Shown here: piece after piece, positions 1 through 64,000 of the stretch
Layout: every line of letters starts with the position of its first letter
How positions within the stretch are numbered: position 1 is the stretch's first letter
DNA from: an uncultured virus (IMG/VR IMGVR_UViG_3300049847_000281)
Lineage: Duplodnaviria; Heunggongvirae; Uroviricota; Caudoviricetes
DNA: 64,000 bases
Direction: 5' to 3' (one strand)
Virus record (IMG/VR): IMGVR_UViG_3300049847_000281
Made by a program: the position numbers and the translations under genes
The notes under the pieces: generated by a model
Databases searched by the model: none
Told to the model about the DNA's origin: nothing
What the model saw: only the letters and a program-made list of their open reading frames with translations

Positions 1-173
1 ATATGAAAAATGAAGAGGCACGATTAACTAATTTAACTGAGCGTGGGGAATAATTTATTTAATTTTTTCTCATCCAAGTTAGCAGAATCTTCAATCGGAG
101 CTATGGCGGTTTCCGATAACACTCCAGTTACAGAAACCCCTCAATCAAATCACAATTATGCGGGAATTTTTCT

Positions 174-205
174 TTTGCCCACAAAATACATTTAACCTAC
201 ATTTG
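174..205 (+). promoter_or_regulatory. Bacteroidota sigma-70-type promoter (-33 TTTG / -7 TACATTTG)
   Basis: TTTG 174-177 and TACATTTG 198-205, 20-nt spacing. ATG at 211 follows almost directly, implying a near-leaderless mRNA. Confidence 0.7.
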
Positions 206-210
206 CCCAA

Positions 211-429
211 ATGAAAGTAAGCCAACCAATCCTCAACGAATGGAAACTCCTCTCAGAAAGAGGAGACCAAGCTATGATATGCGCGCAATCCGGCATCTCA
301 AAATATAAAATAAGTTTAGCGCTCGGCTATGGCAAGTGTGACGAAAAAACATTCCAAGCCATCGCCAAATTTTATTCCGAGAAAAAAGAACGCCAGCAAA
401 ACCTTACAGCACAAGTATCGCCTTACTAA
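211..429 (+). CDS. small putative HTH/Cro-like DNA-binding protein
   Basis: 72 aa; 'GDQAMICAQSGISKYKISLAL' has helix-turn-helix character. Confidence 0.5.
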   Translation: MKVSQPILNEWKLLSERGDQAMICAQSGISKYKISLALGYGKCDEKTFQAIAKFYSEKKERQQNLTAQVSPY

Positions 430-448
430 CCCTTAAACCAAAACTGCT

Positions 449-982
449 ATGAAAAAACTAATCCTGATGACCATGTTGTTGACCTCAACAATATGCTATG
501 CCCAAACCAAAGAACGCGAACTCTCCAACGGAGAAAAGTTTACCTCAAAGGTAGGCGTGCTGATGCAAAAAGAAAACACCGACATCGGCACACTCAAGGG
601 ATGTAAGATGATGGTTGTCCACTACACCAACCTGATGGACGGCTCCGCCTCCTCGTCATTAAAATTCGAATACGATGTGGCTACCTCCTACAGCTCTGAC
701 ACAAAGATAGGACTCCTCGACCCGGACGAGGTAGACGGTCTCATCAAAACAATTACCCTCCTGCAAGAAAAAGTTTTCCCCGTAGTGCCCGTAAAATACA
801 CAGAGATTTCCTTCCACTCTCGCGGAGGATTCGAGGCGGGATGTTTCTCGAACAATAAAAAAAATACATGGGAAACGTATCTGAAGATAGAACGCTTCGA
901 TGGGAAGAGCTATGTCTTTCTTGACAAAGATGATTTTGTAAAGCTGATGGAGTTACTTGTGACGGCTAAGGCGCAATTATGA
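449..982 (+). CDS. exported protein with signal peptide (moron-like)
   Basis: MKKLILMTMLLTSTICYAQ is a typical Bacteroidota SPI signal with Q at +1. Confidence 0.7.
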   Translation: MKKLILMTMLLTSTICYAQTKERELSNGEKFTSKVGVLMQKENTDIGTLKGCKMMVVHYTNLMDGSASSSLKFEYDVATSYSSDTKIGLLDPDEVDGLIKTITLLQEKVFPVVPVKYTEISFHSRGGFEAGCFSNNKKNTWETYLKIERFDGKSYVFLDKDDFVKLMELLVTAKAQL

Positions 983-1005
983 ATATCACGGAGTAATACA
1001 CATAA

Positions 1006-1785
1006 ATGAAAATCCAATACGCCTCCGACCTGCATCTTGAATTCCCGCTCAACAGAGAGTGGATGAAAGAACACCCGCTTGAAGCGGCAGGAGATGTGCT
1101 TATTCTTGCCGGGGACATCTGCAAGCTGGCGCAAAGGGAAGATGCGGAGGAGTTCTTCGACTACCTTGACAAAAATTTCAAACACGTATACTGGGTTCAT
1201 GGTAACCATGAATACTATGGCATAATCCCGAACAACATAGTTGACTTTCAGAAGCATGTTGTGCCGCAGCAATTTAAAAAAAACATCTTTCTTATCAACA
1301 ATGCAATAGTAACATCAAGGCTCTTTGGAACAACAGAATTTATCTTTAGCACCCTGTGGTCTCACGTTCCCCCGGAGAAAGAGTTTATCGTGCAACAAGG
1401 TGTCGCAGACTACAAATACATTAACATGGGCAGCCGCATGGCTACCGTGGATGACACCAACTTCATGCACGCTAACGACCTGATATACCTGAAGCAAAAG
1501 CTGGAGGTTCCCAAAACGGGCACGCGCATCGTGACCACACACCACGTCCCCACACTGATGAACTACCCGGAGCGCTATAAGAACAGCGACATCAGCTTCG
1601 CCTTCGCCACAGAGCTGCATGACCTCATCGCAGACTCTGATGTGGACTACTGGATTTACGGGCACTCGCATTGCAACGTGCCGCCATTCAAAATAGGTAA
1701 TACTACCATGCTAACTAATCAGCTCGGCTATGTCAGACACAATGAACATCTTGAATTTAACAGAGGGGCTATAATAGAAATATGA
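1006..1785 (+). CDS. calcineurin-like metallophosphoesterase
   Basis: Motifs SDLH, LAGD, GNHE, THH and GHSH in canonical order. Confidence 0.92.
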   Translation: MKIQYASDLHLEFPLNREWMKEHPLEAAGDVLILAGDICKLAQREDAEEFFDYLDKNFKHVYWVHGNHEYYGIIPNNIVDFQKHVVPQQFKKNIFLINNAIVTSRLFGTTEFIFSTLWSHVPPEKEFIVQQGVADYKYINMGSRMATVDDTNFMHANDLIYLKQKLEVPKTGTRIVTTHHVPTLMNYPERYKNSDISFAFATELHDLIADSDVDYWIYGHSHCNVPPFKIGNTTMLTNQLGYVRHNEHLEFNRGAIIEI

Positions 1786-2384
1786 AAACGCTTAACCAAA
1801 AATATCTCGAACGCCTCAACGAGTTCAAGGACACGAACATACAGAGCGCTCTCGGAATCTTCAGGGAACAGCGAGAAATACATCCTATGTTCGTGGCTAT
1901 CGTGCCTACCTTCGAAAAGGAGAAGCATTTCGAGCTGTTCGTGGTGGCGCTGGCGAATCTCGGTGGGGAGAACTTCGAACAGAGCAAAAATAACGCAGCT
2001 GTGTTCATGGAGGTTTTTATCCAGGAGAAACAGCCTCTCGCCACCTGTCTGTTTTCCGAAGCATGGATGGTGCAGATTAAGGACGTGGAGCAGAAAGGAG
2101 GCGCTATTGCTGCATCCCAAGGACTTATTCCGTCTGAGCATCCCGACAGAGTGGAGGTGGTGAATCTTGCCTTCGAATCTTATGACATGTCCGCCCATGT
2201 GATTTTTCAGATTAAACGTCCTCCGGGGGTCGAGCCGTTTCTTGTACAGGTGTCTCCTGAGAAAAGTGAGTGGAGGAAGACACCGGAGGAGGCGAAGAAT
2301 TTCAGGTGGGCTGCGCTGTTCAAAAAGGCGGGTATAGATTTCCCGGCTCTGTTAACCAAAACATTTTCCTTTTCAGATAACTGA
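1782..2384 (+). CDS. hypothetical protein
   Basis: 200-aa ORF, ATGA-coupled to the upstream gene. Confidence 0.75.
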   Translation: MKTLNQKYLERLNEFKDTNIQSALGIFREQREIHPMFVAIVPTFEKEKHFELFVVALANLGGENFEQSKNNAAVFMEVFIQEKQPLATCLFSEAWMVQIKDVEQKGGAIAASQGLIPSEHPDRVEVVNLAFESYDMSAHVIFQIKRPPGVEPFLVQVSPEKSEWRKTPEEAKNFRWAALFKKAGIDFPALLTKTFSFSDN

Positions 2385-2386
2385 CT

Positions 2387-2692
2387 ATGAACAAGATTCT
2401 TATACAAGGGTTCTATGACGAAGCTCCATGCGTGTATGTCGACCATCAGCTCCTGCGCCCGGAGTATTCTCTTGCCGTTCGCAGGCATTCCCCCGATGGC
2501 TTCAGCTGGGGCTACCTTGGCTCAGGATGCGCACAGCTGGCATTGGCGATACTTCTTGAGGTTACGGGGCGTACGATGGCGCTGAGGTATTATCAGGAGT
2601 TTAAAGAGGGGTTTATCGCGGGGCTGCCACAGGGGAAGAACTTTGAGATTGAGCTGGATGTGGAGGCGTGGCTTAAAACACGGGAAGGATGA
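2387..2692 (+). CDS. DUF6166-like phage protein
   Basis: HSPDGFSWGYLGSGCAQLALAIL resembles the HSPxGFxWGYxGSGPxQLALA signature. Confidence 0.7.
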   Translation: MNKILIQGFYDEAPCVYVDHQLLRPEYSLAVRRHSPDGFSWGYLGSGCAQLALAILLEVTGRTMALRYYQEFKEGFIAGLPQGKNFEIELDVEAWLKTREG

Positions 2693-3270
2693 TGCAACTA
2701 CATCACATAGCGCAGTTTACGAATATCGGCATATTTGCTGTGCTGTTTGGTCTTGTCTTCGTTAATAGCTGGAGGGGTAAGAGAAATAAGATATTTGACA
2801 CGGAAAAGAACTGGAGGAGTTACCTGAAGAGGAACTACGCGATTGGGGTAGGTGTTGTTGCGGCTACTGCGATAAATATGGTAGACACCGGCATCGATTA
2901 CCTGCTGAGGGGAAGAGATTTCGACCTTTGGATATTTTGGTTTAATGTGATTATACTCCCGGTATATGTCAGGTACAGCCTGACACCATCATATAACAAA
3001 CTATTTACCAAGCGATTCTCTGAAACGAGCATCTTTTATTACATAGGAGTAGATAAAAAGCATTTCTTGAGGCACAATAAACGGTTCAATGACGATGATG
3101 TCGAGACACGGTGTTATGATTGCGGGAGAGAGATTGTTCTGCCGGGGAAATACATTACAGAAGCGATAGTAAAGAACGCACGAATGGCTTGCTATAAATG
3201 CGGGATGAAGCACAAAAAGATTTTAGAAGAAAAGACTGTCAAGTCAAACAGTGAAAAACCTGATAAATGA
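2689..3270 (+). CDS. membrane protein with C-terminal CxxC...CxxC zinc ribbon
   Basis: About 3 hydrophobic segments, then CYDC...CYKC. Confidence 0.65.
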   Translation: MMQLHHIAQFTNIGIFAVLFGLVFVNSWRGKRNKIFDTEKNWRSYLKRNYAIGVGVVAATAINMVDTGIDYLLRGRDFDLWIFWFNVIILPVYVRYSLTPSYNKLFTKRFSETSIFYYIGVDKKHFLRHNKRFNDDDVETRCYDCGREIVLPGKYITEAIVKNARMACYKCGMKHKKILEEKTVKSNSEKPDK

Positions 3271-3508
3271 AGGAATTTCTCGGCAAAACACCCGTAGCCG
3301 ATACGACTAACATCCGGGGGTAGAATGGCACAAAGACCCCCCATGCAAAATCGCGCAGAAACCGAAAAGCCGAACCCGACCCCCGACTTTCGCCAGCGTT
3401 CGAAATAGCGCGAGAAGAAAAGCGGTTGCAACGTGTTGAATGTGAGATGGAAACGAAAACCGAAACTGAAAAGCAACGTAAAAGCAAAGCAAAATTGAAA
3501 ACCGCAGC

Positions 3509-3528
3509 AGATGACCGCAGGATGACCA
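3509..3528 (+). repeat. tandem GATGACC pair matching the repeats beside the integrase
   Basis: AGATGACCGCAGGATGACCA vs AGATGACCACAGGATAACCA at 26385-26404 (18/20). Confidence 0.6.
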
Positions 3529-3618
3529 AAAAGAAAATACGCCACGAAACACCATTGAACTACAACACATTAGATAATTTTGAATAGTGCAACTATGTAC
3601 TAATCAGTCACTTACAAA

Positions 3619-3645
3619 AATAATTTAGAATCATTCTAAATTATT
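3619..3645. promoter_or_regulatory. perfect 13-1-13 palindrome, Fur-box-like operator
   Basis: AATAATTTAGAAT-C-ATTCTAAATTATT. Confidence 0.65.
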
Positions 3646-3694
3646 CGCAAAATGCTGATTGCCAACACGTTAAGGTAAGTACAGTTATAATCGC

Positions 3695-4000
3695 TTGATA
3701 GCCAGCAAAATACGAACATATTTTAGGCAAAAAAAACACCTTGAAAAAACATTGCTGGGGGTTATTTCTTTGGGTGAATTCAACCTTCTTTGCACCATTG
3801 CAACCAGCAAAGAAATTTGCACGGTGAGCAGCATACGCAAAGCAACGCGCATGAATGAACGGCAACTGAACGAATATCTCAAGCGGTTAACAGATACGCA
3901 GCTACTCAGCCGCGAGAGTGCGCGCACAGCGAGAGGCATACGATATATCTTCACTCTCAGCACAGAGGGCGAAAGGTTAATTTCTGCGGCATTGCTATAA
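3695..4000 (+). CDS. MarR-like winged-helix protein
   Basis: EFNLLCTI...TVSSIRKATRMNERQLNEYLKRL...LLSRE...IFTLSTEGERL. TTG start is uncertain. Confidence 0.6.
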   Translation: MIASKIRTYFRQKKHLEKTLLGVISLGEFNLLCTIATSKEICTVSSIRKATRMNERQLNEYLKRLTDTQLLSRESARTARGIRYIFTLSTEGERLISAALL

Positions 4001-4163
4001 ACTCAACTTTTGTAATTGATATTCAGTTAATTAGCGATGCGTTATTTTTTCTTGTAAGTATACTGATAATCAGCGACATTTATTTTAATTGGTATTGATA
4101 GTCAGCGACTTAAGTCACAAAAATAATTTGGATTAGGTGATATTTGTTTCCGTACTTTGCCCC

Positions 4164-4448
4164 GCAATCGAAAGGTTGCATCTCAGCCGAAAGGTGAAAT
4201 AAGAGAGACGGAAAGTAGACCGTTTGGCGAAAGGGAAGGTAGACAAAGCTAACGCAGAACCTTCAGAATCCTCAAGAACCCTCAAATGTGTGTTGCGAAT
4301 ATGAAAAGCAACGGGCAGCTACTACGAGACCCTCAAATAGAGGCAACCGTAAATTTTCAAAGGTAAAAATTTGTTAACTCCGCTGGGGCAATCATTCATT
4401 CCCACCAGCGGGAACGGTAACACCCGTTCGTTCAAAGTCAGTTGAAAT
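4164..4448 (+). ncRNA. candidate structured 5' leader RNA of the cassette array
   Basis: ORF-free. Hairpins GCAATC-GAAA-GGTTGC, CC-GAAA-GG, CCGCTGG..CCAGCGG and GAACGG-TAACAC-CCGTTC, plus repeated GA(A)CCCTCAA-like units. Confidence 0.4.
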
Positions 4449-4508
4449 GTGATGACGGGGCGCGTATTTTGCGCCTCGTAAACAACTAACAATCAAAAAT
4501 TTACACCA

Positions 4509-5429
4509 ATGAAAAAAGTAGTTACACATTCTGAGGTTGCTCACATGTGGGCAAATCAGACGCAAGAGGAGGCGCGAACTCCTCACGGAAATTTTTATTT
4601 CTACGGCAAAACTATCTACAGCTACGGGCGGCATTTCCCTATTGCTACGCTGATAGATGACACCGTAATTTTAACCGAACGCAGCTACAGCAACACTACA
4701 GCGGGGCACGTGCAAGACGTGAGACGCGCAGCAAGCCACAAGCCGCAAATTTTGTGTTACGAAGTTCCCGACACGAAAAAGGACACCAGCGCACATGAAA
4801 AGAACTTCGAACGCTGGGCGCAAGACGTGCGCGAAAACGTCAAGTCTCTTGAGAGAGCGCGCAAGCCCGAAATTTACGTTGGAAACATTCAACGCACCAT
4901 TGAAAAAGTTGAAAAGTATTGCAAGTTTTTCAATCTCAAACTTACCGCAGCGCAAAAGGTAGTTTTCACTCTCAGAGAGACCGCAAACTACAAAGAACTT
5001 TTAGCACTTGAGGCACACAAAAAACAACTCTTCGAAAAGAACATTCGCAGCACGGGCGCAAAGGTTTACGAACAAAGTATTGCAGCATGGAAGCAAGGCA
5101 GCGAAACAAACTTTCGTAAACAACTCACAGAGCGGCAAAAAAATCTTCTCACAGAGTATACGAAACTCACCGACCGCAACACGACTTTTTTAAGAGTGAC
5201 GGAAAGCGAAGTTGAAACCAGCAAAAGTATACGGCTACCGTTCGAAGTAGCTGAGAGATATTACCGCTGGTACAGAGCGACCGCAGCCAAAGGAGGATGC
5301 AATGGCGAATGTAACTACGAAATTTTGGGCTACAGCGTTACTGAGGCATCTGAGGCGCGCTTAGTGGTGGGTTGCCATGACATAAGCCGCGCAGAGATTG
5401 ACGCGCTGGCAGCGGCTTTAAAGTGGTAA
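4509..5429 (+). CDS. cassette 1 hypothetical phage protein
   Basis: 306 aa, starts at repeat 1. Confidence 0.85.
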   Translation: MKKVVTHSEVAHMWANQTQEEARTPHGNFYFYGKTIYSYGRHFPIATLIDDTVILTERSYSNTTAGHVQDVRRAASHKPQILCYEVPDTKKDTSAHEKNFERWAQDVRENVKSLERARKPEIYVGNIQRTIEKVEKYCKFFNLKLTAAQKVVFTLRETANYKELLALEAHKKQLFEKNIRSTGAKVYEQSIAAWKQGSETNFRKQLTERQKNLLTEYTKLTDRNTTFLRVTESEVETSKSIRLPFEVAERYYRWYRATAAKGGCNGECNYEILGYSVTEASEARLVVGCHDISRAEIDALAAALKW

Positions 5430-5507
5430 CACGGGCAAAACAAATGTGATGACGCTGGGCGTATGTTTGCCCAGCGGAAACAACTAACAATTTAAAAATT
5501 TACTACT

Positions 5508-5681
5508 ATGAAAACTATTTCGTTAACCGAATTTATCCGCGCCAACCGTGCGGACATTGACGCAGCTATTAAGCGCGTAGTTCCTAACTGTAGACTCGAT
5601 GACGCAGAGCGTAGAATGTGGATATTGAATGATGAGGGGCTTTACCGCTGGGCGAAGAGCGAAGGAGTACGCAGCATTTAA
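5508..5681 (+). CDS. cassette 2 small protein (57 aa, absent from ORF track)
   Basis: MKTISLTEFIRANRADIDAAIKRVVPNCRLDDAERRMWILNDEGLYRWAKSEGVRSI; ATG ends repeat 2. Confidence 0.85.
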   Translation: MKTISLTEFIRANRADIDAAIKRVVPNCRLDDAERRMWILNDEGLYRWAKSEGVRSI

Positions 5682-5752
5682 CCGCGTCCGCATGTGATGA
5701 CATTGCCCTACGCTGGGCAATGTAAACAACTAACAATCTAAAACTTACACCA

Positions 5753-6427
5753 ATGAAAACCGTAAAAGTAAAAGTGTTTTCACTCTCTGAACTGAGTGAG
5801 AAAGCCCAGCAGCGCGCACATGATGACTATCAAAGCACTCATGACGAAATTGCATGGTCTGACGAAAACCGTCAGACGCTGGAAGCATTCGAAAAAGTGT
5901 TTCCTATTCAAATTACCGATTGGTCTTATGGCGGACGCGGGGAGGGCGTTACCTTTCGTTCTGATATGGACGGGAAGGTAGAAGAACTTTCGGGCGTGCG
6001 GCTGGCAACCTATCTTTGGAATAACTACAAAAACCAACTTTTTGAAGAGAAGTATTACAAGTCATGGCAGACGTTAACCCGTGTATCTCACAAGAAAGTT
6101 AAGAGTGAAAAAATGACCAAAGAAACGGGCTGGACGAACCCCGAAGTATTGGGAAAGTATTGGAACAAGTACAAAGGGCTGCAATTAGAGCATAGCTGCG
6201 TTCTAACGGGATATTGCATGGACGATGAGATATTAGACCCTATTTACGCGTTCCTCGACAAGCCGCGAAACATAAACTTTCTCGACCTCCTCGAAGAGTG
6301 TTTTGACGCATGGATTAAAGCATGCAACCGAGACGTAGATTATCAGAATAGTTTTGAGTATTTTGAAAAGGAGGCAGAGGCGAATGATTATGAGTTTCTT
6401 GAGAGCGGAAAGCGCAAATGTTTCTGA
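5753..6427 (+). CDS. cassette 3 hypothetical protein (FxELSxxAxxxA family)
   Basis: 224 aa; N- and C-terminal motifs shared with cassette 7. Confidence 0.85.
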   Translation: MKTVKVKVFSLSELSEKAQQRAHDDYQSTHDEIAWSDENRQTLEAFEKVFPIQITDWSYGGRGEGVTFRSDMDGKVEELSGVRLATYLWNNYKNQLFEEKYYKSWQTLTRVSHKKVKSEKMTKETGWTNPEVLGKYWNKYKGLQLEHSCVLTGYCMDDEILDPIYAFLDKPRNINFLDLLEECFDAWIKACNRDVDYQNSFEYFEKEAEANDYEFLESGKRKCF

Positions 6428-6479
6428 GTGATGACACGGGGCAACCCGTGTAAACAACTAACAATTAAAACCTTACACC

Positions 6480-6830
6480 ATGAAAAAGACAATCAGCAGA
6501 AAACTCACCTACGTGCGTACAGACGGCTGGCGCGGGTACGAGAAACCCGTGAACTCTATCTGCGGGGCGAATGACACGGGCACGTACAGCGACTCACCGT
6601 GCCCCTCAGACGTATGCGAGAGCGAATTACAGACGTGCCGCGACATGTTACGCAAAGCGAATATAGCGTACATACAGATGACTTGCAACACGTCAAACGT
6701 CTTCTGCGTTCACCGTTACCTTTGCGTGCATCCCAGCGACCGCAAAGCAGCCGTAGCCCTATTGCAGCCGCTTGTGGCTGGCACGCGCTTACTGTACGTA
6801 GAACCCGAAGAGATTACCAGCGAAAAGTGA
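6480..6830 (+). CDS. cassette 4 Cys-rich hypothetical protein
   Basis: 116 aa; stop is the TGA of repeat 5. Confidence 0.85.
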   Translation: MKKTISRKLTYVRTDGWRGYEKPVNSICGANDTGTYSDSPCPSDVCESELQTCRDMLRKANIAYIQMTCNTSNVFCVHRYLCVHPSDRKAAVALLQPLVAGTRLLYVEPEEITSEK

Positions 6831-6883
6831 TGAGTGCCGCAGCTATGCGGCATTAAACAACTAACAATTTAAAATTTACTACC

Positions 6884-7210
6884 ATGAAAAAAGTATTCAT
6901 TCAACTCAACAAAAGTGTGATGATGGGCTATTGTTATTGGCTGATTCTCAGCGATGACAAAAAGGAGGCATTGAAAGCCGACCTACAGTTCTCAACAGGC
7001 AAAGGTGACTACAAGGAATTCGATACGCTGGCGGACGCTATGACCTACGCCAAAGAACAGGGCTGGCACGTTACAGCCCATACCAGCGTATCGTACCATC
7101 TTCAAAACCGTTTCCTCAGCGTTTACATTGACGAAGCACTCAGCGCAACGTATGAAGACACCAAAGCCAAGCAAGTGGCGGGGCTATTGCTGGAAGACTA
7201 CGGCATTTAA
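6884..7210 (+). CDS. cassette 5 hypothetical protein
   Basis: 108 aa after repeat 5. Confidence 0.85.
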   Translation: MKKVFIQLNKSVMMGYCYWLILSDDKKEALKADLQFSTGKGDYKEFDTLADAMTYAKEQGWHVTAHTSVSYHLQNRFLSVYIDEALSATYEDTKAKQVAGLLLEDYGI

Positions 7211-7269
7211 CTTTGTGATGACGGGCGCGCATGCGTCCGTAAACAACTAACAATTTAAAACCGAAACCT

Positions 7270-7758
7270 ATGAAAAACAAAATCTTAAACCAGCTACACG
7301 CCAACTCTCACAAGATGACCTTATCAGACGTTATCGAAGTCATTGCAGAGTGCCGCAGCGAAGTGCTACGCAAGTCATTCAGAGGCGAAATGAATTCGCA
7401 CCATGTGAACGCATTGCACCGCATGCACATGCAATTTCCCGAAATAGCCGAAGCACTTGAGCAGCACAAAAAGCGCAAGAGTACCGCGCTGGAAACGTGG
7501 CAAGAGAAGTACAAGCCCGTTAACAACCCGCTCACACGGGGTAACGCCTACGGCAACACGTTCTTTGAGTCACACGGCAAGGAGGCGGCATACGTGCGCA
7601 AGCATGCAGCCAAGCACCCTAACACCGTGTGGACGTACTTAACAGGCGATGGCGATGTGATTCAAAGCGGCATCCATACCGTGAACCGCTACGGCTACTT
7701 CATTACCGAAGTGCCGTATGAAGAGGGCGACACCATTACCGTAAACCTTGAAAAGTGA
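7270..7758 (+). CDS. cassette 6 hypothetical protein
   Basis: 162 aa; stop is the TGA of repeat 7. Confidence 0.85.
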   Translation: MKNKILNQLHANSHKMTLSDVIEVIAECRSEVLRKSFRGEMNSHHVNALHRMHMQFPEIAEALEQHKKRKSTALETWQEKYKPVNNPLTRGNAYGNTFFESHGKEAAYVRKHAAKHPNTVWTYLTGDGDVIQSGIHTVNRYGYFITEVPYEEGDTITVNLEK

Positions 7759-7811
7759 TGACACGGGCGCAGCAGCCCGTGAAAACAACTAACAATCTAA
7801 ACTTTACACCA

Positions 7812-8123
7812 ATGAAAACAGCAACAATCAATCTTTATCAGTTCTCAGAACTGAGCAAAGAAGCAAAGCAATTAGCTTTCAACGAACACGAAGAGTTTCT
7901 CCTCTCCGTAGGACAGGAATGTGAAAACGAAGACGGGGAAATGGTAACAGAATACGAGGAAACCATTGACGAAAAAATAGTCATTGAGAGTCTTGAAATT
8001 AACGCCTATTACTTTTTCGCAGACGGCAAATTGGCATCTTGCACTACGTACACAGGCGACCATCCAAGAGCGGGGGAAGAGGAGATGAGACTACACGGAG
8101 AAACCTACCCTCTCCAAAAGTGA
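7812..8123 (+). CDS. cassette 7 acidic protein (start corrected from 7755)
   Basis: ATG at the end of repeat 7; MKTATINLYQFSELSKEAK...; 103 aa. Confidence 0.85.
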   Translation: MKTATINLYQFSELSKEAKQLAFNEHEEFLLSVGQECENEDGEMVTEYEETIDEKIVIESLEINAYYFFADGKLASCTTYTGDHPRAGEEEMRLHGETYPLQK

Positions 8124-8176
8124 TGAGCGCGCCCGTGCTGGCGCGTTAAACAACTAACAATCTAAATTTTACTACC

Positions 8177-8635
8177 ATGAAAAAGCCAACAACCAAATTA
8201 ACCGCAGCCGAGCAAAAGCAAGCTACAGCGGAGGGGTGGGGAGTGTTCCTCAACACCGACACCAGCAAGTTAGAGATACAGCGGCTGGACGAAGAGGCGA
8301 AGTTCAAAAGCGATGACGAAGCCGTTGCGTTCATTACAGCACAGGCGGAGGGCGGCAGCGCGTTACACGTCAAAGCACTTCAGATAGTGCCGCAGCGCGA
8401 ACTCCTCACCGTTACAGAGGGCTTACGCAACTCACTTGTGAAGATGATTGAAACCCGCTGCATTGTCAACGGGGTGAAGAAGGGCAGCAAGCGGCACATT
8501 CACTTGCAAGCCGAGATTCTCATTGCCGCGTGCCATACCCTCGACTACCTCAACGGTACGCCAGCTACCAGCAGCGTAACGCCTGAGATTTACTTCTCAA
8601 TTTTGAGGGGTGATTTACTTACCGAGAAAGTGTGA
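8177..8635 (+). CDS. cassette 8 hypothetical protein
   Basis: 152 aa; stop within repeat 9. Confidence 0.85.
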   Translation: MKKPTTKLTAAEQKQATAEGWGVFLNTDTSKLEIQRLDEEAKFKSDDEAVAFITAQAEGGSALHVKALQIVPQRELLTVTEGLRNSLVKMIETRCIVNGVKKGSKRHIHLQAEILIAACHTLDYLNGTPATSSVTPEIYFSILRGDLLTEKV

Positions 8636-8688
8636 TGACGGCAGCCCTTTAGCTGCCGTAAACAACTAACAATTTAAAACTTAAACCT

Positions 8689-9279
8689 ATGAAAAAGAAA
8701 CAATTTCTACTGAATGTAGCATGGAGCAGAGAAGCGTACACGCTACAGCAATCAAAGGGCTGGAAGAAAGCCCTCAAAGGTGAGGCATGCGAAACCATTT
8801 CATTTGCAACCAAAGCAGAGCGAACCGCCTACATGAAAGCGTTAGGCGATGGAAGCGGCTGGATTGAACCATTCTGCGAAGCCGTCCCCGACAAGCCGAA
8901 GGGAAAGACCGCAGAGCAGCTACTCAAGCTATACCCCGAAGCGAAGGAGATGATTGAGTACCTTACGGGCAAAGAGCAGCACTACTCATTCAGAGGCGAC
9001 CGCACTATTGACGCGCTGGGCGCTGGCGAATTCTTCTACAATGCAGAGGGGCTGGATTATTACGTGTTCGATTCGCTGGAGAAGACCATCAAATGTTTCT
9101 TCTCAGACACGCGCTGCAACCGTTACGAACACGCCTCAGCGTATTATTCGTACAGCAGCTACCTTTCCAAACTGAAAGACGGAGAAGTGTTGCTGGATGA
9201 ATACGGCAACGTGGGCTTCTGCGATTTCACCAATGAAGACTTCACCCCGAAGCAGATTCGTAAAGCACGGGAGGAATAA
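8689..9279 (+). CDS. cassette 9 hypothetical protein
   Basis: 196 aa after repeat 9. Confidence 0.85.
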   Translation: MKKKQFLLNVAWSREAYTLQQSKGWKKALKGEACETISFATKAERTAYMKALGDGSGWIEPFCEAVPDKPKGKTAEQLLKLYPEAKEMIEYLTGKEQHYSFRGDRTIDALGAGEFFYNAEGLDYYVFDSLEKTIKCFFSDTRCNRYEHASAYYSYSSYLSKLKDGEVLLDEYGNVGFCDFTNEDFTPKQIRKAREE

Positions 9280-9339
9280 TGTGATGACCATGTGCCAGCT
9301 GGCGCATGGTAAACAACTAACAATTAAAAACTTACACCT

Positions 9340-9627
9340 ATGAAAAACACAATCAAAGCAGCACTCGAAAAGATGCTCATCCCTACCCGCGTGTGGGTGG
9401 TAACAAACGAAGAGAACACGCTCATTGCCGTAATAGGGGCAGATAACGGGCATGAATTCGAAAGCAAGTTAGCGATAGCCACCGCTGAACACTACGATGC
9501 AGATACGGTAGTTACGCTCAACGACTACAACGAGATGCAGGGGCGTTTAAAAGCCACCGTAAAGATTACCAGCGATGGAGACACCTACACCGAAGAACTA
9601 CGCATACAGTTTACCGCAAGGTACTGA
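9340..9627 (+). CDS. cassette 10 hypothetical protein
   Basis: 95 aa; stop abuts repeat 11. Confidence 0.85.
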   Translation: MKNTIKAALEKMLIPTRVWVVTNEENTLIAVIGADNGHEFESKLAIATAEHYDADTVVTLNDYNEMQGRLKATVKITSDGDTYTEELRIQFTARY

Positions 9628-9679
9628 GTGATGACGGGGGCGCACGCCCTCGTAAACAACTAACCAAAAATTCAATCCA

Positions 9680-9898
9680 ATGGAAGCAACAACCGCAGCA
9701 AAGCAAAAGTTCATCGAAAAGATGGAAGCCCATTTCGGGGGAATACTCGCCAACTTCACCATCGAAGAGGTGGGTGAAGAGACTATCTATTCCCTCTTCA
9801 AGAGTGGCGCAATGGAAGAGGTGGCATGGTTTAACAACGGCTCACAGAAGGGCGTGATGGAGGGGGCTGATATGGAAGACGATGACGAAGAAGAGTGA
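9680..9898 (+). CDS. cassette 11 small acidic protein
   Basis: 72 aa ending MEDDDEEE; stop within repeat 12. Confidence 0.85.
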   Translation: MEATTAAKQKFIEKMEAHFGGILANFTIEEVGEETIYSLFKSGAMEEVAWFNNGSQKGVMEGADMEDDDEEE

Positions 9899-9951
9899 TG
9901 ACAGCCGTACACAGTCGGCTGGAAACAACTAACAATTAAAAACTTACTACT

Positions 9952-10125
9952 ATGAAAACCAAACCAACCAAAACCGAGATTGCACTCGCATCCAAAGTCT
10001 TTTACAATCTTCACTATCAGGGAATGCTAACTCCCGAACAGGAGTCTTTGCTGGAGAATGCAACAGAAGTAATGGAGCAAGCAGGGCTGCTTGACGAAAA
10101 TGGAGAGCCAATTACGGAAGACTAA
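9952..10125 (+). CDS. cassette 12 small protein (57 aa, absent from ORF track)
   Basis: MKTKPTKTEIALASKVFYNLHYQGMLTPEQESLLENATEVMEQAGLLDENGEPITED. Confidence 0.85.
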   Translation: MKTKPTKTEIALASKVFYNLHYQGMLTPEQESLLENATEVMEQAGLLDENGEPITED

Positions 10126-10184
10126 CCGCACCAAAGTGATGACGGGCGCACAGCCCGTAAACAACTAACTTAAATTTTCAACCT

Positions 10185-10535
10185 ATGGCAACATTATTAA
10201 ACAGAACCAAGCGCACCAAGAACGGGGGGCTTGCACCGTCCAACGTCACGCGGGAACTCGTCAGCACGGGGCATAAGAACCGTCCGCTCATCTGTTCCCT
10301 TGAGATGGGCGACTACCTCACCTTTCGTGCGAAGGGGACACGTACCAAGTACACGATACACCTCAAGAACGTGTACTACCTTGCGATGATGAAGTACATA
10401 CAGGAACGGTATGAGAAGAAACTTGAGAAGTACAAAGACCGTAAAGCCGCTGGGCTGCGTGCCGTCCGTCCGTCCAAACCACGATTGGTGGGGGTGGGGG
10501 CAGATACCCTCTCAGCACTTGCGATGAAAGCGTGA
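10185..10535 (+). CDS. cassette 13 basic hypothetical protein
   Basis: 116 aa; stop within repeat 14. Confidence 0.85.
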   Translation: MATLLNRTKRTKNGGLAPSNVTRELVSTGHKNRPLICSLEMGDYLTFRAKGTRTKYTIHLKNVYYLAMMKYIQERYEKKLEKYKDRKAAGLRAVRPSKPRLVGVGADTLSALAMKA

Positions 10536-10590
10536 TGACGGGAGAGTTTATCTCTCTCGGAAACAACTAACAATCTAAAATCAAAAACCT

Positions 10591-11136
10591 ATGAAAAAGA
10601 CAACAATGTGTGTATGTGTTATCAACCCCGATAACATAGAATTCGAAGGGGCTTTCAAAGACCTTTCAGACAAAGATGTTCTGCGTTTGGCGAGAGCCGC
10701 TAACGAAGTCTATCCGCTCAAGCAATTCGAAAGTCTCTTTAACGCGGAAATGCTGCCGATAGGAAATGCGTTCATTCGCTTTCTCGAAGTAGACGAATAT
10801 GAACTGTTTGAACAGAAGTTATTCGAAAAGTACGGAGTAGAAACTCACGCTATGCTCATGGACAAAATTACCGATGAAGAAGACGCAAAGCTAAATGCAC
10901 TCTCGGTACAGGGCAAAGCAGCGCGTCCCACAATTACCATCAAGAACATCGAAAGTTCCATCGCTTCACAACTTCCGCTCACGGGCGCATGCGCCTCCGA
11001 ACTCAGGCGCGAAGGAGTGAAAGACGGAGACACTTACCAAGCCGAAAAGAACAGCGGAGAAAACGGCATGTGGATTACCGCGCCAAGCGGGGCTACGTGT
11101 GTGGTGTATACAGACTTCTTTGAGGTGACAGAGTGA
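10591..11136 (+). CDS. cassette 14 hypothetical protein
   Basis: 181 aa; stop within repeat 15. Confidence 0.85.
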   Translation: MKKTTMCVCVINPDNIEFEGAFKDLSDKDVLRLARAANEVYPLKQFESLFNAEMLPIGNAFIRFLEVDEYELFEQKLFEKYGVETHAMLMDKITDEEDAKLNALSVQGKAARPTITIKNIESSIASQLPLTGACASELRREGVKDGDTYQAEKNSGENGMWITAPSGATCVVYTDFFEVTE

Positions 11137-11192
11137 TGAGTGGCGGCTTTATGCTGCCATTAAACAACTAACATTTTAAAACCAAATACACA

Positions 11193-11864
11193 ATGAAAAA
11201 AAGAGTAACAACTGCCGAGAAATTGGCAGCAGAGTTTCGCGCTAAAGTAGCGCAGACTAAGTACGCGATACAGGAGAAGTATCAGCGTAAACTTCAGTTA
11301 GAACTACGCTGGACGGTGAGCAAAGGACGCGACACCTACGGGTATAACATCTGCACGCTGTTTGTGAACGGGATAAAAGCCGCAGCATGCAACGGAGGAG
11401 GTTATGACATGCAGGGGACGAGCGTAGGTAATTGGATGGCAACAGCTTTTCCCGAACGGCTGTACAACATGGTGAAAGAGCCGCATTACGGTCTTTCGTT
11501 TCACAACCCCACGTTTAACGTGATGGAAGAGAGACTTGAGAAGTCAGACGGATGCTTCACCGACAAAGAGGATGAAGGCAAGACCTTTGCCGAGTTGAAA
11601 GCGGCTGGGAAAATTGTCGACCTCGACATTCACAGGGCATGGTACAGAGGCAGCAGCAAGACACCTACGGAAAAACATCTCTACGGGCTTATTGACGGGG
11701 CAAGCGGCAGGAGTTCGGTGCAGAAGATAGGCGAGACCATCGGATTGAAGTTTGAGTACATCAACACGCGCTCAAAGAACGATACGCTGTACACCGTGTA
11801 CGACTACGTGAAGGAAGAGAGCGTAGGGCATCCCGCAAAGGAGGTAGAGCATGAGAAAGCGTAG
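11193..11864 (+). CDS. cassette 15 hypothetical protein
   Basis: 223 aa after repeat 15; GGGYDMQGT motif. Confidence 0.85.
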   Translation: MKKRVTTAEKLAAEFRAKVAQTKYAIQEKYQRKLQLELRWTVSKGRDTYGYNICTLFVNGIKAAACNGGGYDMQGTSVGNWMATAFPERLYNMVKEPHYGLSFHNPTFNVMEERLEKSDGCFTDKEDEGKTFAELKAAGKIVDLDIHRAWYRGSSKTPTEKHLYGLIDGASGRSSVQKIGETIGLKFEYINTRSKNDTLYTVYDYVKEESVGHPAKEVEHEKA

Positions 11865-11952
11865 ACGCAAGATAACACCGTTCACGTGGGCGGTGCTGCT
11901 CCTCTCGGCTGGCTGCCTCCTCTTGCTGCAATGGCTTACACGTGCCAAGTGA
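11851..11952 (+). CDS. 33-aa membrane micropeptide
   Basis: MRKRRRKITPFTWAVLLLSAGCLLLLQWLTRAK; AGGAGGT upstream; stop is the TGA of repeat 16. Confidence 0.6.
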   Translation: MRKRRRKITPFTWAVLLLSAGCLLLLQWLTRAK

Positions 11953-11996
11953 TGACTACCTCCAAAGAGGTAGTAAACTACTAACAATTACACACC

Positions 11997-12182
11997 ATGA
12001 AAAATCAAACCACCATTAACTTCACCAAAGAGAAAGTTGAAGAACTGCGTAAGTTGTACAACCATGCTGTTGAAAACAAAATCGAACTGTTTCAGTTTGA
12101 GGGCAACGACATCCTTACCGAATTCGCAAAGTACATGCTACAGTACCTCGATTCAAAGTTTAAAAATTCCAAACTCAACTAA
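11997..12182 (+). CDS. cassette 16 small protein
   Basis: 61 aa after repeat 16. Confidence 0.8.
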   Translation: MKNQTTINFTKEKVEELRKLYNHAVENKIELFQFEGNDILTEFAKYMLQYLDSKFKNSKLN

Positions 12183-12186
12183 CCTC

Positions 12187-12567
12187 ATGAAAAAAATTAT
12201 CATCAGCGGAAAGCCCTATTGGTACAATCCAAAGCTCGGCTTTCTGTTCTACGACTTTAAAATGACCAAGCAGGTAGTGATGGGCATCTTCAACGCGCAA
12301 GAGCATGCCTCGTTCCTTGAGCAGATTGCACGCAAAGAGACCGACCCGAAGACGCTGGAAAGTTTGATGCTCAAGCACGGGAAGGTTGGCGAAGTCTTCT
12401 TCTCTATGCGCGAGGACAGACTGATTACAGCAGCTGCAAACTATTACAAGCGTACCGTCACTACCGAGCGCATGCTACTCGTCAGCAGCGCGAAGGCAGA
12501 ACCTACCGCAGAGTATATCACAAAAGTAACACTAACCTCTAATTTAAACAGCGATGAAATCAAGTGA
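12187..12567 (+). CDS. hypothetical protein (start MKKIIIS)
   Basis: ATG 5 nt after the previous stop. Confidence 0.7.
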   Translation: MKKIIISGKPYWYNPKLGFLFYDFKMTKQVVMGIFNAQEHASFLEQIARKETDPKTLESLMLKHGKVGEVFFSMREDRLITAAANYYKRTVTTERMLLVSSAKAEPTAEYITKVTLTSNLNSDEIK

Positions 12568-12838
12568 ACTCAATCTATGGCACTCCATGCCTGCACCACC
12601 GCAGCACATGCGCCATCGCTGCTCCCAATGCAAGCGACCGCTGGCGGTGGAACTGCAAACCGAAAAGTACAACGCAGAACTGAGTGATGTGATAACACAC
12701 ATTCAGAAGACGGGAAAGAAGATGAAGCGCGGGAAAGTGCTGCGGTGGCGTTACAAGTCGCAAGGGCATTTCTGCACCTACCGATGCGGAACCATCTTTG
12801 CAAATAAAACAGTTGATAATCTAAACTCACGTTACTAA
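12554..12838 (+). CDS. zinc-finger-like small protein
   Basis: CSQC...FCTYRC. Confidence 0.6.
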   Translation: MKSSELNLWHSMPAPPQHMRHRCSQCKRPLAVELQTEKYNAELSDVITHIQKTGKKMKRGKVLRWRYKSQGHFCTYRCGTIFANKTVDNLNSRY

Positions 12839-12851
12839 CAATCCAAACTAC

Positions 12852-13142
12852 ATGTCAGACACCACCGACCCGAAAAACAAAACCTACCGCGTGTATTACC
12901 TCCCCGTAGGACGCATGCCCTCGCTCATCAGAGCCGAGCGCATGCGCAAGGAACTCACGCTGGAACAGCTGTCAAAACTTACCGGGTGTACACAGCCGCA
13001 CCTCAGCAACATAGAATCAGGCGAGACCATGCCTACGCTGGACACGCTGGAAGTCATCTTCACCGCTCTCAACATTAAACTCTTCTCATCGCGTCATTAC
13101 GCGGGGCAGAAGAACCACGATGTGCAGATAGAAGGTGAATAA
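12852..13142 (+). CDS. XRE-family HTH regulator
   Basis: IRAERMRKELTLEQLSKLTGCTQPHLSNIESGETMPTLDTL. Confidence 0.9.
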   Translation: MSDTTDPKNKTYRVYYLPVGRMPSLIRAERMRKELTLEQLSKLTGCTQPHLSNIESGETMPTLDTLEVIFTALNIKLFSSRHYAGQKNHDVQIEGE

Positions 13143-13181
13143 AATTTATTCTTGGTTATGTTGTGGGTATCAAATTAGATT

Positions 13182-13189
13182 TATATTTG
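13182..13189 (+). promoter_or_regulatory. Bacteroidota -7 promoter element
   Basis: TATATTTG upstream of ATG 13215. Confidence 0.55.
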
Positions 13190-13214
13190 CCCCGTCTAAT
13201 CAAACAACTGTTTT

Positions 13215-13439
13215 ATGGCGTTAACAAAAAAGACCGCAGCAAAACCAAAGCGCATGCACAACCTTGATGACTTAAAGACCGTTCGCAACTTTGCAGAAAT
13301 GCACAGGGTTACACACGGCTACATCAATCAATGTATCGCGCTGGGCAAGATTACCCCCACGCTGGTAGATGGGAAAGTCTTCGTGGACTTCACTCAACAC
13401 CCTGCACTTCCTTCGAAAACAAAACACACTCCGCGCTGA
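13215..13439 (+). CDS. small Xis/MerR-like DNA-binding protein
   Basis: TVRNFAEMHRVTHGYINQCIALGKI...VDGKVFV. Confidence 0.6.
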   Translation: MALTKKTAAKPKRMHNLDDLKTVRNFAEMHRVTHGYINQCIALGKITPTLVDGKVFVDFTQHPALPSKTKHTPR

Positions 13440-13452
13440 GGTGGGCAAAAAG

Positions 13453-13481
13453 ATTCGCCCCCCACAGGGCGGATTTTTTTT
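13453..13481 (+). terminator. intrinsic terminator
   Basis: ATTCGCCC-CCCACA-GGGCGGAT followed by a T-tract. Confidence 0.75.
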
Positions 13482-13500
13482 GCTCTTTTCAGTTATAAAT

Positions 13501-13535
13501 TAACCACTAACCACTAACCACTAACCACTAACCAC
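13501..13535 (+). repeat. (TAACCAC)x5 tandem repeat abutting a start codon
   Basis: Five exact 7-mers, then ATG 13536. Confidence 0.95.
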
Positions 13536-13778
13536 ATGTCAAAAAACGACCAGCTCCAGCAAGCCATCGAAAAACAATTTCCCGACTGCATGGTGTTCTT
13601 CTCCGATGAGCCGTTCACCATCCTCGACAGCGATGTGAAGCCGCTAACTATCAAAGAGCAGCAGGTGTTCATCAAAATTTACCGCGCACAGGGCAAGCAC
13701 AAGCCCGTGCTGCGCTTTTCTCTCCGCTGCGGGGCATTGCCGCGCAGATTCAAGAAGGTGATTATAATCGAATCCTAA
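13536..13778 (+). CDS. hypothetical protein
   Basis: 80-aa ORF. Confidence 0.65.
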   Translation: MSKNDQLQQAIEKQFPDCMVFFSDEPFTILDSDVKPLTIKEQQVFIKIYRAQGKHKPVLRFSLRCGALPRRFKKVIIIES

Positions 13779-13789
13779 TCCATCAATAC

Positions 13790-14185
13790 ATGAAAGCAGA
13801 ACTTAACCCACATGCGCGAATCAAAGCGCAACTAAATTATGTAGCACTCTCCGCCATCGAGCAAACAATCAAAGCGAGAGTGGCTGCCGAATTCTCAGAA
13901 GAGAGAGCTACACTACAAAAAGAGAACGACACCCTGCATGCCGAGCAACGAGCGTTCGAGGTCGAGGCGACAACAATTCTAAGAACGTGTACCGTTCAAA
14001 CAAAGTTGAAAATAAAAACGCTAACTATTTTTCGTGACGGAAACACACTCATCAGGGTCTACAACGGACATCTTGCCAACAAATTCACATCAGGCATCTT
14101 TGACTTCATCGACAACGATGTTTATGACGGCAAACCCTTTGGTATAGGTCTCAGCCATCTCCTCGCCATCGAAGTGGTGGAATAA
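13790..14185 (+). CDS. hypothetical protein
   Basis: 131-aa ORF. Confidence 0.7.
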   Translation: MKAELNPHARIKAQLNYVALSAIEQTIKARVAAEFSEERATLQKENDTLHAEQRAFEVEATTILRTCTVQTKLKIKTLTIFRDGNTLIRVYNGHLANKFTSGIFDFIDNDVYDGKPFGIGLSHLLAIEVVE

Positions 14186-14210
14186 CCCGCTTGTTCAGCA
14201 TATAAAAAAA

Positions 14211-14243
14211 TTTGCTTTTTCAGAATCTTTTGTTTTATATTTG
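14211..14243 (+). promoter_or_regulatory. Bacteroidota promoter
   Basis: TTTG 14211-14214 and TATATTTG 14236-14243, 21-nt spacing. Confidence 0.7.
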
Positions 14244-14345
14244 CGCTCGACAGAAGTACGACAGCATGAGCGCACACCTCAACATACAGCAGAGCCAGCT
14301 TTTCACTCATGGCAGCGCTATAGCCAACAATCAAAATCTTCGCGT

Positions 14346-14813
14346 ATGAATTCCGACAGCCAGCTGAAGCACATCATGCGCAAGACAGGACGCAAGCCCG
14401 TTGCATGTAAATGCAAACTATGCAAAGAGCAATGTACCCGCAGCGTGTGTTTAGGAACTCCGCAGGATATTGAGAAACTAATTGATGCAGGGTATGGCGA
14501 CAAAATAAAAATTACTACATGGGCTGCGGGAATAAGAATAGGCGTTACCACACAAGTTATCACAATGTTTCAAGCTCAGATGACTGAGAGTGGCTGCATC
14601 TTTTTGAAAGATGGCTTATGCACATTACACGACAAAGGATTGAAGCCGACAGAAGGAAAACTTTCTCATCACTCCATCACCGAAGAAAATTATACCCCAA
14701 AGAAAGGGGTAACATGGAATGTAGCGAAAGAATGGCTGGACAAAGAAAACGAAACAACGATATTAAGAGTTGCACTTAAACTTATGAACAATGGGACTAC
14801 TGAAAATATATGA
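14346..14813 (+). CDS. YkgJ-like Cys-cluster (Zn/Fe-chelating) protein
   Basis: CKCKLCKEQC...C...GCIFLKDGLCTLH..GLKP. Start moved downstream because TTG 14241 lies in the promoter. Confidence 0.7.
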   Translation: MNSDSQLKHIMRKTGRKPVACKCKLCKEQCTRSVCLGTPQDIEKLIDAGYGDKIKITTWAAGIRIGVTTQVITMFQAQMTESGCIFLKDGLCTLHDKGLKPTEGKLSHHSITEENYTPKKGVTWNVAKEWLDKENETTILRVALKLMNNGTTENI

Positions 14814-15561
14814 GCGCAAATACAAGTGGAGCGGACACCCCTTGACAAAGGAAGAAAAAACAGAACCGATAAAATCTTTGGAAGATTTAGGTGACGTGCG
14901 TTCTGCAATAGTGAACACAAACAAATTTAAAACCGAACACTACCGAACACTTGACTTCCTGCGAGAGCTGTACGATAAAACAAAAACGGTGTCGCAGCCG
15001 GGACATGTGTCACTTACTGAACTTAGAAACAAACATCGTGTCGCAACAATTATCCCAAAGATATTATTAGAGCGACATCTGCTCATCGAAATTAATCACA
15101 ACAAGTTCAAACCATCATACAAATGGAATACCATACCGCCTGTGATGGCGACTGTTGAAAAATTACTTGAAGATAAACCGTACTTTGAAAAACAGAAACA
15201 GGAAAGCAAACTGGTATTAGCTAAAGCCCACGAACAAAAGCCGCTGCAACCGCTCTTTGACATGCAACAGATTCTTGAAGCACTTAAATACCATATTCCT
15301 CAGCAGCACATTGACTACAACGTCATCAGCAATGTAGTACAGGAAACATTGACTGCGATGCTGCCGCAAATGGAGCTGCGCATCATGCAAGCTCTGCTGG
15401 CGCAGATACCGCAGGTAGCTAAAGATTCCGTTATGCAGATGCCGCTTCCAAAAACAGAAATCAAAATTGTGGAGGTAGAAAAAGTTATCGAACACCACCA
15501 TCACCACATTACTCCCGAAGCTAAAAAATCTTTCTTTGACAAATTCAAATCTAACACTTAA
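14791..15561 (+). CDS. hypothetical protein
   Basis: 256 aa; EHHHHH near C-terminus. Confidence 0.75.
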   Translation: MGLLKIYERKYKWSGHPLTKEEKTEPIKSLEDLGDVRSAIVNTNKFKTEHYRTLDFLRELYDKTKTVSQPGHVSLTELRNKHRVATIIPKILLERHLLIEINHNKFKPSYKWNTIPPVMATVEKLLEDKPYFEKQKQESKLVLAKAHEQKPLQPLFDMQQILEALKYHIPQQHIDYNVISNVVQETLTAMLPQMELRIMQALLAQIPQVAKDSVMQMPLPKTEIKIVEVEKVIEHHHHHITPEAKKSFFDKFKSNT

Positions 15562-15572
15562 ACAACAATTCT

Positions 15573-15992
15573 ATGAAGCTAATCATTTATGAACGTACAG
15601 GCAGGCACAAACAATCTGCTATGGTAACGTACAAAAACCCGCACCTTCGCTTTAGCGAAGCGCTGGTAAAAGAAAAAAACCTGACTCCTGACATCCGTGT
15701 CGCCTTCCACATCAACGAAGACGAAGCTGCTCCCAACAATCAGGTATTGCAGCTGATGATGCCGGGAGACGCAGGAGCAGAGAACGAGCTGAAGCTGAAA
15801 ACAGGCGGCTCTCACACCAAAGCACTTTCCATTACCTCTAAGAAACTTGCCGAGAGCGGCTTTCAGAACGGGCAGTATAGGATGGAAGAGTTTGTGCTGG
15901 ACGGAGTAACTTATTATGCACTTAAATTTGAAGCGCCTGTTAAGGAGCGCAAGATGAAAGAAAAGAAAGGAGCGCAAGATGAAACTAACTAA
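15573..15992 (+). CDS. hypothetical protein (tandem trio 1)
   Basis: MKL...ERTG N-terminus. Confidence 0.75.
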   Translation: MKLIIYERTGRHKQSAMVTYKNPHLRFSEALVKEKNLTPDIRVAFHINEDEAAPNNQVLQLMMPGDAGAENELKLKTGGSHTKALSITSKKLAESGFQNGQYRMEEFVLDGVTYYALKFEAPVKERKMKEKKGAQDETN

Positions 15993-16380
15993 GCTGACGA
16001 TAAAAGAACGGACTGGCGCAAAAACAAACGACACAACAAGGACAAACTGGTACGCCCCGCTCATCGTTGTTCGTACAACAAGAGTTTACTTCTCTCCTCC
16101 GCAAGCGTCCCTCTTTGCTCTCGGAGAGATGCGGCACGGGATGGTCTTTGCCAGCGACTCCGAGCACCCCGAAGACTGGTACATCCACTTCTCGGAGCTA
16201 AAGGATGTGCCCAGCCACGCCATCCACTACAACGTAAAGACCAAAGTTTATTTCGTAGATAACGGAGCAAAGAAATTAACCCTCCCTCCGATTGGCAACT
16301 ACAAAACATCTATCGACTCATTCATTTCATCGGAAGACCCTCTGAAAAGACGCTTCCACAAACTCATCTTATGCAGCTAA
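15979..16380 (+). CDS. hypothetical protein (tandem trio 2)
   Basis: MKL...ERTG N-terminus. Confidence 0.75.
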   Translation: MKLTKLTIKERTGAKTNDTTRTNWYAPLIVVRTTRVYFSPPQASLFALGEMRHGMVFASDSEHPEDWYIHFSELKDVPSHAIHYNVKTKVYFVDNGAKKLTLPPIGNYKTSIDSFISSEDPLKRRFHKLILCS

Positions 16381-16757
16381 AAAAAATAGAAACCGTTCGC
16401 ACAGGAGGAATAAAACAGCGCGTCTCAAATAAGCCCGATAAACCCTATGTTAACATCGCAACATCGATGGGCATACCCAACATCACCGTGGAGCACCTGA
16501 AGGTGGTAGATGGCATGGGTATAGCGGTAGCGCAAACCGATTCCGGCAGGTGGGGGTTCATACTCTCTAACCCTCCCAAAGAGACACACTTTGCAATGAT
16601 GCGCAACACAACGCCCAGTGCCACCTACCAAAGTTTCTGTGTAAAGGAGGCACTCCTCAACGGGCTGGAGAAGGGAATTTACTATGTAGGAGAACCGGAG
16701 GAACATGATGGACAAACGGTGTACCTGCTCACTAAAATCGAAGCACATGGAAAATAA
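16371..16757 (+). CDS. hypothetical protein (tandem trio 3)
   Basis: MQL...VRTG N-terminus. Confidence 0.75.
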   Translation: MQLKKIETVRTGGIKQRVSNKPDKPYVNIATSMGIPNITVEHLKVVDGMGIAVAQTDSGRWGFILSNPPKETHFAMMRNTTPSATYQSFCVKEALLNGLEKGIYYVGEPEEHDGQTVYLLTKIEAHGK

Positions 16758-16956
16758 CGATTGGGTGATGCCGCAATGGATGGAGCCGTACCGCCAACAC
16801 TTTCACAACACGGGGGGCAACACCATCGAAGAGGTGATGAACCGCAAAGATATTACCGTCTTCAACAACGCGCCTATGGCACTCATCTGTACAGCTGTCG
16901 AAAGTCAGGTGGCGCTCCTGCACACACTTCACAAGGCGGGGCTACTTCAGCAGTAG
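16747..16956 (+). CDS. hypothetical protein (MENNDW start)
   Basis: Overlaps the previous stop; last rightward gene of the block. Confidence 0.6.
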   Translation: MENNDWVMPQWMEPYRQHFHNTGGNTIEEVMNRKDITVFNNAPMALICTAVESQVALLHTLHKAGLLQQ

Positions 16957-17934
16957 TGCCCTCTTCCTGTTCACGTCACTCAGCAGATAATTTTTCTTCA
17001 CTTCCTCCCAAGAGGCATCATGCACCCCCTTCAGAAAGTTCTCGTTAGAAGCGTGCATCTCAAACATTCCCTTAAACGATGGAACGTGCGCTCTGAAACG
17101 CATGCCGGGCACGCTGTCGAACTCCGGCAGGTCTTTAGATACAAAGCTGGCAGCGCCTGCATAAGTGGCTTCAATCCATCCGCAGTTGCTCTTAGCCGCG
17201 TTAAACGGGTTCACCTCCAAGAACGACATGTATGCGCAGGGGCGTAGCCGTGGCAAGCTGCGCAGGAACTCATACACCGGGCTGTAGCCGCTCACAAATA
17301 AATTGTCACACTTTTGCGTATTCATCTCGATGAACTGAAAGCGGTCGCCAAGGAAATAGAATCTCCAGTCGCTGTGATGTTTTATCGCGTCCACGATGTC
17401 CCCGGCATACGTGTACACATCGCGCTGATGCGTGCTGCCGCCACGATAGTAGGCAATCTTGGTGTATTCAAAGGATGGCTTCTTCGTAGCCGGGAAGAGG
17501 TAGTCGTTGTGCGCATTGTTTATCACCACAATCTTCGAGCAATAGGGCTTGAAGCTCTTCATCAGGGCTTCTGTACTCACTATCACCACGTCCGCCAGCA
17601 TCAGGCAGGCGATGATGTTCTCCCGGTTCTTAAAGTGATGCGCATACACCGGGTTTCCCTCGTCTATATTCAGCAGGTCGTCATCATAGTCCAGCACCAC
17701 GCGCACGCCACATTCTTTCAGCAGGCGGATGTTACGGACATCTATGGCATGCACCGGGCGTTGAAGGAGCGACACGTTGTACATGGCTGCGTCTGTCCAG
17801 CTTAGTTCCTTTCCTCCGGGGATAGAGGTGATGTGGAAGTCGGTGATGTGGTCACGCAGATAGGGGAGGACTCCGCTGCTGCGGTAGTAACTGGTGGCAT
17901 CACCTTTACGGGGTTCTATAAGAAGGAGCTTCAC
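16942..17934 (-). CDS. GT-B-fold glycosyltransferase
   Basis: LLQRP, VVLDYDDDL, ADVVIVST, VINN, RGGSTH and FNAAKSNCGWIEATYAG. GTG start at 17934 inferred. Confidence 0.8.
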   Translation of the reverse strand: MKLLLIEPRKGDATSYYRSSGVLPYLRDHITDFHITSIPGGKELSWTDAAMYNVSLLQRPVHAIDVRNIRLLKECGVRVVLDYDDDLLNIDEGNPVYAHHFKNRENIIACLMLADVVIVSTEALMKSFKPYCSKIVVINNAHNDYLFPATKKPSFEYTKIAYYRGGSTHQRDVYTYAGDIVDAIKHHSDWRFYFLGDRFQFIEMNTQKCDNLFVSGYSPVYEFLRSLPRLRPCAYMSFLEVNPFNAAKSNCGWIEATYAGAASFVSKDLPEFDSVPGMRFRAHVPSFKGMFEMHASNENFLKGVHDASWEEVKKNYLLSDVNRKRALLLK

Positions 17935-18239
17935 AGTTCGCTGTCGTAAAAATTGTCCACACACCATATCGGTGTTTTCTCGCCCTTGTAGAGACTAAGG
18001 ATGTTGTGGTAAAAGAACTCCTCCGCCAGCTCACGCTTGCGCTGCTTCACGGTCTCTCCGTCTTCCAAATCCTCCTCACTCACTTGCCTCGTAGCAGCGA
18101 GTATCTCGATGGCTTTGCCTGTGGAATAGATGAGCCGCATCGTCTGCTCATCTACGCCTATCACGGCATCATCTAACCCGTCCGCTATCAGGAAGGATTG
18201 GTCGTCATACACGCTGCGTATTTTATCAAGTGTGTTCAT
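17931..18239 (-). CDS. conserved phage hypothetical protein
   Basis: ADGLDDAVIGV...IYS...AEEFFYHNI...GEKTPI pattern. Confidence 0.7.
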   Translation of the reverse strand: MNTLDKIRSVYDDQSFLIADGLDDAVIGVDEQTMRLIYSTGKAIEILAATRQVSEEDLEDGETVKQRKRELAEEFFYHNILSLYKGEKTPIWCVDNFYDSEL

Positions 18240-19063
18240 GCGGGGTCGTCCATAAAGTTTACATACGTTTCGTTGCAGCTGTTCTTCTCTGCCAGCTTCG
18301 CGTCTATCGTCTTCTCTTCTTCCGTCAGCGCGCTCTTGTGCGTCCACTCAAAATCCCACGGACTGCCGTCTGTGTCAAACGCATGCAGGTACTTGTGCGC
18401 ATCGCGGATGATGCAGGTCTTGCCGAGCGGAGTAAGCCCGGCTTTATGCGCCCGGTTAAAGTATTCATGTTCGGTAAATGCCCAGCGGGTGTTGGTTTGC
18501 CATCCTCCACAGATGGTGATGAGAAAACGTGTCATTGAAAAGAACACGCCTGTGGCTGCGCTCATAGCCAGCACGCGCTCTCCATGCTCTTTGTGGAGCC
18601 TGCCTTGCCCGGCACTGGTGTAAAGAAGTAATTGTTGTTGCGGGAATTCATTGTGCGCTTTCATGTAGGCGTGCATCCATCCTGCATGTATCGGAAACAC
18701 ATCATCGTCACAGGCGAAGATGTGGTCGTAGTTCCGCAGCAGCCGAAGCCCACGGTTGCCTGTAGCTCCGCGTCCGAGATTCTTTTTGTAGGCATGGAAG
18801 AAGAGCTTGCCTCCTGCGCTGCGCATACTCACCTTCTCCGGGTCGCCTGCGTAATCGTGCGCTGGCTCGAATAATCCGTCTATCTTCTCCATACGCTGCA
18901 TCAGGTCTAACACATCGTCTTCTCCACTGCCGTCATCCAGCACATGCAGCTTCATGTCAGGCGGCAGGTGCTCCACCCACTTCTTAGCTACATACGCACA
19001 GCTCTCCGGGCGCTTATAGGTGGCTACGAATAAGCCCTTTTGCAATTTGTCAATGTTTACCAC
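18236..19063 (-). CDS. GT2-family (GT-A) glycosyltransferase
   Basis: ATYKRP, VLDDGS, NLG..ATGN.GL and FACDDD (DxD). GTG start at 19063 inferred. Confidence 0.8.
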   Translation of the reverse strand: MVNIDKLQKGLFVATYKRPESCAYVAKKWVEHLPPDMKLHVLDDGSGEDDVLDLMQRMEKIDGLFEPAHDYAGDPEKVSMRSAGGKLFFHAYKKNLGRGATGNRGLRLLRNYDHIFACDDDVFPIHAGWMHAYMKAHNEFPQQQLLLYTSAGQGRLHKEHGERVLAMSAATGVFFSMTRFLITICGGWQTNTRWAFTEHEYFNRAHKAGLTPLGKTCIIRDAHKYLHAFDTDGSPWDFEWTHKSALTEEEKTIDAKLAEKNSCNETYVNFMDDPA

Positions 19064-19343
19064 GTTTCTTTTTTTTACGGTGTGTACCTTGAGGTTGAGC
19101 AGTCTGCATCTGCATCGCGTTAAAGCCCGGTGCTCTGCGGCTTTCAAGCCGTTCCCGAAACTGCGCTTCTGTTACTCCGTCACGGAGCTGCACCCACATG
19201 TTATCTATTTTTATCAGCTTGCCCATGCTTTGCTTTCAGCTTTTCGTTCCGTTTTTTTATAGCCGCCAGCTTTTCATCGCGCAGCTTCTTAGTCAGCGCA
19301 GCAGCGGTGATGTTCTTTTGTAGTTGGTCGGCTTGTTCCTGTG

Positions 19344-20150
19344 TCATGGCTTTTGTTCTCTGTGCTTCATCTCATCCTCTACGTACTTCACGCCCTGTGC
19401 CCACTTCTGCTCGATGTAACTTTTCCTTAGCTCCACCAGCTCTTCATCGCTATAGTTCGGCAGCATCAGCAACAGCCCGTTCACAAAGCTCTCTTCGTTC
19501 AGCGCCTCCTTAGATACCCCGGCTTCGTTCACCCTTTTGAAATTCGCCTCGTCAATAGCCGCTTTCCACCGCTTCATCCCTTCGTTAAACTTTCCCTCCT
19601 CCTCAGTCGTCAGGTTCTCCGGCTTCGATTCTTCTTTAAACTTGTTGTGCCTCGATTCCAAATATCCCAGCCGCTCATCGCTCACGGCATAGGTGTCAAT
19701 CCACGTGCAGATAGTCATCACGTCTATACGGTTGTAGTCTTTACCATAGCGCCCCATCTTAGCTTGCTTAAACACAAACACAAGCTCTTCAAACTTCAAA
19801 TACTTATACTCCTGTACAATCACATCGATAATGTCTAATGCCTGCATCTCATTTATCTTGTCCTTAGCGTTGAGTGATGCAACAAGGTGATGCAACAGCG
19901 CGTTCAGCTGCTGCTTCAGCCCGGTCATGTCCATACGCGCAAGAGTCGACAACTGCGATTGACTGCGAATAGCATCAGATAAAGTGAGTGCGTTCTGCGC
20001 CTCACTGAACTTCTGTAGCGCCATCGTGTGCTGCGGGGTTCCCTCCCTTGCTTGGTTCACTTGGTCTATTAAGCTCAAGCATCGCGTTAACGGCTTCTGC
20101 GTTGTAAGACCTCTGGTTCCCTGCTGGCTGAGTGACTGGTTCTCGGACAT
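19344..20150 (-). CDS. replication-associated protein (DUF6633-like, putative helicase-loader position)
   Basis: LKFEELVFVFKQAKMGRYGKDYNRID; follows the initiator gene. Confidence 0.55.
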   Translation of the reverse strand: MSENQSLSQQGTRGLTTQKPLTRCLSLIDQVNQAREGTPQHTMALQKFSEAQNALTLSDAIRSQSQLSTLARMDMTGLKQQLNALLHHLVASLNAKDKINEMQALDIIDVIVQEYKYLKFEELVFVFKQAKMGRYGKDYNRIDVMTICTWIDTYAVSDERLGYLESRHNKFKEESKPENLTTEEEGKFNEGMKRWKAAIDEANFKRVNEAGVSKEALNEESFVNGLLLMLPNYSDEELVELRKSYIEQKWAQGVKYVEDEMKHREQKP

Positions 20151-21207
20151 TGCGTTTATGGTGTTCTATGATTCGTAAGATGTTTCTGAAGATGTCGGTG
20201 AGGTAGAAGCCGCGCTGCAACCAGTCCGGCATGCTGTGCCAGCGCTCGTTGTCGAGTATCAGCTTCCATGCAGCCAGCACGCGCTTCTCGTCACCATCGC
20301 AGGTCTTCAGCAGATACTCGCGCACCTGCTTCAGCGCACGGTAGTTTGCCTCCGCGTTGGGGAGCTGCTTGGGAGTAGGCACTTGGATGACGTTAGACAG
20401 GAAGTTAAAGTATACCATCACCATCTTGTTGTGCAGCGAAGCAACTTCGTCTATCTTTTCATCTAAAGTCTTCTCCACTACGGGCGGCTCAGGGATTGGC
20501 TCAGGGGGCGGTTCCGGGGCGGGGATGATGTCTTCTTCCCTCAGCACCACAACGGGTTCTTCTTCCGGGCTGACCGGGGTATAGGTCTCTTCCACTTTTG
20601 GCGGAGCTGGCACACCCTTTTTTCTTGGTGGCGGTTTGCGCGTATCTTTTCGAAGTGCTTTCTTCTCTTGGCGTACCTCTTCGTTAAGCTGGCTTGTTAT
20701 CAGCTGCACAATAGCTCGCTTCTGCTCCACGGATATTTTCATCTCAGCCGCAAGCTCTGCTTCATACGCCACCATCATCTCGGTGAAGGTTTTGTTTAGC
20801 CCGGCTTTACGCGCTGTCTGCTTTTCATCGAGCCAGTTCATAATCTTCTTGTTCTTCTCCACTTGGCGCTGCCACCTCTTAGTTCCCTTCAGGCTCTGCG
20901 ACTCCGAAAAGTTTACCTGCGACACACGCACATTCTCCAGCCGCCTGTTGATGTGCGTGCCGTTGATGGTGGTGTGGAATTTGTCTTTGATGACATGCCA
21001 TATCTTCATAAACCCTTCCATGTCGAGCCTGCATATAAGCGCGAGGCGACTAAGTTCTGAAGGCAATACCCGGTTCTGCCACTGCGTTGCCAGCAGCAGA
21101 ATATAAGCTCCTACCTCTTCGTTGCTGTATGTGGATGTCTCTGCCAAAAACTCGGAGGCATAGAATGGGAACCACGGTCGTCTTTTGTCTTCTTTTTTTT
21201 CTCTCAT
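20002..21207 (-). CDS. DUF1376/YdaU-type phage replication initiator
   Basis: N-terminal PWFPFYASEFLAETSTYSNEEVGAYILLLATQW...INRRL. Confidence 0.8.
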   Translation of the reverse strand: MREKKEDKRRPWFPFYASEFLAETSTYSNEEVGAYILLLATQWQNRVLPSELSRLALICRLDMEGFMKIWHVIKDKFHTTINGTHINRRLENVRVSQVNFSESQSLKGTKRWQRQVEKNKKIMNWLDEKQTARKAGLNKTFTEMMVAYEAELAAEMKISVEQKRAIVQLITSQLNEEVRQEKKALRKDTRKPPPRKKGVPAPPKVEETYTPVSPEEEPVVVLREEDIIPAPEPPPEPIPEPPVVEKTLDEKIDEVASLHNKMVMVYFNFLSNVIQVPTPKQLPNAEANYRALKQVREYLLKTCDGDEKRVLAAWKLILDNERWHSMPDWLQRGFYLTDIFRNILRIIEHHKRNVREPVTQPAGNQRSYNAEAVNAMLELNRPSEPSKGGNPAAHDGATEVQ

Positions 21208-21587
21208 TTCGTTGGGGGTAATCTCATTGCTGGACTTAAAAATCTTTTCATGCCATTGGCAGCATTAGATATGGCGTGTGCGCGCTGCATCAGGCTCTCC
21301 ACAGCGTCTGCTACCTCTTGACTATCGTAGCTTACATAGTAGCCACGCCCGGTGCTCACTACTGGCAGCACTCCGTGGGAGCGGATGTAGTTGATGATTT
21401 TTCGGAGGCGCACCGTAGTGAAGGGTTTAGGCAATGCCATCTTTGTATTTATCGCATCGGTGATGGCTTGCGCGGTGATGGCTTGACTCTTGTGCTGCCT
21501 CAGCTTCAGCCCGGCTACCACGGCTTTCATCACGGGCAGTTCACTCTCGTCTATCTCGGCAGTATAGTCTTCAAAGTTCTTAATCAT
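21204..21587 (-). CDS. winged-helix hypothetical protein
   Basis: AITAQAI...VRLRKIINYIRS.GVLPVVSTGRGYY. Confidence 0.65.
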   Translation of the reverse strand: MIKNFEDYTAEIDESELPVMKAVVAGLKLRQHKSQAITAQAITDAINTKMALPKPFTTVRLRKIINYIRSHGVLPVVSTGRGYYVSYDSQEVADAVESLMQRAHAISNAANGMKRFLSPAMRLPPTK

Positions 21588-21590
21588 AAC

Positions 21591-22055
21591 TCAATACTTC
21601 CACACCAGCATAGCCGCATCCCGCCCATGTTCGTTAGTCGGCAGTTTCCACCCGGTGTGTTTTTTAAAATACTCACTTGATACTTTTTTTAAACTGCCTT
21701 GCAGCTTGCGCGTCACGTATTCTATTTTATGAGCATCTAAGAATTCGATGATGTGCTTGTAGGTCTGCTTCACAGCTCCTGCGCCCTGTGCCCGGAAGTC
21801 ATGCTCCTTCTGCGCTGTTCCCCGGAAGGGGATGAACGTGTTCGGGTTTTCGATGTGTACTATCAGCGCTTCGCCTACATCATCATTAAGCTGGAAGAGT
21901 TCCTGAAATAATTCCCACAGCTGGTAGGAGCCAACAGCTCGGAACTGCTGCGCAGCCTTATCCCACACCGCATAGCCACAGTGGATGCCGGGGTCTATAC
22001 CTACAAACACTTTCTTGCCTGTAGTCGTTTCAGAGCGTGCGCGGAGTTGTGCCAT
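21591..22055 (-). CDS. RuvC-like Holliday junction resolvase
   Basis: VGIDPG...GYAVW, HIE and C-terminal EHGRDAAM. Confidence 0.75.
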   Translation of the reverse strand: MAQLRARSETTTGKKVFVGIDPGIHCGYAVWDKAAQQFRAVGSYQLWELFQELFQLNDDVGEALIVHIENPNTFIPFRGTAQKEHDFRAQGAGAVKQTYKHIIEFLDAHKIEYVTRKLQGSLKKVSSEYFKKHTGWKLPTNEHGRDAAMLVWKY

Positions 22056-22288
22056 TAGAGTTGGCTTGCCATAAAGGAAACAGCATTAGTCGCGGTGTTG
22101 CCTACGGTGTTAATGTTTAGATTCGTGGCTGTGTTGCCATCAAAGCGATAGTCCATCTGCTGCACAGTCCAGTCGGGCTTACGCATCGTATAAAACTTCA
22201 GCTCCTCAGAGACGGGGTAATGGTCAATGGATTTTGACTTAGAGATTGCTTTTATCCGGTCTCGCTCTACGTCAAATTCAGTCACCAC
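22055..22288 (-). CDS. hypothetical protein
   Basis: 77-aa ORF in operon. Confidence 0.5.
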   Translation of the reverse strand: MVTEFDVERDRIKAISKSKSIDHYPVSEELKFYTMRKPDWTVQQMDYRFDGNTATNLNINTVGNTATNAVSFMASQL

Positions 22289-22296
22289 ACCCCGGC

Positions 22297-22509
22297 TTAA
22301 AAAGGGCGCACCACAATTTCAATCTGTTCGAGATTGTCTTTGTACTCCGAAGGAATCTGCATAGCTGCTGCCATCGCTGCGCTCTTGTCGTCATTAGACA
22401 AGATTGAAGTAATTTGTGTAATTACCTTAGACTTTGCACCATCATCAGTGGCTTGCTTTTCTGTTGGATGCCATAAAATTGCATACTGGAATAGTTGTAA
22501 CTTTTTCAT
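22297..22509 (-). CDS. hypothetical phage protein
   Basis: 70 aa ending IVVRPF. Confidence 0.7.
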   Translation of the reverse strand: MKKLQLFQYAILWHPTEKQATDDGAKSKVITQITSILSNDDKSAAMAAAMQIPSEYKDNLEQIEIVVRPF

Positions 22510-22522
22510 GATATAGTTGGGT

Positions 22523-22831
22523 TTAATTGTTTTTACTTCTTAGTTTATACTGTGCTTTAGTTCCTTGGTCATACAGTCTGTGGCACGTGAAACATAGTAA
22601 CTGTATATTGTCCTTTTCCAGTCTTAATTCAGGGTGCGCACCCTTGCTTTTTATGTGAGCGAAGAAAACTACATTCAGCTCATCGCCTAAATTAGAGCCG
22701 CAGTTCACGCAGTGGTGCCAGCGCTCTTTCCATATCTCCTCAAACATCGCCAGCTCCCCGGTCGGCTCCCGCAGCTTCACACCTAATCGCGCTTTGTTGC
22801 ACGTCAGGCAGAGCATGCGCCCACGGTTCAC
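22523..22831 (-). CDS. HNH/NinG-like nuclease
   Basis: CVNCG...FAHIKSKGAHPELRLEKDNIQLLCFTCH. Confidence 0.8.
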   Translation of the reverse strand: MNRGRMLCLTCNKARLGVKLREPTGELAMFEEIWKERWHHCVNCGSNLGDELNVVFFAHIKSKGAHPELRLEKDNIQLLCFTCHRLYDQGTKAQYKLRSKNN

Positions 22832-23013
22832 TATCGGTTTATCTTTACTTCCACATCCTTTACAATCTCCTGTCGTATAACGAAGCGCGATGTGGCTACC
22901 GTTGCTTGGTGTTTGTAGTTCTCATATTCCCACTTGGTTATTTCCCGCACGAAGAGTGCGCCCTGCATATAATACCTTCCATCGTGCTCATAGACGCTCA
23001 CTTCGTAATTCAT
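22831..23013 (-). CDS. hypothetical protein
   Basis: 60 aa, translationally coupled. Confidence 0.6.
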   Translation of the reverse strand: MNYEVSVYEHDGRYYMQGALFVREITKWEYENYKHQATVATSRFVIRQEIVKDVEVKINR

Positions 23014-23282
23014 TGTCCTTCTAATCCGTGTACCGCTTTTACTACTTTCAGGACGTTGATTTCCTGCACCAATCCCGAATAGATTTCCGTACTCACTGTC
23101 TCCTCCTTCTCAAGTCCGGGGGTATAGCCATATATTCTTTTTATAGGGTACTCCATGCCCTGAGCAAGCGACAGGTGGCTGCGCTCGTCATCAGTGAACA
23201 GGCGCTCGTCCACAGTAGTCCACTCCTGATGATTGATAGTCTTCGTTTCAATCTTATGTATGGTCACTTTATACGGCATCAA
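23010..23282 (-). CDS. hypothetical protein
   Basis: 90 aa, coupled. Confidence 0.6.
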   Translation of the reverse strand: MMPYKVTIHKIETKTINHQEWTTVDERLFTDDERSHLSLAQGMEYPIKRIYGYTPGLEKEETVSTEIYSGLVQEINVLKVVKAVHGLEGQ

Positions 23283-23628
23283 GAAGCGATAATATCTTAG
23301 ATAAAAATTTTTGTTGCTGCAATAGCTCCGAGCGTCCCATCTCCAAATAATATGCCGCCTTAGCCTGAGTGTCGCTGTGGTACGTGCTTGTCAGATTCTC
23401 TTTCCACATATCAAACTGTGCCTCGATGAGCGAGATTCTGTTCTCCACTGTTTGCAGAGATGATGCTACAAAATCATAGCGTGGCGTAGTCTCTATGTAC
23501 AAAATCATCTTACGCAACTGATGTATCTTCTTCTCAAACTTAGTGACAGATTTTTCCTGTTCACGCGCCTCAGCGATTTTTTCCTGTTCCTCAACGATGA
23601 GTGCTTTTAGATGTTCTATGGCTTTCAC
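23269..23628 (-). CDS. coiled-coil hypothetical protein
   Basis: 119 aa, helical. Confidence 0.65.
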   Translation of the reverse strand: MKAIEHLKALIVEEQEKIAEAREQEKSVTKFEKKIHQLRKMILYIETTPRYDFVASSLQTVENRISLIEAQFDMWKENLTSTYHSDTQAKAAYYLEMGRSELLQQQKFLSKILSLLDAV

Positions 23629-23642
23629 TGGCGAAAAGATTT

Positions 23643-23981
23643 TTACTTTAACGCATGTACAACAGCAATAAAGAGCTTGTCCTTTTTTTGCTGCGCCTCC
23701 GGCAATTCATTGTATGGAACAAAACAGGGGTGCTCTTTTTTTTCTGCATCCTTCACCTCTCCGTACTTCCATCCATCAGCTGTCTTTTGCCTCAGCCAGC
23801 TGTTATGGCTGTCTTCAGGTTGAGCGTCCGGGTTGTCAAGATGAAACTGCACTCCGGCAATAGCGCTCTCCTCTTGCCATGCTGGGGCTTCTTCCCATAT
23901 TGGTTGTGAATAGTCGCCAATACTTTCACAGTATGCACGGTTGGCTTCGTGACACACTTTAGCAATTTGTTGAGTTGTCAT
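23643..23981 (-). CDS. stand-alone RyR-domain protein
   Basis: HNSWLRQKTADGWKYGEVKDAEKKEHPCFVPYNELPEAQQKKD is the RyR-repeat signature. Confidence 0.88.
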   Translation of the reverse strand: MTTQQIAKVCHEANRAYCESIGDYSQPIWEEAPAWQEESAIAGVQFHLDNPDAQPEDSHNSWLRQKTADGWKYGEVKDAEKKEHPCFVPYNELPEAQQKKDKLFIAVVHALK

Positions 23982-23992
23982 AGTTGTTTTAT

Positions 23993-24718
23993 TTAAAATG
24001 GTAAGTCGTCTGTCGGTTCCGGGTCGGGCTGAGTTCTTGCCAGCGATGAAGCATCACGCACCACATTGCTCATCATCTCATGGTGTGTTGCTTCAGGTTC
24101 TGCCGAAGCGTCTTCTCCCAGCACTTCAGGAACATGTAGGGCGTTACGCTGCGCAACGGCATTTTTTATTTTCAGCTCTACGTTTTCACGTACCAGCATC
24201 TGCATCAGGAATTCTATCTGTGCGGTGTCGTCCCACATCTGCTGCCCCTTAAAAGTCACCTGCGTCATCTCCGGCAAGCCGTTCGGCTCATCCTTGGTGT
24301 ACGCACGCGGCACAGGCGTACCGAACGGCTGGTCTAAGTACATCGAAGAGCGCTTGGACTCTACGCCATCGTTGACGACAACCTTGTACCACGGCTTGAA
24401 AACCACCTCTTTAGAGAAGTCTACATTAGGTACTGTATACAGGAATCCTTTCGCGTAACCGCTGGAGAGAATCATTCCAATCTGATACTCGTCTCTTCCG
24501 TCCTGCACGACAAGCACAAGCTCTTTGCCGAACTTACCCTCGCGGGTGAAGAGACCTGACACGTAGCCGCTCAGGTTGTCATACCGAAGCTCCCACACAT
24601 CTCTGCCTTCTGCGTTAGTGCGCTTAGTCGCGCCTTTGGTGTCTTCCGCTGCCTTGCAGACGAATTTGCCCTCAAGAATGTTGAGGTAAGTTTTTGGTGC
24701 ATTGTTTCCGAGTCCCAT
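23993..24718 (-). CDS. putative single-stranded DNA-binding protein
   Basis: Beta-rich core and acidic tail ending DDLPF. Start MGLGNN has an A-rich leader; an in-frame alternative start exists at 24871. Confidence 0.6.
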   Translation of the reverse strand: MGLGNNAPKTYLNILEGKFVCKAAEDTKGATKRTNAEGRDVWELRYDNLSGYVSGLFTREGKFGKELVLVVQDGRDEYQIGMILSSGYAKGFLYTVPNVDFSKEVVFKPWYKVVVNDGVESKRSSMYLDQPFGTPVPRAYTKDEPNGLPEMTQVTFKGQQMWDDTAQIEFLMQMLVRENVELKIKNAVAQRNALHVPEVLGEDASAEPEATHHEMMSNVVRDASSLARTQPDPEPTDDLPF

Positions 24719-24872
24719 GTTTTCTGTTTCTGTTTTTTTAGTGGTTAGTGGTGATAGTATGTAATTAGGGTCATTGAGTTCTGCTATTTTTTTGGCAAGA
24801 GCCGGAGCGTGCTTGTTCCATATTGCTCTGCTCTGTGAAGCACTGAATCGCTTGAACAATCCCTTGCTCATT

Positions 24873-25178
24873 TTATTTTCCGAATGCCTTTCTTCTGCCG
24901 CTGTAACTTTTTTGAAACTCGATGATGTCATTCATCGTGTACCATATCTTCTTCCCGATTTTCGTTGAACGCAATCCGGCAATACGATAACGCGACAAAG
25001 TTTTCTTGCTGCACTTCAACAGCTCCACAGCTTTCTCTTCCGGGATTGGCTCCTCGCCACCCACAGCTTTCTCCATCACGTCACGCGCTGATGCTGCCAC
25101 CAGCCCGGCAATTTGGTCTACAAAAAGCTGCGCCTGTGCAGCCGGGATTTCGAATATCACTTTAATGCTCTCACTCAT
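24873..25178 (-). CDS. excisionase-like HTH_17 protein
   Basis: EKAVELLKCSKKTLSRYRIAGLRSTKIGKKIWYTMNDI. Confidence 0.75.
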   Translation of the reverse strand: MSESIKVIFEIPAAQAQLFVDQIAGLVAASARDVMEKAVGGEEPIPEEKAVELLKCSKKTLSRYRIAGLRSTKIGKKIWYTMNDIIEFQKSYSGRRKAFGK

Positions 25179-25461
25179 CGTCTTCTGTCTTTGGATTATT
25201 TTCTTCACGCAATTTTTTCATCACCTTCTCTGCTTCTCTTACGCGCTTCTTTTTTTCTTCACGTAAATCATTCAGCAACGCGATGGCTTCCTTTATCACC
25301 TCCGGGTTCTTGAATTTATTTACGGTTACGTAACTCAATGTGCAGCCACGCTGTTGCAGCCGTTGAAAAATCACCCGCTGGCTCCCGTATGGAAGCATCG
25401 CTTTTACCTCTAACACAGAGGCATCGTCCAGCGGCATCATTTTTAGGGTATCGATGTTCAT
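25171..25461 (-). CDS. Cro-position small DNA-binding protein
   Basis: First gene of the leftward operon, divergent from the repressor. Confidence 0.5.
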   Translation of the reverse strand: MNIDTLKMMPLDDASVLEVKAMLPYGSQRVIFQRLQQRGCTLSYVTVNKFKNPEVIKEAIALLNDLREEKKKRVREAEKVMKKLREENNPKTEDDE

Positions 25462-25550
25462 AACTTTTTTATTGGCGTTACATCCTGCAAAGGATATTCT
25501 TGATTATATTTGTGCGATATTCTTTGTTTGCAACATTAACAGGAACGGAT

Positions 25551-25581
25551 TACAATAATAGTACAAAACAATACAATGCAC
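25551..25581. promoter_or_regulatory. candidate operator: TACAA direct repeats at ~10-11-bp period
   Basis: TACAA at 25551, 25562 and 25572; the 22-mer recurs at 31719-31740 (20/22). Confidence 0.55.
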
Positions 25582-25655
25582 AAAAAGTCAAGAGAGAGTT
25601 ACCTTAAAATACCCTCTTCTTTGCCTAAAGAATTAACTATCAATATAAAAAAATC

Positions 25656-26297
25656 GTGTGTCAAGTGGTTAACAGAGAAGTATTAAACAGCAAATTTTTA
25701 AGGTCGCTGGAGCAAGTCCGCAAAGACTTCCCGCAGCACAACAAAACTTTCATTGCACAAAAGGTGCTGGAGACACAGCTCAACGTGCTCAACGGAATCA
25801 TCAACGGCACACGAAAAGTTACACCGATACAGCTGGAGCGCTACATCGCTTTCTTCAAGCTGAACAAAAATTATTTCTACGCACAGGAGACAGAACTGTA
25901 TCACGAAAAGCCGGAGCCGCTCTTCATCGACAACACCATCTTCCCTGAAGTTAAAGCGCGCTACAAAACGGTGCGCACGTACCTGCAAAAAACACAGGAG
26001 GAGATTGCAAGAGAAATCAACCGCAACCAAACACAGTGGTCGCAAATTGAAAACGGAGTCATTTCTCCGGGAGACGACATCAAGTCGATGCTGCACAACA
26101 AATACAACATCGCTTACGAATATCTTATTGACGGAGTTCTGCCCATCGTTAAAGGAGAAGCCACCGTCTTCAACATCAACAAGCAGGACGAGCGCATGCA
26201 CGATACGCTGCGAGAGGTTAGCTCTGTGTTAGAACAGCCGACCGCAAGAATGCAGGTATATGTAGAGCACACCAAGAGAGAGGATGCTCACGCATAA
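25656..26297 (+). CDS. repressor-like XRE protein with two HTH regions
   Basis: YKTVRTYLQKTQEEIAREINRNQTQWSQIENG...IAYEYLIDG plus an N-terminal HTH-like segment; divergent position. Confidence 0.75.
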   Translation: MCQVVNREVLNSKFLRSLEQVRKDFPQHNKTFIAQKVLETQLNVLNGIINGTRKVTPIQLERYIAFFKLNKNYFYAQETELYHEKPEPLFIDNTIFPEVKARYKTVRTYLQKTQEEIAREINRNQTQWSQIENGVISPGDDIKSMLHNKYNIAYEYLIDGVLPIVKGEATVFNINKQDERMHDTLREVSSVLEQPTARMQVYVEHTKREDAHA

Positions 26298-26303
26298 GCG
26301 TCC

Positions 26304-26376
26304 GGTCTCGTAGCTCAACTGGATGAGCATCTCGCTACGGACGAGAAGGTTAAGGGTTCGAATCCCTTCGAGACCT
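26304..26376 (+). tRNA. tRNA-Arg(ACG)
   Basis: Acceptor GGTCTCG/CGAGACC, anticodon arm TCTCG-CTACGGA-CGAGA, T-arm AAGGG-TTCGAAT-CCCTT; no CCA. Confidence 0.92.
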
Positions 26377-26384
26377 CAGAAACG

Positions 26385-26626
26385 AGATGACCACAGGATA
26401 ACCATAAAAAAAAGTCAAGACTCAACTAATTAAGAATCAACACATCAATCCGTCTTGAATAATACACATGGCAATTATATTTCAGTACATGTCGATACAA
26501 ATCAAAGACATTCGTATATTTGCACCGCGATTAAATCAAAATCAAAGACAAACGAACTTACAACAAGACTACAAAAGACATGCAGGATGACCATAGGATG
26601 ACCAAATTTAAAAAACAGGATGACCA
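26385..26626 (+). mobile_element. attP-like region with integrase arm-type direct repeats
   Basis: GATRACCA-type repeats at 26385-26404 (x2), 26583-26604 (x2) and 26616-26626, with AAATCAAAGACA repeats between, directly upstream of int. Confidence 0.6.
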
Positions 26627-26654
26627 AATAATTTAACTCTTAAATACACACACA

Positions 26655-27920
26655 ATGGCTACTTTAAAATTTATCATTCGCACAGCTGAAAACAAAGACG
26701 GCAGCTACTCAATCCGTCTCCGGGTAAGCAAAAATAAAGAGACGTTTTTTGTCCCCACAACATGTACCATCTTCAACCCCGACAAATGCTGGGATAAGGC
26801 AAAAGGGGGTGTCACCAAAGCGTGCCCGAACGGGAACGAACTAAACTTCCAGCTCACCGAACTGAAGCAGAAAGTTCAGCGACAAATCTTCGACCTTGAG
26901 CGCGACAACCCCGGTATCAGCGCCCTTCAAATCCGCGACATCATCCAGCGCAAAGAAGCAGATGTGGATTTCATAAAAATGTTCCGCGCACACATCGAAA
27001 CAAAAAGAACTTTAAATAGCGCCACGTACCTTACCTTCCACACACATCTTCACAACATCGAAGAGTACATCAACGGAAGGCGCTTGAAAGCCGGGGAAGA
27101 TTCCAAGCCGCTGCCGATACATAAAATTACACCGTACTGGCTGGCTGATTTTCAAAGATGGTGTCTCGAAAAAAAAGGGTTGGTGCAAAACACAGTTGGT
27201 ACACACCTCACCGACATCCGCACCATCATCCTTCAGGCGATTGCAAACAAGTACATCAAGCGCGAAGCAAATCCATTTCTTGAATTCAAAGTAAGCCGTG
27301 GAGACCGCAAGAAAAAAATTCCGCTCACCGCTGAGGAAGTCGAAGCTATCAGAACGCTGGCTACCGATGAGCGCTTGGACTGGTGGTCTCACCACACCAA
27401 GAACGCCTTTATCTTCGCACATCTCAACGCAGGGATGCGTACATCAGATGTTACGATGCTGAGATGGAGAGATGTCACCAATCAGTTCTACACTCCGCGC
27501 AAGACAAAAAACAAAATGAAGGTGTTGCCACTGCTGCCGAACACTATCTCGCTTGCCATCCTCAAGGAGTACGAACACCGCAACACTTCCCCTGATGCGT
27601 TTGTATTTCCGTTCATGGACAGAGAACTCAAGTGGGCTGAAACGAAAGAGCATGCAGAGATGTATAAAATTAAAGACACCACACGCTACCTCAACACGGC
27701 TCTCAAGAAGCTGGCTCGTTGTGCCGGTATTAACAAGGACATCTCCACGCACATCGCACGCCACAGCTTCGCATACAAAGCAATGCAGGGCGGATTAACT
27801 GCCGTGCAGCTTCAGGGTTTATTCAACCACAGCTCTACGCAGATAACGCAGAGCTACATGAACAACATCATGAACGCAGACTACACCAAGGGGCTGCTCG
27901 ACCGCGCTGTCGGTGCGTAA
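26655..27920 (+). CDS. int: tyrosine integrase (Bacteroidota arm-binding / SAM-like / catalytic)
   Basis: N-terminal KDGSYSIRLRV; catalytic GMRTSD, HIARHSFA, FNHSS and TQSY (R-H-R-H-Y). Confidence 0.93.
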   Translation: MATLKFIIRTAENKDGSYSIRLRVSKNKETFFVPTTCTIFNPDKCWDKAKGGVTKACPNGNELNFQLTELKQKVQRQIFDLERDNPGISALQIRDIIQRKEADVDFIKMFRAHIETKRTLNSATYLTFHTHLHNIEEYINGRRLKAGEDSKPLPIHKITPYWLADFQRWCLEKKGLVQNTVGTHLTDIRTIILQAIANKYIKREANPFLEFKVSRGDRKKKIPLTAEEVEAIRTLATDERLDWWSHHTKNAFIFAHLNAGMRTSDVTMLRWRDVTNQFYTPRKTKNKMKVLPLLPNTISLAILKEYEHRNTSPDAFVFPFMDRELKWAETKEHAEMYKIKDTTRYLNTALKKLARCAGINKDISTHIARHSFAYKAMQGGLTAVQLQGLFNHSSTQITQSYMNNIMNADYTKGLLDRAVGA

Positions 27921-27924
27921 AAAA

Positions 27925-27946
27925 ATCTGTTAGTTGTTTAACGGAT
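27925..27946 (+). other. hairpin containing the reverse complement of the cassette-repeat core
   Basis: ATCTGTTA-GTTGTT-TAACGGAT; TGTTAGTTGTTTA (27928-27940) is the reverse complement of TAAACAACTAACA. Confidence 0.7.
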
Positions 27947-27947
27947 A

Positions 27948-27973
27948 GGGGGAGAGAAATCTTCCCCTTTTTT
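27948..27973 (+). terminator. intrinsic terminator after int
   Basis: GGGGGAGA-GAAA-TCTTCCCC followed by a T-tract. Confidence 0.8.
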
Positions 27974-28262
27974 ATTTTACCTTCAGGCAACCCGAATAGT
28001 CAATCTTAATTTCCGTGCTGTCTGCCGATGCCTTCACCAAGTAGAAACGCACCTGAGAGCCGCTGTAATTGATTACAGCACCGTTGGTGAGCAAGGGGAT
28101 TAAACTGTCCGTCCTCAACATCAGCGATGCCGTACCGGAAACACAGAGCGTGTTGTTCACGTAACTTACCGATGGCGCATCAGCAGCCGTCTCTACCGAT
28201 ACAAATTTTTTCGAACAGCTCGTCAGTGCCGCAACAGAGAGTAATAACAAAATTTTTTTCAT
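27972..28262 (-). CDS. lipoprotein
   Basis: MKKILLLLSVAALTSC lipobox. Confidence 0.75.
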   Translation of the reverse strand: MKKILLLLSVAALTSCSKKFVSVETAADAPSVSYVNNTLCVSGTASLMLRTDSLIPLLTNGAVINYSGSQVRFYLVKASADSTEIKIDYSGCLKVK

Positions 28263-28273
28263 GGGAATATATT

Positions 28274-28465
28274 TTAGTTTGCGGTTATGCGAAGTTGTTT
28301 GTTTAAAATAATTATTTCTCCGCGTTGCTCTGCGGTCACAATCACCTCTACGCTGCAACGCAATTCTTTTTGTAACTCTTCGAGCTTTGCGAGAAAAGTC
28401 TTCTCGCGTATTTTTTTTTCTTCCAAAATTTGCTTTTGAGCGTCTTCTAATTTTTGTGTTGCCAT
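28274..28465 (-). CDS. small coiled-coil protein (tail-fibre chaperone-like)
   Basis: 63 aa, helical, directly after the fibre gene. Confidence 0.5.
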   Translation of the reverse strand: MATQKLEDAQKQILEEKKIREKTFLAKLEELQKELRCSVEVIVTAEQRGEIIILNKQLRITAN

Positions 28466-28470
28466 TGGTA

Positions 28471-30225
28471 TCAGGTATAGAGCGGGACTTTATAAACTGT
28501 GCCGAGAATGTTGATTGACATCCATCGGTTAGGGTCTCCGAGAAAGTTCGTTGCTGCGCTGCCGTAGTAATTCACAACTGCTGCTCCGATAGAAGTAGCA
28601 GGAGCTGTCGCATTATCAACAGCTACCAACACATTCTCGCGGGTCGTTCCTGTGCGGGTAAAAAAAAGATTGGTTCCGTTGTATTCAAAGTCTCCTGCCG
28701 CAGCCGTGGTACGGTTTGTCCCGCTGGTTAGTCTCAGTGGAGCAATCGATGTAGTGCCTGCTCCCAGTTGCAAGTAAGCATTAGGAACAGATGCTCCCAT
28801 CATAATTCCTATCGAGCCGTTATTGATGGCAGAGAGCGCTACAATGTTTCCGTTACTGCCTACAATTATCTGCACCGCCTGCGTACTGGTCGTGCCGTTT
28901 GCAGTCGTGCCTTTTAATTTCAGCTGACTGCCTACAGCAGTTCCGCCAATCACAAGTGGCGTGGTAATGTCTGTAGTAAACGTAGGTGATGTTCCGAACA
29001 CCGCTACACCGCTGCCTGTTTCATCAGTCAGCGAAGTTGCTAATTGTGCAGAAGTAATACTGCCTGTAGCTGTTCCGTAAAGCGTTCCGCTGGTCGGTAA
29101 TGTAACGGTCGTAGTTCCTGTTACTGTAACGGTCGTTGCAAAAGCTCCGCTGTAAGCGAGGTTCCCTCCTACCGTTATCGTTGAGCTGCCGTTATTTACT
29201 CCCGTGCCTCCGTAAGTTCCTGTTACTAACGCTCCGTTCCATGTACCTGTTGTTATCACTCCGGTGTTTGCCGTCACCACCAATCCATTAAACGATGTCA
29301 CGCCTGTCAAAGCGCCCAGCGTCAACGTCAATGCTGGAGTAGCTCCTGCACTAAAGCTGCCGCTCACCCCTTGGCTCGTCACCACAGTCAGCGATGTTAC
29401 ATACGTGCCTGCCGCCTGATACTGCGGAATGTTTAACGTGTTTGAAGACAGTGTGGCTGCGCCTGATGTCCCTGTGGTTGTCAGTGATGTTATCCTGTTT
29501 GTATAGGCAGTATTCCAATTCGTTTCTTCCGTGGTGGTGGGTATCACGTAGCCGCTGGTTAGCGTCACAGCAAAAGTTCCTGATGTAGTCACCGGACTTC
29601 CCGAAATCGACAAGCCTGTCGGAACGGTCATCGCTACAATGGTCACAGTGCCAACATTCCATGAACGGTCAGCCGATAAATCATAACTTGTTCCGTTGAT
29701 TGAGAGTGTACGCGAATCAGGTACATAACCTGTTACTGCTGTAAGGTAAGGCACATCATTCGTGAACTGCGAGATGAGCATCGATGCAAATTCCGCTTTC
29801 ACTCCGCTGGCATCGCTCGATAAAATAATCGTAACGCTGTTCTGCATGCGCACGTCTGCGGTCAGCGTGCCCGTAGTTTCAGTTAAAGTTACAGTGTCAG
29901 TATTTGCAAGTGCAGTAATAAATCCTGATGCTGCGCTCCAGTGTGTGTCATAGTCCGCATCACTCACTTTGGTGAGCGCCTGCCCGGTCGTTCCTCCTGC
30001 GGGAACCCCGTGCCCGTCTTCGTATAAGTTGTATTGCCCCTGCGCGAGATAGTCCGTGGTCACCGTCACGTTGTTCGCTATCATCGTCCACGTGTTGCCG
30101 TAGGGTACGGTAACCTGCTTCCACTTGGTGCGTGCAGCAATATCAATATACTCGATGCTGTTGTAAGCAGTCACAATTCCTGATGGCGCTCCGCTTCCGA
30201 ATATATTTTTGCTGACGATGTTCAT
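28471..30225 (-). CDS. tail fibre protein
   Basis: 584 aa, T/G/S-rich, with VPAGGTTGQALTK, RTLSINGTSYDLSADRSW and GTVTxVAMTVPTGL fibre repeats. Confidence 0.8.
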   Translation of the reverse strand: MNIVSKNIFGSGAPSGIVTAYNSIEYIDIAARTKWKQVTVPYGNTWTMIANNVTVTTDYLAQGQYNLYEDGHGVPAGGTTGQALTKVSDADYDTHWSAASGFITALANTDTVTLTETTGTLTADVRMQNSVTIILSSDASGVKAEFASMLISQFTNDVPYLTAVTGYVPDSRTLSINGTSYDLSADRSWNVGTVTIVAMTVPTGLSISGSPVTTSGTFAVTLTSGYVIPTTTEETNWNTAYTNRITSLTTTGTSGAATLSSNTLNIPQYQAAGTYVTSLTVVTSQGVSGSFSAGATPALTLTLGALTGVTSFNGLVVTANTGVITTGTWNGALVTGTYGGTGVNNGSSTITVGGNLAYSGAFATTVTVTGTTTVTLPTSGTLYGTATGSITSAQLATSLTDETGSGVAVFGTSPTFTTDITTPLVIGGTAVGSQLKLKGTTANGTTSTQAVQIIVGSNGNIVALSAINNGSIGIMMGASVPNAYLQLGAGTTSIAPLRLTSGTNRTTAAAGDFEYNGTNLFFTRTGTTRENVLVAVDNATAPATSIGAAVVNYYGSAATNFLGDPNRWMSINILGTVYKVPLYT

Positions 30226-30226
30226 T

Positions 30227-30604
30227 CTATGGCTGCTTTTTTTTAATCCATCCGAAAATAAAGTCCTTCACCGCTGTCCAAAATTCTACAGAGGTGACGA
30301 TAGGGTAGACGTTAAAGAGAACGGTTCCTCCCATCAATCCGCACGACCATGACACTACGAGCCGCATGTCTACGGAATCTATTTTGTGATTGTCCATCCA
30401 TCCGTCTGCATACACCGTTGCGGCAAGCCCGGCAATGAGTCCGATAATGAAGGTGATAAAATTTTCTCCGAACCAATGCTTGTAGCTGAACTCCGTTTTC
30501 AGTTTCACAGATTCATTCTTGGCTGCCCACAGCTTCATCAGGATGTAGGTGATAACACCCACCAGCGTGCCGAGATACATAAAACCGTCCTTTGAATCTA
30601 TCAT
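30227..30604 (-). CDS. holin-like membrane protein
   Basis: About 3 transmembrane segments, basic C-terminus. Confidence 0.55.
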   Translation of the reverse strand: MIDSKDGFMYLGTLVGVITYILMKLWAAKNESVKLKTEFSYKHWFGENFITFIIGLIAGLAATVYADGWMDNHKIDSVDMRLVVSWSCGLMGGTVLFNVYPIVTSVEFWTAVKDFIFGWIKKKQP

Positions 30605-30737
30605 TGCAGGAAACCTTTGAGTTCGGTTAAAAGAAAAAATAAGATGCCTATAAAAAACAATATCATCGCGCCTACTATCAGGTCTTGCTTTACTCCTCCG
30701 TCTCTGTCGTCATCTTCCGGCATGCGTGCATTTTCAC

Positions 30738-30983
30738 CTACGACCTCCATTGTTTTTTCAGGAATGCAATAAAATGTTTTACGAGCAATTTGTAATTGAG
30801 TCCAAAGGCGCTTCCCATACCTACAAAGATGGCGGTGAACCACGCGCCACATTGCAAAAAATCTTTTACAAACTGTGCGATGTGAATTTCTCCGATGACA
30901 ACTCCGATAATGGTAAGAGTAACGGTAGCAAGAAATCCGAGAAAAGGATTCACCTGATGTCCGCTGTCAACTGTAACCTGCAT
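30738..30983 (-). CDS. small membrane protein (holin-like)
   Basis: 2 transmembrane segments, basic C-terminus. Confidence 0.55.
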   Translation of the reverse strand: MQVTVDSGHQVNPFLGFLATVTLTIIGVVIGEIHIAQFVKDFLQCGAWFTAIFVGMGSAFGLNYKLLVKHFIAFLKKQWRS

Positions 30984-30985
30984 CG

Positions 30986-31483
30986 TTAAATTAAGGTTAA
31001 CACGACTACCGGGACTCCGTCAGGCAAAACACTTATCGGCTTTAACCCGCCCATCCACCGATAACGGAAAGGAATGTTAGGTACGATGTTGGCAATCGGC
31101 TGGTTAACGCACCCGACAGCAACCCCGAACGCACTCACAATAGTAAGCTCTCTGTATGCAGAGCGGTAATCAGGACATGTGAGGTCAGCTCCCGAAAGGT
31201 CAGAGGAAAACGAAACCTTCAGTCGCAGCGCGGTGTCACTGATAACGTAATCAATCTCACGGATTTCACCGGAGGATTCGTCATAGATATATTTGTAGTT
31301 GAGAAGTTTCCCGTCTTGCTGTGGCAGCGCTATCTCCGAGAGAAAAAGCGTTCCTGTTCCGGTCACATCAACACCACTGCTGCTGATGGTTCCTGTCAGA
31401 GTTACCGGAGCCGGGAAGCAAGTAGTGTTTGTTATGTTCACTAATCCCGGTGTACCATTGAGTCCTTCTTCGTATGTTGACAT
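30986..31483 (-). CDS. virion structural protein
   Basis: TGTISSSGVDVTGTGTLF beta-rich fibre-type motif; first gene of late operon 2. Confidence 0.6.
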   Translation of the reverse strand: MSTYEEGLNGTPGLVNITNTTCFPAPVTLTGTISSSGVDVTGTGTLFLSEIALPQQDGKLLNYKYIYDESSGEIREIDYVISDTALRLKVSFSSDLSGADLTCPDYRSAYRELTIVSAFGVAVGCVNQPIANIVPNIPFRYRWMGGLKPISVLPDGVPVVVLTLI

Positions 31484-31499
31484 GGGAATAATTTTTTTT

Positions 31500-31544
31500 C
31501 AAAAGTAAACCCATTACAACTGCTCTATACGGGATGAAGTATAA
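31500..31544 (-). promoter_or_regulatory. late promoter 2: 19-bp palindromic box + 18 nt + TACTTTTG
   Basis: TATACGGGATGAAGTATAA at 31526-31544, identical to 60972-60990; -7 element at 31500-31507 (minus strand). Confidence 0.8.
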
Positions 31545-31573
31545 GGTATCATTATTGTTTTTATCTTTGGGGC

Positions 31574-31675
31574 ATGAAAGCAATAATCATTCAGGTGCTG
31601 ATTGAAAACTTTTGGAGTCTTATCAAGATTGCCGCCTACGTGTGGATTTTATGCCAGCTCTTAAAGATGCTCTGA
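31574..31675 (+). CDS. 33-aa hydrophobic peptide
   Basis: MKAIIIQVLIENFWSLIKIAAYVWILCQLLKML; TATCTTTG -7 element at 31562-31569. Confidence 0.5.
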   Translation: MKAIIIQVLIENFWSLIKIAAYVWILCQLLKML

Positions 31676-31751
31676 TTTTTCAACAAAACACCTGTTAATA
31701 ACTTTTCAGTAGGTATGCAGTACAAAACGATACAATGCGCAGTTTTGCAGC

Positions 31752-31860
31752 GCTATGTCATTAAACTCAAATCGCGTTCCGGCTTTATCGTTCTGTGTTG
31801 GTGACATAGCAGTTCCATTCAGACATCTAAATCTCGCTCCTAAAAAGGCGGGATTTTTTT
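31752..31860 (+). ncRNA. candidate small RNA
   Basis: GCTATGTCA...TGACATAGC closing stem, then a terminator-like hairpin with T-tract; operator-like 22-mer just upstream. Confidence 0.35.
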
Positions 31861-32137
31861 ATGACCCATAGCCAGCCGCAGCACGGCTGTAAGTCACAGC
31901 AGCCTGCAACAGACATAAGCGGTTTGCAAGAGCACCGCGAGTTTCAAAAACATTTATCTTAAATGCGCTGTCAGGATGTGGACATTTTCCGGGCGCAGCC
32001 TGCCGAGACCGATGCCCGTTCGAGGAATAGCATTTCGTGGTGATATAAAATCTTCTCTTACTCATGGGGGTAGGGGGACATTTTATATCACCGCCTCCCC
32101 CTCTAACCCTTCTCGGAATAGTTACAGGCAGAAAGAG

Positions 32138-35100
32138 TTACTCTTCCTTAGCAGCTTCCACTTCGTCTAACGTCTTCTGAAAGTTTCCGTCCGGGTCAAA
32201 CATTTCTTTCTCTTCGTCCGTCATTTTCGAAAACAGTTGCTGCCTGTCTGCAAACGGCAAACGCTGAAACATGTACACGGCAGAGTTCTTCTTCTCTTTG
32301 CCAAACGCGCTCTGCAAATCTTTTATCTGTGACGGGCGCAGCTTGCCTTCTTTCTCCGCATCGTCCATCAGCTGCTGCGCGGTCTCATCATCATCGTTCT
32401 CATGCGCTGCGCGTATCTTCCGTTTCAGCTCCGCTTCTTCACGGTCTGTATACGGTTTCATGCCCTGATTGCGCATCTCAAACAAATCGAAAATTTTATT
32501 CTCAAGAGGTGTGTTAGAGATGTAACGTGGCGCTTTGCTGAAACCCATAATCGCCTTCGTCTTGTCCATCACCGAGAGCTGTCTGCCTTCTTCGGCATCT
32601 TTGCCCAGCGAACTCATGAAGATTGGCTCCAGCCCTCCCTCTAACAGAAACTTACCTATCTGCTTCGCCTGCTCTACAACCGGGTCGTTCGGATTACTTA
32701 TCTCTACTCCATAGTAATCTTCGTTCTTCAGCAGGTCTGCGGTCATGCCAAACTCAGGCGCTAACTTGTTCGTCAGATACGTTCCAGTTCCCTTCACCAA
32801 CCCGCGACCTTCTATCTCTCTGTTCGTTGCAAAAAATTCTTTCATCATGGATGGTATCTGTATACGCTCCGTGGTGTTTCCGTCTTCATCTTTTTGTGAG
32901 GCGGGGTAGTAGTAATCGATGAGGCTGTTCGGCTTCTGTCCTGTTTGTAGATATGTCATCAGCCCTCCTATCATTCCCACTACCACAGGGTATGTGGCTG
33001 CAAAAAGTATTCTGTCGGAAATGGCTGGCTTGCCAGTCTTGATGGCATTTTTTATATCCGCAGGAATGTCTTTTACCGCTCCGCCAAACTCGCGTATCGT
33101 TCCCAAGTTCCATCCCAGCGACAACGTAGACGCTGTTCCCAAATCACGTATCGCTCGTTTCCAAAACAGGTTGTCATAGACGAGCTGTCCGAAGCGGTTG
33201 TCCATCGAGTCCCACAACTTTTGCAGGTGCTTGTCCTGCTCCAAGGTGTTGGGTTCTTTTGTCGATGCCATGTAGTCGTTGGCAAGTTTCAGGTAGCTGT
33301 TTATCTTCAGGCGACCTACGTAACTCTCTAAGATTATTTTCTGCGCCACACCCATAGCGGCATGCACGGCTCTGATGCCTGCGCCCGGTATGTTATCGTT
33401 CTTTAACTCTTGCAGCGCTTTACTAAACTGTCCGTTCAATCCCATCTGCCATACTTCTGACAGGTGCGGTCTGCCGCCTGCACGCTTTATCAGGTCTATG
33501 GCTTCTGCCATCTCCGGGTCTTTGATTGGCTCTCCGGCTTGCGCCATATCCCATGCTTTCATCACATCGCTCTTGCCTCTCTGAGATAAGATGTCTGTTA
33601 TCGGAGATACTGGTGTTTTAGCAAGGTTCGCCAACGCACCCATCACATCTCCTCTGCCCATCTTCCTTAACGCAAGCGTCATCTGCGTAGCTACATCACT
33701 GATAGATGTACTCACAATGTGATAACCGGAAAGCAGCTTGATGCTCACTATGAAATTCTTAGCCGCCATGTTGCCACGGAAGAGCTTGCCCATCATCCCC
33801 GGAGCGCCATAGAGAGAAGGGGAGAGGTAGTTGCTCATCACTACATCGGCTCCGGCTGCAAACACAGGCATGCCTTTTCCGTCAGGAGAATAGATTTTCA
33901 GGCGGTTGTAGTTGTCGTCCGTCAGACGCTTGAAGCCATCGGGTATCGGGTACTTGCCTGTCTCTGCATTAGGGTACACGTACTTCACAAGTCCTTGCGT
34001 GCTCATCTTCTTCATGAAGTCGTTCATCGCCTTGCGCTGCCAGCCGCTGAACTCACGCATCATCACTATCTCTTCAGGGTTGCTGGTCTTTAGCTTCATC
34101 CCGGCATCCATTCCCGTTTTGATGAAGTCTATGGTACGCATCTTTTCAAATGCCTGCCTGCCCATCTTAGATACTGCTGTGCCGAAAAACTTCTCTGCTT
34201 TCTCAGGGGCTTCCCACAGGTGAGGAAAATAGTTTTCAATATAGGCGGCTCTGTCTTTGTAAGTAAGCTCAAGCTGATGGGCTGCTTCAAGGCGCTCTCT
34301 GTATTCTTTCGCAAGCGATGCCATCACCAAGGCGCGGTCGTGGCGGTAGCCGATGGCTTTAAAAGCATCCACTCCTATCTTGCCACTCTCCATCTGATTG
34401 ATGAACTGAATCTTGTCGTCTTCCGCAACGGTGTCCCACCACTGGTGTCGCGCACGCATAGTCGCCCACGCTGCATCTTTCATTTGTGCTACATCGGCAA
34501 GGTAAGGTCTTAGTAACGTCTTCGCTTCGTTCTTAGGCGCGCCTGTGTTATACCACTGCTTGATGTTGCGCTGCACGTCTTCGTAAAAAGTTTTCAGTCC
34601 GGCAATGCCTGCTTCTACGTTAGGCATCACGTCACGGCTGATGAAGCCTGATATACCGGGGATGCCCAGCTTCTCGGTGTAGGCGGGGTCGCTGGATTTA
34701 GGTAGTTCGTTAGGTGTAGGTGGTAATTCTCCTTGTTCCGCTGCGGTTGTAGGCGTAATCTCGGTTGCCGAGCTTGTCGAAGCAGCAACTTTCTTTTCTG
34801 CCCCCAGCAACCTGTCAAACACCTCCCTTACCTCCGGTGTCAGCTCCACATCTATATCCGAACCTGCCAGCGTTTTGTAAATAGTTGTCAGCCATTTCGC
34901 AAGATTACTGAACGCATTCTTCAGTGCCGATGTAGGCGCTTTGCCTTCACGCAGATACTTTTCAAATCCGCGTGCAAATTTTTCTTCTGCTGCCGTGTCC
35001 CATAGTCCGTTCTTTGCACCTGCCCATTTTTCTATCGTTCCCAAATCACGCGCAAAGTTTTCATTGTGCTTGGCAAGCTCACTAAGCATCCTGCGTCCCA

Positions 35101-38100
35101 CGTGTCCACTCAGCTCATGCGCCAGCGTAGCGATGTTAGCTCCGTTAAAGAAGTGGGCTGTTGCCTGCACATCATTCTGAAACTGTACCGCCCCGCGCAC
35201 CTCTCCGTCCTGCTTCTGATAGGCAATAGTCGGAGAGTTCCTGTCCGCATCCGTTAGCTTGGTGCGATACCACATGAAGCCGTTATCATCACGCACCAGC
35301 TCCAAGTCAGGGCGCAGCTTTTTAAGAATCGGCAACACCGTTCCTCTGTGGTTGTTTATCACTTCCTTCCGCTCGTCAGGAAGTTTTTCAAACTCTTCAT
35401 CACTTACTTCTGTCGGATGCGATGGTAATTCGGGTTTTGCAAATTCCTCTCCAAACGGCAGTTCCAGTTGGTTCGGGTCTACAGGTTCTTCAGGTTCCGC
35501 TTCTCCGTACTCACTTGGCTGCAAGTATTCTATAGGGTCTTCATCGCTGGCGTAAAAGCGGTCACTGTCACCGGGGTAATCCCACGTATTGCTGCGACCA
35601 CTTATATCGCTATCGCTCATGTTGTCGTAGCTGCGGCTCATATAATCCCTCATCTCATCGTCAAAATCACTGGGCGATGCCATCGGAATATCTCTGTCCT
35701 CTTCCAGCTCTTCAATTTTATCAAGCATCTCCTGCTTCACGTCTTCAGCGCCTTCCACATCATCCGTGTCCCAGTTTTCAATCTCACTGCGCGTCATCTC
35801 GCTGTTCCAGTTGCCCACCTGCTCTTCGAAATCTTTTTTTATTGCAGCATAATTTTCATCTTTCGCAGCCAAGTGATAGTCAAGAGAAGTGGTCGGTTCG
35901 TCATAGTCCCTTTCCTGCTCTTCAATTTTCTCCAGCATCAACTCTTTCAGACGCTCCATTCCGTAACCATCCCCGTCTATGCTTTCAATATCTTCACGGG
36001 TATAGTTCGCATTCCACGCGCTTCTTCTTCTCTGCGAATCGCTTCTGCCGAATGCGCGACCTAACGAATACTGCATTTCGCTCCAGTCATTATCAATCAT
36101 GTCATCAATATAACTACTGCGGCTATAGCTTTCCACATCATCTTCCGGTAGTACAGATATGCCCGTATCACTGTGGTCAACGACAAGATGAGTAGTTCCA
36201 TCAATTTCTATTTTGTCGCCTGTCTCCAAACCACTCTCATCACCACTCTCTATGGTGTACGGCATCTCACCCTGCGGCTTGCTCTTCAGTTTTAGTTTCT
36301 CCGGCTTGTAGTATTGTTCCACTACACCGAGCGTATACGGTGCGGGGAACAGCACTTCGTTCGCCCCGCGCTGCACGGCTTCTGCTATTGCCTCACGCGC
36401 CTGCCGCATACGGTAGGTGTCCTTTGTATACGATGCAACAAATTGTTTCTCAAACGGAGTCAGTTCTCTGTCCTTCCTATTAGCCATCTCCCGTAATTTC
36501 TCTTCATGTTTTTGCGTGGCTTCTTCAACAGCTTTGTGATATTTTTCCGATAGAGCAGTTCGCTCTTGCTCAATTTCGTTTTCAATTTTCTGTCTTCCTT
36601 TTTCACGCGCTGCACGCACTTGCTTGTCTGCTTCCGCCCTCCGCGCATCATCTCCGTCACGATAGTCTTTCTTTAAATTATTCCATTCATCGAAGTTAAT
36701 ATCATTAAGAACATCCATCCGAAGCAGATGCTCGGCTCCAATCCGGGCATCTCCGATTACAGTTCGGGAATACTCCTTTCCGTTTATTACTACAGACACT
36801 ATAGTGCTTATATCGCCACCTCTCGAATTGCTTTCCTGACGGTATATTATTTTACGCGCACTTTCCGGCAACAAGGGCAGAACTTTGTTGTTAATAAAAT
36901 CAGCGTTGTATTTAGCGAGACTTGCGACATACTTTTTCTGAATGTGCTCATTCGTCTCCTCGTCATACTTCGTCAGCGGTTCCTCCAAGTCGCCCACCTT
37001 CTCCTCATGCTCCTGCTTCAGCTCGTTCAGCTCGTCAATAAACTTCTCATTTACATTCGTCACCTTATCACCTTTGTGTATCAAACCCATCAGCGCATCT
37101 TCAAACGTAGGCGCTGCTATGCCCTTAGCACTAAGCTCCGTCCGGTACTTGTTGTATTCAAGCGAGAGCTTAAACTCATCTTCATCACGCCCCGACTTGT
37201 CAAACTTTTCCTTCTCGTCCGGGTTCATCTCCAGCCACTCGTCAAACTTTTCCTTCTGATGTTCTTTCAGTATTTTTTGAAACACATCGCTTTGCTGCTC
37301 CGGCACATATAACTGTCCGGCTTCTGCACGATACCAATACCTGTTGTGCCCGTATAAGCCTATCGGCAACGCCCCCGCTGCCTTGCGCGCCTCAAATTCT
37401 TTTACCCAGTCTTCCGCTCCTTGTCGTGTGGTGTTGGCGCTGCCAATGTGTTCATTCACCTCTGCCTGCGTCCATCCTGAATGTGGTGTCACTCCTTTTT
37501 CTATGGCAATAAACTGGTCGCCATACTGCCGCACTTCATATTCCTTGTCCGCCCGTTTGTTTGGATTAAACTCGTCACCAAAATGCCCTTCCACACCGTG
37601 TGTAATAGGGGTGTTAAAAATTACCGTTTGCTGCGTGCCATAGACATTTCGTTGTCCTGTAAAATTACTTAGCCCGTAGTCATTATACTTAGACGAATAA
37701 ATCCGCTCCAGCGGCATTATCTTCTCCTCTACAGCAGCTCTGAACCTGTTAAAATTTATCCGCTTGGCGCTCACAAACTCCGGCTCATTCAGCGTTTCAC
37801 GTATCAGCTCCTTCTCAATTTCTTTCCCACGGCTTTTCAGCAAATCCATTATCTGCTGCGGACTCACCTCGCGGTTTTGTAATTGCTCAAAAGTCTTATC
37901 GTTGAAGATAGAAAGCGTGTATCGGTTCAGCTTTATATTGCCGGGCAATGCTGCCTGATGAACTACAGGAAGAAGAGAACCCTCCTGCTGCCTGAGCACA
38001 TTGTCTATGCCGAGCACACTAAGGTCGCCCTGTTGTATTTTCTTTAAAAAAGTTTCGTAAAATGTTTTTGCCCCTGCGGGTTTGTTCTTATCCCATGTGG

Positions 38101-41100
38101 CAGCTAACGCATCGTTGAGCTGCATCTGCGCATCTATCTGCGCATCACTCATAGGTTTCTTTCCTCCGGGGGAAACAAGGATGCCTGCATCGCGCAAGCT
38201 CACAAGCGAGTCTTTTACTTTCTCGCGTGTCATCGGAGAGTTTAGCTCTCCGCTTTTGTCTGTATCGACTGCCTTTTGCTTCGGCTGTTTATTATCAGCT
38301 CCGACATCATTTGTGCCTCCGATGCCTTTTTCTTTTGATACCCTTCCCGCTTTGTCTTGGCGAACGCCTTGAACCACACTCCCTCTTTTCCGGGATTCTC
38401 CTTTTTGTATTGGTGGTAAAACTCCTTCTGCTCCTCCGTCATTCCCAGTATGTCCCGCTCCTCCTCCGTCATCGCTGAGAGCTTCTTTGTCCATGCCGCC
38501 ATTTTTTCCGGGTCTTCTAAAAAGGAAGTCTCTTTGTTCGGGAGTGAGCTGGAATTTGTCTGCGACTTGTCTGAGTTTGTTTTCATCTATCTCTATGGGT
38601 TTAGGTTCTGTAAGAGGCTTACCTTCAAAATTGGTGTGCTCAAAGTTACGAATTAAAACGTCATCTCCAAAATGCTCCTTCAGCCAGCTTGCGCGGTTAT
38701 TGATAGACCCCGCTACTTTCTCGTACTGTGTGATAGGAACAAGTCGTCCCGTGCGTAATCCACGGTCAATGTTACTTTTGAAGGCACGCTCAGGATGAGA
38801 GTAAAAAATACTGAACTCCGTCTTGTAACCGTTTTCGTGAGCGGCATCAATCAGCGCCTTGAATCGTTTGGAGTCATTGGTAGTGCCGTCAAAAACAATA
38901 GCGTGGGGTTCTTTTGCAAGCAAAACGCGAGTCTTTCCGGTTGCAGGTAAGCCTGCTGCAAAAATTACTTTATCGACCTTCCCTTTGTTCCGCTTCAGCG
39001 CCTCCTGATAAATTTCATCGGTTAAAATCTGCCCCGCTTTCTTGTATGCTACCACATTGGAGCGGTCATACCCTATTTCAAAGAGCAGGTCGCGCACAGC
39101 ATCGGGGTCTATATGATTACCGTTTTCGGACAGATACTTATTTATCAGGCGCTCTTTGTTGTCGGTTACAAACTTTATCTGTTCTGCTTCGGGCATAATC
39201 GCAGCTGGCTCTTCATTCTCTGCACCGCCCACAATCTTTTCCGCTTCCGTAATACTCTTGTCCAGCACCGCCTTGCGCTCAACAGCTTTCTTGATGTCGC
39301 CATTCTTCCATCCGCGTATCACCGGAGCGTTCACAGTCGCATAGCGCGCAGCATCGAAAAACAAATCGTTTACCTTCTGTAGCTCTTCCGGTGTTATTTT
39401 TCCATCCTTCGCCAGCTTGCGTGCCTTCGCTATCAGGTCTACAACTTTTTTGCGCGTAGGCGCATCGATGCCGTCATTTATTGGTTTGGTTCTGCCTGTG
39501 TTCAGCAGGTCGCCAAAAACTTTGTCGTTGTACTCCCGTGTCGCCAACGGATTTTCTGCATCATGAATCTTTTCTTTAAAAATGTTTTCACGGTGTGTCT
39601 CTGCTGTAGCCGGAGGCGCATAGTCGCTGTTCGGGAAACTCTTTTCCTTCCATGCCCTAAGCTGCTTCGCATCATCATGCAAGCCCACGCGGTCATACTC
39701 CTTAGCCATCTCTTCGAACTGCTTTTTTTGGTCTGCGGTGTACACGCGCTTGCCTGCCGGGTTTAACTCAAAGCCGTAGGGCTGTTTCTTATCGGCAGGC
39801 TGCTGCACTTTTACTGTCTCTTTTTTCTCAGTCAGTGCAGGCGCAACCTCTTTCTTCTTCTCTTCCGACTTAGACTTTTCCTTAGAACTCACCAACTCCG
39901 TCCTCTTCGGCAGCCCTTGTTCCTCTAAGTATTTGTTGATAATAGCAAGTTTTTTCTCCTTCGCAAACTTTTGGTCAGGGTGGTTGCTTCCAAATTTTTC
40001 AATAATAGTTCCGTTTGCTTTTCGCTCTCCTACTAAGTCCCCCACCGTGTTGTCGAGTTTCGGATTAGCTATTGATACGAAATAACTTTTGCCGTTGTAT
40101 TTCACTTCACCCACCTGCTCCTTGTCACGCAGCGCACGGTTAATATCTTCCTGTGTGATGGGCTTCGCTTCGGTGATGCCAAGCTCTCCAAGCGTCACAC
40201 TCGCTTCGGTTTTATCTTCGATAGGTATAATGTGCTCCTTGTCGTTTGCGTCAACAAAAACATACTCTCCGTTGTCGTTGCGGTCTAAGCTGCCAACTTC
40301 TCCTTTGTACATCACGTCTCTGCCCATAGCTGCATCCTTCAGCTTTGTGTCGGCAGTAAATTTCTTAGGCGCAGTTTCCTCGTCTCCGTATTTAAAAGCA
40401 AGCGCTTCTTTTCCGGGATTAAAATGAGAACCTTCCGGTGCGGTCACTTCGTTCGTTACGTTTGCCTGCCGTTGGCGGTAGCCCTCAAGCTCCACATGTT
40501 CTTCAGGCGTGCGCCCGGTGTTTAGCTCAAGCTCGTCAGCCCGACTTTGTTCTTCTGCACTTAACGGGTCTTCAATCTTTAGCCCGTATGCTTCAGCCAG
40601 CGCCTCCGGGTTGTCGATGTTCTTCTGAAGAAACCTTAGTTCGCGCTTGCTCTTATATCCCTCGAACCCTTCCGGTTCTGCGCCTTGCAGCTCCTGCATT
40701 TTGTCGTGCGCAGCTGTAACAATGTTGTCGGTGGTAATTTTCTTGGCAGTGCCGGGCTTCTTTAGAAAGTCACCTTCGGCTTTTATGCGGTCTATGGCAA
40801 GTTGCACCTGCTGATGGGCTGCTATGTATTTAGCAAGCGTTGCTCCGCTGGCATCGTCTTTGTTTTGTTTGTATTCGGCTATGCCGCCCTTCAGAGCATC
40901 TCTTAATCCAACCAACGCGGGAATTGCTGCGCCTATCACAAAGCCACTCTCCATTGCCTTGTCTACATCCTGACTAATTTCCTGCGCTACGTTATAGGTC
41001 TTCTGCGCGCCCCAATTCTGCATCGCTTTCATTGTGCCCATCTGCACAGCAGTGGTTACGCCTCCTTTAGCCGTGTTGCTTAGATATTCTCCGATGCTTC

Positions 41101-42490
41101 CTCCGGTAAGTTTGTTCAGCTTATTGATAAACGGAAGTTCGGCAACAAGAAACGGAGAGCCACTAAGCACCCCGTACCCAAAAGCATCCATTGCCACATC
41201 ATTCGGATTTTTTCCTTTCAGAGATTGATATTGTTTTGTGGCAGCTTCGAGATACGACTGGTCGCCACCATAGGTCTCTTGAAAAAATTGAGCGAGAGGC
41301 TTACTGTTTACGTCCGTTGTAAGTTTCTTGGCTACTTCATGTGCCTGAATTCCATTTTGATTTCCGGCTATCAGCGTTGCTGGCAGGTGCTCCCATAGCT
41401 TTTCCTTTAGCCCCTTCTCGGCTGCCGACCCTACGAGCTGCCCAATCTCGCTGTTGGCTCCGGCAGCTTTAGCCGCATCAATAAGCATATTCTTATCTAC
41501 AGCTCCTGTGGCAAGTCCCACAGCTCCTTCTACGCCCATCTTTACAAGCCCTCCGCCTAAGTACATTCCGGCAAGACTTCCTGCGGTCTCCGGCAGGTCG
41601 TGTGCCAAAAATTCGTCTTCATATTTTTTATCTGTCTTAGCAGTAAGGCGGTCGTCAATAAATTTGTTTGTGCCTGCGCCTGCCTGATAAATAAATTTCT
41701 CATCAGCTGAGGCATGTGCCATCTGTTCGTTAACAGGCAATCCCTCTGCCTTTTGCAGCGCAGCAGTTCCACGGTCGAGTAGCGCTGACATATAGCCAAG
41801 CCCTTGGTCAATCTCGCCCGGAGTTTTTACAACACCCTTAACTAACGAGCGCCAAGCAGAACCCACGCGCTCAAGATTGTCTTTCTTCTCCACGGGCTTA
41901 GACGTGGTGCCACCTGTCAGATAATCCAGCACATCTTTGTTGGCTGCCTGTGCATGCGCCACCTGCTCGTCTGTGAGTTTCAGGTTTTGCTTCAGGTCTC
42001 CGAAAAATTTTTGTAGTGCAGGAGCACCGTTAGGATTATCGCGTCCGAACAGTTGTATATTTTTATTCAGCTCATCACGTACTACCTTATCTAATTTAGG
42101 TTGAGTCTTCACCTGCCGGAACGCAGGCAAACTCGCCACAGGCGGAGAGTTCAGATAGTCGTCAACTTCTTTATTGCTAAGACCGCTGCCCTTTAGCTGC
42201 CCGATAAGACCTTGTGCATTCGCCATCGCATTAGGCGAAGCGTCCGTAAACTTATCGTCTTTTGCGTACAGGAACTCGGTTATTCCTTCGAGAAACTTTT
42301 GCTTTTCCTCCGGGGAAGGTAACCGTGATGGAGATGTGGATGGGGAACCACCGCTTGTACCATCTGTAAAAACTTCCCCGGTAGGTTGGTCTTGACTTTT
42401 TTTTTTAGAATCACTAAGCAAGCCCAGCGGGTCATGCTCGGCAGCAGGAGCTTCTAACAATCCTAATGGGTCTTGAGTGTCCTCAGCCAT
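32138..42490 (-). CDS. giant (3450 aa) polyvalent internal-virion/ejection protein
   Basis: Last gene of the virion operon. Contains a zeta-toxin-like P-loop (AAGLPATGKT), a zincin-like TLAHELSGH motif, an acidic region and a helical C-terminal region. Confidence 0.8.
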   Translation of the reverse strand: MAEDTQDPLGLLEAPAAEHDPLGLLSDSKKKSQDQPTGEVFTDGTSGGSPSTSPSRLPSPEEKQKFLEGITEFLYAKDDKFTDASPNAMANAQGLIGQLKGSGLSNKEVDDYLNSPPVASLPAFRQVKTQPKLDKVVRDELNKNIQLFGRDNPNGAPALQKFFGDLKQNLKLTDEQVAHAQAANKDVLDYLTGGTTSKPVEKKDNLERVGSAWRSLVKGVVKTPGEIDQGLGYMSALLDRGTAALQKAEGLPVNEQMAHASADEKFIYQAGAGTNKFIDDRLTAKTDKKYEDEFLAHDLPETAGSLAGMYLGGGLVKMGVEGAVGLATGAVDKNMLIDAAKAAGANSEIGQLVGSAAEKGLKEKLWEHLPATLIAGNQNGIQAHEVAKKLTTDVNSKPLAQFFQETYGGDQSYLEAATKQYQSLKGKNPNDVAMDAFGYGVLSGSPFLVAELPFINKLNKLTGGSIGEYLSNTAKGGVTTAVQMGTMKAMQNWGAQKTYNVAQEISQDVDKAMESGFVIGAAIPALVGLRDALKGGIAEYKQNKDDASGATLAKYIAAHQQVQLAIDRIKAEGDFLKKPGTAKKITTDNIVTAAHDKMQELQGAEPEGFEGYKSKRELRFLQKNIDNPEALAEAYGLKIEDPLSAEEQSRADELELNTGRTPEEHVELEGYRQRQANVTNEVTAPEGSHFNPGKEALAFKYGDEETAPKKFTADTKLKDAAMGRDVMYKGEVGSLDRNDNGEYVFVDANDKEHIIPIEDKTEASVTLGELGITEAKPITQEDINRALRDKEQVGEVKYNGKSYFVSIANPKLDNTVGDLVGERKANGTIIEKFGSNHPDQKFAKEKKLAIINKYLEEQGLPKRTELVSSKEKSKSEEKKKEVAPALTEKKETVKVQQPADKKQPYGFELNPAGKRVYTADQKKQFEEMAKEYDRVGLHDDAKQLRAWKEKSFPNSDYAPPATAETHRENIFKEKIHDAENPLATREYNDKVFGDLLNTGRTKPINDGIDAPTRKKVVDLIAKARKLAKDGKITPEELQKVNDLFFDAARYATVNAPVIRGWKNGDIKKAVERKAVLDKSITEAEKIVGGAENEEPAAIMPEAEQIKFVTDNKERLINKYLSENGNHIDPDAVRDLLFEIGYDRSNVVAYKKAGQILTDEIYQEALKRNKGKVDKVIFAAGLPATGKTRVLLAKEPHAIVFDGTTNDSKRFKALIDAAHENGYKTEFSIFYSHPERAFKSNIDRGLRTGRLVPITQYEKVAGSINNRASWLKEHFGDDVLIRNFEHTNFEGKPLTEPKPIEIDENKLRQVADKFQLTPEQRDFLFRRPGKNGGMDKEALSDDGGGAGHTGNDGGAEGVLPPIQKGESRKRGSVVQGVRQDKAGRVSKEKGIGGTNDVGADNKQPKQKAVDTDKSGELNSPMTREKVKDSLVSLRDAGILVSPGGKKPMSDAQIDAQMQLNDALAATWDKNKPAGAKTFYETFLKKIQQGDLSVLGIDNVLRQQEGSLLPVVHQAALPGNIKLNRYTLSIFNDKTFEQLQNREVSPQQIMDLLKSRGKEIEKELIRETLNEPEFVSAKRINFNRFRAAVEEKIMPLERIYSSKYNDYGLSNFTGQRNVYGTQQTVIFNTPITHGVEGHFGDEFNPNKRADKEYEVRQYGDQFIAIEKGVTPHSGWTQAEVNEHIGSANTTRQGAEDWVKEFEARKAAGALPIGLYGHNRYWYRAEAGQLYVPEQQSDVFQKILKEHQKEKFDEWLEMNPDEKEKFDKSGRDEDEFKLSLEYNKYRTELSAKGIAAPTFEDALMGLIHKGDKVTNVNEKFIDELNELKQEHEEKVGDLEEPLTKYDEETNEHIQKKYVASLAKYNADFINNKVLPLLPESARKIIYRQESNSRGGDISTIVSVVINGKEYSRTVIGDARIGAEHLLRMDVLNDINFDEWNNLKKDYRDGDDARRAEADKQVRAAREKGRQKIENEIEQERTALSEKYHKAVEEATQKHEEKLREMANRKDRELTPFEKQFVASYTKDTYRMRQAREAIAEAVQRGANEVLFPAPYTLGVVEQYYKPEKLKLKSKPQGEMPYTIESGDESGLETGDKIEIDGTTHLVVDHSDTGISVLPEDDVESYSRSSYIDDMIDNDWSEMQYSLGRAFGRSDSQRRRSAWNANYTREDIESIDGDGYGMERLKELMLEKIEEQERDYDEPTTSLDYHLAAKDENYAAIKKDFEEQVGNWNSEMTRSEIENWDTDDVEGAEDVKQEMLDKIEELEEDRDIPMASPSDFDDEMRDYMSRSYDNMSDSDISGRSNTWDYPGDSDRFYASDEDPIEYLQPSEYGEAEPEEPVDPNQLELPFGEEFAKPELPSHPTEVSDEEFEKLPDERKEVINNHRGTVLPILKKLRPDLELVRDDNGFMWYRTKLTDADRNSPTIAYQKQDGEVRGAVQFQNDVQATAHFFNGANIATLAHELSGHVGRRMLSELAKHNENFARDLGTIEKWAGAKNGLWDTAAEEKFARGFEKYLREGKAPTSALKNAFSNLAKWLTTIYKTLAGSDIDVELTPEVREVFDRLLGAEKKVAASTSSATEITPTTAAEQGELPPTPNELPKSSDPAYTEKLGIPGISGFISRDVMPNVEAGIAGLKTFYEDVQRNIKQWYNTGAPKNEAKTLLRPYLADVAQMKDAAWATMRARHQWWDTVAEDDKIQFINQMESGKIGVDAFKAIGYRHDRALVMASLAKEYRERLEAAHQLELTYKDRAAYIENYFPHLWEAPEKAEKFFGTAVSKMGRQAFEKMRTIDFIKTGMDAGMKLKTSNPEEIVMMREFSGWQRKAMNDFMKKMSTQGLVKYVYPNAETGKYPIPDGFKRLTDDNYNRLKIYSPDGKGMPVFAAGADVVMSNYLSPSLYGAPGMMGKLFRGNMAAKNFIVSIKLLSGYHIVSTSISDVATQMTLALRKMGRGDVMGALANLAKTPVSPITDILSQRGKSDVMKAWDMAQAGEPIKDPEMAEAIDLIKRAGGRPHLSEVWQMGLNGQFSKALQELKNDNIPGAGIRAVHAAMGVAQKIILESYVGRLKINSYLKLANDYMASTKEPNTLEQDKHLQKLWDSMDNRFGQLVYDNLFWKRAIRDLGTASTLSLGWNLGTIREFGGAVKDIPADIKNAIKTGKPAISDRILFAATYPVVVGMIGGLMTYLQTGQKPNSLIDYYYPASQKDEDGNTTERIQIPSMMKEFFATNREIEGRGLVKGTGTYLTNKLAPEFGMTADLLKNEDYYGVEISNPNDPVVEQAKQIGKFLLEGGLEPIFMSSLGKDAEEGRQLSVMDKTKAIMGFSKAPRYISNTPLENKIFDLFEMRNQGMKPYTDREEAELKRKIRAAHENDDDETAQQLMDDAEKEGKLRPSQIKDLQSAFGKEKKNSAVYMFQRLPFADRQQLFSKMTDEEKEMFDPDGNFQKTLDEVEAAKEE
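38242..38502 (-). CDS. candidate overprinted 86-aa gene inside the giant ORF
   Basis: Alternative frame MAAWTKKLSAMTEEERDILGMTEEQKEFY... with an AAAAA-ATG leader; the host frame here is a Gly-rich low-complexity linker. Confidence 0.45.
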   Translation of the reverse strand: MAAWTKKLSAMTEEERDILGMTEEQKEFYHQYKKENPGKEGVWFKAFAKTKREGYQKKKASEAQMMSELIINSRSKRQSIQTKAES

Positions 42491-42492
42491 AA

Positions 42493-44331
42493 TTATTGTT
42501 TTATTTTAAGTGTGGTCTTTTCTTTGTGTTTTCCAAACGGCAAATTTAGATAAACTAAAAAGCCGTCTTTATCTGAGTACACCTCCGGGCTTCCGTCTTT
42601 ATACGCAGCCTTTAGCTCTGCAATTCGGTCATCGCGAGAGGTGGTCTTGAAATCAAATGACTCTTCAGTTGGTTGGTCATAAACGACCTCTCCTGATTTT
42701 TTGACTGGCGCAGCAGCACTCGCCTTTAGCTTCACTTTCCCCCCTTTAACAGCAGCATCTATCACAGCATCGGTGTATGATGGCGACATCGCCTTCAGCT
42801 CCTCCCGCGTGTACTCCTTCGGTGCAGCAGAGGTCGCCTTAGCTGCTGGCGCAGACGAACTCCCTCCCAACTCATCATCCGGGAAATTATTCATCGTAAC
42901 CTTTCCTTTCGGAAGAGTTTCAAGCTGCTTCTTCATCGAGGCGGTAAATGGTATTGCGCGTGGCTCCCAAACCTTTTCTCCCTTAGACGTTCCGGCATCC
43001 TGCAAGCCCACTACAAACCATCCGTGCTTTATAACTCCGGGGTATTGCGCCTCAGTATCTTTGCTCACCAATATCTTTTGTCCTTTAGTCGGGCTTCCGG
43101 GCTTCACATCAATCACATACGGCAACTCAAACACTCCCTGAGCGCGGTAGTCTCTGCCACCGGGGACAGACTCCTGCTTCCCTGTGCCCATGTTGATGAT
43201 AGTCCCCGGAACAGTTTTCAACAACGCCTCTGTAGCAAAAGGGAACGCTCTCTTGGCGTTCATTTGTATAGCCGCCCCTTCTCCTTTTTTCTGCATTTCC
43301 ATCACTGGCTTGCCATCAACAACCATCAGCTTGCCGTCAACATCTTTCTTTTGCTTGAGCACCTGTGTAGTTGCGTCTATGGCATAGTCGGTTACCATGT
43401 CTACAGACTGGTTGGTTTTATCAACTGAGCCGGGCGCGCCCTGTGGAATAGGCTGCTTTGTTTGCCCTCTTACCTTAGTCAGCTTCCCAAGGTCAATCAA
43501 AGCCAAATGCTCCACCGCCAAATCGTGTGCAATACTCAACTTATCTTTTTCTGTTGGTGCAGCATCGTAAAGCGCCTTCAGCTTCGGGTCGTTTCCGTCC
43601 TGAATAAATTTTTCAGCCGCATGAATAGCGTCTATCTGAGGGCGCTCCATAACGGTCAGCCAGTTTGCTGCCTTTGCTTTTGCTGCGCTTACAACCTCCG
43701 GCTTCCACTCGCCAGTAGCATCTACGTTTTCGTTCGTCAATACATCCGTAAAGCCCGGAGTCTTAGACATAAACTCTTTCGTTTCCTTGTCATCTCCGAG
43801 CTTCGGAGTTTCTCCGTATATTTTATTCCACTCTTCGCCTACGGGAGCCATATCGGGATGCGTTCCCAGTCGCTGCTCAGTGGGCATCGCCCTCCACGCA
43901 TCGTGTTTGGATTCCTCACCCACCGCATACTTTTTACTTAGAATGTTTTCCGAAATTTTATTGTCAAGTTCCTTGTCAGCCCAGCTGTTAGCGGCATGAA
44001 ACTGCATCATGTTTTTTTGTTGTAACAAATCCTGATACGCAGCAGCATCGGCTTGTTTGTCCTTTCCATAGTTTTGATAAAACTGCGATGCCTTGGCGGT
44101 ATAGTCGTCTCTAAGTTTTTGAAAATAAGGCAAGTCAATCTCCCACGCCTTCAGGTCTCCCGGATTAAGCGCAGCCATTAAGGAATCTTTCAGCCCCTTT
44201 TCTTCTTTGGCTTTTTTATTCCTTTCGAAGAGATAGGTGTCTAATACCGTACTCTTATCTCTTGGGATGATATATGCAGCGCCCGTGTTGTCACGTCCGC
44301 TGTATACTTCTCCGAGTGGGTCTATTGCCAT
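42493..44331 (-). CDS. internal virion (ejection) protein
   Basis: About 612 aa from MAIDPL; lies between the pilot-like gene and the giant gene. Confidence 0.6.
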   Translation of the reverse strand: MAIDPLGEVYSGRDNTGAAYIIPRDKSTVLDTYLFERNKKAKEEKGLKDSLMAALNPGDLKAWEIDLPYFQKLRDDYTAKASQFYQNYGKDKQADAAAYQDLLQQKNMMQFHAANSWADKELDNKISENILSKKYAVGEESKHDAWRAMPTEQRLGTHPDMAPVGEEWNKIYGETPKLGDDKETKEFMSKTPGFTDVLTNENVDATGEWKPEVVSAAKAKAANWLTVMERPQIDAIHAAEKFIQDGNDPKLKALYDAAPTEKDKLSIAHDLAVEHLALIDLGKLTKVRGQTKQPIPQGAPGSVDKTNQSVDMVTDYAIDATTQVLKQKKDVDGKLMVVDGKPVMEMQKKGEGAAIQMNAKRAFPFATEALLKTVPGTIINMGTGKQESVPGGRDYRAQGVFELPYVIDVKPGSPTKGQKILVSKDTEAQYPGVIKHGWFVVGLQDAGTSKGEKVWEPRAIPFTASMKKQLETLPKGKVTMNNFPDDELGGSSSAPAAKATSAAPKEYTREELKAMSPSYTDAVIDAAVKGGKVKLKASAAAPVKKSGEVVYDQPTEESFDFKTTSRDDRIAELKAAYKDGSPEVYSDKDGFLVYLNLPFGKHKEKTTLKIKQ

Positions 44332-44338
44332 TGGTTTG

Positions 44339-45280
44339 TTATTGGAATAAGAACGAGTATTGCGCAGGGATATTTTCCACCCCACCAAATTGTGCTATCA
44401 GCTGCTGTCTCCTTGCCTCGTTTTGAGGACTTGAGTTTACATTATATTGTGCCTCGCTGTTAGTTATTAAAGAATTCGGGTTCCCTATTCCCTGTGCTGT
44501 AGGAAATCCGTTGACAAAATTTTGCGCCAATAATTCTCCTCCTGATGCAGCGTTCCACGGGGCAGGCATTCCGCTTGTTCCCGGATTCGCCTTTCCGCCA
44601 AACGCTCCGCCAGCCCATAACCCCGCTCCGGCTTGCAGCAATCCGCCAACGCCTGTATTCGCATTCTGTCCGGCAGCATTAGTCAGCGCACTTGTAGCTG
44701 CCATAGCACCAAGATATTTTTGCTTCTGATTCCAGTCCCACGACTTCTGCTTCTCTGCACTCTGCACCTGTCCTAAGATGCCGCGCTGTTGCATAAGTGT
44801 GCGCTGGTTGCCCTGCTGAAACTGCGCGCCCTGTGTGGTAAGGTCTGTAACGCCTTTGTTGTAGTTTGCATCAAGCGCTGCCACGCCAGCGGCTATCGCT
44901 ACCGGGTCTTGCTGGGTGTCCACTAAGTTGCCCACGCCACGCGAAACACCTGACGACATTCTGTTGCGTGCAGCGGCTTCTCCGGGCAGCCGCGCATTAG
45001 ATGCCATATAAGATGCAAGCGCTACATTGTTTTTATAGTTCGGGTCTACATATTCCTGATAGTTCGGTCGCTTGTTCTGCTTCTTGATTTTATTCGAGAG
45101 ATGTTTTTGGTGCGCGGCTACGCCTAAGTCATAGAGACCTTTGGCTCCGGCAGCTATTCCAAAAGCTACCGCTGGCAGTATCGCAAAGTGCGGTGATGAA
45201 TGTGTTGCAGCATGTCTGACTAATTCTACTGGCAATAGGGCTGCTGCGCCCAAAATTGAAAACAACATTGTTTGATGCAA
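44339..45280 (-). CDS. Gly/Ala/Gln-rich ejection (pilot-like) protein
   Basis: Hydrophobic G/A-rich N-terminus and Q-rich coiled coil. Confidence 0.6.
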   Translation of the reverse strand: MHQTMLFSILGAAALLPVELVRHAATHSSPHFAILPAVAFGIAAGAKGLYDLGVAAHQKHLSNKIKKQNKRPNYQEYVDPNYKNNVALASYMASNARLPGEAAARNRMSSGVSRGVGNLVDTQQDPVAIAAGVAALDANYNKGVTDLTTQGAQFQQGNQRTLMQQRGILGQVQSAEKQKSWDWNQKQKYLGAMAATSALTNAAGQNANTGVGGLLQAGAGLWAGGAFGGKANPGTSGMPAPWNAASGGELLAQNFVNGFPTAQGIGNPNSLITNSEAQYNVNSSPQNEARRQQLIAQFGGVENIPAQYSFLFQ

Positions 45281-45303
45281 ATGTATTTATTTTATAATTA
45301 CCA

Positions 45304-48300
45304 TTAACTCTTCTCTGAATAAACGTACACACAGCTCACCATAAACAGTGCCGAGGGTGTCGGCTCGTCCTGCGCCAGCGTCACCATCATCGCGTCTCCG
45401 CGCATCGGTCTTCCGTTCAGCAGCGGGTTGGTCACTCCCGGTGTCTGCATATCACGCAGGATGTCCGAGTAGTAATTCCCTTCAATGTATTTAAACTTCC
45501 CTGCGGGTAGAATCGAAATCATTCCCACCGGGTAAGGCTGCCCTTCGTTTATCAGCAGCGATGAAGCATACCACACCGTGTCGCTGCTGGTCTTCAGCTC
45601 AACAAAAATTTTCACCTTGCCGGGTGCTTTGTTCACAGGAAACGTCACCGTGCTGCTCTGCTGCTCTCCGAAGAAATTATTTTGCAGCGGGTTCACACCT
45701 TGCAGCCACAGCTCTCCGTTTTTAAACGCCACTATCTCTTGTCGCAGACTGCAATAGTTTTCCGGGATGAAGCCATAGCGTGTCACCCAGCGGTTACGAA
45801 GTTTGTTGAAAGCTATCGTAGCTCCGGGAACTTCCTCGCTCGATGTGTCTGTGCCGCCACTCAGCTTGTACGAGTAGCCCACGGGCTGCATTGAAAGGAA
45901 TGGAGTGAATATCACTTCAATGATAGAGCCGTTGTAAGCTGTTCCTGCCAACGGAGCGGTAAGCGTTATCTCTCCCGTCACATCATCCACCTCTGCTGTC
46001 CATCCGCTGCCATAATTATTTACCTGATAAACAATCGTACTCTGCATATCTTCGTAAGCATTTACCTCATAGCTCATCAACACAGTCGTGCCGTGTTTTA
46101 TCATCACCGCTACCTTCTCGTCTGCGTCAGGTATGCGCAGCACCGCTGTCGCCCGTTGCGGAACAGTGGCTGCTAAGTTCGGGAACGTCACAATGTATTC
46201 GTCATGATAGCGGTCGTATACACTCGGCACTTTCACCTGAGCGGAGTGATTGGCTGACAGCTCCTCTCCGCGCTGCGAAAAGTATTCTATCATCTTGTAG
46301 TCACTCACCGCAAAGAGCTGGTTGCCGGAGTAGCGCGGCACACCTCCTAAGTTCCTGTCGAACATGAAGACGTGCTGCTCATCGTTGATGGCTACGCTCT
46401 CTCCGAACTGACTGCCCATTGTCCTTTGTAAAATGTTGGTCTGCGGCACCACCTCATTAGCAATGGCTACAAGAAGCTGCTGTCCGCTGCTGGCGGAACG
46501 AAGCACATCCTTGTCTACATACATCGTCACAATCTTGCTGTTCTCACATACGCACATCAGGATGTCGTCACTCACTAACATCAACCTGTTGATAAGACCA
46601 TAGTTGCTGTTCAGCTGCTTTTGATTCAATGCCTGAAACGAGCTTAGTCCGTTGGTCTTTGTGTCTTCGATATAGCGGTCGCTCAGTCGTATCGCAGTAG
46701 GTCTTTCGATGCGTCCGATGTCGATGGCATCCGTATTAGTTCTGCCGATGCTCTCGTCTTCGCTATCCCAAAAGTCCGAGATGCTTTCATCTTCTATCAC
46801 CTGTATCACCCGGTTGGAGTCAGCGGTGTGCTCCACATCTACGTTCATCGTCCGGTTGCGGAAGTACGTGTTGCCTGTCTTGAACGTTCCCTCAGCAGGA
46901 ATAGCGGTGCTGGTAAAGTAAGGTGACGGCTGGTAGGTTTGGTCAGCTGTCTGCCCCGAATGTCTGTACCGCAGCACTCCGTCCTGTATGATGGGTTCTA
47001 CCTCGTAGCACTCTCCGAACTCATAGAAGACGTGGTTAGTCTCGTCTAAGTGCGGAGTATAGATTTCGTACATGTCGCCAATTCCCAAGGCAGGCATGCG
47101 CTGGTCGTTCGTGAAGAAGAGCGCAAGCTCCGCATCGCTGTTCACATCCAGTATCTCATAGTCTCCGTAGTAGTTAAAGAAAGCACCTGATGCTTTCTTG
47201 ATGAAACGTATGCGGTCTCCTTTAGCAAACGTGTAGGCAATGTTGGTGTTCGGGTTCTTGCGTTTGTAGTAAAGCAGGTTGTCTAATCTGATTTTTACGA
47301 TTGTCCCCAGCGCCTGTGTAGTCGCCACACCTAACGGGTTAGTTGCGTCCGCCATCGTAGCGTAGTAGCCCACTTGGTCGATGCAAAATTGCAGGTAGTA
47401 ATTAAGTTGTAAATTTCTTGTCCGCACCCACTGCCACTTCTTAGCCCAGCTTGGCGGCTCACTGTAGATGCTCCAGCTTATCAGCGGCACTCCCGCCTCT
47501 GCCGATGTCCATCCGCCTGTCGGTTCGTTATAGAACGGGATGTGAACCTTTGTCTGTTCACTCACGCACACCGCTGTTCTGCGGTCTGCCAAGTCATAGT
47601 ACACGATGCCGAAAATTTCATCGCTTCCGTGCTTCCACCCTTGGGTAGAAACAAGCAAAGAAAGGATGTTGATAGTAATGGCTCCGAGGCTGTAATAGAA
47701 GTCCTGTGCGGTCGCGTTATAGGGTGGTGGTGCTGTTCCTCCGTTGGTGTCAATCGTAACGATGTCCATGTCGATAAGATTCTGCCTGACGAAATCTACA
47801 CGACAGGTGCTCTCACCTTCATTCAGCACAACCCACTCATGTCTTATAGGAGTTGCATTTAACACATAGTACGGAGTGTCTGTATAGCACGGAATAGTCA
47901 CCTCTCCGAAAGCATCAGAGTGCATCCATCCGCCATGACCTATCACTACATTGGCTCCGACTACATAAGATGTCGGGCACGTAGAACACCCCGCTGCCTG
48001 CTGTTGTATCAGTGCATAGACTTTTGTTCGTGAGTAATTCGAAACGTCATCGTCTGTGTTTCTCCATGCTCCGTCTACAAGTCCTTGCGTTAATGCGTTC
48101 TGCACAGAAGGAAGTCCGCTGCGGCTATACTCTACCGAGAGGTTCATTGTTCTTGCCCCGCATTTGCTCAGAGTTGTATTAACGGTCATTGTTGCTGCGT
48201 CACCGTATTCCAGTGCATAAAAGAAATATCCGTTGTGGTCTGTAAGAGAGTTCTCTGAGTCTACCCACCAAAATATAGTGCTGTCCTGCTGCAAAGCGTA

Positions 48301-50694
48301 ATCGTTAAACACATCGTTATTCAGCGTAGTCGGGTCAGATTGCAGCACCAGCGCTTTCTCAATCCGCGTGTCCGCAAGAATGTGAGCATACGATGGAGTG
48401 CCGAGAGTTTTGTCGTGGTCGGCAATATATCCGGCTAAGACTTTATTCCCTGCCATGTCGGGAATAATAGTTCGTCCGACAGTGATAATCTTTGAGCCGG
48501 GGCTGTCTACGGTAGATGAGTTCACGTGGATGACTCCCTCTGTCCCGACAAATCCGTTTACTTCCAGCACAGGCATGCTGCGCTTCTGATAGTCTAAGGT
48601 CGTTGCCGACAGCTCCGCAGCCGTGGTGTACTGGTCTGCAAAGCGTAGAATGTATTCTCCTTCCGGCACGTTCTTTATTTCAAAGGTGCTGAAGATGTGC
48701 GATGCTGGCGCTCCGTCTTCTCCGATAATTCCTCCTGTGTTCGAATTGTCCATATAAGAAAATCCGGCAAACGGAACACGGCAGTTGTTCCCTGCTGCGA
48801 AATCTACCCCTCCATTATTTCCTTCAATCCATGCCCGAAGGTTGTTCATCGCAATGTTCCCTGCCTGCTGTCCATAATAAAGGTTGCCATTAAAATTTTG
48901 TTGCGCAGTAGTCCAGTAGTATTGCTGGCTCACCGCGTAATGCGATGTCCCGGCTAAGTAGGCTACAAAGCCATGCACTCCGGGAAACGCGAACGGCTGC
49001 TGCTTCGTCAGCGCCATGTACTCCGGTGACAAAAAGTTGAAAGTCGACTCTGACATGCCGCCCCACATCGGAGCATTGCTGATGCCGACATTTGCCTGAG
49101 TGCCGTAATAGATGGGCTGGTTATAAAGCTCAGGAGTCACATACGCTCCTCCGGGCGAGACCTCCCATCCGTTAGAGATGCTGCGAATAAATATCGCTCC
49201 GCGTATCGTATAGGTAGGTCGCTGTTCCAGCTTCGTAGCATCATAAGTCACCGCCAGCTTTGCATCAACAGGAACTTTGTCGTAGCCCTCTACAATTCCT
49301 GCATCGAAAATTCTGTTAGCCACATACTGCTGGCTCTTCACAAGAAGCCCTACGGAATCGTATGGCTCTATTGCACGCGCTTGGTCGATGCTTTGATATA
49401 AGCCATCGTTATAAAATTTGTAAATCTGCTTCTTTGTTCCCCACTCCCAAGGACTTAGCGAGACTGCTAACTGCCAGTCACCTTCGTTGTGTTCGCGCAG
49501 CGCGATATTCACCTGCCGTATCTTCCACATCTTAGACGGGTTGCTCAGGCGCGGGTCGCTGAAGTCTACCTCAATGTAGTTGTCGCTCTGCTGCGTTACT
49601 CCGGGGTCGCATGCCTGTGTCGGCATAGCGATGGTGCTGATGGCTCCCCACACGCTCGTAGAAAAATCCTCATATACATACTGACAGCGAAACTGAAAAA
49701 CCTTTTCTCTCACTAAGTTTACACTGCGGTTCGCATCAGTCTTATACTGAACCTGTGGCTCACACTTAGGCGGGTACTTCACGCGCTCCAGCAGCTCATA
49801 GCTCAATGGCTCATAGCTTCCCGAAACGAGCGGAAGGTTCTCAGGGTAGAAGTTTTCCGGTGCAACTAAATTATGCAGCACATTGATAGGAATCAATGGC
49901 GACAGCATCTTGCAGAAGAAATCTCCCGGCTGTGCCATCTCCACTTCAACAAAAGACCCTCGGTTGGTTGCAATGAAATTGGCGACTGCTCCGGGAGTAA
50001 GATGGTACTCGGTGATGAAATCTTTTACGCGACCTTCTAAGGTTGTCGCAGCGGTGGTGAGGTTCACCTGTGCGCCCAAAATCAGAGTTCCGTCATCCTG
50101 ATAAACATTGAACGAATACTTTTGTGCATCCGGGTCTGTCATCGTCAGCGCATCCGGGTCAAAATACACCACAAACTTTTTGCGTTTGTCGGTCTCGTTA
50201 GCGCGCACGATGTTTACTTCTCTCGGAGAGTTAAAGTAATCGGTATAGTAAAGATTGTCGCCAACCAAGTTGATGCCAGTGGCATAGTGGTCAGGGTCGA
50301 AGTTCAGCGGGTTAGGCTGCAACAGCGAAGGATATACTGCCGGGTAACGCACCTGCATCACCTTCTCTATTACGCCAAGCTCGTTAGTTCCTTTGTTACG
50401 GTAGTAGCGCGAAATAAGGTGATAGCCGTTGCTGTTATAGGTAAGCGAGATGATGGAGTCGCCTTTGTTGTCCTCAAAGTCTCCGATATTTTTATTGTCT
50501 CCCGCAGCTAAGAAAGGATTAGACACTTGCAGGCTGCCCGGCACTTTCGTCACCGAGCCTGTCTTGCCATCCTGCGTTACTACGTTGTGGATGTTAAGCG
50601 CATCTCTGTAGTCACCGGGAGCCATAACACGCTCATCGGTGTCGGAATCCAACCCTCCGGTAAACATGATTGCGCCTTCGGTGTCCTGACCCAT
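45304..50694 (-). CDS. tail stabilization / tail-tubular-B-like protein
   Basis: FTGGLDSDTDERVMAPGDYRDALN N-terminus; C-terminal beta-propeller-like region; 1796 aa. Confidence 0.75.
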   Translation of the reverse strand: MGQDTEGAIMFTGGLDSDTDERVMAPGDYRDALNIHNVVTQDGKTGSVTKVPGSLQVSNPFLAAGDNKNIGDFEDNKGDSIISLTYNSNGYHLISRYYRNKGTNELGVIEKVMQVRYPAVYPSLLQPNPLNFDPDHYATGINLVGDNLYYTDYFNSPREVNIVRANETDKRKKFVVYFDPDALTMTDPDAQKYSFNVYQDDGTLILGAQVNLTTAATTLEGRVKDFITEYHLTPGAVANFIATNRGSFVEVEMAQPGDFFCKMLSPLIPINVLHNLVAPENFYPENLPLVSGSYEPLSYELLERVKYPPKCEPQVQYKTDANRSVNLVREKVFQFRCQYVYEDFSTSVWGAISTIAMPTQACDPGVTQQSDNYIEVDFSDPRLSNPSKMWKIRQVNIALREHNEGDWQLAVSLSPWEWGTKKQIYKFYNDGLYQSIDQARAIEPYDSVGLLVKSQQYVANRIFDAGIVEGYDKVPVDAKLAVTYDATKLEQRPTYTIRGAIFIRSISNGWEVSPGGAYVTPELYNQPIYYGTQANVGISNAPMWGGMSESTFNFLSPEYMALTKQQPFAFPGVHGFVAYLAGTSHYAVSQQYYWTTAQQNFNGNLYYGQQAGNIAMNNLRAWIEGNNGGVDFAAGNNCRVPFAGFSYMDNSNTGGIIGEDGAPASHIFSTFEIKNVPEGEYILRFADQYTTAAELSATTLDYQKRSMPVLEVNGFVGTEGVIHVNSSTVDSPGSKIITVGRTIIPDMAGNKVLAGYIADHDKTLGTPSYAHILADTRIEKALVLQSDPTTLNNDVFNDYALQQDSTIFWWVDSENSLTDHNGYFFYALEYGDAATMTVNTTLSKCGARTMNLSVEYSRSGLPSVQNALTQGLVDGAWRNTDDDVSNYSRTKVYALIQQQAAGCSTCPTSYVVGANVVIGHGGWMHSDAFGEVTIPCYTDTPYYVLNATPIRHEWVVLNEGESTCRVDFVRQNLIDMDIVTIDTNGGTAPPPYNATAQDFYYSLGAITINILSLLVSTQGWKHGSDEIFGIVYYDLADRRTAVCVSEQTKVHIPFYNEPTGGWTSAEAGVPLISWSIYSEPPSWAKKWQWVRTRNLQLNYYLQFCIDQVGYYATMADATNPLGVATTQALGTIVKIRLDNLLYYKRKNPNTNIAYTFAKGDRIRFIKKASGAFFNYYGDYEILDVNSDAELALFFTNDQRMPALGIGDMYEIYTPHLDETNHVFYEFGECYEVEPIIQDGVLRYRHSGQTADQTYQPSPYFTSTAIPAEGTFKTGNTYFRNRTMNVDVEHTADSNRVIQVIEDESISDFWDSEDESIGRTNTDAIDIGRIERPTAIRLSDRYIEDTKTNGLSSFQALNQKQLNSNYGLINRLMLVSDDILMCVCENSKIVTMYVDKDVLRSASSGQQLLVAIANEVVPQTNILQRTMGSQFGESVAINDEQHVFMFDRNLGGVPRYSGNQLFAVSDYKMIEYFSQRGEELSANHSAQVKVPSVYDRYHDEYIVTFPNLAATVPQRATAVLRIPDADEKVAVMIKHGTTVLMSYEVNAYEDMQSTIVYQVNNYGSGWTAEVDDVTGEITLTAPLAGTAYNGSIIEVIFTPFLSMQPVGYSYKLSGGTDTSSEEVPGATIAFNKLRNRWVTRYGFIPENYCSLRQEIVAFKNGELWLQGVNPLQNNFFGEQQSSTVTFPVNKAPGKVKIFVELKTSSDTVWYASSLLINEGQPYPVGMISILPAGKFKYIEGNYYSDILRDMQTPGVTNPLLNGRPMRGDAMMVTLAQDEPTPSALFMVSCVYVYSEKS

Positions 50695-50706
50695 AGCAAC
50701 TGTTAG

Positions 50707-51438
50707 TTATCGTTTTACACTTGAATAAATATGATGATACGTAGCATCTAAGTATTCATCCATCGTAAATGAGTAGCTGAAGAACTTCAGCTTCTCCACT
50801 TCATTGTAGTACATCTGACGCAGGCGCTCTTTCTCTCCGGCTCCAACGGTCTTGTCAAACTCGGCAAGCTGCCAGTGAATGCCAGCACGTATGGGCGCAA
50901 TAGCTGCTGAGGGGATAACTGTACTCCCGCTTTTTTCCACGCCATTGCTTTTATATTCCATTACAATTTGCGTCTTCGGCATCACGGAAGCAAACTGTAT
51001 TCTGTTTCTCTCTACATCAATGCGATAAAATCCGAGTTCATTAAGACCTCCGCCCATAGAATATTTTTCACCCACATATTGCCCGTTGCGAAATGCGGGG
51101 GCATAGTAAAATCCTGCTGCGGTGTTTTGGGAGACTAAGTTTTCCACGCACCCTTGCGATGTTGTTAGCTCTTCGTTTCCGCAATCATCTCGTTTCCGCT
51201 GCAACGCTATGTCGTTGTTTCGTGTAAGCGTCCAAATCTGACCGTTGATGACTACGCCAATCTTGGTATAGTATTCGTAATCAACAGGCAAATCAACCTG
51301 CAACACATCATTCATGTCTAAGAACGCTACACGAATGTTAGGCAACGTAAATAGATGCAGGTCGCGCAGAGTGTTTACTCCAAACTGAAGTAAGCGCTGG
51401 TACGAGTTGCTGGAGTAATCCTGCAAGTCTACCTGCAC
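50707..51438 (-). CDS. tail ring/adaptor protein
   Basis: LPVDYEYYTKIG motif; synteny with crAss-like ring genes; true start unclear. Confidence 0.6.
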   Translation of the reverse strand: MQVDLQDYSSNSYQRLLQFGVNTLRDLHLFTLPNIRVAFLDMNDVLQVDLPVDYEYYTKIGVVINGQIWTLTRNNDIALQRKRDDCGNEELTTSQGCVENLVSQNTAAGFYYAPAFRNGQYVGEKYSMGGGLNELGFYRIDVERNRIQFASVMPKTQIVMEYKSNGVEKSGSTVIPSAAIAPIRAGIHWQLAEFDKTVGAGEKERLRQMYYNEVEKLKFFSYSFTMDEYLDATYHHIYSSVKR

Positions 51439-51454
51439 AAGATTGACGCAATAT

Positions 51455-52057
51455 CTAAGATTCTTGATGGGTTACCTCCGTTTCAGTTTTAAATTTCCAC
51501 TTATATCCAAAAGCCGTTTTTCTTCTTCCGTGCAAAGCCCTGCTGATACAGGTATTGTGATAGCCAAGTTTGTGCTGCACATCTACAACAGAATCAAATT
51601 CATTTATCACGTTATCCCTTAAGTCAGTTTGAAGAACAGGCTTCGAGGAGCCGCTATCTTTGCCAAACTTTCCTTTTGCCGGACTTTCTTGTCCCAAAAT
51701 ATGATAAGAATGAAGTGTATTTTCAGAGCGAGTACACCATTCAAGATTTTCTGCTCGGTTATCAATTTTTATTCCATTGATATGATTGACCTCTTTTCTC
51801 AAACTATCATCTTGTAAAAAAGATTTTGCCACAAGCCTGTGTACCCTTACAGCTTTTTGCTTTCCTTCGATTGGCATAATGTTCGCGTATAAATACCCGT
51901 GAACAAGCCCTTGTGCAATCATTTTTTCGTAACCATAAAAAACGGACTTTATTCTTCCGAAATTACTTACAGTATAGTAGCGCGGATAACCAACTATAGG
52001 TTTCCACTCTTCCCCCGGAATGTCTTCAATACTTTTATTCTTCCAGTGTTCCATCAC
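51455..52057 (-). CDS. NUMOD4-HNH-NUMOD1 homing endonuclease
   Basis: EEWKPIVGY..YTVSNFGRIKS, VHRLVA, VNHINGIKIDNRAENLEWCT and TAFGYKWKF. Confidence 0.92.
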   Translation of the reverse strand: MMEHWKNKSIEDIPGEEWKPIVGYPRYYTVSNFGRIKSVFYGYEKMIAQGLVHGYLYANIMPIEGKQKAVRVHRLVAKSFLQDDSLRKEVNHINGIKIDNRAENLEWCTRSENTLHSYHILGQESPAKGKFGKDSGSSKPVLQTDLRDNVINEFDSVVDVQHKLGYHNTCISRALHGRRKTAFGYKWKFKTETEVTHQES

Positions 52058-52680
52058 GCAGTGTTAGGGTTTGAGTCAGAAACCATCTTAGTCCGGTATT
52101 TTACCTGCGTCTCAAGCAGCGCGCTCACCTGCTCATACAACATCTTCTGCGTAATCGCAGGAATAGGAATAGGCGCGTTCTCATCTAAGCCATCCGTTCC
52201 CGCCAGCATCTTCACCATCACCTTGCTGATGTTGCGGGTCAGTCCGGGGAAGTAAATGCGGTCTCCTTCGAGATAACAGACCTTTAGTCCTGACAGATTT
52301 CCTGCTTCGAGTTCTTTGAAGATTCCCTGAGCATTGTTGTCAACTAAGACAAACATGTCGCTTTGGTCTTCCGTAGGACACACCAGTCTGATGCAGCGGT
52401 CGCCCGGAAGCTCGATGGGCTTAACAGGAAGCGTTACATATTTTTCTTTGCGCACTTCACTGAAATAAATCTGCACTTCAGGGTAGGTGGAAATCCAGCT
52501 GTTGTTGATGGAGTAACTGCCTTTGGCGAGGTTTTGTCGGTACTCAGCGTCTACTAATGCCCCTACAGCGATGTCTACCAGCGCAAACACATCGCGCTCG
52601 TCAATCTTGCTTTGTGACGTGGCGAAGCCCCCGCTCTTCTGAGCGATGATAAGGTCGGCTATGATTTTTTTAGATACCAT
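52054..52680 (-). CDS. tail ring/adaptor protein
   Basis: 208 aa in the neck/tail block. Confidence 0.55.
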   Translation of the reverse strand: MVSKKIIADLIIAQKSGGFATSQSKIDERDVFALVDIAVGALVDAEYRQNLAKGSYSINNSWISTYPEVQIYFSEVRKEKYVTLPVKPIELPGDRCIRLVCPTEDQSDMFVLVDNNAQGIFKELEAGNLSGLKVCYLEGDRIYFPGLTRNISKVMVKMLAGTDGLDENAPIPIPAITQKMLYEQVSALLETQVKYRTKMVSDSNPNTA

Positions 52681-52681
52681 G

Positions 52682-53485
52682 TTATACGCCCTGTGCTTTC
52701 ATTTGTTGAGCGAACGCCTGAAGCTGCTGTTCGCGGATGTTGATGCCTAATTTTGTGAGCACCGAATACGCCACCTGATTATTCAGGATAGCCGGGAGTT
52801 CGATGTTTACACTCGTTGTCGGGTCATAGATGGCAAAGAATCCTGTAGGATTCGTATAGCCCCACACGGGTGTAAGCGGATAGCGGATATGCACCATCGT
52901 CACGCTGCCCAAATCTTTCGGAGCAAACTCGATGTGGTCATTCATAAATCTGCACACGGGATATTTCTTAGATGGCTTGCGCACCTGCGAGTTTATGGCG
53001 GTGGCAAACTGCTCATCCGTCAACACCGTCACAGGTTTAAACACAGATGTTGTAGAGACCTTAGCTGACTGCTTCTGTGCCAGTGTGCCCTCTTCGGTTT
53101 CGCAATCGTCCTGAGCGATACTTGGCACGGGCTTGTCGGGATTATCACACACTTCGCTGGTCTGACTGATGTATTCATAGGTCAGCACACTCTTGTGCAT
53201 GTAGTCCGAAGGGTAAGGCGCATGTCCGTCTGCATCTACAGCAAGAACATTCGTCTTCTTCAGACCGGAGAGGTAATCAGAAACAAGTTGTGTAACTTCC
53301 CACGCGACTGCGGGTAGCGGCATCCCCGGAGCATAGTGCTGGGGTAAGCCGTAGTAGTACATGATTATGTCATCAAGCGAACTGCGTACACACAGGTTGT
53401 ACTCATCAGGAGACAGGGATGCCCCGCTCTGATGCTTGTTGGCAATGAACTCCACCAGCTTCTTGTTCTCGTTGATGTTTATCAT
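52682..53485 (-). CDS. tail ring / head-tail connector protein
   Basis: IANKHQSG..SPDEYN, YPSDYMH and IRYPLTPVWGY, similar to crAss-like ring proteins. Confidence 0.6.
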   Translation of the reverse strand: MININENKKLVEFIANKHQSGASLSPDEYNLCVRSSLDDIIMYYYGLPQHYAPGMPLPAVAWEVTQLVSDYLSGLKKTNVLAVDADGHAPYPSDYMHKSVLTYEYISQTSEVCDNPDKPVPSIAQDDCETEEGTLAQKQSAKVSTTSVFKPVTVLTDEQFATAINSQVRKPSKKYPVCRFMNDHIEFAPKDLGSVTMVHIRYPLTPVWGYTNPTGFFAIYDPTTSVNIELPAILNNQVAYSVLTKLGINIREQQLQAFAQQMKAQGV

Positions 53486-53494
53486 AGCACACGA

Positions 53495-54163
53495 TTATGT
53501 TCTTTGAACCCAAACTGATAAACGAACCTTTCCTCCGGGGGTTGTCTTCGCTGCTATCAGCCGCGCAGACGTTCCGGGGCTGAAGGTGTTGTAAGTGTCA
53601 CCCATCGGATTTGTTACAGCTACATTTCCATTCAATGCTGTTCCCGCAGGAATAGTTATCAAACCATCTTGCACGGGTAGCCCGTTTGCTGTTAGCTGTA
53701 TAGTCGCATCATCAGAACCCTCAATAGCTTTCGTTACAAAGGCGTTCATCCATACGAATTTCCCATCGTAAGCGGTAATGAATTCGTTATTGCATATCTC
53801 ATCCGTCTCAAACGAAACTTCAACAAGAATTAACTCTAACACTTCCGATGTACTGTCCGTCACCGTCACATTCCATGCAGTGCCGTCATAGACGCACGAT
53901 GCCAGCGTATTTCCGGTGAGTGCCTGCTGAGGCGTAAGCAGCTTCCCCGCCAGCGTAACATTCTCATCGCTAAACTGCGCGACATACAGAATGTTAAAAG
54001 CATACGAGATTCCTGTAGTGCCAATCGGAACAATGTCAATAGTCAGAGGCGAAGAAAGAGAGCCGCTCCCCGAAACAACATACGTGGCAATGTTCTGCGT
54101 AGCATCAATCGGGATTGTTCCTCCGGCTGTGGTAGCTATTAAATTTAAAACAGGTTGCTTCAT
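53495..54163 (-). CDS. virion structural protein
   Basis: Beta-rich, 222 aa. Confidence 0.55.
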   Translation of the reverse strand: MKQPVLNLIATTAGGTIPIDATQNIATYVVSGSGSLSSPLTIDIVPIGTTGISYAFNILYVAQFSDENVTLAGKLLTPQQALTGNTLASCVYDGTAWNVTVTDSTSEVLELILVEVSFETDEICNNEFITAYDGKFVWMNAFVTKAIEGSDDATIQLTANGLPVQDGLITIPAGTALNGNVAVTNPMGDTYNTFSPGTSARLIAAKTTPGGKVRLSVWVQRT

Positions 54164-56214
54164 GATAGTTTGTAGTTAGCTTGAACGTATAGTCTGCGAG
54201 TCGCGATGCCATCATTGCTGTTATGTGGTGGCGCTGCCGTCACCTTCGTATTCGCATACACATCAATCGTGATGGGTTGAGAGAAGTCAACACCTGTGAT
54301 GTACATTGTTTGGGCAGATGTAGATGGCGTAGCCCCGACAACTCCGCACACCAAAAGAACGGTGGTAGAGTCATAGCGGTTTATTTTCAGGAACGACTCA
54401 ATCTTTTCCTGATAGCTTGAAAACGGATGACTCACCACAACCCCGGCAGAGCCTGCGCTGGTGGTAAGAATGATTTTATGAATGTTCATGTTGCCCCACA
54501 GCGCATTCGTGTCTGTGTTTTCTGCATCTGCTTCAGCCAGCACCATGTCACCATCAGCGGTCAGCGTATCAGCAGCGATAGCGTAGGTTTTCACCAGCAC
54601 ATCTATACCTGTGGTGTCGCCCGGATTCACCTCTTCACAATCGTTGTTAAGAATTTCGCTGCCCTTTTCCGAGAATCCTGCGTTACCGATAATGTCTACA
54701 GAGAGAAAGAGGTCGTCTTTATCGACAAAGGGCGCAGACGCTTCTATCGTCATCATCTCAATGTCGAATATCGACCAAGCTCCGGCTACGGTTACATGAT
54801 TTATGACTCTCATCTGTACCAGCGCATCCGGGTCACCTTTCTTTCGAATGGTTATCACCGACTTCACCTTAGTAGTTGTCTGTCCGCTCAACAGAAAAAG
54901 ATAAGTGAGCACAAAATTATTTGCCGCTGTATTGGAAACAAAAAGTTTTGTTGCAGAGAACAGGTCTGAATTGTTAAACTTCAGATTTTTATTTCCGGGG
55001 TCTGACTGGGTTGTACCGGGAGTGAAAATATAAGGAAAGTAGTCATCCGGCGGATTAGAACCCACATAATTCACCGCATAGTTCTTCGGATTCGAGCCTG
55101 TAGCCACCACCTCTAAGTAATCAGGAGTATCGGTAGATACAGTCGTGTTATACATGCTTGCAAGAAGCGTCTGTATCGCATCGCTTATCTGAACATGGTA
55201 AGTAGTCGTGTCACCTACTACATCGTTGGTAACAGCGATGCTGAGGTCGGGAGAATCCACCACGGTAATGTTGTTGGTGTTCTCCACAGGAGTTACATAC
55301 GATGGCTTGTCGGTCTGTCCGCAGTCGTTGCACTTGCCATCACAGCCAGTCACAGCCATGATGGATGCGAGATACATAGCGGCTTTGGTTTCATCTCCGC
55401 ATTGCTTTGCCAGCATATAGAGCTGAATGTCTTTGATTGCCGGAGCAATAGTCGACTCCCACATCTCAATCGCTGCGGTCGTGTTCTTTGCAAGAAGTCT
55501 GTTGTAGGTTTTGTTCAGGTTACCGAGGCAGCACAGTATCTTGCATCCGTCATCATCACACACCACTTCGAATTCCTTTACTCCCGAAACTTCGATGATG
55601 GTTACATGCCCGTCAGGATAAGTGTAGGTAATGGTGCTGGTGACTTCCGATGTCCACGTTTGAGTATAGATGCCCGTTACGGTGATAGTCGCTCCGCTGG
55701 ACACATAAGGAGAAAGCTCAAGAACAGGAGGCGGGTACACTTTATGCACACGGCTAAGGGTTGTTACATACAGCCCGTAGTCAGTTACGTCTTCGCTGGT
55801 GACTTGGCTCTTGGCACAATTCACCGTAGCTTCAATTTTTACTTTAGGACAAGGACATTGAAAAAGGTATTCGAAGTCCTGCGCCTGTATTTCGCTTGGT
55901 GTTGTGGTGTCCCAAAATTGCAACTGCACGGTGTATGTGCCTTGTAAAATATCTCCGTTAGAATCTAACGGAAGATAAATAGGAATCTGATTATCGCGTG
56001 TGCTGGCAAGCGGGATGTCATACGTGCCGGGGGTCACGTTATTATACACTACATGTGTGCCGTCTGCCGCCAGCAGTGTAACCTTTAGCTTATCGGCAAG
56101 GTCTGTTAAGTCGGGAACTCCCTGCCCTGCATAGTCGGTGGTGTCGGTAATACGCAGCTGAGGCGGGGTTGCCGTCTCATCGAATACTGCTGTTATGCTA
56201 AAAGTTATAGGCAT
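54160..56214 (-). CDS. Cys-containing virion structural protein (fibre-docking-like)
   Basis: 684 aa; LRITDTTDY, GTYTVQL and a CC...CGD...C cluster. Confidence 0.55.
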   Translation of the reverse strand: MPITFSITAVFDETATPPQLRITDTTDYAGQGVPDLTDLADKLKVTLLAADGTHVVYNNVTPGTYDIPLASTRDNQIPIYLPLDSNGDILQGTYTVQLQFWDTTTPSEIQAQDFEYLFQCPCPKVKIEATVNCAKSQVTSEDVTDYGLYVTTLSRVHKVYPPPVLELSPYVSSGATITVTGIYTQTWTSEVTSTITYTYPDGHVTIIEVSGVKEFEVVCDDDGCKILCCLGNLNKTYNRLLAKNTTAAIEMWESTIAPAIKDIQLYMLAKQCGDETKAAMYLASIMAVTGCDGKCNDCGQTDKPSYVTPVENTNNITVVDSPDLSIAVTNDVVGDTTTYHVQISDAIQTLLASMYNTTVSTDTPDYLEVVATGSNPKNYAVNYVGSNPPDDYFPYIFTPGTTQSDPGNKNLKFNNSDLFSATKLFVSNTAANNFVLTYLFLLSGQTTTKVKSVITIRKKGDPDALVQMRVINHVTVAGAWSIFDIEMMTIEASAPFVDKDDLFLSVDIIGNAGFSEKGSEILNNDCEEVNPGDTTGIDVLVKTYAIAADTLTADGDMVLAEADAENTDTNALWGNMNIHKIILTTSAGSAGVVVSHPFSSYQEKIESFLKINRYDSTTVLLVCGVVGATPSTSAQTMYITGVDFSQPITIDVYANTKVTAAPPHNSNDGIATRRLYVQANYKLS

Positions 56215-56227
56215 CGTGTATAAAGTT

Positions 56228-56265
56228 TAAAAAAAACGGTAACCACTTGCTTGCAGTCACCGTCT
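56228..56265 (-). terminator. intrinsic terminator
   Basis: Minus strand GACGGTGACTGC-AAGCAA-GTGGTTACCGTT followed by a T-tract. Confidence 0.6.
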
Positions 56266-56287
56266 TTTCTCATGAACAAAAAATATC

Positions 56288-57160
56288 TTATGCAGGCTCC
56301 TCTACAGGCTCCAGCTTCTCTTCTAAGTATTTAAGCCACTCCTTTTTGTCGCTGAGGGTAAGATGGTCTACAAGGAAGTTGAGCGGGTCTTCTCCCTGCT
56401 TCACGCTAAGGATAGACTCTTTCTCTTCGCTGTCTTCCATACGAAGCCATTGCTTCTTGCCTCCGTGATACTTGATGAGCTTGGCTGCAACAGCCCGGTT
56501 CACGATGTTCTTCACATGTGTCTTCGGACTCTTCGCCACCTTCAAAAAAAAGCTGGGGTCGAATTCTGCTTTTGCACGAAGAGCTTCTTTTATCTGCTCA
56601 TCGTTATAGTTCTTTTCATGTCCTACCAAGTCAGGGTAGTTGCGGAAGATGGTGCGGAGTTCCGGCATCTTCAGCGCGTTACTTGGGTCAAGGATGAGCG
56701 AAAGCGCGTCATAGCGGAGTTGGCTCTTCTTGATGGCAGCAGCGGCTTTTGCAGCTTTGTCTTCAGGATAGAAAATGGATTTCTTGTTGGTGTCCCTGTT
56801 CGGACTTGTTTCACAAAGCGGATGATTCATCAAAAAATAATTCATCTCCGGGTTGTGGTCTACGATAAGTCTTCCGGGCTGCGGAAACTCTACCTGCGAA
56901 GGATTCCACTGGTTGTAGCTTAGACCGCCTTCGCTGACTACTCGCGGAGCAGTCTCTACATACCGGATTTCGGTCGTGCGGTTCTCAGTGTCTGTAAGCC
57001 TGTAGTACGGCTCCATAAAAATTCCGTTGGGTTTGCGCACACGCTTGTCTTGCTGGTCGTAGCGCGCATGTCCCGGCATCAGCAGGTACACTTGCTTCTT
57101 GCCATACTCTTTTAGTTCTTCCTTAGTGAGCTTATAAGGCTCGTTGTCTTTGTAAAGCAT
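56288..57160 (-). CDS. conserved protein downstream of the capsid gene
   Basis: 290 aa; FLMNHP...FYPED motif. Confidence 0.65.
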   Translation of the reverse strand: MLYKDNEPYKLTKEELKEYGKKQVYLLMPGHARYDQQDKRVRKPNGIFMEPYYRLTDTENRTTEIRYVETAPRVVSEGGLSYNQWNPSQVEFPQPGRLIVDHNPEMNYFLMNHPLCETSPNRDTNKKSIFYPEDKAAKAAAAIKKSQLRYDALSLILDPSNALKMPELRTIFRNYPDLVGHEKNYNDEQIKEALRAKAEFDPSFFLKVAKSPKTHVKNIVNRAVAAKLIKYHGGKKQWLRMEDSEEKESILSVKQGEDPLNFLVDHLTLSDKKEWLKYLEEKLEPVEEPA

Positions 57161-57264
57161 ATCTCTGTCGGTTTAATTGGTTACTATTTAATCTTCCTCT
57201 TTCTCCCGCCCCTCAGATGAGGAGCGGGAGTAGGGGAGGAAGGAATTAACTCATGGCAGTGAGC

Positions 57265-58710
57265 TTACTGGGGGTCAAGCAATACCATTTGGTTTCCGCC
57301 AACGTGTTCTGCACCGATGTGCGAACGCAGGCAGAGCTTGTTGACATCCTTGCTGAGAACTTTCATGCCGGGAGCAGCACCTGATAGCGTCCACACTTCC
57401 GCTCTGCGGTTGTAGTTGCCCAGTGCTTTGTAGATGACTCCGAAGTACGGAACGTCCGTATTGCTCTTCAGGTCACGCTTGGTTCCCATTGGAATGAATG
57501 CTCCCAACGATGCTCCGTTGTAGCCGCTTGCTCCGTAGAGGCGCGGGTGAGAGAACACAGGCATGCGGGAGAACCCGAATGTGTAGCCGCTCTTTTCAAG
57601 AACTCCGAAGCCAACGCTTGCCTCTAAGCCAGCGTCTCCGCCAAACACATTCTGCACCATCTGCTGACGCACATAGTTGATGTTTGTGTTTTGGAAATAC
57701 GCTTTCAGCGTGTCGTCAATTTCGGTGTTCAGGTTGATGCCGATAAGACCGCAGATGTATTTCGGAGCAAACTGCTTGTCCAAAATTTTAGCGATGTCGT
57801 TCAGCGTCTGTACCGCGAATGTTCCCGGAGTGTACTGTTTCACGTTTCCGTTAGCAGCCATATAAGGGATGATACCTTCTGTGGTTTTCACTGGCTCAAA
57901 CGCAGATGCGTCATAAGACGATGCGTCATAGATGGTAGACAAGGTGAGGTTACCAAAGAGCAGCGCACCGTCAATTTTCAGCTCATGCTCATAGTCCGTG
58001 TCCATCTGCCCTTTCAGGTAGTAAGCCGGAATGTCGCCTGCTGTTTTGTAGGTGTCGAACCACGTTTGGTTGGTGGCTTGTGTGCCAGTCCATTTGTAGC
58101 CTGTTTTAATAATCTGAACATAAGAGGTGCTCATCTTAGGTTTGTTCACGATACCATCAGGATGTTCGCTTCCTTCAGGGTAAGCATTCGTGATGATGAT
58201 AAGCTCCTGCTGGTCTGCCACAGCTGGTAACGCTACCGTTGCGTCCTGCGCAGTGATAGTGATGGTAACAGCGTTTGTGCCAAGTCCTGCGATGTCAGTA
58301 ACCACTCCGGTAACACGGTTAGGGTACATAATAACGTCTTGCAACTGCACAGGGCAGTAGTAGTAGTTAGCTCCGGTAGGAGGTGCCGGAAATCCGAGGA
58401 AGTCATCGTTCGGAGAAATTGCATTCAACACGATAGCCTGCACTTGAGGTGCATCTTGGTTACCTGATGGAGCAACAGCGCTTACCGCACCGTCCGAGTG
58501 GAAGGTTGGATGAATCCAGTCTTCTTCGTAGCTGATGGCTGAGTCCTGTGCAATAGCACGGGAATAGCCCAATGATTCGAGCAAGCGGAATGCGCTTAAC
58601 CCTTGGTCGCCCTTAGAGCGAAACAGTTTGTTTCTTACCTCCGGTTTTTCAATGTCGAAAGTAGAGATGATATTGCTGGTCGTTATCCCAGCGGCTGATG
58701 TTTGATTCAT
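57265..58710 (-). CDS. major capsid protein
   Basis: 481 aa after a scaffold-like gene; ITNAYPEGS, YVQIIK..Y.WTGT, EHELKIDGALLFG and TTEGIIP. Confidence 0.8.
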   Translation of the reverse strand: MNQTSAAGITTSNIISTFDIEKPEVRNKLFRSKGDQGLSAFRLLESLGYSRAIAQDSAISYEEDWIHPTFHSDGAVSAVAPSGNQDAPQVQAIVLNAISPNDDFLGFPAPPTGANYYYCPVQLQDVIMYPNRVTGVVTDIAGLGTNAVTITITAQDATVALPAVADQQELIIITNAYPEGSEHPDGIVNKPKMSTSYVQIIKTGYKWTGTQATNQTWFDTYKTAGDIPAYYLKGQMDTDYEHELKIDGALLFGNLTLSTIYDASSYDASAFEPVKTTEGIIPYMAANGNVKQYTPGTFAVQTLNDIAKILDKQFAPKYICGLIGINLNTEIDDTLKAYFQNTNINYVRQQMVQNVFGGDAGLEASVGFGVLEKSGYTFGFSRMPVFSHPRLYGASGYNGASLGAFIPMGTKRDLKSNTDVPYFGVIYKALGNYNRRAEVWTLSGAAPGMKVLSKDVNKLCLRSHIGAEHVGGNQMVLLDPQ

Positions 58711-58729
58711 TTGATTGAAGTTTTAGATG

Positions 58730-59824
58730 TTACTTGAAATTTTTGATGCCGTTCTGCTGCGCAATAAATGAAGCTAAGTCCATGTTCTTGTCGGCAGGTG
58801 GCGTGGCTGGCGGAGTCTCCTCTTTTAATCCCGAAGGATGATGAGTGTCTTTCGCCCACTGTTTGTCTACCGCTGCTTTTATAGTACGGTTGATTTCCTT
58901 CTGATTACGGAAGAAAATTTTACTCAACAAAATCTCTTTCATCTGCTGCAATCCTTCTTGGTCGGGATTAATGCCTACGGCATCAATTACCTGCTGCATT
59001 GTTTCCGTTACTTCGTTGATGGTTTCCTGCGGAACCTCAAAGGTCACCGAGTTTTTTTCATCAAACGGAATCTCAATTTTCTTTAGAGATTCAATGAACG
59101 GGGCAGTCTGAGGTTTCCACGAATCCACACGGGCTTGTCGCTGTGTTTCAAAATTCTGCTGCTCCCTTACAGATTGCGGTATCATCTGTTCGGACTTGTA
59201 CTGAGCTAAATACTTCTTAGCTTCTTTGCCATCTAACCGCAGGTCAATACGCGCATCTTTGACATCCGGGTCATCGGCATCTAATTGGTCACTCAACTTG
59301 TACTTTCGCGCTACTTTGAATTCGGCTTCTTCCTTAGACAGTCCGTGTTCGAAACGATACTTTAACACTAAAGCATCTTTCTCATTCAGCTTGTCTACAT
59401 CGATTCCGGCTACACGCTCATACACCTTCGGGTCACCACCTTTACTCACGTAATCGTTTAGTCCCTTGATGTAATCGTTAGCAAACTTTGGCGCTTGGCT
59501 AAGGTTGGTCTCCAACTCTTTTGCCTTCAGCTCTGCCGCAGAATACTTTCCTGATAGCTCGTCAAGTTCTTTGAGTTTATTCTGAATCTCTTCTGTCGTT
59601 TTAAACTTGCCCCCGAATCGCTCGTTGAGGTAAGTGGCTTCGTCAAAAGAGGTCTCATTCTTTTTTAGCTCTGCTGCGGGAGGTGTTTCTCCTGCTGGCG
59701 GAGGTTCGTTGTTAGCAGGTGGTGTAACCACAGGTGGTTCCACTACTGCCGCTGGCGGTTCGTTTCCTTCTACAACAGGCGTAAATCCTGCTGCCTGAAA
59801 CGCTTCTTGTACTCTGTCTGTCAT
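58730..59824 (-). CDS. capsid scaffolding protein
   Basis: Pro/Glu-rich N-terminus and long helical body; upstream of the capsid gene. Confidence 0.65.
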   Translation of the reverse strand: MTDRVQEAFQAAGFTPVVEGNEPPAAVVEPPVVTPPANNEPPPAGETPPAAELKKNETSFDEATYLNERFGGKFKTTEEIQNKLKELDELSGKYSAAELKAKELETNLSQAPKFANDYIKGLNDYVSKGGDPKVYERVAGIDVDKLNEKDALVLKYRFEHGLSKEEAEFKVARKYKLSDQLDADDPDVKDARIDLRLDGKEAKKYLAQYKSEQMIPQSVREQQNFETQRQARVDSWKPQTAPFIESLKKIEIPFDEKNSVTFEVPQETINEVTETMQQVIDAVGINPDQEGLQQMKEILLSKIFFRNQKEINRTIKAAVDKQWAKDTHHPSGLKEETPPATPPADKNMDLASFIAQQNGIKNFK

Positions 59825-59852
59825 ATCTCTTGGTTTTTAGTTTTGTCTTTCG

Positions 59853-59926
59853 TAGCGGGAGGCGGACTCGAACCACCGACATCCTGATTATGAGTCAGGT
59901 GTTCTGACCAGCTGAACTACCCCGCG
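59853..59926 (-). tRNA. tRNA-Met(CAT)
   Basis: CGCGGGG...TCCCGCT-A; anticodon arm CCTGA-CTCATAA-TCAGG; T-arm GGTGG-TTCGAGT-CCGCC. Confidence 0.9.
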
Positions 59927-59946
59927 ATATATTGTTGCCCGACCCG

Positions 59947-60447
59947 TTAGTCAGCATAATCGTTTGCTAAATACTTGATGCGGCTTAAAGTCTCGCCTAC
60001 ATTGTAGGACACTATCACCGCATCCTGAGACTCAGGCTGCTCATAGCGAAGAACAGACTTTATCAGCTCATCAGAAACAGGATAAGCATACACTTCATAG
60101 ATATAGCGTGGATTAAAAATCTTTTGATACGGCTGATGTCCGTCTCCCGGATAAACAGTTAATTCGATGCCTTCATTGTCATTGAAAATGTTGGGAATGT
60201 TTATTTGGACAGCAACATCCTCGACCGGGTTCTTCGCCTGATAGTATCGCAGGTCGGGAACAGGATTATCGTAGACCTTATACGTTAATCTTGACACTGT
60301 ATATGTTCCCAATGGAACAAACGGAGCTTCTCCATCGGGAATTTCCCTAATAGACAACACTTTTTTAGCACACAACAGCTTTTCAACAGGCGTGCTGTAC
60401 ACGTCATTATTCTTTGCGTACTCAGTCCATGAAAATAGTTGTCCCAT
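59947..60447 (-). CDS. hypothetical late protein, paralog B
   Basis: Shares LFxWxE, PVEKLL, FNPRYI and QDAVI with 60460-60927. Confidence 0.75.
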   Translation of the reverse strand: MGQLFSWTEYAKNNDVYSTPVEKLLCAKKVLSIREIPDGEAPFVPLGTYTVSRLTYKVYDNPVPDLRYYQAKNPVEDVAVQINIPNIFNDNEGIELTVYPGDGHQPYQKIFNPRYIYEVYAYPVSDELIKSVLRYEQPESQDAVIVSYNVGETLSRIKYLANDYAD

Positions 60448-60459
60448 TGTCAGAAAAAA

Positions 60460-60927
60460 TTAAGAGTTCGCTGCTGCCTTTATAGCCGCTTGGTCTGAAT
60501 CAACATGATAGGTCGTTATAACAGCATCTTGCGCTTCAGGCTCCTCATACATTAAGTATGCCTGCAACGGATTGTCAATCCAGTCGCCAACCTCATGAAT
60601 GTATCTCGGATTAAAAACCTTGTCATACGCGGCAACTCCGTTATCGGGGATAACACTCAGGATAATCGCTTCAATGTTATTCGTGGTGTTGGGGTCATTC
60701 ATCGCAAGCAAAACATCACTTGCGGGGTCTTCTGAATAACGCTGGTCAGGGTTCGCGTCATCGTTTGCTTTGTAGTTCAAAAGCGAATAACTCTCCGTTG
60801 CTCCGGTAAAGTTATCGTTCACTGTTTGCAGAATTACGACTCGTTTCGAGTTCAGTAATTTCTCAACGGGCGCGGTATAAACTGCTCCGTTCTTTTTGAT
60901 TTCATTCCAAGTGAATAGACGTGCCAT
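60460..60927 (-). CDS. hypothetical late protein, paralog A
   Basis: First gene of late operon 1. Confidence 0.75.
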   Translation of the reverse strand: MARLFTWNEIKKNGAVYTAPVEKLLNSKRVVILQTVNDNFTGATESYSLLNYKANDDANPDQRYSEDPASDVLLAMNDPNTTNNIEAIILSVIPDNGVAAYDKVFNPRYIHEVGDWIDNPLQAYLMYEEPEAQDAVITTYHVDSDQAAIKAAANS

Positions 60928-60945
60928 TTGAGTTTATTTTTTTTT

Positions 60946-60990
60946 CAAAAGTAGAAGGAAGTTATTAACCGTATACGGGATGAAGTATAA
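60946..60990 (-). promoter_or_regulatory. late promoter 1: 19-bp palindromic box + 18 nt + TACTTTTG
   Basis: Same box, spacing and -7 element as 31500-31544. Confidence 0.8.
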
Positions 60991-61107
60991 AGTATAATTC
61001 AGTATCAATGTTTTACGCATACATTTGTACTGTTTATAAAATAGGTTAATACGACAGTACAACTCCGGTTTTCAGCATAGCTTTGAGTCAACAAAAACAC
61101 TCAACTT

Positions 61108-61380
61108 ATGCGCAAAAACCACGACCGGGTTAAAATGTCTGCACGACAGATAAACCAACTTCTCACATCCAACATGGAAATCATTGGCAACAACGTCAGG
61201 TTCTACAGAAAACAAAAATGCTTTTCTCAAAACGAGCTTGCCTACTATGTCTGCTCCTCGCAACACACCATCTCCAACATCGAAACAGTACGCAACTATA
61301 ACGTAGAGCTGCTCACGCTTCTCAAGATAGCGGAGGTGTTAGAAATATCTATTCAAAAAATTCTTACTCCGCGAAAATAA
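61108..61380 (+). CDS. XRE-family HTH regulator
   Basis: IGNNVRFYRKQKCFSQNELAYYVCSSQHTISNIE...LLKIAEVLEI. Confidence 0.88.
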   Translation: MRKNHDRVKMSARQINQLLTSNMEIIGNNVRFYRKQKCFSQNELAYYVCSSQHTISNIETVRNYNVELLTLLKIAEVLEISIQKILTPRK

Positions 61381-61381
61381 A

Positions 61382-61636
61382 ATGACACACCGTCTTCCTA
61401 TCATCGGCTTCGGCTGGAAAAAGATAATCAAAGGCTCTCAGGAGTTTATCAACATCTCGGTGAGCAAAGCGGAGATAGACAAGATACCTGTTGATGCACG
61501 CGGCAGCGTCAACCTCACCATCACCAACATCAAAGACCCGAAAGATACACGTACCCATATCGTCTACGAAGACGACCACCCGATAACTAAAAGAGCGAAA
61601 GAACATGTCTCACAAACTGACAGCGAAGGAATTTGA
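61382..61636 (+). CDS. hypothetical protein
   Basis: 84 aa. Confidence 0.6.
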   Translation: MTHRLPIIGFGWKKIIKGSQEFINISVSKAEIDKIPVDARGSVNLTITNIKDPKDTRTHIVYEDDHPITKRAKEHVSQTDSEGI

Positions 61637-62351
61637 AAATCTGCAACTGATAAACAATTTTATCGTGGTGAAGCCCGACCCCGGCAACCACAAAATTGTT
61701 CTCAAGAGCGGAGCGGAGCTATACCTCGACACTTCATTCGAAGTGGAGAAGCATGCCGTTACAACAGGCACAGTCGTTTACGTCCCCGACAAGCTGCGCC
61801 ACCACGAACAGTACGGCACAGCCACGCTCTCATACATCACAGACCAAGAGCTGTGCTGTGGCGACAAAGTTATTTTTCACTACAACGAGTCTGTTCACAA
61901 CATCAAAGAGTCGCGCTACATCGAATGCGAAGAGCAAATCTATTTCTTAGTCAAGTACGACACCATCTTCTGCGCCATTCGCACTACACCCACCGGGGAG
62001 CAGCTCGTTATCCCGGTTAACGGTATCGTTATTGTAGAAGCCGATGACGCTCCGCCTCCGTTCGAGTCAGAGCATTTTGTAATTCCTGAAATATCGCTGG
62101 GCAGGAAGAGCGAAACACAGGGCGTTATCCGCTACATCGGCTCTCCGCTGAAGGGCTACTATGACTACAAGGATGTGGTGGACTTAAACAACCTGACGGA
62201 AGGAGACCACGTAGTCTTCAACAAACGCGACAGCGTGCCGCTGCAATACGACCTGCACCAGTCGCTCGACAAAGGCAAAACATTATACCGCATGCGCAGG
62301 ATGGACATCTATGGCAAGCTGGAGGACTCTATACACGAACTACTCGTATGA
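61605..62351 (+). CDS. co-chaperonin with two tandem GroES-like domains
   Basis: INNFIVVKP..GTVVYVP..GDKVIF..DTIF, then PVNGIVIVE..GVIRYIG..GDHVVF..DIYG. Confidence 0.75.
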   Translation: MSHKLTAKEFENLQLINNFIVVKPDPGNHKIVLKSGAELYLDTSFEVEKHAVTTGTVVYVPDKLRHHEQYGTATLSYITDQELCCGDKVIFHYNESVHNIKESRYIECEEQIYFLVKYDTIFCAIRTTPTGEQLVIPVNGIVIVEADDAPPPFESEHFVIPEISLGRKSETQGVIRYIGSPLKGYYDYKDVVDLNNLTEGDHVVFNKRDSVPLQYDLHQSLDKGKTLYRMRRMDIYGKLEDSIHELLV

Positions 62352-63007
62352 TACAAGACAACTTCTCTAACGAAGAGTTCTCAACCATGCTCTTCAACGT
62401 GATGAACATTCCTTCGGGCAAGACCATCACCGAAGTGTACCCGGAGCTTGCTAAGTACCCGGAGTTCGGAAATTATACAGGCATGGAGCCGGAGACACTG
62501 CTGCGCTATGTGTTCCTGATGTACGACCGTCACACACCACTGAAGAAAGTGGACGACATCATCTCGCGCAAAATACAGGCTGCGCAGATAGCCGGGTTCG
62601 AGCCAAACGAAAAGGGTTACTTCGACCGCTTGGTGGATGACATGATGCGTGGCTTTAACGCAGACGTAAACAAGATGATTATACGTGCGCTGCGCCTGCA
62701 ACACGACATCACGTTCTCTACGATGGTCACTGGCAACGAAGCGCTGTATCAGAAACAGGAACTCATCCTCTCGGCAGCAGACGAAGGAGAGAAGAAATCT
62801 CCGGTGGAGATAGAAAAAATTAAAGGCGAACTATGGAAGCAGGCAAAGGCGATGCGTGACGACCTCGACAAACTTGCACTCATCTGCCTCAACAACGACA
62901 ACAACCCTTATCTAAAGAAGGATTTATTTTGTGTAATCGACAGAGAAAGCCAGCAGCTAAACCTCACCCCGGAAAGGGTGGCTCAACGGCAGAATGCAGA
63001 AGCATGA
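62348..63007 (+). CDS. putative terminase small subunit
   Basis: Helical, 219 aa, immediately upstream of terL. Confidence 0.45.
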   Translation: MIQDNFSNEEFSTMLFNVMNIPSGKTITEVYPELAKYPEFGNYTGMEPETLLRYVFLMYDRHTPLKKVDDIISRKIQAAQIAGFEPNEKGYFDRLVDDMMRGFNADVNKMIIRALRLQHDITFSTMVTGNEALYQKQELILSAADEGEKKSPVEIEKIKGELWKQAKAMRDDLDKLALICLNNDNNPYLKKDLFCVIDRESQQLNLTPERVAQRQNAEA

Positions 63008-64000
63008 ATACATAGCGGCAGATAAAGTATTAATTGTTAATGACGGTGACCCGGACTTAAAGCCCATCTCTATTCCCCTTCCTGAAGCTCCGGCTATGGA
63101 AGACACGGACGGCTATGGTCTCGCCCCGGATAATCAGATATGGAAGCGCATGCCGCTGCCGCCACGCCTGCGGGAGCTGCATCACGCCAAGATGACCAAC
63201 CGCGAGAAGTGGACATTCCTCAGCGACAACGCCAAGTCCTACAAAAAAGAAATCGACTACATCGCTCAGATGTGGGAGTACCGCATCAACGGCTACTGGC
63301 TCTTCATCAACGGCAAGCAGACGTGGATTAGCGGAGACCACTTCTTCTACCTCAACACATGGAACTTAGATGTAGGCTTCCCGGTCTACCGCAGCCGCGA
63401 CAGAAAGTTCTACATCTTCAAATGGTTCTGCGACAACGACCCATTCTGCTTCGGCTTCAATTACCCAAAGTTCCGAAGAGAAGGCGCTACCAGCAAAACC
63501 AAGTGCGCAGAATACAATCTCATCTCCCGTTCCGCCAACTATCACAGCGGTATGCAGAGCATGAACCTCCAAAGCTCCGAGAAACTCTTCAACGGACACG
63601 TGGTAGAGCCGTGGCGCAAGCTGCCATTCTTCTTCCAGCCAGTTCACGAAGGAACTACTAACCCGAAGAGCGGACTGTTCTTCTATGCTCCGGCATATAA
63701 GATGACTGCCGACAACGTAAAAGAAATTGAGACCGAAGAGCTGGCATCATCCATGACGTTCCTCGACTCAGGGGTGAAAGCCTATGACGGTCGCAAGCTG
63801 CACTTCTATCACGGAGACGAGACAGGAAAAACCGAAGAGGTGAATGTCTATGCCCGGTGGCGCGTTGTCAAGCCCTGTCTAAGACTTGGCTCTACCATCA
63901 TCGGCAAGTGCATCAACACCTCCACCGTAGGAGAGATGGATAAAGGTGGCGGTCGCCACTTCAAGCAGCTATGTGACGACAGCGACTATCACGACCGCAA
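62994..64000 (+). CDS. terL: terminase large subunit (5' part, runs off window)
   Basis: Manual translation from ATG 62994: YRINGYWLFING...GDHFFYLN, Walker A-like PKFRREGATS, Walker B-like HFYHGDETGK and STVGE. Confidence 0.85.
   Translation, partial: MQKHEYIAADKVLIVNDGDPDLKPISIPLPEAPAMEDTDGYGLAPDNQIWKRMPLPPRLRELHHAKMTNREKWTFLSDNAKSYKKEIDYIAQMWEYRINGYWLFINGKQTWISGDHFFYLNTWNLDVGFPVYRSRDRKFYIFKWFCDNDPFCFGFNYPKFRREGATSKTKCAEYNLISRSANYHSGMQSMNLQSSEKLFNGHVVEPWRKLPFFFQPVHEGTTNPKSGLFFYAPAYKMTADNVKEIETEELASSMTFLDSGVKAYDGRKLHFYHGDETGKTEEVNVYARWRVVKPCLRLGSTIIGKCINTSTVGEMDKGGGRHFKQLCDDSDYHDR

Follow-up and report, generated by a model that had tools for sequence, protein, structure and literature searches.

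The 64-kb window analysed here, part of a 73.7-kb contig, comes from an uncultured freshwater phage that is a divergent, probably temperate relative of the crAss-like phages. Its + strand carries 16 consecutive cistrons, each headed by a copy of one composite element. The cistron bounds (4509..12182) were taken from the ORF list, the translations and the stop positions. All 16 copies listed below match the search pattern exactly and contain a stem, and their scores are those of the covariance model described in the text.

4127..4160, +, putative promoter of Bacteroidota type that would serve the entire array, TTTG-N22-TACTTTGC, from a motif match
4165..4448, +, non-coding stretch of about 285 nt with several GAAA-loop hairpins, between the candidate promoter and copy 1
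4449..4508, +, copy 1, 75.3 bits, no ORF upstream; cistron 4509-5429
5446..5507, +, copy 2, 68.1 bits; cistron 5508-5681
5694..5752, +, copy 3, 71.4 bits; cistron 5753-6427
6428..6479, +, copy 4, 64.4 bits; cistron 6480-6830
6827..6883, +, copy 5, 77.9 bits; cistron 6884-7210
7215..7269, +, copy 6, 70.5 bits; cistron 7270-7758
7755..7811, +, copy 7, 74.7 bits; cistron 7812-8123
8120..8176, +, copy 8, 73.1 bits; cistron 8177-8635
8632..8688, +, copy 9, 82 bits; cistron 8689-9279
9281..9339, +, copy 10, 71.9 bits; cistron 9340-9627
9628..9679, +, copy 11, 62 bits, shorter leader, ATG GAA; cistron 9680-9898
9895..9951, +, copy 12, 77.2 bits; cistron 9952-10125
10136..10184, +, copy 13, 57.9 bits, shorter leader, ATG GCA; cistron 10185-10535
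10532..10590, +, copy 14, 65.1 bits; cistron 10591-11136
11133..11192, +, copy 15, 62.9 bits; cistron 11193-11864
11851-11952, +, hydrophobic ORF of 33 codons within cassette 15
11949..11996, +, copy 16, 50 bits, box AAACTACTAAC, leader of 22 nt; cistron 11997-12182
12187..13142, +, three hairpin-less cistrons after the array, ACTAAC 3-17 nt 5' of each ATG
13447..13480, +, canonical intrinsic terminator (A-tract, 14-pair stem, T-run), the first strong one 3' of the array
27929..27939, -, orphan exact AAACAACTAAC, 9 nt past a GGGGAAGA/TCTCTCCCC hairpin, at the junction of the integrase module

A first-pass annotation had described 16 cassettes, each headed by an element of 48-62 nt. We searched the window for the exact pattern GTGATGA-N(10-36)-AAACWACTAAC, and all 16 sites, every one on the + strand between 4449 and 11996, fit the narrower form GTGATGA-N(16-25)-AAACWACTAAC; the length from GTGATGA through the base preceding the ATG is 48-62 nt, as claimed. 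In 100 dinucleotide-preserving shuffles the pattern was never matched (chance expectation 0). GTGATGA and the 11-mer box together show a single substitution in 288 positions across the 16 copies, and the box is invariant in 15 of them, while the gap between the two varies from 16 to 25 nt and the longest exact identity between copies is only about 20-25 nt. A covariance model made from the copies scores them at 50-82 bits. Since its best additional match in the window reached just 15.8 bits, the window holds no further complete copy, in agreement with the annotation. The orphan box at 27929-27939 has neither GTGATGA nor a gene behind it. Comparison with Rfam gave no family, and in membership tests the defining features that were tested for PeSLs, attC sites, hammerheads and twisters were found for none of the four; the earlier remark that the element matches neither the integron nor the PeSL consensus therefore holds.

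The hairpin is conserved in structure and not in sequence. Stems have 5-10 pairs and differ in all 16 copies, with loops of 2-8 nt. Over an 8-pair structure, 97.2% of 106 cells hold standard pairs, compared with 53.5% in shuffles, and the covariation score is 0.891 against 0.173, a value that none of 500 shuffles reached. Shifting the 3' partner by 1-3 columns lowers pairing to 34-44%, and RNAalifold independently predicted six outer pairs with compensatory changes in all six; the first impression of stems that vary in sequence and yet pair is confirmed. Nine G-T pairs occur on the + strand and no A-C pairs (two-sided binomial p = 0.004); they lie in copies 1, 5, 6, 8, 10, 11, 14 and 15, exactly the copies named beforehand as G.U-dependent. 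Because none of these pairs would serve the - strand, the data support, as had been proposed, that the hairpin is selected on the + strand as RNA, most simply as mRNA. The hairpins are not terminators: their tail is UAAAC and lacks a U-run, in contrast to the hairpin and T-run terminator at 13447 of the same phage.

In its properties, the 3' half of the element is like a translation start region. The leader, from AAAC to the ATG, measures 29 nt in 10 of 16 copies, and the leaders together contain one G in 454 nt, versus a background of 22-24%; in 14 of the 16 copies AAA follows the ATG. The leader is predicted to be unpaired with a probability of 0.77; for the region this value is 0.50 and for the hairpins 0.29. 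The 15 upstream ORFs stop at the first TGA of GTGATGA (8 cases) or 1-17 nt earlier (7 cases), and none of the 15 runs into the stem. The annotation had proposed a per-gene unit of RNA processing and translation and/or a shuffling joint. Two parts of this stand, namely a unit tied to its downstream gene (16 copies for 16 genes, each 5' of its gene, with no gene upstream of copy 1 and no copy 3' of gene 16) and a 3' half resembling a start region; RNA processing and shuffling would be further, putative roles.

The box is not specific to the hairpin, since further phage genes (449, 12187, 12554, 12852, 13536 and 50694) also have ACTAAC 3-18 nt 5' of their ATG, and AAACAACT occurs in the leader 3' of the canonical TATATTTG box at 13182. 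The last of the three hairpin-less cistrons encodes a Cro/CI-type HTH protein. In five of five distant relatives, AACTAA is enriched 6- to 10-fold within 35 nt 5' of gene starts, mostly 10-13 nt upstream, which points to a host-level signal. Complementarity of the leader to 16S rRNA, taken from an unrelated MAG, was not significant (equalled by 77 of 300 shuffles). PMC6847099 describes Bacteroidetes as starting translation without Shine-Dalgarno use, in unstructured regions with A at -3, -6 and -11 to -14. The leaders agree with this type of start region in being G-poor, A-rich and unstructured upstream of the ATG and in having a run of A around -11 to -14, and they are about as long as the median 5' UTR of the phylum, 24-32 nt (PMC6847099, PMC9723704). 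The host signal, however, is degenerate, whereas 15 of the 16 copies here share one unvarying 11-mer, which comes together with a hairpin and a 7-mer.

Transcription of the array may begin at the candidate promoter at 4127-4160, the only + strand match to TTTG-N(17-22)-TANNTTKY between 212 and 24664. Its N22 spacer and a -7 box of variant form count against it; for Flavobacterium, PMC9723704 describes the -7 box as TAnnTTGY. None of the 17 bipartite matches in the window falls on the + strand within the array, and the leader contains no TTTG; judged by these motifs, there is no promoter in the element. The stretch at 4165..4448 does not fold more stably than shuffles to a significant degree (z = -1.27) and gave no Rfam family.

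The cargo proteins were described beforehand as mostly unrelated, and BLASTP agrees: the sole pair with E < 0.01 is cassettes 3 and 7 (27 residues, E = 0.002). The further proposal that they serve early host takeover or anti-defence gained no support. Matches in PHROGs were all of unknown function (phrog_7247, phrog_10310/5162, phrog_38215), those in Pfam were sub-threshold only, NCBIfam gave none, no protein fell into a named family, and a search of solved structures with the cassette 1 and 3 proteins gave no match. The family of the cassette 15 protein is widespread (355 matches), and among the matches listed the best non-self member is 62% identical. Close relatives of the phage share 69-77% identity in the MCP. 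The element was absent from the 11 relatives scanned de novo and gave no score in 28 relative records; conservation beyond the lineage therefore cannot support any function.

The explanation we favor, with a probability of roughly 0.55, is that the element is a 5' module carried by each cistron of one polycistronic mRNA, in which a stop for translation, a hairpin for insulation or processing and a standard start region free of Shine-Dalgarno sequence are combined. We infer a single transcript, an RNA cut and a trans-acting factor. Host RNA polymerase would start at 4127-4160 and produce a single long early mRNA, passing all 16 hairpins, which lack a U-run, and stopping at the terminator at 13447-13480. 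UGAUGA, or a stop just 5' of it, would end translation of the upstream gene and leave the stem free of ribosomes, so that the GC-rich hairpin could re-form and insulate the next start region from the upstream coding sequence. The hairpin probably also acts as a protective cap and as a landmark for an endonucleolytic cut yielding stable single-gene messages. The G-free, single-stranded leader, mostly of 29 nt, would be a Shine-Dalgarno-independent landing pad for ribosomes, bearing AACUAA, an A-run at about -10 to -14 and AUG AAA. Whatever the stem length (16-25 nt between), the hairpin would set the invariant, single-stranded GUGAUGA beside NAAACAACUAAC, and this folded junction may be read by a single trans-acting factor, either an RNase or a regulator that binds RNA, from host or phage.

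The RNase III sites of the T7 early genes offer a parallel, in that hairpins at each gene boundary of a polycistronic early mRNA are thought to give stable single-gene messages. The likeness is in the punctuation, one hairpin per gene boundary. However, the hairpins of T7 are irregular and long, spanning about two turns of helix, whereas the stems here, at 5-10 pairs, are too short for RNase III and have invariant single-stranded flanks. The strictness of GTGATGA and the 11-mer exceeds what ribosome-leader contacts usually need and is typical of phage-polymerase promoters or nuclease sites, which counts against the 5' module.

A distinctly less likely alternative, to which we would give perhaps one chance in a handful, is a series of composite terminator/promoter cassettes like the PeSLs of T4-type phages. 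The hairpin would end or attenuate the upstream transcript, AAACAACTAAC with its 18-nt spacer would be a phage-specific promoter, and each gene would be its own transcription unit. Near-invariant blocks at a fixed 29 nt 5' of the ATG do resemble promoter sets of phage RNA polymerases, and copy 1 is complete with nothing upstream. The polymerase could be an unrecognised phage enzyme, one encoded in the other 9.7 kb, or host polymerase redirected by a phage factor. However, searches of the 64 kb with Pfam, PHROGs and NCBIfam named neither a phage RNA polymerase nor a sigma factor (the other ~9.7 kb of the 73.7-kb contig could encode one), no large ORF matched DFDxD in any frame of the window, and D.D.D, for which five large ORFs were scanned, is missing from the 3450-aa ORF, which looks like a polyvalent virion protein resembling LPD38 polyvalent proteins. 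The box also occurs in leaders 3' of a canonical host promoter and directly 5' of other ATGs, AACTAA before starts is common to the five distant relatives, the variable gap is unfit for a rigid double-stranded bipartite promoter, and the hairpin has no U-run for termination.

Coliphage N4 is a precedent for hairpin promoters; its early promoters P1-P3 are reportedly read by an injected virion RNA polymerase on the template strand and have 3-nt loops. Similarities are the short hairpin with conserved flanks 5' of early genes, the podovirus type and a giant virion protein of ~3500 aa. In the present phage, by contrast, it is the non-template strand that the G-T asymmetry favors for the hairpin, loop lengths span 2-8 nt, and neither a polymerase motif nor similarity to a polymerase was seen in the giant ORF. 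For phi14:2, 10.1101/2020.03.07.982082 gives no detectable common upstream motif for the early transcripts of the injected polymerase, which leaves that promoter type undefined and to that extent favors a promoter here. PeSLs, as PMC4122927 portrays them, likewise are composite repeats between small, variable, mostly unknown early ORFs, with a stem-loop of variable sequence 5' of a conserved expression signal. They differ in pairing a sigma-70-type -35/-10 promoter with a stem-loop described as a terminator (same source); the element has no host-type promoter motif and no U-run, its conserved 3' half behaves like the leader of an mRNA, and nothing in PeSLs corresponds to the conserved GTGATGA. 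The defining behavior of PeSLs is shuffling, and the likeness drawn here is one of arrangement.

We consider it unlikely that the element serves mainly as a joint for DNA recombination, the phage equivalent of integron attC sites or PeSL shuffling, whose conserved flanks or folded + strand would be the substrate for ORF capture, loss and reordering. Such a joint would suit an array of unrelated small ORFs in one orientation, separated by hairpins conserved in structure and variable in sequence, as well as the orphan box at the edge of the integrase module and a consensus box and leader with stops in each of the three frames. Four of the seven relatives closest in MCP fall in a contig size class of 76-78 kb; for none of the 120 listed matches to the cassette 15 protein is the longest contig of that size, which suggests patchy acquisition. 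In run X2, one low-depth contig leaves the window at 5483, inside box 2, with departing letters not in the window; however, repeats of ~20-25 nt break assembled contigs, making this weak evidence, and runs X1 and X2 are otherwise identical to the window, with no altered cassette order among them. Integron arrays resemble this one in their promoterless ORFs behind one upstream promoter (a candidate here) and in inter-cassette sites that favor one strand. However, exact identity between copies is short, and the two flanks of the element cannot pair with each other and so provide no R''/R' boxes. Complementary RYYYAAC/GTTRRRY core sites and an IntI-type integrase are lacking, it is the coding strand that is favored, and the blocks that are conserved are positioned outside the stem. 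The phage has an ordinary arm-binding tyrosine recombinase of Bacteroidota type as its integrase, adjoining a tRNA gene, and the translation-related features require an RNA role anyway.

Least probable of all, at very long odds, is a small catalytic or autonomous RNA motif by which each unit might self-cleave: GUGAUGA-helix-NAAAC resembles the hammerhead CUGAUGA-stem II-GAAA core as well as the internal loop of a type-P3 twister, invariant single-stranded nucleotides flank a covarying helix, and Rfam twister-P3 aligns copies 1 and 5 (21.0 and 20.2 bits) via guGAnGA-hairpin-UAAac, but these are two of 16 copies far under the gathering score of 39.9, with P1 and P3 mispaired in copy 1, hammerhead models gave no match even at E = 10, the C3 equivalent is G in 16 of 16, at the G12 equivalent 12 copies have U, three have G and one has A, and the G-free leader gives no second or third helix and no consistent loop-leader pseudoknot was seen. 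If the element is indeed the 5' module of each cistron, a single long message could use it to express many genes unrelated to one another, in a host that dispenses with ordinary ribosome-binding sites.

In the 64-kb window, the pattern GTGATGA-N(10-36)-AAACWACTAAC is matched exactly 16 times. Every match is on the + strand, within 4449-11985, and the pattern did not occur in any of 100 shuffled sequences. The ATG of a small ORF lies 11-20 nt after each match, and the unit, measured from GTGATGA to the base before ATG, is 48-62 nt in size. The first-pass annotation had described just such an array of 16 gene cassettes, and this description holds. The stretch between the fixed blocks is occupied by a hairpin that directly abuts GTGATGA on its 5' side and is separated from AAAC by 1 nt on its 3' side, with a stem of 5-10 pairs and a loop of 2-8 nt that differ in every copy. 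The array and the other features of the window are as follows:

4127-4160 (+), candidate array promoter, a match to the bipartite promoter pattern ~290 nt upstream of copy 1
4165-4448 (+), ~285 nt of non-coding sequence before copy 1, with several short hairpins that have GAAA loops
4449-11996 (+), 16 copies of the element (GTGATGA, variable hairpin, 11-mer box AAACWACTAAC and leader to ATG)
4449-4508 (+), copy 1 of the element, with no ORF upstream
4509-12182 (+), cassettes 1-16, small cargo genes with one copy of the element before each
11193-11864 (+), cassette 15
13447-13480, first strong canonical terminator downstream, a 14-pair hairpin with a T-run
22523-22831 (-), the second HNH gene of the window, small
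26304-27920 (+), tRNA-Arg(ACG) followed immediately by the integrase gene, within a - strand region
26655-27920 (+), tyrosine integrase
27929-27975 (-), orphan exact AAACAACTAAC, preceded by a GC hairpin at a distance of 9 nt and followed by a T-run, located where a - strand gene has its 3' end, directly against the integrase stop
32138-42490 (-), 3450-aa ORF behind the muzzle-like gene
51455-52057 (-), HNH/NUMOD homing-endonuclease gene within the virion gene block
59852-59926 (-), second tRNA (Met)

The stems differ yet pair in every copy, as had been claimed from the sequence alone. When the 16 copies were aligned on an 8-pair helix, 97.2% of the 106 cells were standard pairs (53.5% when shuffled), and shifting one helix partner by 1-3 columns reduced pairing to 34-44%. 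The covariation score was 0.891 compared to 0.173 for shuffled alignments, none of 500 shuffles scoring as high, and RNAalifold independently gave the six outer pairs with compensatory changes in each. With a covariance model of the unit, the 16 copies scored 50-82 bits and the best score elsewhere in the window was 15.8 bits, in agreement with the claim that no complete element occurs elsewhere in it. The array is therefore real, clean and strongly structured. On the + strand the stems contain 109 Watson-Crick pairs, 9 G-T pairs and no A-C pairs (p = 0.004); a G-T pair formed on the - strand would read as A-C here. The fold energy summed over the copies with RNA parameters is also lower for the + strand (-196 vs. 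-164 kcal/mol). Therefore, the hairpin is selected on the sense strand, as was first proposed, either as mRNA or as single-stranded DNA of the non-template strand. Such selection disfavors a cruciform and also an N4-like template-strand promoter hairpin, since all 9 G-T pairs fall on the non-template strand and none on the template, the reverse of what an N4-type virion-RNAP promoter would show.

The 5' half of the element coincides with the end of the preceding gene. Among the 15 upstream ORFs, 8 have their stop codon within GTGATGA, the remaining 7 end 1-17 nt upstream of it, and no ORF enters the stem. GTGATGA is equally invariant where it does not serve as a stop, including copy 1, which has no ORF upstream; therefore, on sequence grounds, it must do more than stop translation. 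One element precedes each of the 16 genes, the first included, and none lies behind the last, so the unit belongs to the downstream gene. This ownership argues against a plain 3'-end stabilizer or terminator of the upstream gene.

The 3' half has the character of a translation start region. The leader, counted from the AAAC of the box to ATG, is near-constant and single-stranded, measures 29 nt in 10 of the 16 copies, and contains 1 G in 454 nt. Its predicted unpaired probability is 0.77 compared to 0.50 for the region, TAAAA forms an A-run at about -10 to -14 in most copies, and 14 of the 16 genes begin with ATG AAA. Start regions of Bacteroidia are described in PMC6847099 as unstructured and A-rich before ATG, with no SD and with A enriched near -11 to -14, and the leader agrees with this SD-independent type as characterized there. 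No GGAGG-type motif was found before the 59 gene starts inspected in the window. Complementarity between the leader and 16S rRNA was unremarkable, as 77 of 300 shuffles paired as well with the rRNA used, which came from an unrelated MAG and has an odd 3' end.

The box itself extends beyond the array. Its core motif is independent of hairpins: ACTAAC occurs 3-18 nt before other ATGs of the phage, and AAACAACT occurs in a leader downstream of a canonical TATATTTG box at 13182. In five of five distant relatives (the fetched phage records G004, G006, G007, G008 and G010; L235-L254), AACTAA ranks with the most enriched hexamers in front of genes. Over the 35 nt upstream of gene starts it is enriched 6- to 10-fold, mostly 10-13 nt upstream of ATG; the hexamer often lies right behind a TAnnTTTG box and is seldom the stop codon of the preceding gene. 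AACTAA may mark start regions or 5' ends, either in this phage group or in its hosts, and by this distribution the box appears to contain a host-level start-region signal. Some five tandem copies of the heptamer CCACTAA (ACTAACC) lie at 13503-13535 (+), and the last one stops 3 nt short of the ATG at 13536. In X1 and X2, the two DNA runs that contain the stretch, numerous other contigs match just the 35 bases of this repeat and then break, so the repeat seems common in these samples.

The phage genes of the window include virion PHROGs, a terminase, an HK97-type capsid protein and a 1796-aa ORF with a crAss-type muzzle C-terminal domain. The tyrosine integrase has a Bacteroidota-style architecture (Arm-DNA-bind_5, Phage_int_SAM_5 and Phage_integrase), and its position beside tRNA-Arg suggests a temperate lifestyle. 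Given this gene content and the gene starts lacking GGAGG, the host is probably a member of the Bacteroidota and the crAss-related phage is probably temperate.

Transcription of the array appears to begin upstream of copy 1. Bacteroidota promoters are described in PMC9723704 as having a -33 TTTG and a -7 TAnnTTTG box, and with its single G the leader cannot hold the TTTG of either. The bipartite pattern has 17 matches in the window and none on the + strand inside the array, while TANNTTTG alone has five matches on the + strand between 4449 and 12182, at unrelated places. No T-run follows the hairpin in any of the 16 copies, the tail being (U/G/A)AAAC in all of them, and a terminator scan, which did pick up the 14-pair hairpin with T-run at 13447, reported none of the 16 hairpins. 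The simplest reading is a single transcript from ~4165 to ~13480, which would hold 16 punctuated cistrons and a few without hairpins. The non-coding region 4165-4448 has no Rfam match; together with the rest of the 900 bases upstream of the array, it is not conserved in 31 relative records. Two copies of a ~30-nt repeat (…TCAG..AC…CAAAAATAATTT.GA…) lie 500 bases apart, at 3598-3630 and 4100-4135. Each contains a - strand TATTTTTG box, and they may be leftward promoters or operators beside the small winged-helix-like ORF at 3695-4000.

The evidence in this phage leans to a role of the element in RNA. Ribosomes of the upstream gene would halt at or before UGAUGA, after which the hairpin would re-form some 30 nt ahead of the next AUG, close to the upstream limit of a 30S footprint, and would shield the landing pad from upstream sequence. 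GTGATGA and the box are 16-25 nt apart in the linear sequence and become adjacent once the stem forms; this variable distance combined with adjacency in the fold suggests that a single factor recognizes the folded junction. The most likely use would be a cut at the junction, giving each gene its own message with the hairpin at one end. What we observe is the anatomy; both the cut and the factor we infer from it. In the fullest form of this proposal, to which we give a probability of roughly 0.2, the folded junction, in which any stable stem brings GUGAUGA and NAAACAACUAAC together, would be recognized by a dedicated endoribonuclease or RNA-binding switch, much as CRISPR repeats are by Cas6, and the flanks would also serve as gene-capture joints.

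The T4 PeSLs and the T7 RNase III sites are precedents for regulatory cassettes that recur between small early genes of phages. By analogy, the element may work most like PeSLs and T7-type intercistronic processing hairpins in an integron-array-like layout, although it shows the tested defining features of none of these. A PeSL has a host primary-sigma promoter (-35/-10, here its Bacteroidota counterpart) right after the stem-loop, which is absent here. PeSLs are further defined by indels and replacements that end at the elements when close relatives are compared, and the relatives reached here, at most 46% identical, lack the element. An intrinsic terminator has a U-run, which this GC-rich hairpin lacks. 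The stems are too short for an RNase III site and differ too much for CRISPR repeats. Inspection also excluded a kink-turn or C/D box reading of UGAUGA (there is no GA on the opposite strand) and a bacterial SECIS (tandem UGA, with stops in all frames past the stem). Within Rfam, only tRNAs exceeded gathering scores in the window, the element is not represented, and weak twister-P3 and C/D snoRNA matches were rejected.

A PeSL-like terminator/promoter unit read by an unrecognized polymerase is a possible but doubtful alternative. It would fit the strict conservation of the motifs. However, the spacing between the blocks is variable, the hairpin is on the wrong strand, the box is distributed like a leader signal, and no such polymerase was found in the 64-kb window. 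Pfam, PHROGs and NCBIfam identified no RNA polymerase or sigma family in it, and there was no PDB match to the N4 or phi14:2 RNAP at E up to 0.01. The 3450-aa ORF has a Zeta-toxin-like kinase domain (~residues 1098-1282) and an HExxH (HELSGH) zincin-type site (~residue 2460). Language-model features offer a lead, and nothing firmer, that it resembles LPD38-type polyvalent proteins. It lacks a DxDxD motif, and no large ORF of the window contains DFDxD. Its counterparts in relatives are 2348-3019 aa long; DFDxD is absent from the giant ORFs of five relatives, one of which has DMDDD. A crAss-type or N4-type virion RNAP within the window was rejected for lack of a motif, a PDB match and a family. 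The window's contig is 73,703 bases long, ~9.7 kb of it outside the window.

A primary role as a DNA joint is improbable, and its evidence is circumstantial. The cargo proteins are mutually unrelated; none of the 16 matches anything named in Pfam, NCBIfam or PHROGs, and a solved-structure search with cassettes 1 and 3 gave no match. The family of the cassette 15 protein is widespread and patchy: large and unnamed, it has 355 matches (E up to 0.001) whose contigs vary widely in size, one labelled as coming from an archaeal MAG, with a best non-self identity of 62%. One X2 contig ends inside box 2, and the orphan AAACAACTAAC beside the integrase module may be a relic cassette boundary. The core sites of attC are complementary, R'' (RYYYAAC) and R' (GTTRRRY) forming the base of the folded site. 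In contrast, the flanks GTGATGA and AAACAACTAAC are complementary only at GT/AC, and the only integrase in the window lies 14 kb from the array and, by the three domains named above, does not look like an IntI. With neither complementary core sites nor a PeSL promoter present, the first-pass statement that the element matches neither consensus is borne out.

A ribozyme is very unlikely, resting on resemblance to twister type P3 (RF03154; 21.0 and 20.2 bits in 2 of 16 copies against a gathering threshold of 39.9, a local match spanning only the hairpin and its internal loop) and to the hammerhead. A hammerhead has the core CUGANGA ... GAAA, three helices and cleavage at UH, whereas the element has a single helix and wrong bases at two essential positions (G in place of C3 in 16 of 16 copies, G12 kept in 3 of 16), and Rfam hammerhead models gave no match at E up to 10.

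We also searched for the element elsewhere. The array DNA had no blastn match among 50,697 phage records. The loose full pattern gave at least 113 single-copy chance matches in IMG/VR; a stricter pattern with AAT added gave none there and 24 single matches in JGI metagenomes, all at or below 30.6 bits by the covariance model and without arrays. The box-plus-leader pattern had 11 single matches in IMG/VR. Protein searches with cassettes 1 and 3 and the upstream phosphoesterase found no relative with the element; their single locus, L114, was set aside because it belongs to an unrelated phage that has GGAGG ribosome sites and lacks the element. MCP tblastn against the phage collection gave no match, and an MCP alignment search recovered 79 IMG/VR loci and 5 MAG contigs at 28-46% identity. 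The covariance model found nothing above 23.9 bits in 28 relative records, and k-mer and hairpin-flank de novo scans of 11 fetched relative genomes returned only tandem or coding repeats. G006 has a long tandem 12-mer array (GAGATTGTCCCN; - strand, ~6330-6540), and G007 has 10-mer tandem repeats (AAGTAGAGTA) within the terminal repeats at both contig ends. The element was thus not found in the relatives scanned, whose MCP identity is at most 46%. Seven closer relatives exist, with MCPs 69-77% identical and longest contigs of 5-78 kb, four of these at 76-78 kb. No RNA run was listed for the stretch; only X1 and X2 contain it, one of them probably its source, and both have it in near-identical form. 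So far the element is known from a single lineage of uncultured freshwater phage, and its reach is limited accordingly.

Finally, the element differs from PeSL and T7 cassettes in its RNA-strand selection and in having neither a promoter nor a terminator tail; it joins a stop and a hairpin to a start region of the kind standard in a host phylum where Shine-Dalgarno sequences are not used. Two strictly invariant single-stranded blocks joined by a free-form helix point to an RNA-recognizing factor, which would be worth finding. If a dedicated factor does read the junction, any ORF between two elements would be released by cutting as a uniform mRNA for that gene alone, its end defined, protected by a hairpin and already equipped with a Shine-Dalgarno-free start region, and the array would be an integron-like expression platform at the RNA level in a Bacteroidota phage. 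If our proposal is true, the array would show how many unrelated phage genes can be expressed from one message in Bacteroidota, and the element would be a small intercistronic module, easily moved between constructs, for the engineering of bacteria of this phylum.

Follow-up and report, generated by a model that had tools for sequence, protein, structure and literature searches.

Genome context and the lysogeny block

The window, i.e. the whole stretch of 64,000 nt analysed here (an uncultured virus of the Caudoviricetes, IMG/VR record IMGVR_UViG_3300049847_000281), comes from a divergent crAss-like phage that is temperate and carries a lysogeny block. A crAss muzzle C-terminal domain was identified in a 1796-aa protein (45304-50694, minus strand), an SU10-type capsid protein is encoded at 57265-58710 (minus strand), and virion PHROGs are found across 50-59 kb. 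Other features of the minus strand include an HNH/NUMOD4 homing-endonuclease gene inserted in the structural block (51455-52054), a tRNA-Met gene among the head genes (59852-59926) and, in a 3450-aa protein of the virion block (32138-42490), a Zeta-toxin-like kinase domain (residues ~1098-1282; Pfam E 3.8e-7; PDB 6eph E 6.8e-6). Two segments upstream of genes (31484-31543 and 60928-60987, both minus strand) have in common ACTTCATCCCGTATA, ~17-18 nt and then TACTTTTGAAAAAAAA, which looks like a late-promoter motif with an upstream factor site. Shine-Dalgarno sequences are absent before most start codons, while several operons are preceded by TAnnTTTG boxes, which we take to be the Bacteroidota -7 promoter element, so that the host is probably a Bacteroidota bacterium. 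DNA of the phage is present in two freshwater metagenomes, one of which may be its source, and sequencing run X2 contains the same phage, with 0 differences over 27697-28785; no joints were found in the runs.

The lysogeny block lies on the plus strand and interrupts a long run of minus-strand genes. It begins with an HTH_19 repressor-like gene (25656-26297), with a TATATTTG box upstream (25505-25512), followed by a tRNA-Arg(ACG) gene (26304-26377) and int (26655-27920), encoding a 421-aa tyrosine integrase with Arm-DNA-bind_5, SAM_5 and Phage_integrase domains. Direct repeats resembling arm-type sites are found on the plus strand between the tRNA gene and int (26385-26626), as three copies of GGATGACCA at 26585-26626 and two degenerate copies at 26385-26404; this segment beside tRNA-Arg is the probable attP region. 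It also contains a candidate int promoter box (TATATTTG, 26515-26522), bracketed by two AATCAAAGACA repeats in what looks like an int promoter with operator-like repeats. At its 3′ end int converges on a gene for a lipoprotein-like product of 96 aa (27972-28262, minus strand), with which the late block on that strand ends and whose stop codon abuts the int terminator.

Within this phage group, the lysogeny block appears to be rare and recently acquired. Comparison of 26200-28500 with phage records by blastn gave only tRNA matches, in 11 records, nothing was found for the integrase in IMG/VR, and its best homologs (16 proteins) are 23-34% identical. The major capsid protein (MCP) had no match in the phage records by tblastn; homologs at 69-77% identity exist on contigs of 76-78 kb, and relatives in IMG/VR comprise 61 loci with an MCP 34-46% identical. 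Five complete distant relatives (75-78 kb, two of them with direct terminal repeats) share only structural genes with the phage, and as an int homolog is present in 0/5, the lysogeny block looks acquired.

An array of sixteen leader units and ORFan genes

An array of 16 units, each followed by one ORFan gene, occupies 4449-12004 on the plus strand. Each unit consists of GTGATGA(C/G), a hairpin, a core related to TAAACAACTAACA, an AT-rich leader and the ATG of the gene, with cores starting at 4479, 5477, 5723, 6451, 6854, 7240, 7782, 8147, 8659, 9310, 9653, 9922, 10158, 10560, 11161 and 11974. GTGATGA(C/G) often supplies the stop codon of the preceding gene. The hairpin is perfect and differs in sequence and length in each unit (spacer 14-23 nt; -11.0 to -18.6 kcal/mol), its stem being closed by the last AC of GTGATGAC and the GT before AAAC, and the core directly abuts it (0 nt) in 16/16 units. 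Since a stem of variable length (14-23 nt) joins conserved flanks, the folded form of the unit seems to be what is recognised. The AT-rich stretch between core and ATG measures 17 nt in 9/16 units, 16-19 nt in 13/16 and 10-19 nt overall, and the array genes start with ATGAAAA (14/16) or ATGG (2/16).

Before the first unit there is no ORF but ~450 nt of non-coding sequence, and no unit follows the last array gene; the units therefore belong to the gene downstream. TAnnTTTG boxes are missing from the units, apart from two chance matches in or beside hairpins, and this absence of a host-type box fits, together with the placement of the units, a leader or translation signal. Pieces of the core also stand directly before other starts (CAACTAAC at 12176, ACTAACAAT at 12834, AAACAACT before 13215 and before 23981 on the minus strand), such CA-rich pieces lying at variable distance from the start codon. 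In our reading, the core belongs to a CA-rich, unstructured translation leader that comes after a structured hairpin between cistrons. Two unrelated viral contigs of IMG/VR (L006 and L075, positions ~304 and ~513) have a terminator-like hairpin followed by (T)AAACAACTAACAATG, with two occurrences in a stretch of ~210 nt; this CA-rich 10-mer thus stands directly before start codons elsewhere too, as would fit a translation signal. Elsewhere in the window, five tandem copies of AACCACT (~13501-13535, plus strand) reach the start codon of the gene at 13536-13778.

None of the 16 array proteins matches Pfam (0/16) or NCBIfam (0/16), and three (3/16) match PHROGs of unknown function; the first array protein has matches of only 23-39% identity, in unrelated phages. 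Three operator-like repeats, TAAT(T/C)AGCGA and TAGTCAGCGAC, lie at 4020-4115 (plus strand), upstream of the ~270-nt untranslated lead-in of the array and beside a gene (3695-4000) whose 101-aa product weakly matches an Lrs14-type HTH (E 5e-4); this region may together with the gene be the control region of the array. An array-like family of intergenic repeats was found in 0/5 complete distant relatives. Scans for the core motif in IMG/VR (at least 116 stretches, plus 48) gave, among the matches listed, single chance matches only, as did motif scans of JGI metagenomes (17 stretches) and species genomes (7 stretches). Loci with two to three copies of the 10-mer proved to be coding tandem repeats or unrelated leaders and were set aside, and the idea of a split leader was dropped when no unit remnant was found upstream of the gene at 25171-25461.

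Two hairpins follow the int stop codon

On the plus strand, the int stop codon (TAA, 27918-27920) is followed by AAAAA, a first hairpin (hairpin 1, 27925-27946), a terminator hairpin (27947-27968) and a T-run. Hairpin 1 has 9 bp, including two G.U pairs, and a UUGU loop (one of the G.U pairs being added by ViennaRNA, which gives the 9-bp form), and it contains the complement of the array core described below. As plus-strand RNA, 27921-27948 folds at -7.9 kcal/mol (z -6.1), equalled by 0/200 shuffles, compared with -2.5 kcal/mol for hairpin 1 as minus-strand RNA. The intrinsic terminator of int (27947-27978, plus strand), made up of the hairpin AGGGGGAGAG-AAAT-CTTCCCCT and the T-run, likewise gives -14.5 kcal/mol on the plus vs -10.5 on the minus strand, and the region as a whole (27915-27980) gives -23.1 kcal/mol (z -4.1) vs -14.6. 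This preference of both hairpins for the plus strand arises through G.U pairs and indicates that the folded molecule would be the 3′ end of int mRNA. A hairpin immediately before the int terminator, as claimed from the letters alone in an earlier sequence-only reading of this DNA, is therefore borne out by fold energies, by ViennaRNA and by the terminator at 27947-27968.

With Rfam 15 at the gathering score, only two tRNAs were matched in the whole window and nothing at the int 3′ end. No TAnnTTTG box lies inside the int 3′ end or near the site on either strand, so that a short RNA from here would need processing. The one RNA run, X3, yielded contigs over parts of int (27043-27761) and over 24470-24881, none over 27921-27973, and such contigs show neither transcription nor RNA ends.

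The int 3′ end carries an exact complement of the array core

Within hairpin 1, TGTTAGTTGTTTA (27928-27940, plus strand; the anti-core) is the exact reverse complement of the array core TAAACAACTAACA. A scan of the window for TAAACAACTAACA with at most one mismatch gave 18 matches (0.05 expected; 18 reached by 0/100 shuffles), 17 of them on the plus strand between 4479 and 11986 and one, exact, on the minus strand at 27928-27940, which is the sole minus-sense copy. All but one of the plus-strand matches (16/17) are gene leaders, the remaining one (5117) lying inside the ORF at 4509-5429. Nine leaders (4479, 5723, 6451, 6854, 7240, 8147, 8659, 9310 and 11161) are complementary to the int site at 13/13 positions and seven (5477, 7782, 9653, 9922, 10158, 10560 and 11974) at 12/13, while at 8147 the match extends to 16/16 (27928-27943), as CGTTAAACAACTAACA. 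AACAAC, the complement of the GTTGTT assigned to the loop, is present in 15/16 leaders, the exception being AACTAC at 11974. The antisense 13-mer after int, the tally of nine and seven copies, the extension to 16 nt against the eighth copy and the count of AACAAC had all been put forward in the sequence-only reading, and each holds exactly.

Similarity between the int site and the units is confined to this core of 13-16 nt. Comparison of flanks (32 comparisons) revealed no similarity, the lowest p values being 0.007 and 0.053, and a profile of the whole leader (nhmmer) aligned only the core at the int site, with E = 0.28, although this was the best match outside the array. Because the flanks are unrelated, a perfectly kept core is not what a decaying copy of a unit would look like. 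Outside the array, 0.0016-0.0032 copies of the exact 13-mer would be expected on either strand. Under the widest look-elsewhere null, allowing any part of any unit on both strands, an exact match of at least 16 nt was obtained in 3% of 300 Markov-3 simulations (p ~0.03) and one of at least 14 nt in 39%; three unrelated 14-mers matching variable parts of units by chance are indeed present, at 14924, 42188 and 45238. Judged on sequence statistics, the anti-core match is probably beyond chance, with ~0.03 as the estimate under the widest null. The earlier caveat that part of the match could reflect composition is justified to the extent that the shorter CA-rich core pieces noted above (CAACTAAC, ACTAACAAT and AAACAACT) do stand before other genes.

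Proposed pairing between the int 3′ end and the array leaders

The array leaders and the int 3′ UTR would both be transcribed from the plus strand, so that their RNAs are complementary and no new promoter is needed for them to meet. The anti-core lies downstream of the int stop codon and upstream of the terminator, in a stretch of ~50 nt, and is therefore part of the annotated sense transcript, and this placement, between a stop codon and a Rho-independent terminator, is that of 3′-UTR-derived sRNAs. In all 16 leaders the candidate seed has its complement (13/13 or 12/13) in the translation-initiation region, 10-19 nt before the ATG. We give an RNA–RNA link between the lysogeny operon and the early array a probability of roughly 0.35, which makes it our preferred, tentative reading of the site.

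As modelled, the site would act as RNA, within the transcript of the lysogeny block (HTH repressor, tRNA-Arg, int): the 9-bp hairpin of the int 3′ UTR would present a G/U-rich ‘anti-leader’ to the C/A-rich core ~17 nt before the starts of 16 early ORFan genes. The int 3′ end would presumably pair with array mRNA either as part of the int mRNA or as a terminator-protected fragment. Contact might begin at the loop and its flanking nucleotides against AACAAC and continue by strand invasion, and the resulting duplex would cover the unstructured CA-rich ribosome-loading or enhancer region of the leaders, damping translation of the array as a whole while the lysogeny block is expressed. The reverse direction would be equally possible, with abundant array RNA, carrying 16 sites per transcript, acting on the 3′ end of int mRNA during lytic growth. 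Complementarity, strand logic, RNA fold, the terminator and target accessibility were computed here; we further infer that a stable RNA could exist, that both RNAs might pair in vivo and that translation or stability would change as a result.

The sequence-only reading had pictured an sRNA from the int 3′ UTR that silences the translation-initiation region of all cassettes at once, and interaction predictions divide on this point. The targets are open: the leader core is predicted to be single-stranded directly 3′ of a strong hairpin, and opening it costs only 0.4-2.4 kcal/mol in 14/16 units. The seed is not, being sequestered in the stem of hairpin 1 (+7.3 kcal/mol to open), and the anti-core/core duplex is A/U-rich (-12.7 to -14.0 kcal/mol; -20.0 for the 16-nt match), so that only weak net pairing is predicted at 37 C (mean -4.0 kcal/mol, range -5.6 to +1.1). 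This is weaker than for validated sRNA-target pairs, and the accessible seed and favourable energy of a trans-acting sRNA are lacking in the anti-core. The target, at about -30 to -18 from the AUG, lies at or past the limit of the segment in which a duplex normally blocks ribosomes. Stoichiometry is also unfavourable, with one anti-leader per int transcript vs 16 sites per array transcript.

Alternative explanations

Coincidence is nearly as probable an explanation as the RNA–RNA link. Hairpin 1 would then be an ordinary cis-acting structure of the int 3′ end, whose T/G-rich sequence fits the CA-rich core by chance or composition; it could act as a stabiliser or, where int and the lipoprotein gene converge, contribute one half of a composite terminator (A-run, hairpin 1, hairpin 2, T-run). 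The weak predicted pairing, the abundance of CA-rich leader pieces in this phage, the three other chance 14-mers and the leader-profile E value of 0.28 are all in keeping with this, as are the simulations, in which matches to some unit part reach at least 14 nt in 39% of cases and at least 16 nt in 3%, and A5 and T-runs flank the region on both strands, as in a bidirectional terminator. On the minus strand, however, hairpin 1 is too weak for the latter (-2.5 kcal/mol, with an A.C mismatch). Chance would also have had to select the one invariant block of the units, stopping at the edges of that block (0.002-0.003 expected), and to place it within the short stretch, a few tens of nucleotides long, from which a complementary RNA is sure to be transcribed. 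A sense-direction signal, present on the minus strand at the int site, is unlikely. The core would in that case be a promoter element or a protein-binding, RNA-processing or Rho-loading site that ends or processes the late transcript, or that starts an antisense int RNA in lytic growth, the copy at the int site standing after the last late gene and a hairpin and being directed antisense into int. Recognition by a protein would explain the exact conservation, and the order of gene stop, GC hairpin, 8 nt, core and AT-rich GATTTTTTTAC loosely resembles a unit, the hairpins of real units differing in sequence as well; but the hairpin is 8 nt from the core, compared with 0 nt in 16/16 units, GTGATGA and the rest of the leader are absent, no gene follows on the minus strand, neither strand has a TAnnTTTG box nearby, and the G.U pairs favour plus-strand RNA. 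No phage RNA polymerase was detected in the window either, and a promoter for a virion RNA polymerase was rejected, since the 3450-aa protein lacks D-x-D-x-D and Pfam and PDB match only its Zeta-toxin-like domain; according to the available portion of the phi14:2 preprint, the early transcripts that the virion polymerase of that phage produces share no upstream motif. Two related candidates were likewise discarded: a 17th unit of the PeSL type at the int site, where only the core aligns, the hairpin is 8 nt away and both GTGATGA and a following gene are lacking, and an inverted cassette for the lipoprotein gene, the upstream TTAAACAAACAAC being coding sequence of a 63-aa ORF.

Less probable still is a recombination scar, i.e. 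a functionless inverted piece left behind when exchange at a cassette-type repeat brought in the lysogeny block or neighbouring moron genes. The site is located exactly where late and lysogeny blocks meet, the missing int homolog in 5/5 complete distant relatives makes the block look acquired, and PeSL-type units are known as recombination points, according to the available portions of two reports (PMC2839356, PMC4122927). A scar should nevertheless keep one-sided similarity or decay, whereas the match here, 13-16 nt at 100% identity, ends sharply on either side, and no remnant of a unit is present at the opposite edge of the block (25462-25655). A DNA site through which the tyrosine recombinase acts on cassettes, the second proposal of the sequence-only reading, found no support and is very improbable. 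It would make the int-site inverted repeat, ATCTGTTA-GTTGTT-TAACGGAT, a core-type site for integron-like cassette exchange by Int. Inverted arms are present, imperfect and 8 bp long around a 6-bp spacer, an arrangement similar to that of a recombinase core site; all units contain the spacer and one of the arms, and they also pair conserved flanks with a variable hairpin. One position of the arms is a G.T at the DNA level, however, and the arm-type repeats (GGATGACCA) lie upstream of int beside tRNA-Arg (26385-26626), with other matches at up to one mismatch scattered and none near 27921-27973, at most 7 nt being common to the site and the arm-repeat region. Int itself is of the arm-binding phage/ICE type (Arm-DNA-bind_5/SAM_5), with no integron-integrase family among its matches, and 16 kb lie between the site and the array. 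Between the unit flanks GTGATGAC and TAAACAAC, complementarity is limited to AC/GT, unlike in attC.

Implications of the proposed RNA pairing

Returning to the RNA–RNA link, a slightly more doubtful extension of it is that the 3′ end of the lysogeny transcript of a temperate crAss-like phage could serve as a single ‘anti-enhancer’ RNA that keeps the array, as a putative host-takeover array, translationally silent in lysogens or, in reverse, that int is shut off in lytic growth. If so, a single short RNA would, by way of their common leader, govern an entire set of early ORFan genes, tying the lysis-lysogeny decision to translation, beyond repressor-operator control, in a group whose lysogeny and regulation are poorly understood. 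It would provide a second layer of immunity at the RNA level, of a kind not known from Crassvirales or Bacteroidota phages, and what these 16 genes do could be approached simply by altering the anti-leader. Without real pairing, the site would be no more than an ordinary hairpin and terminator at the int 3′ end. A literature search on 3′-UTR-derived sRNAs with prophage, integrase and lysogeny gave, among the matches listed and within the text available for them, no paper directly on this point.

Comparison with known systems

Lying between stop codon and terminator, G/U-rich against C/A-rich targets and with many targets for one RNA, the anti-core is like 3′-UTR-derived sRNAs and like GcvB of enterobacteria, in which a G/U-rich seed silences C/A-rich translational enhancers. 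It is unlike them in lying inside a stem, in its weak predicted pairing and in the probable Bacteroidota host, Bacteroidota being to our knowledge without Hfq, and any RNA species from it is putative. Antisense immunity RNAs of temperate phages, c4 of P1/P7 (which acts on the ant leader) and sar of P22, offer a parallel as lysogeny-transcript RNAs complementary to the initiation region of lytic-side genes, trans action being a proposal in the present case. The int 3′ UTR has no sequence relationship to c4 or sar and differs from them in that the antisense lies in the 3′ UTR of int and its target occurs 16 times, before unrelated ORFan genes 16-23 kb away. In lambda, sib/tI retroregulates int in cis via RNase III on read-through transcripts; the structured RNA described here, just distal to int and overlapping its terminator, could similarly set the fate of int mRNA, but sib acts only in cis and has no complementarity to other phage leaders of the sort seen in the int 3′ hairpin.

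Like integron attI/attC, the locus has single ORFs flanked by repeated hairpins, and an inverted repeat adjoins its integrase gene; it differs in its non-complementary flanks, in that the site, located at the int 3′ end, is separated from the array by 16 kb, and in having an arm-binding integrase. In the available portions of the reports on T4-like phages, PeSLs are composite stem-loop/promoter cassettes whose repeated units are known as points of recombination (PMC2839356, PMC4122927). Compared with the PeSLs described there, the array units have no recognisable host promoter, the conserved part being a CA-rich leader, and the int site is only an inverted core of 13-16 nt without a full unit. 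The array nevertheless shares with PeSLs an intergenic stem-loop with a conserved expression signal around small ORFans, and repeats that can serve as points of exchange (PMC2839356, PMC4122927), and by this analogy, as far as these portions extend, the PeSL cassette is, among the systems described, the one most like the complete array.
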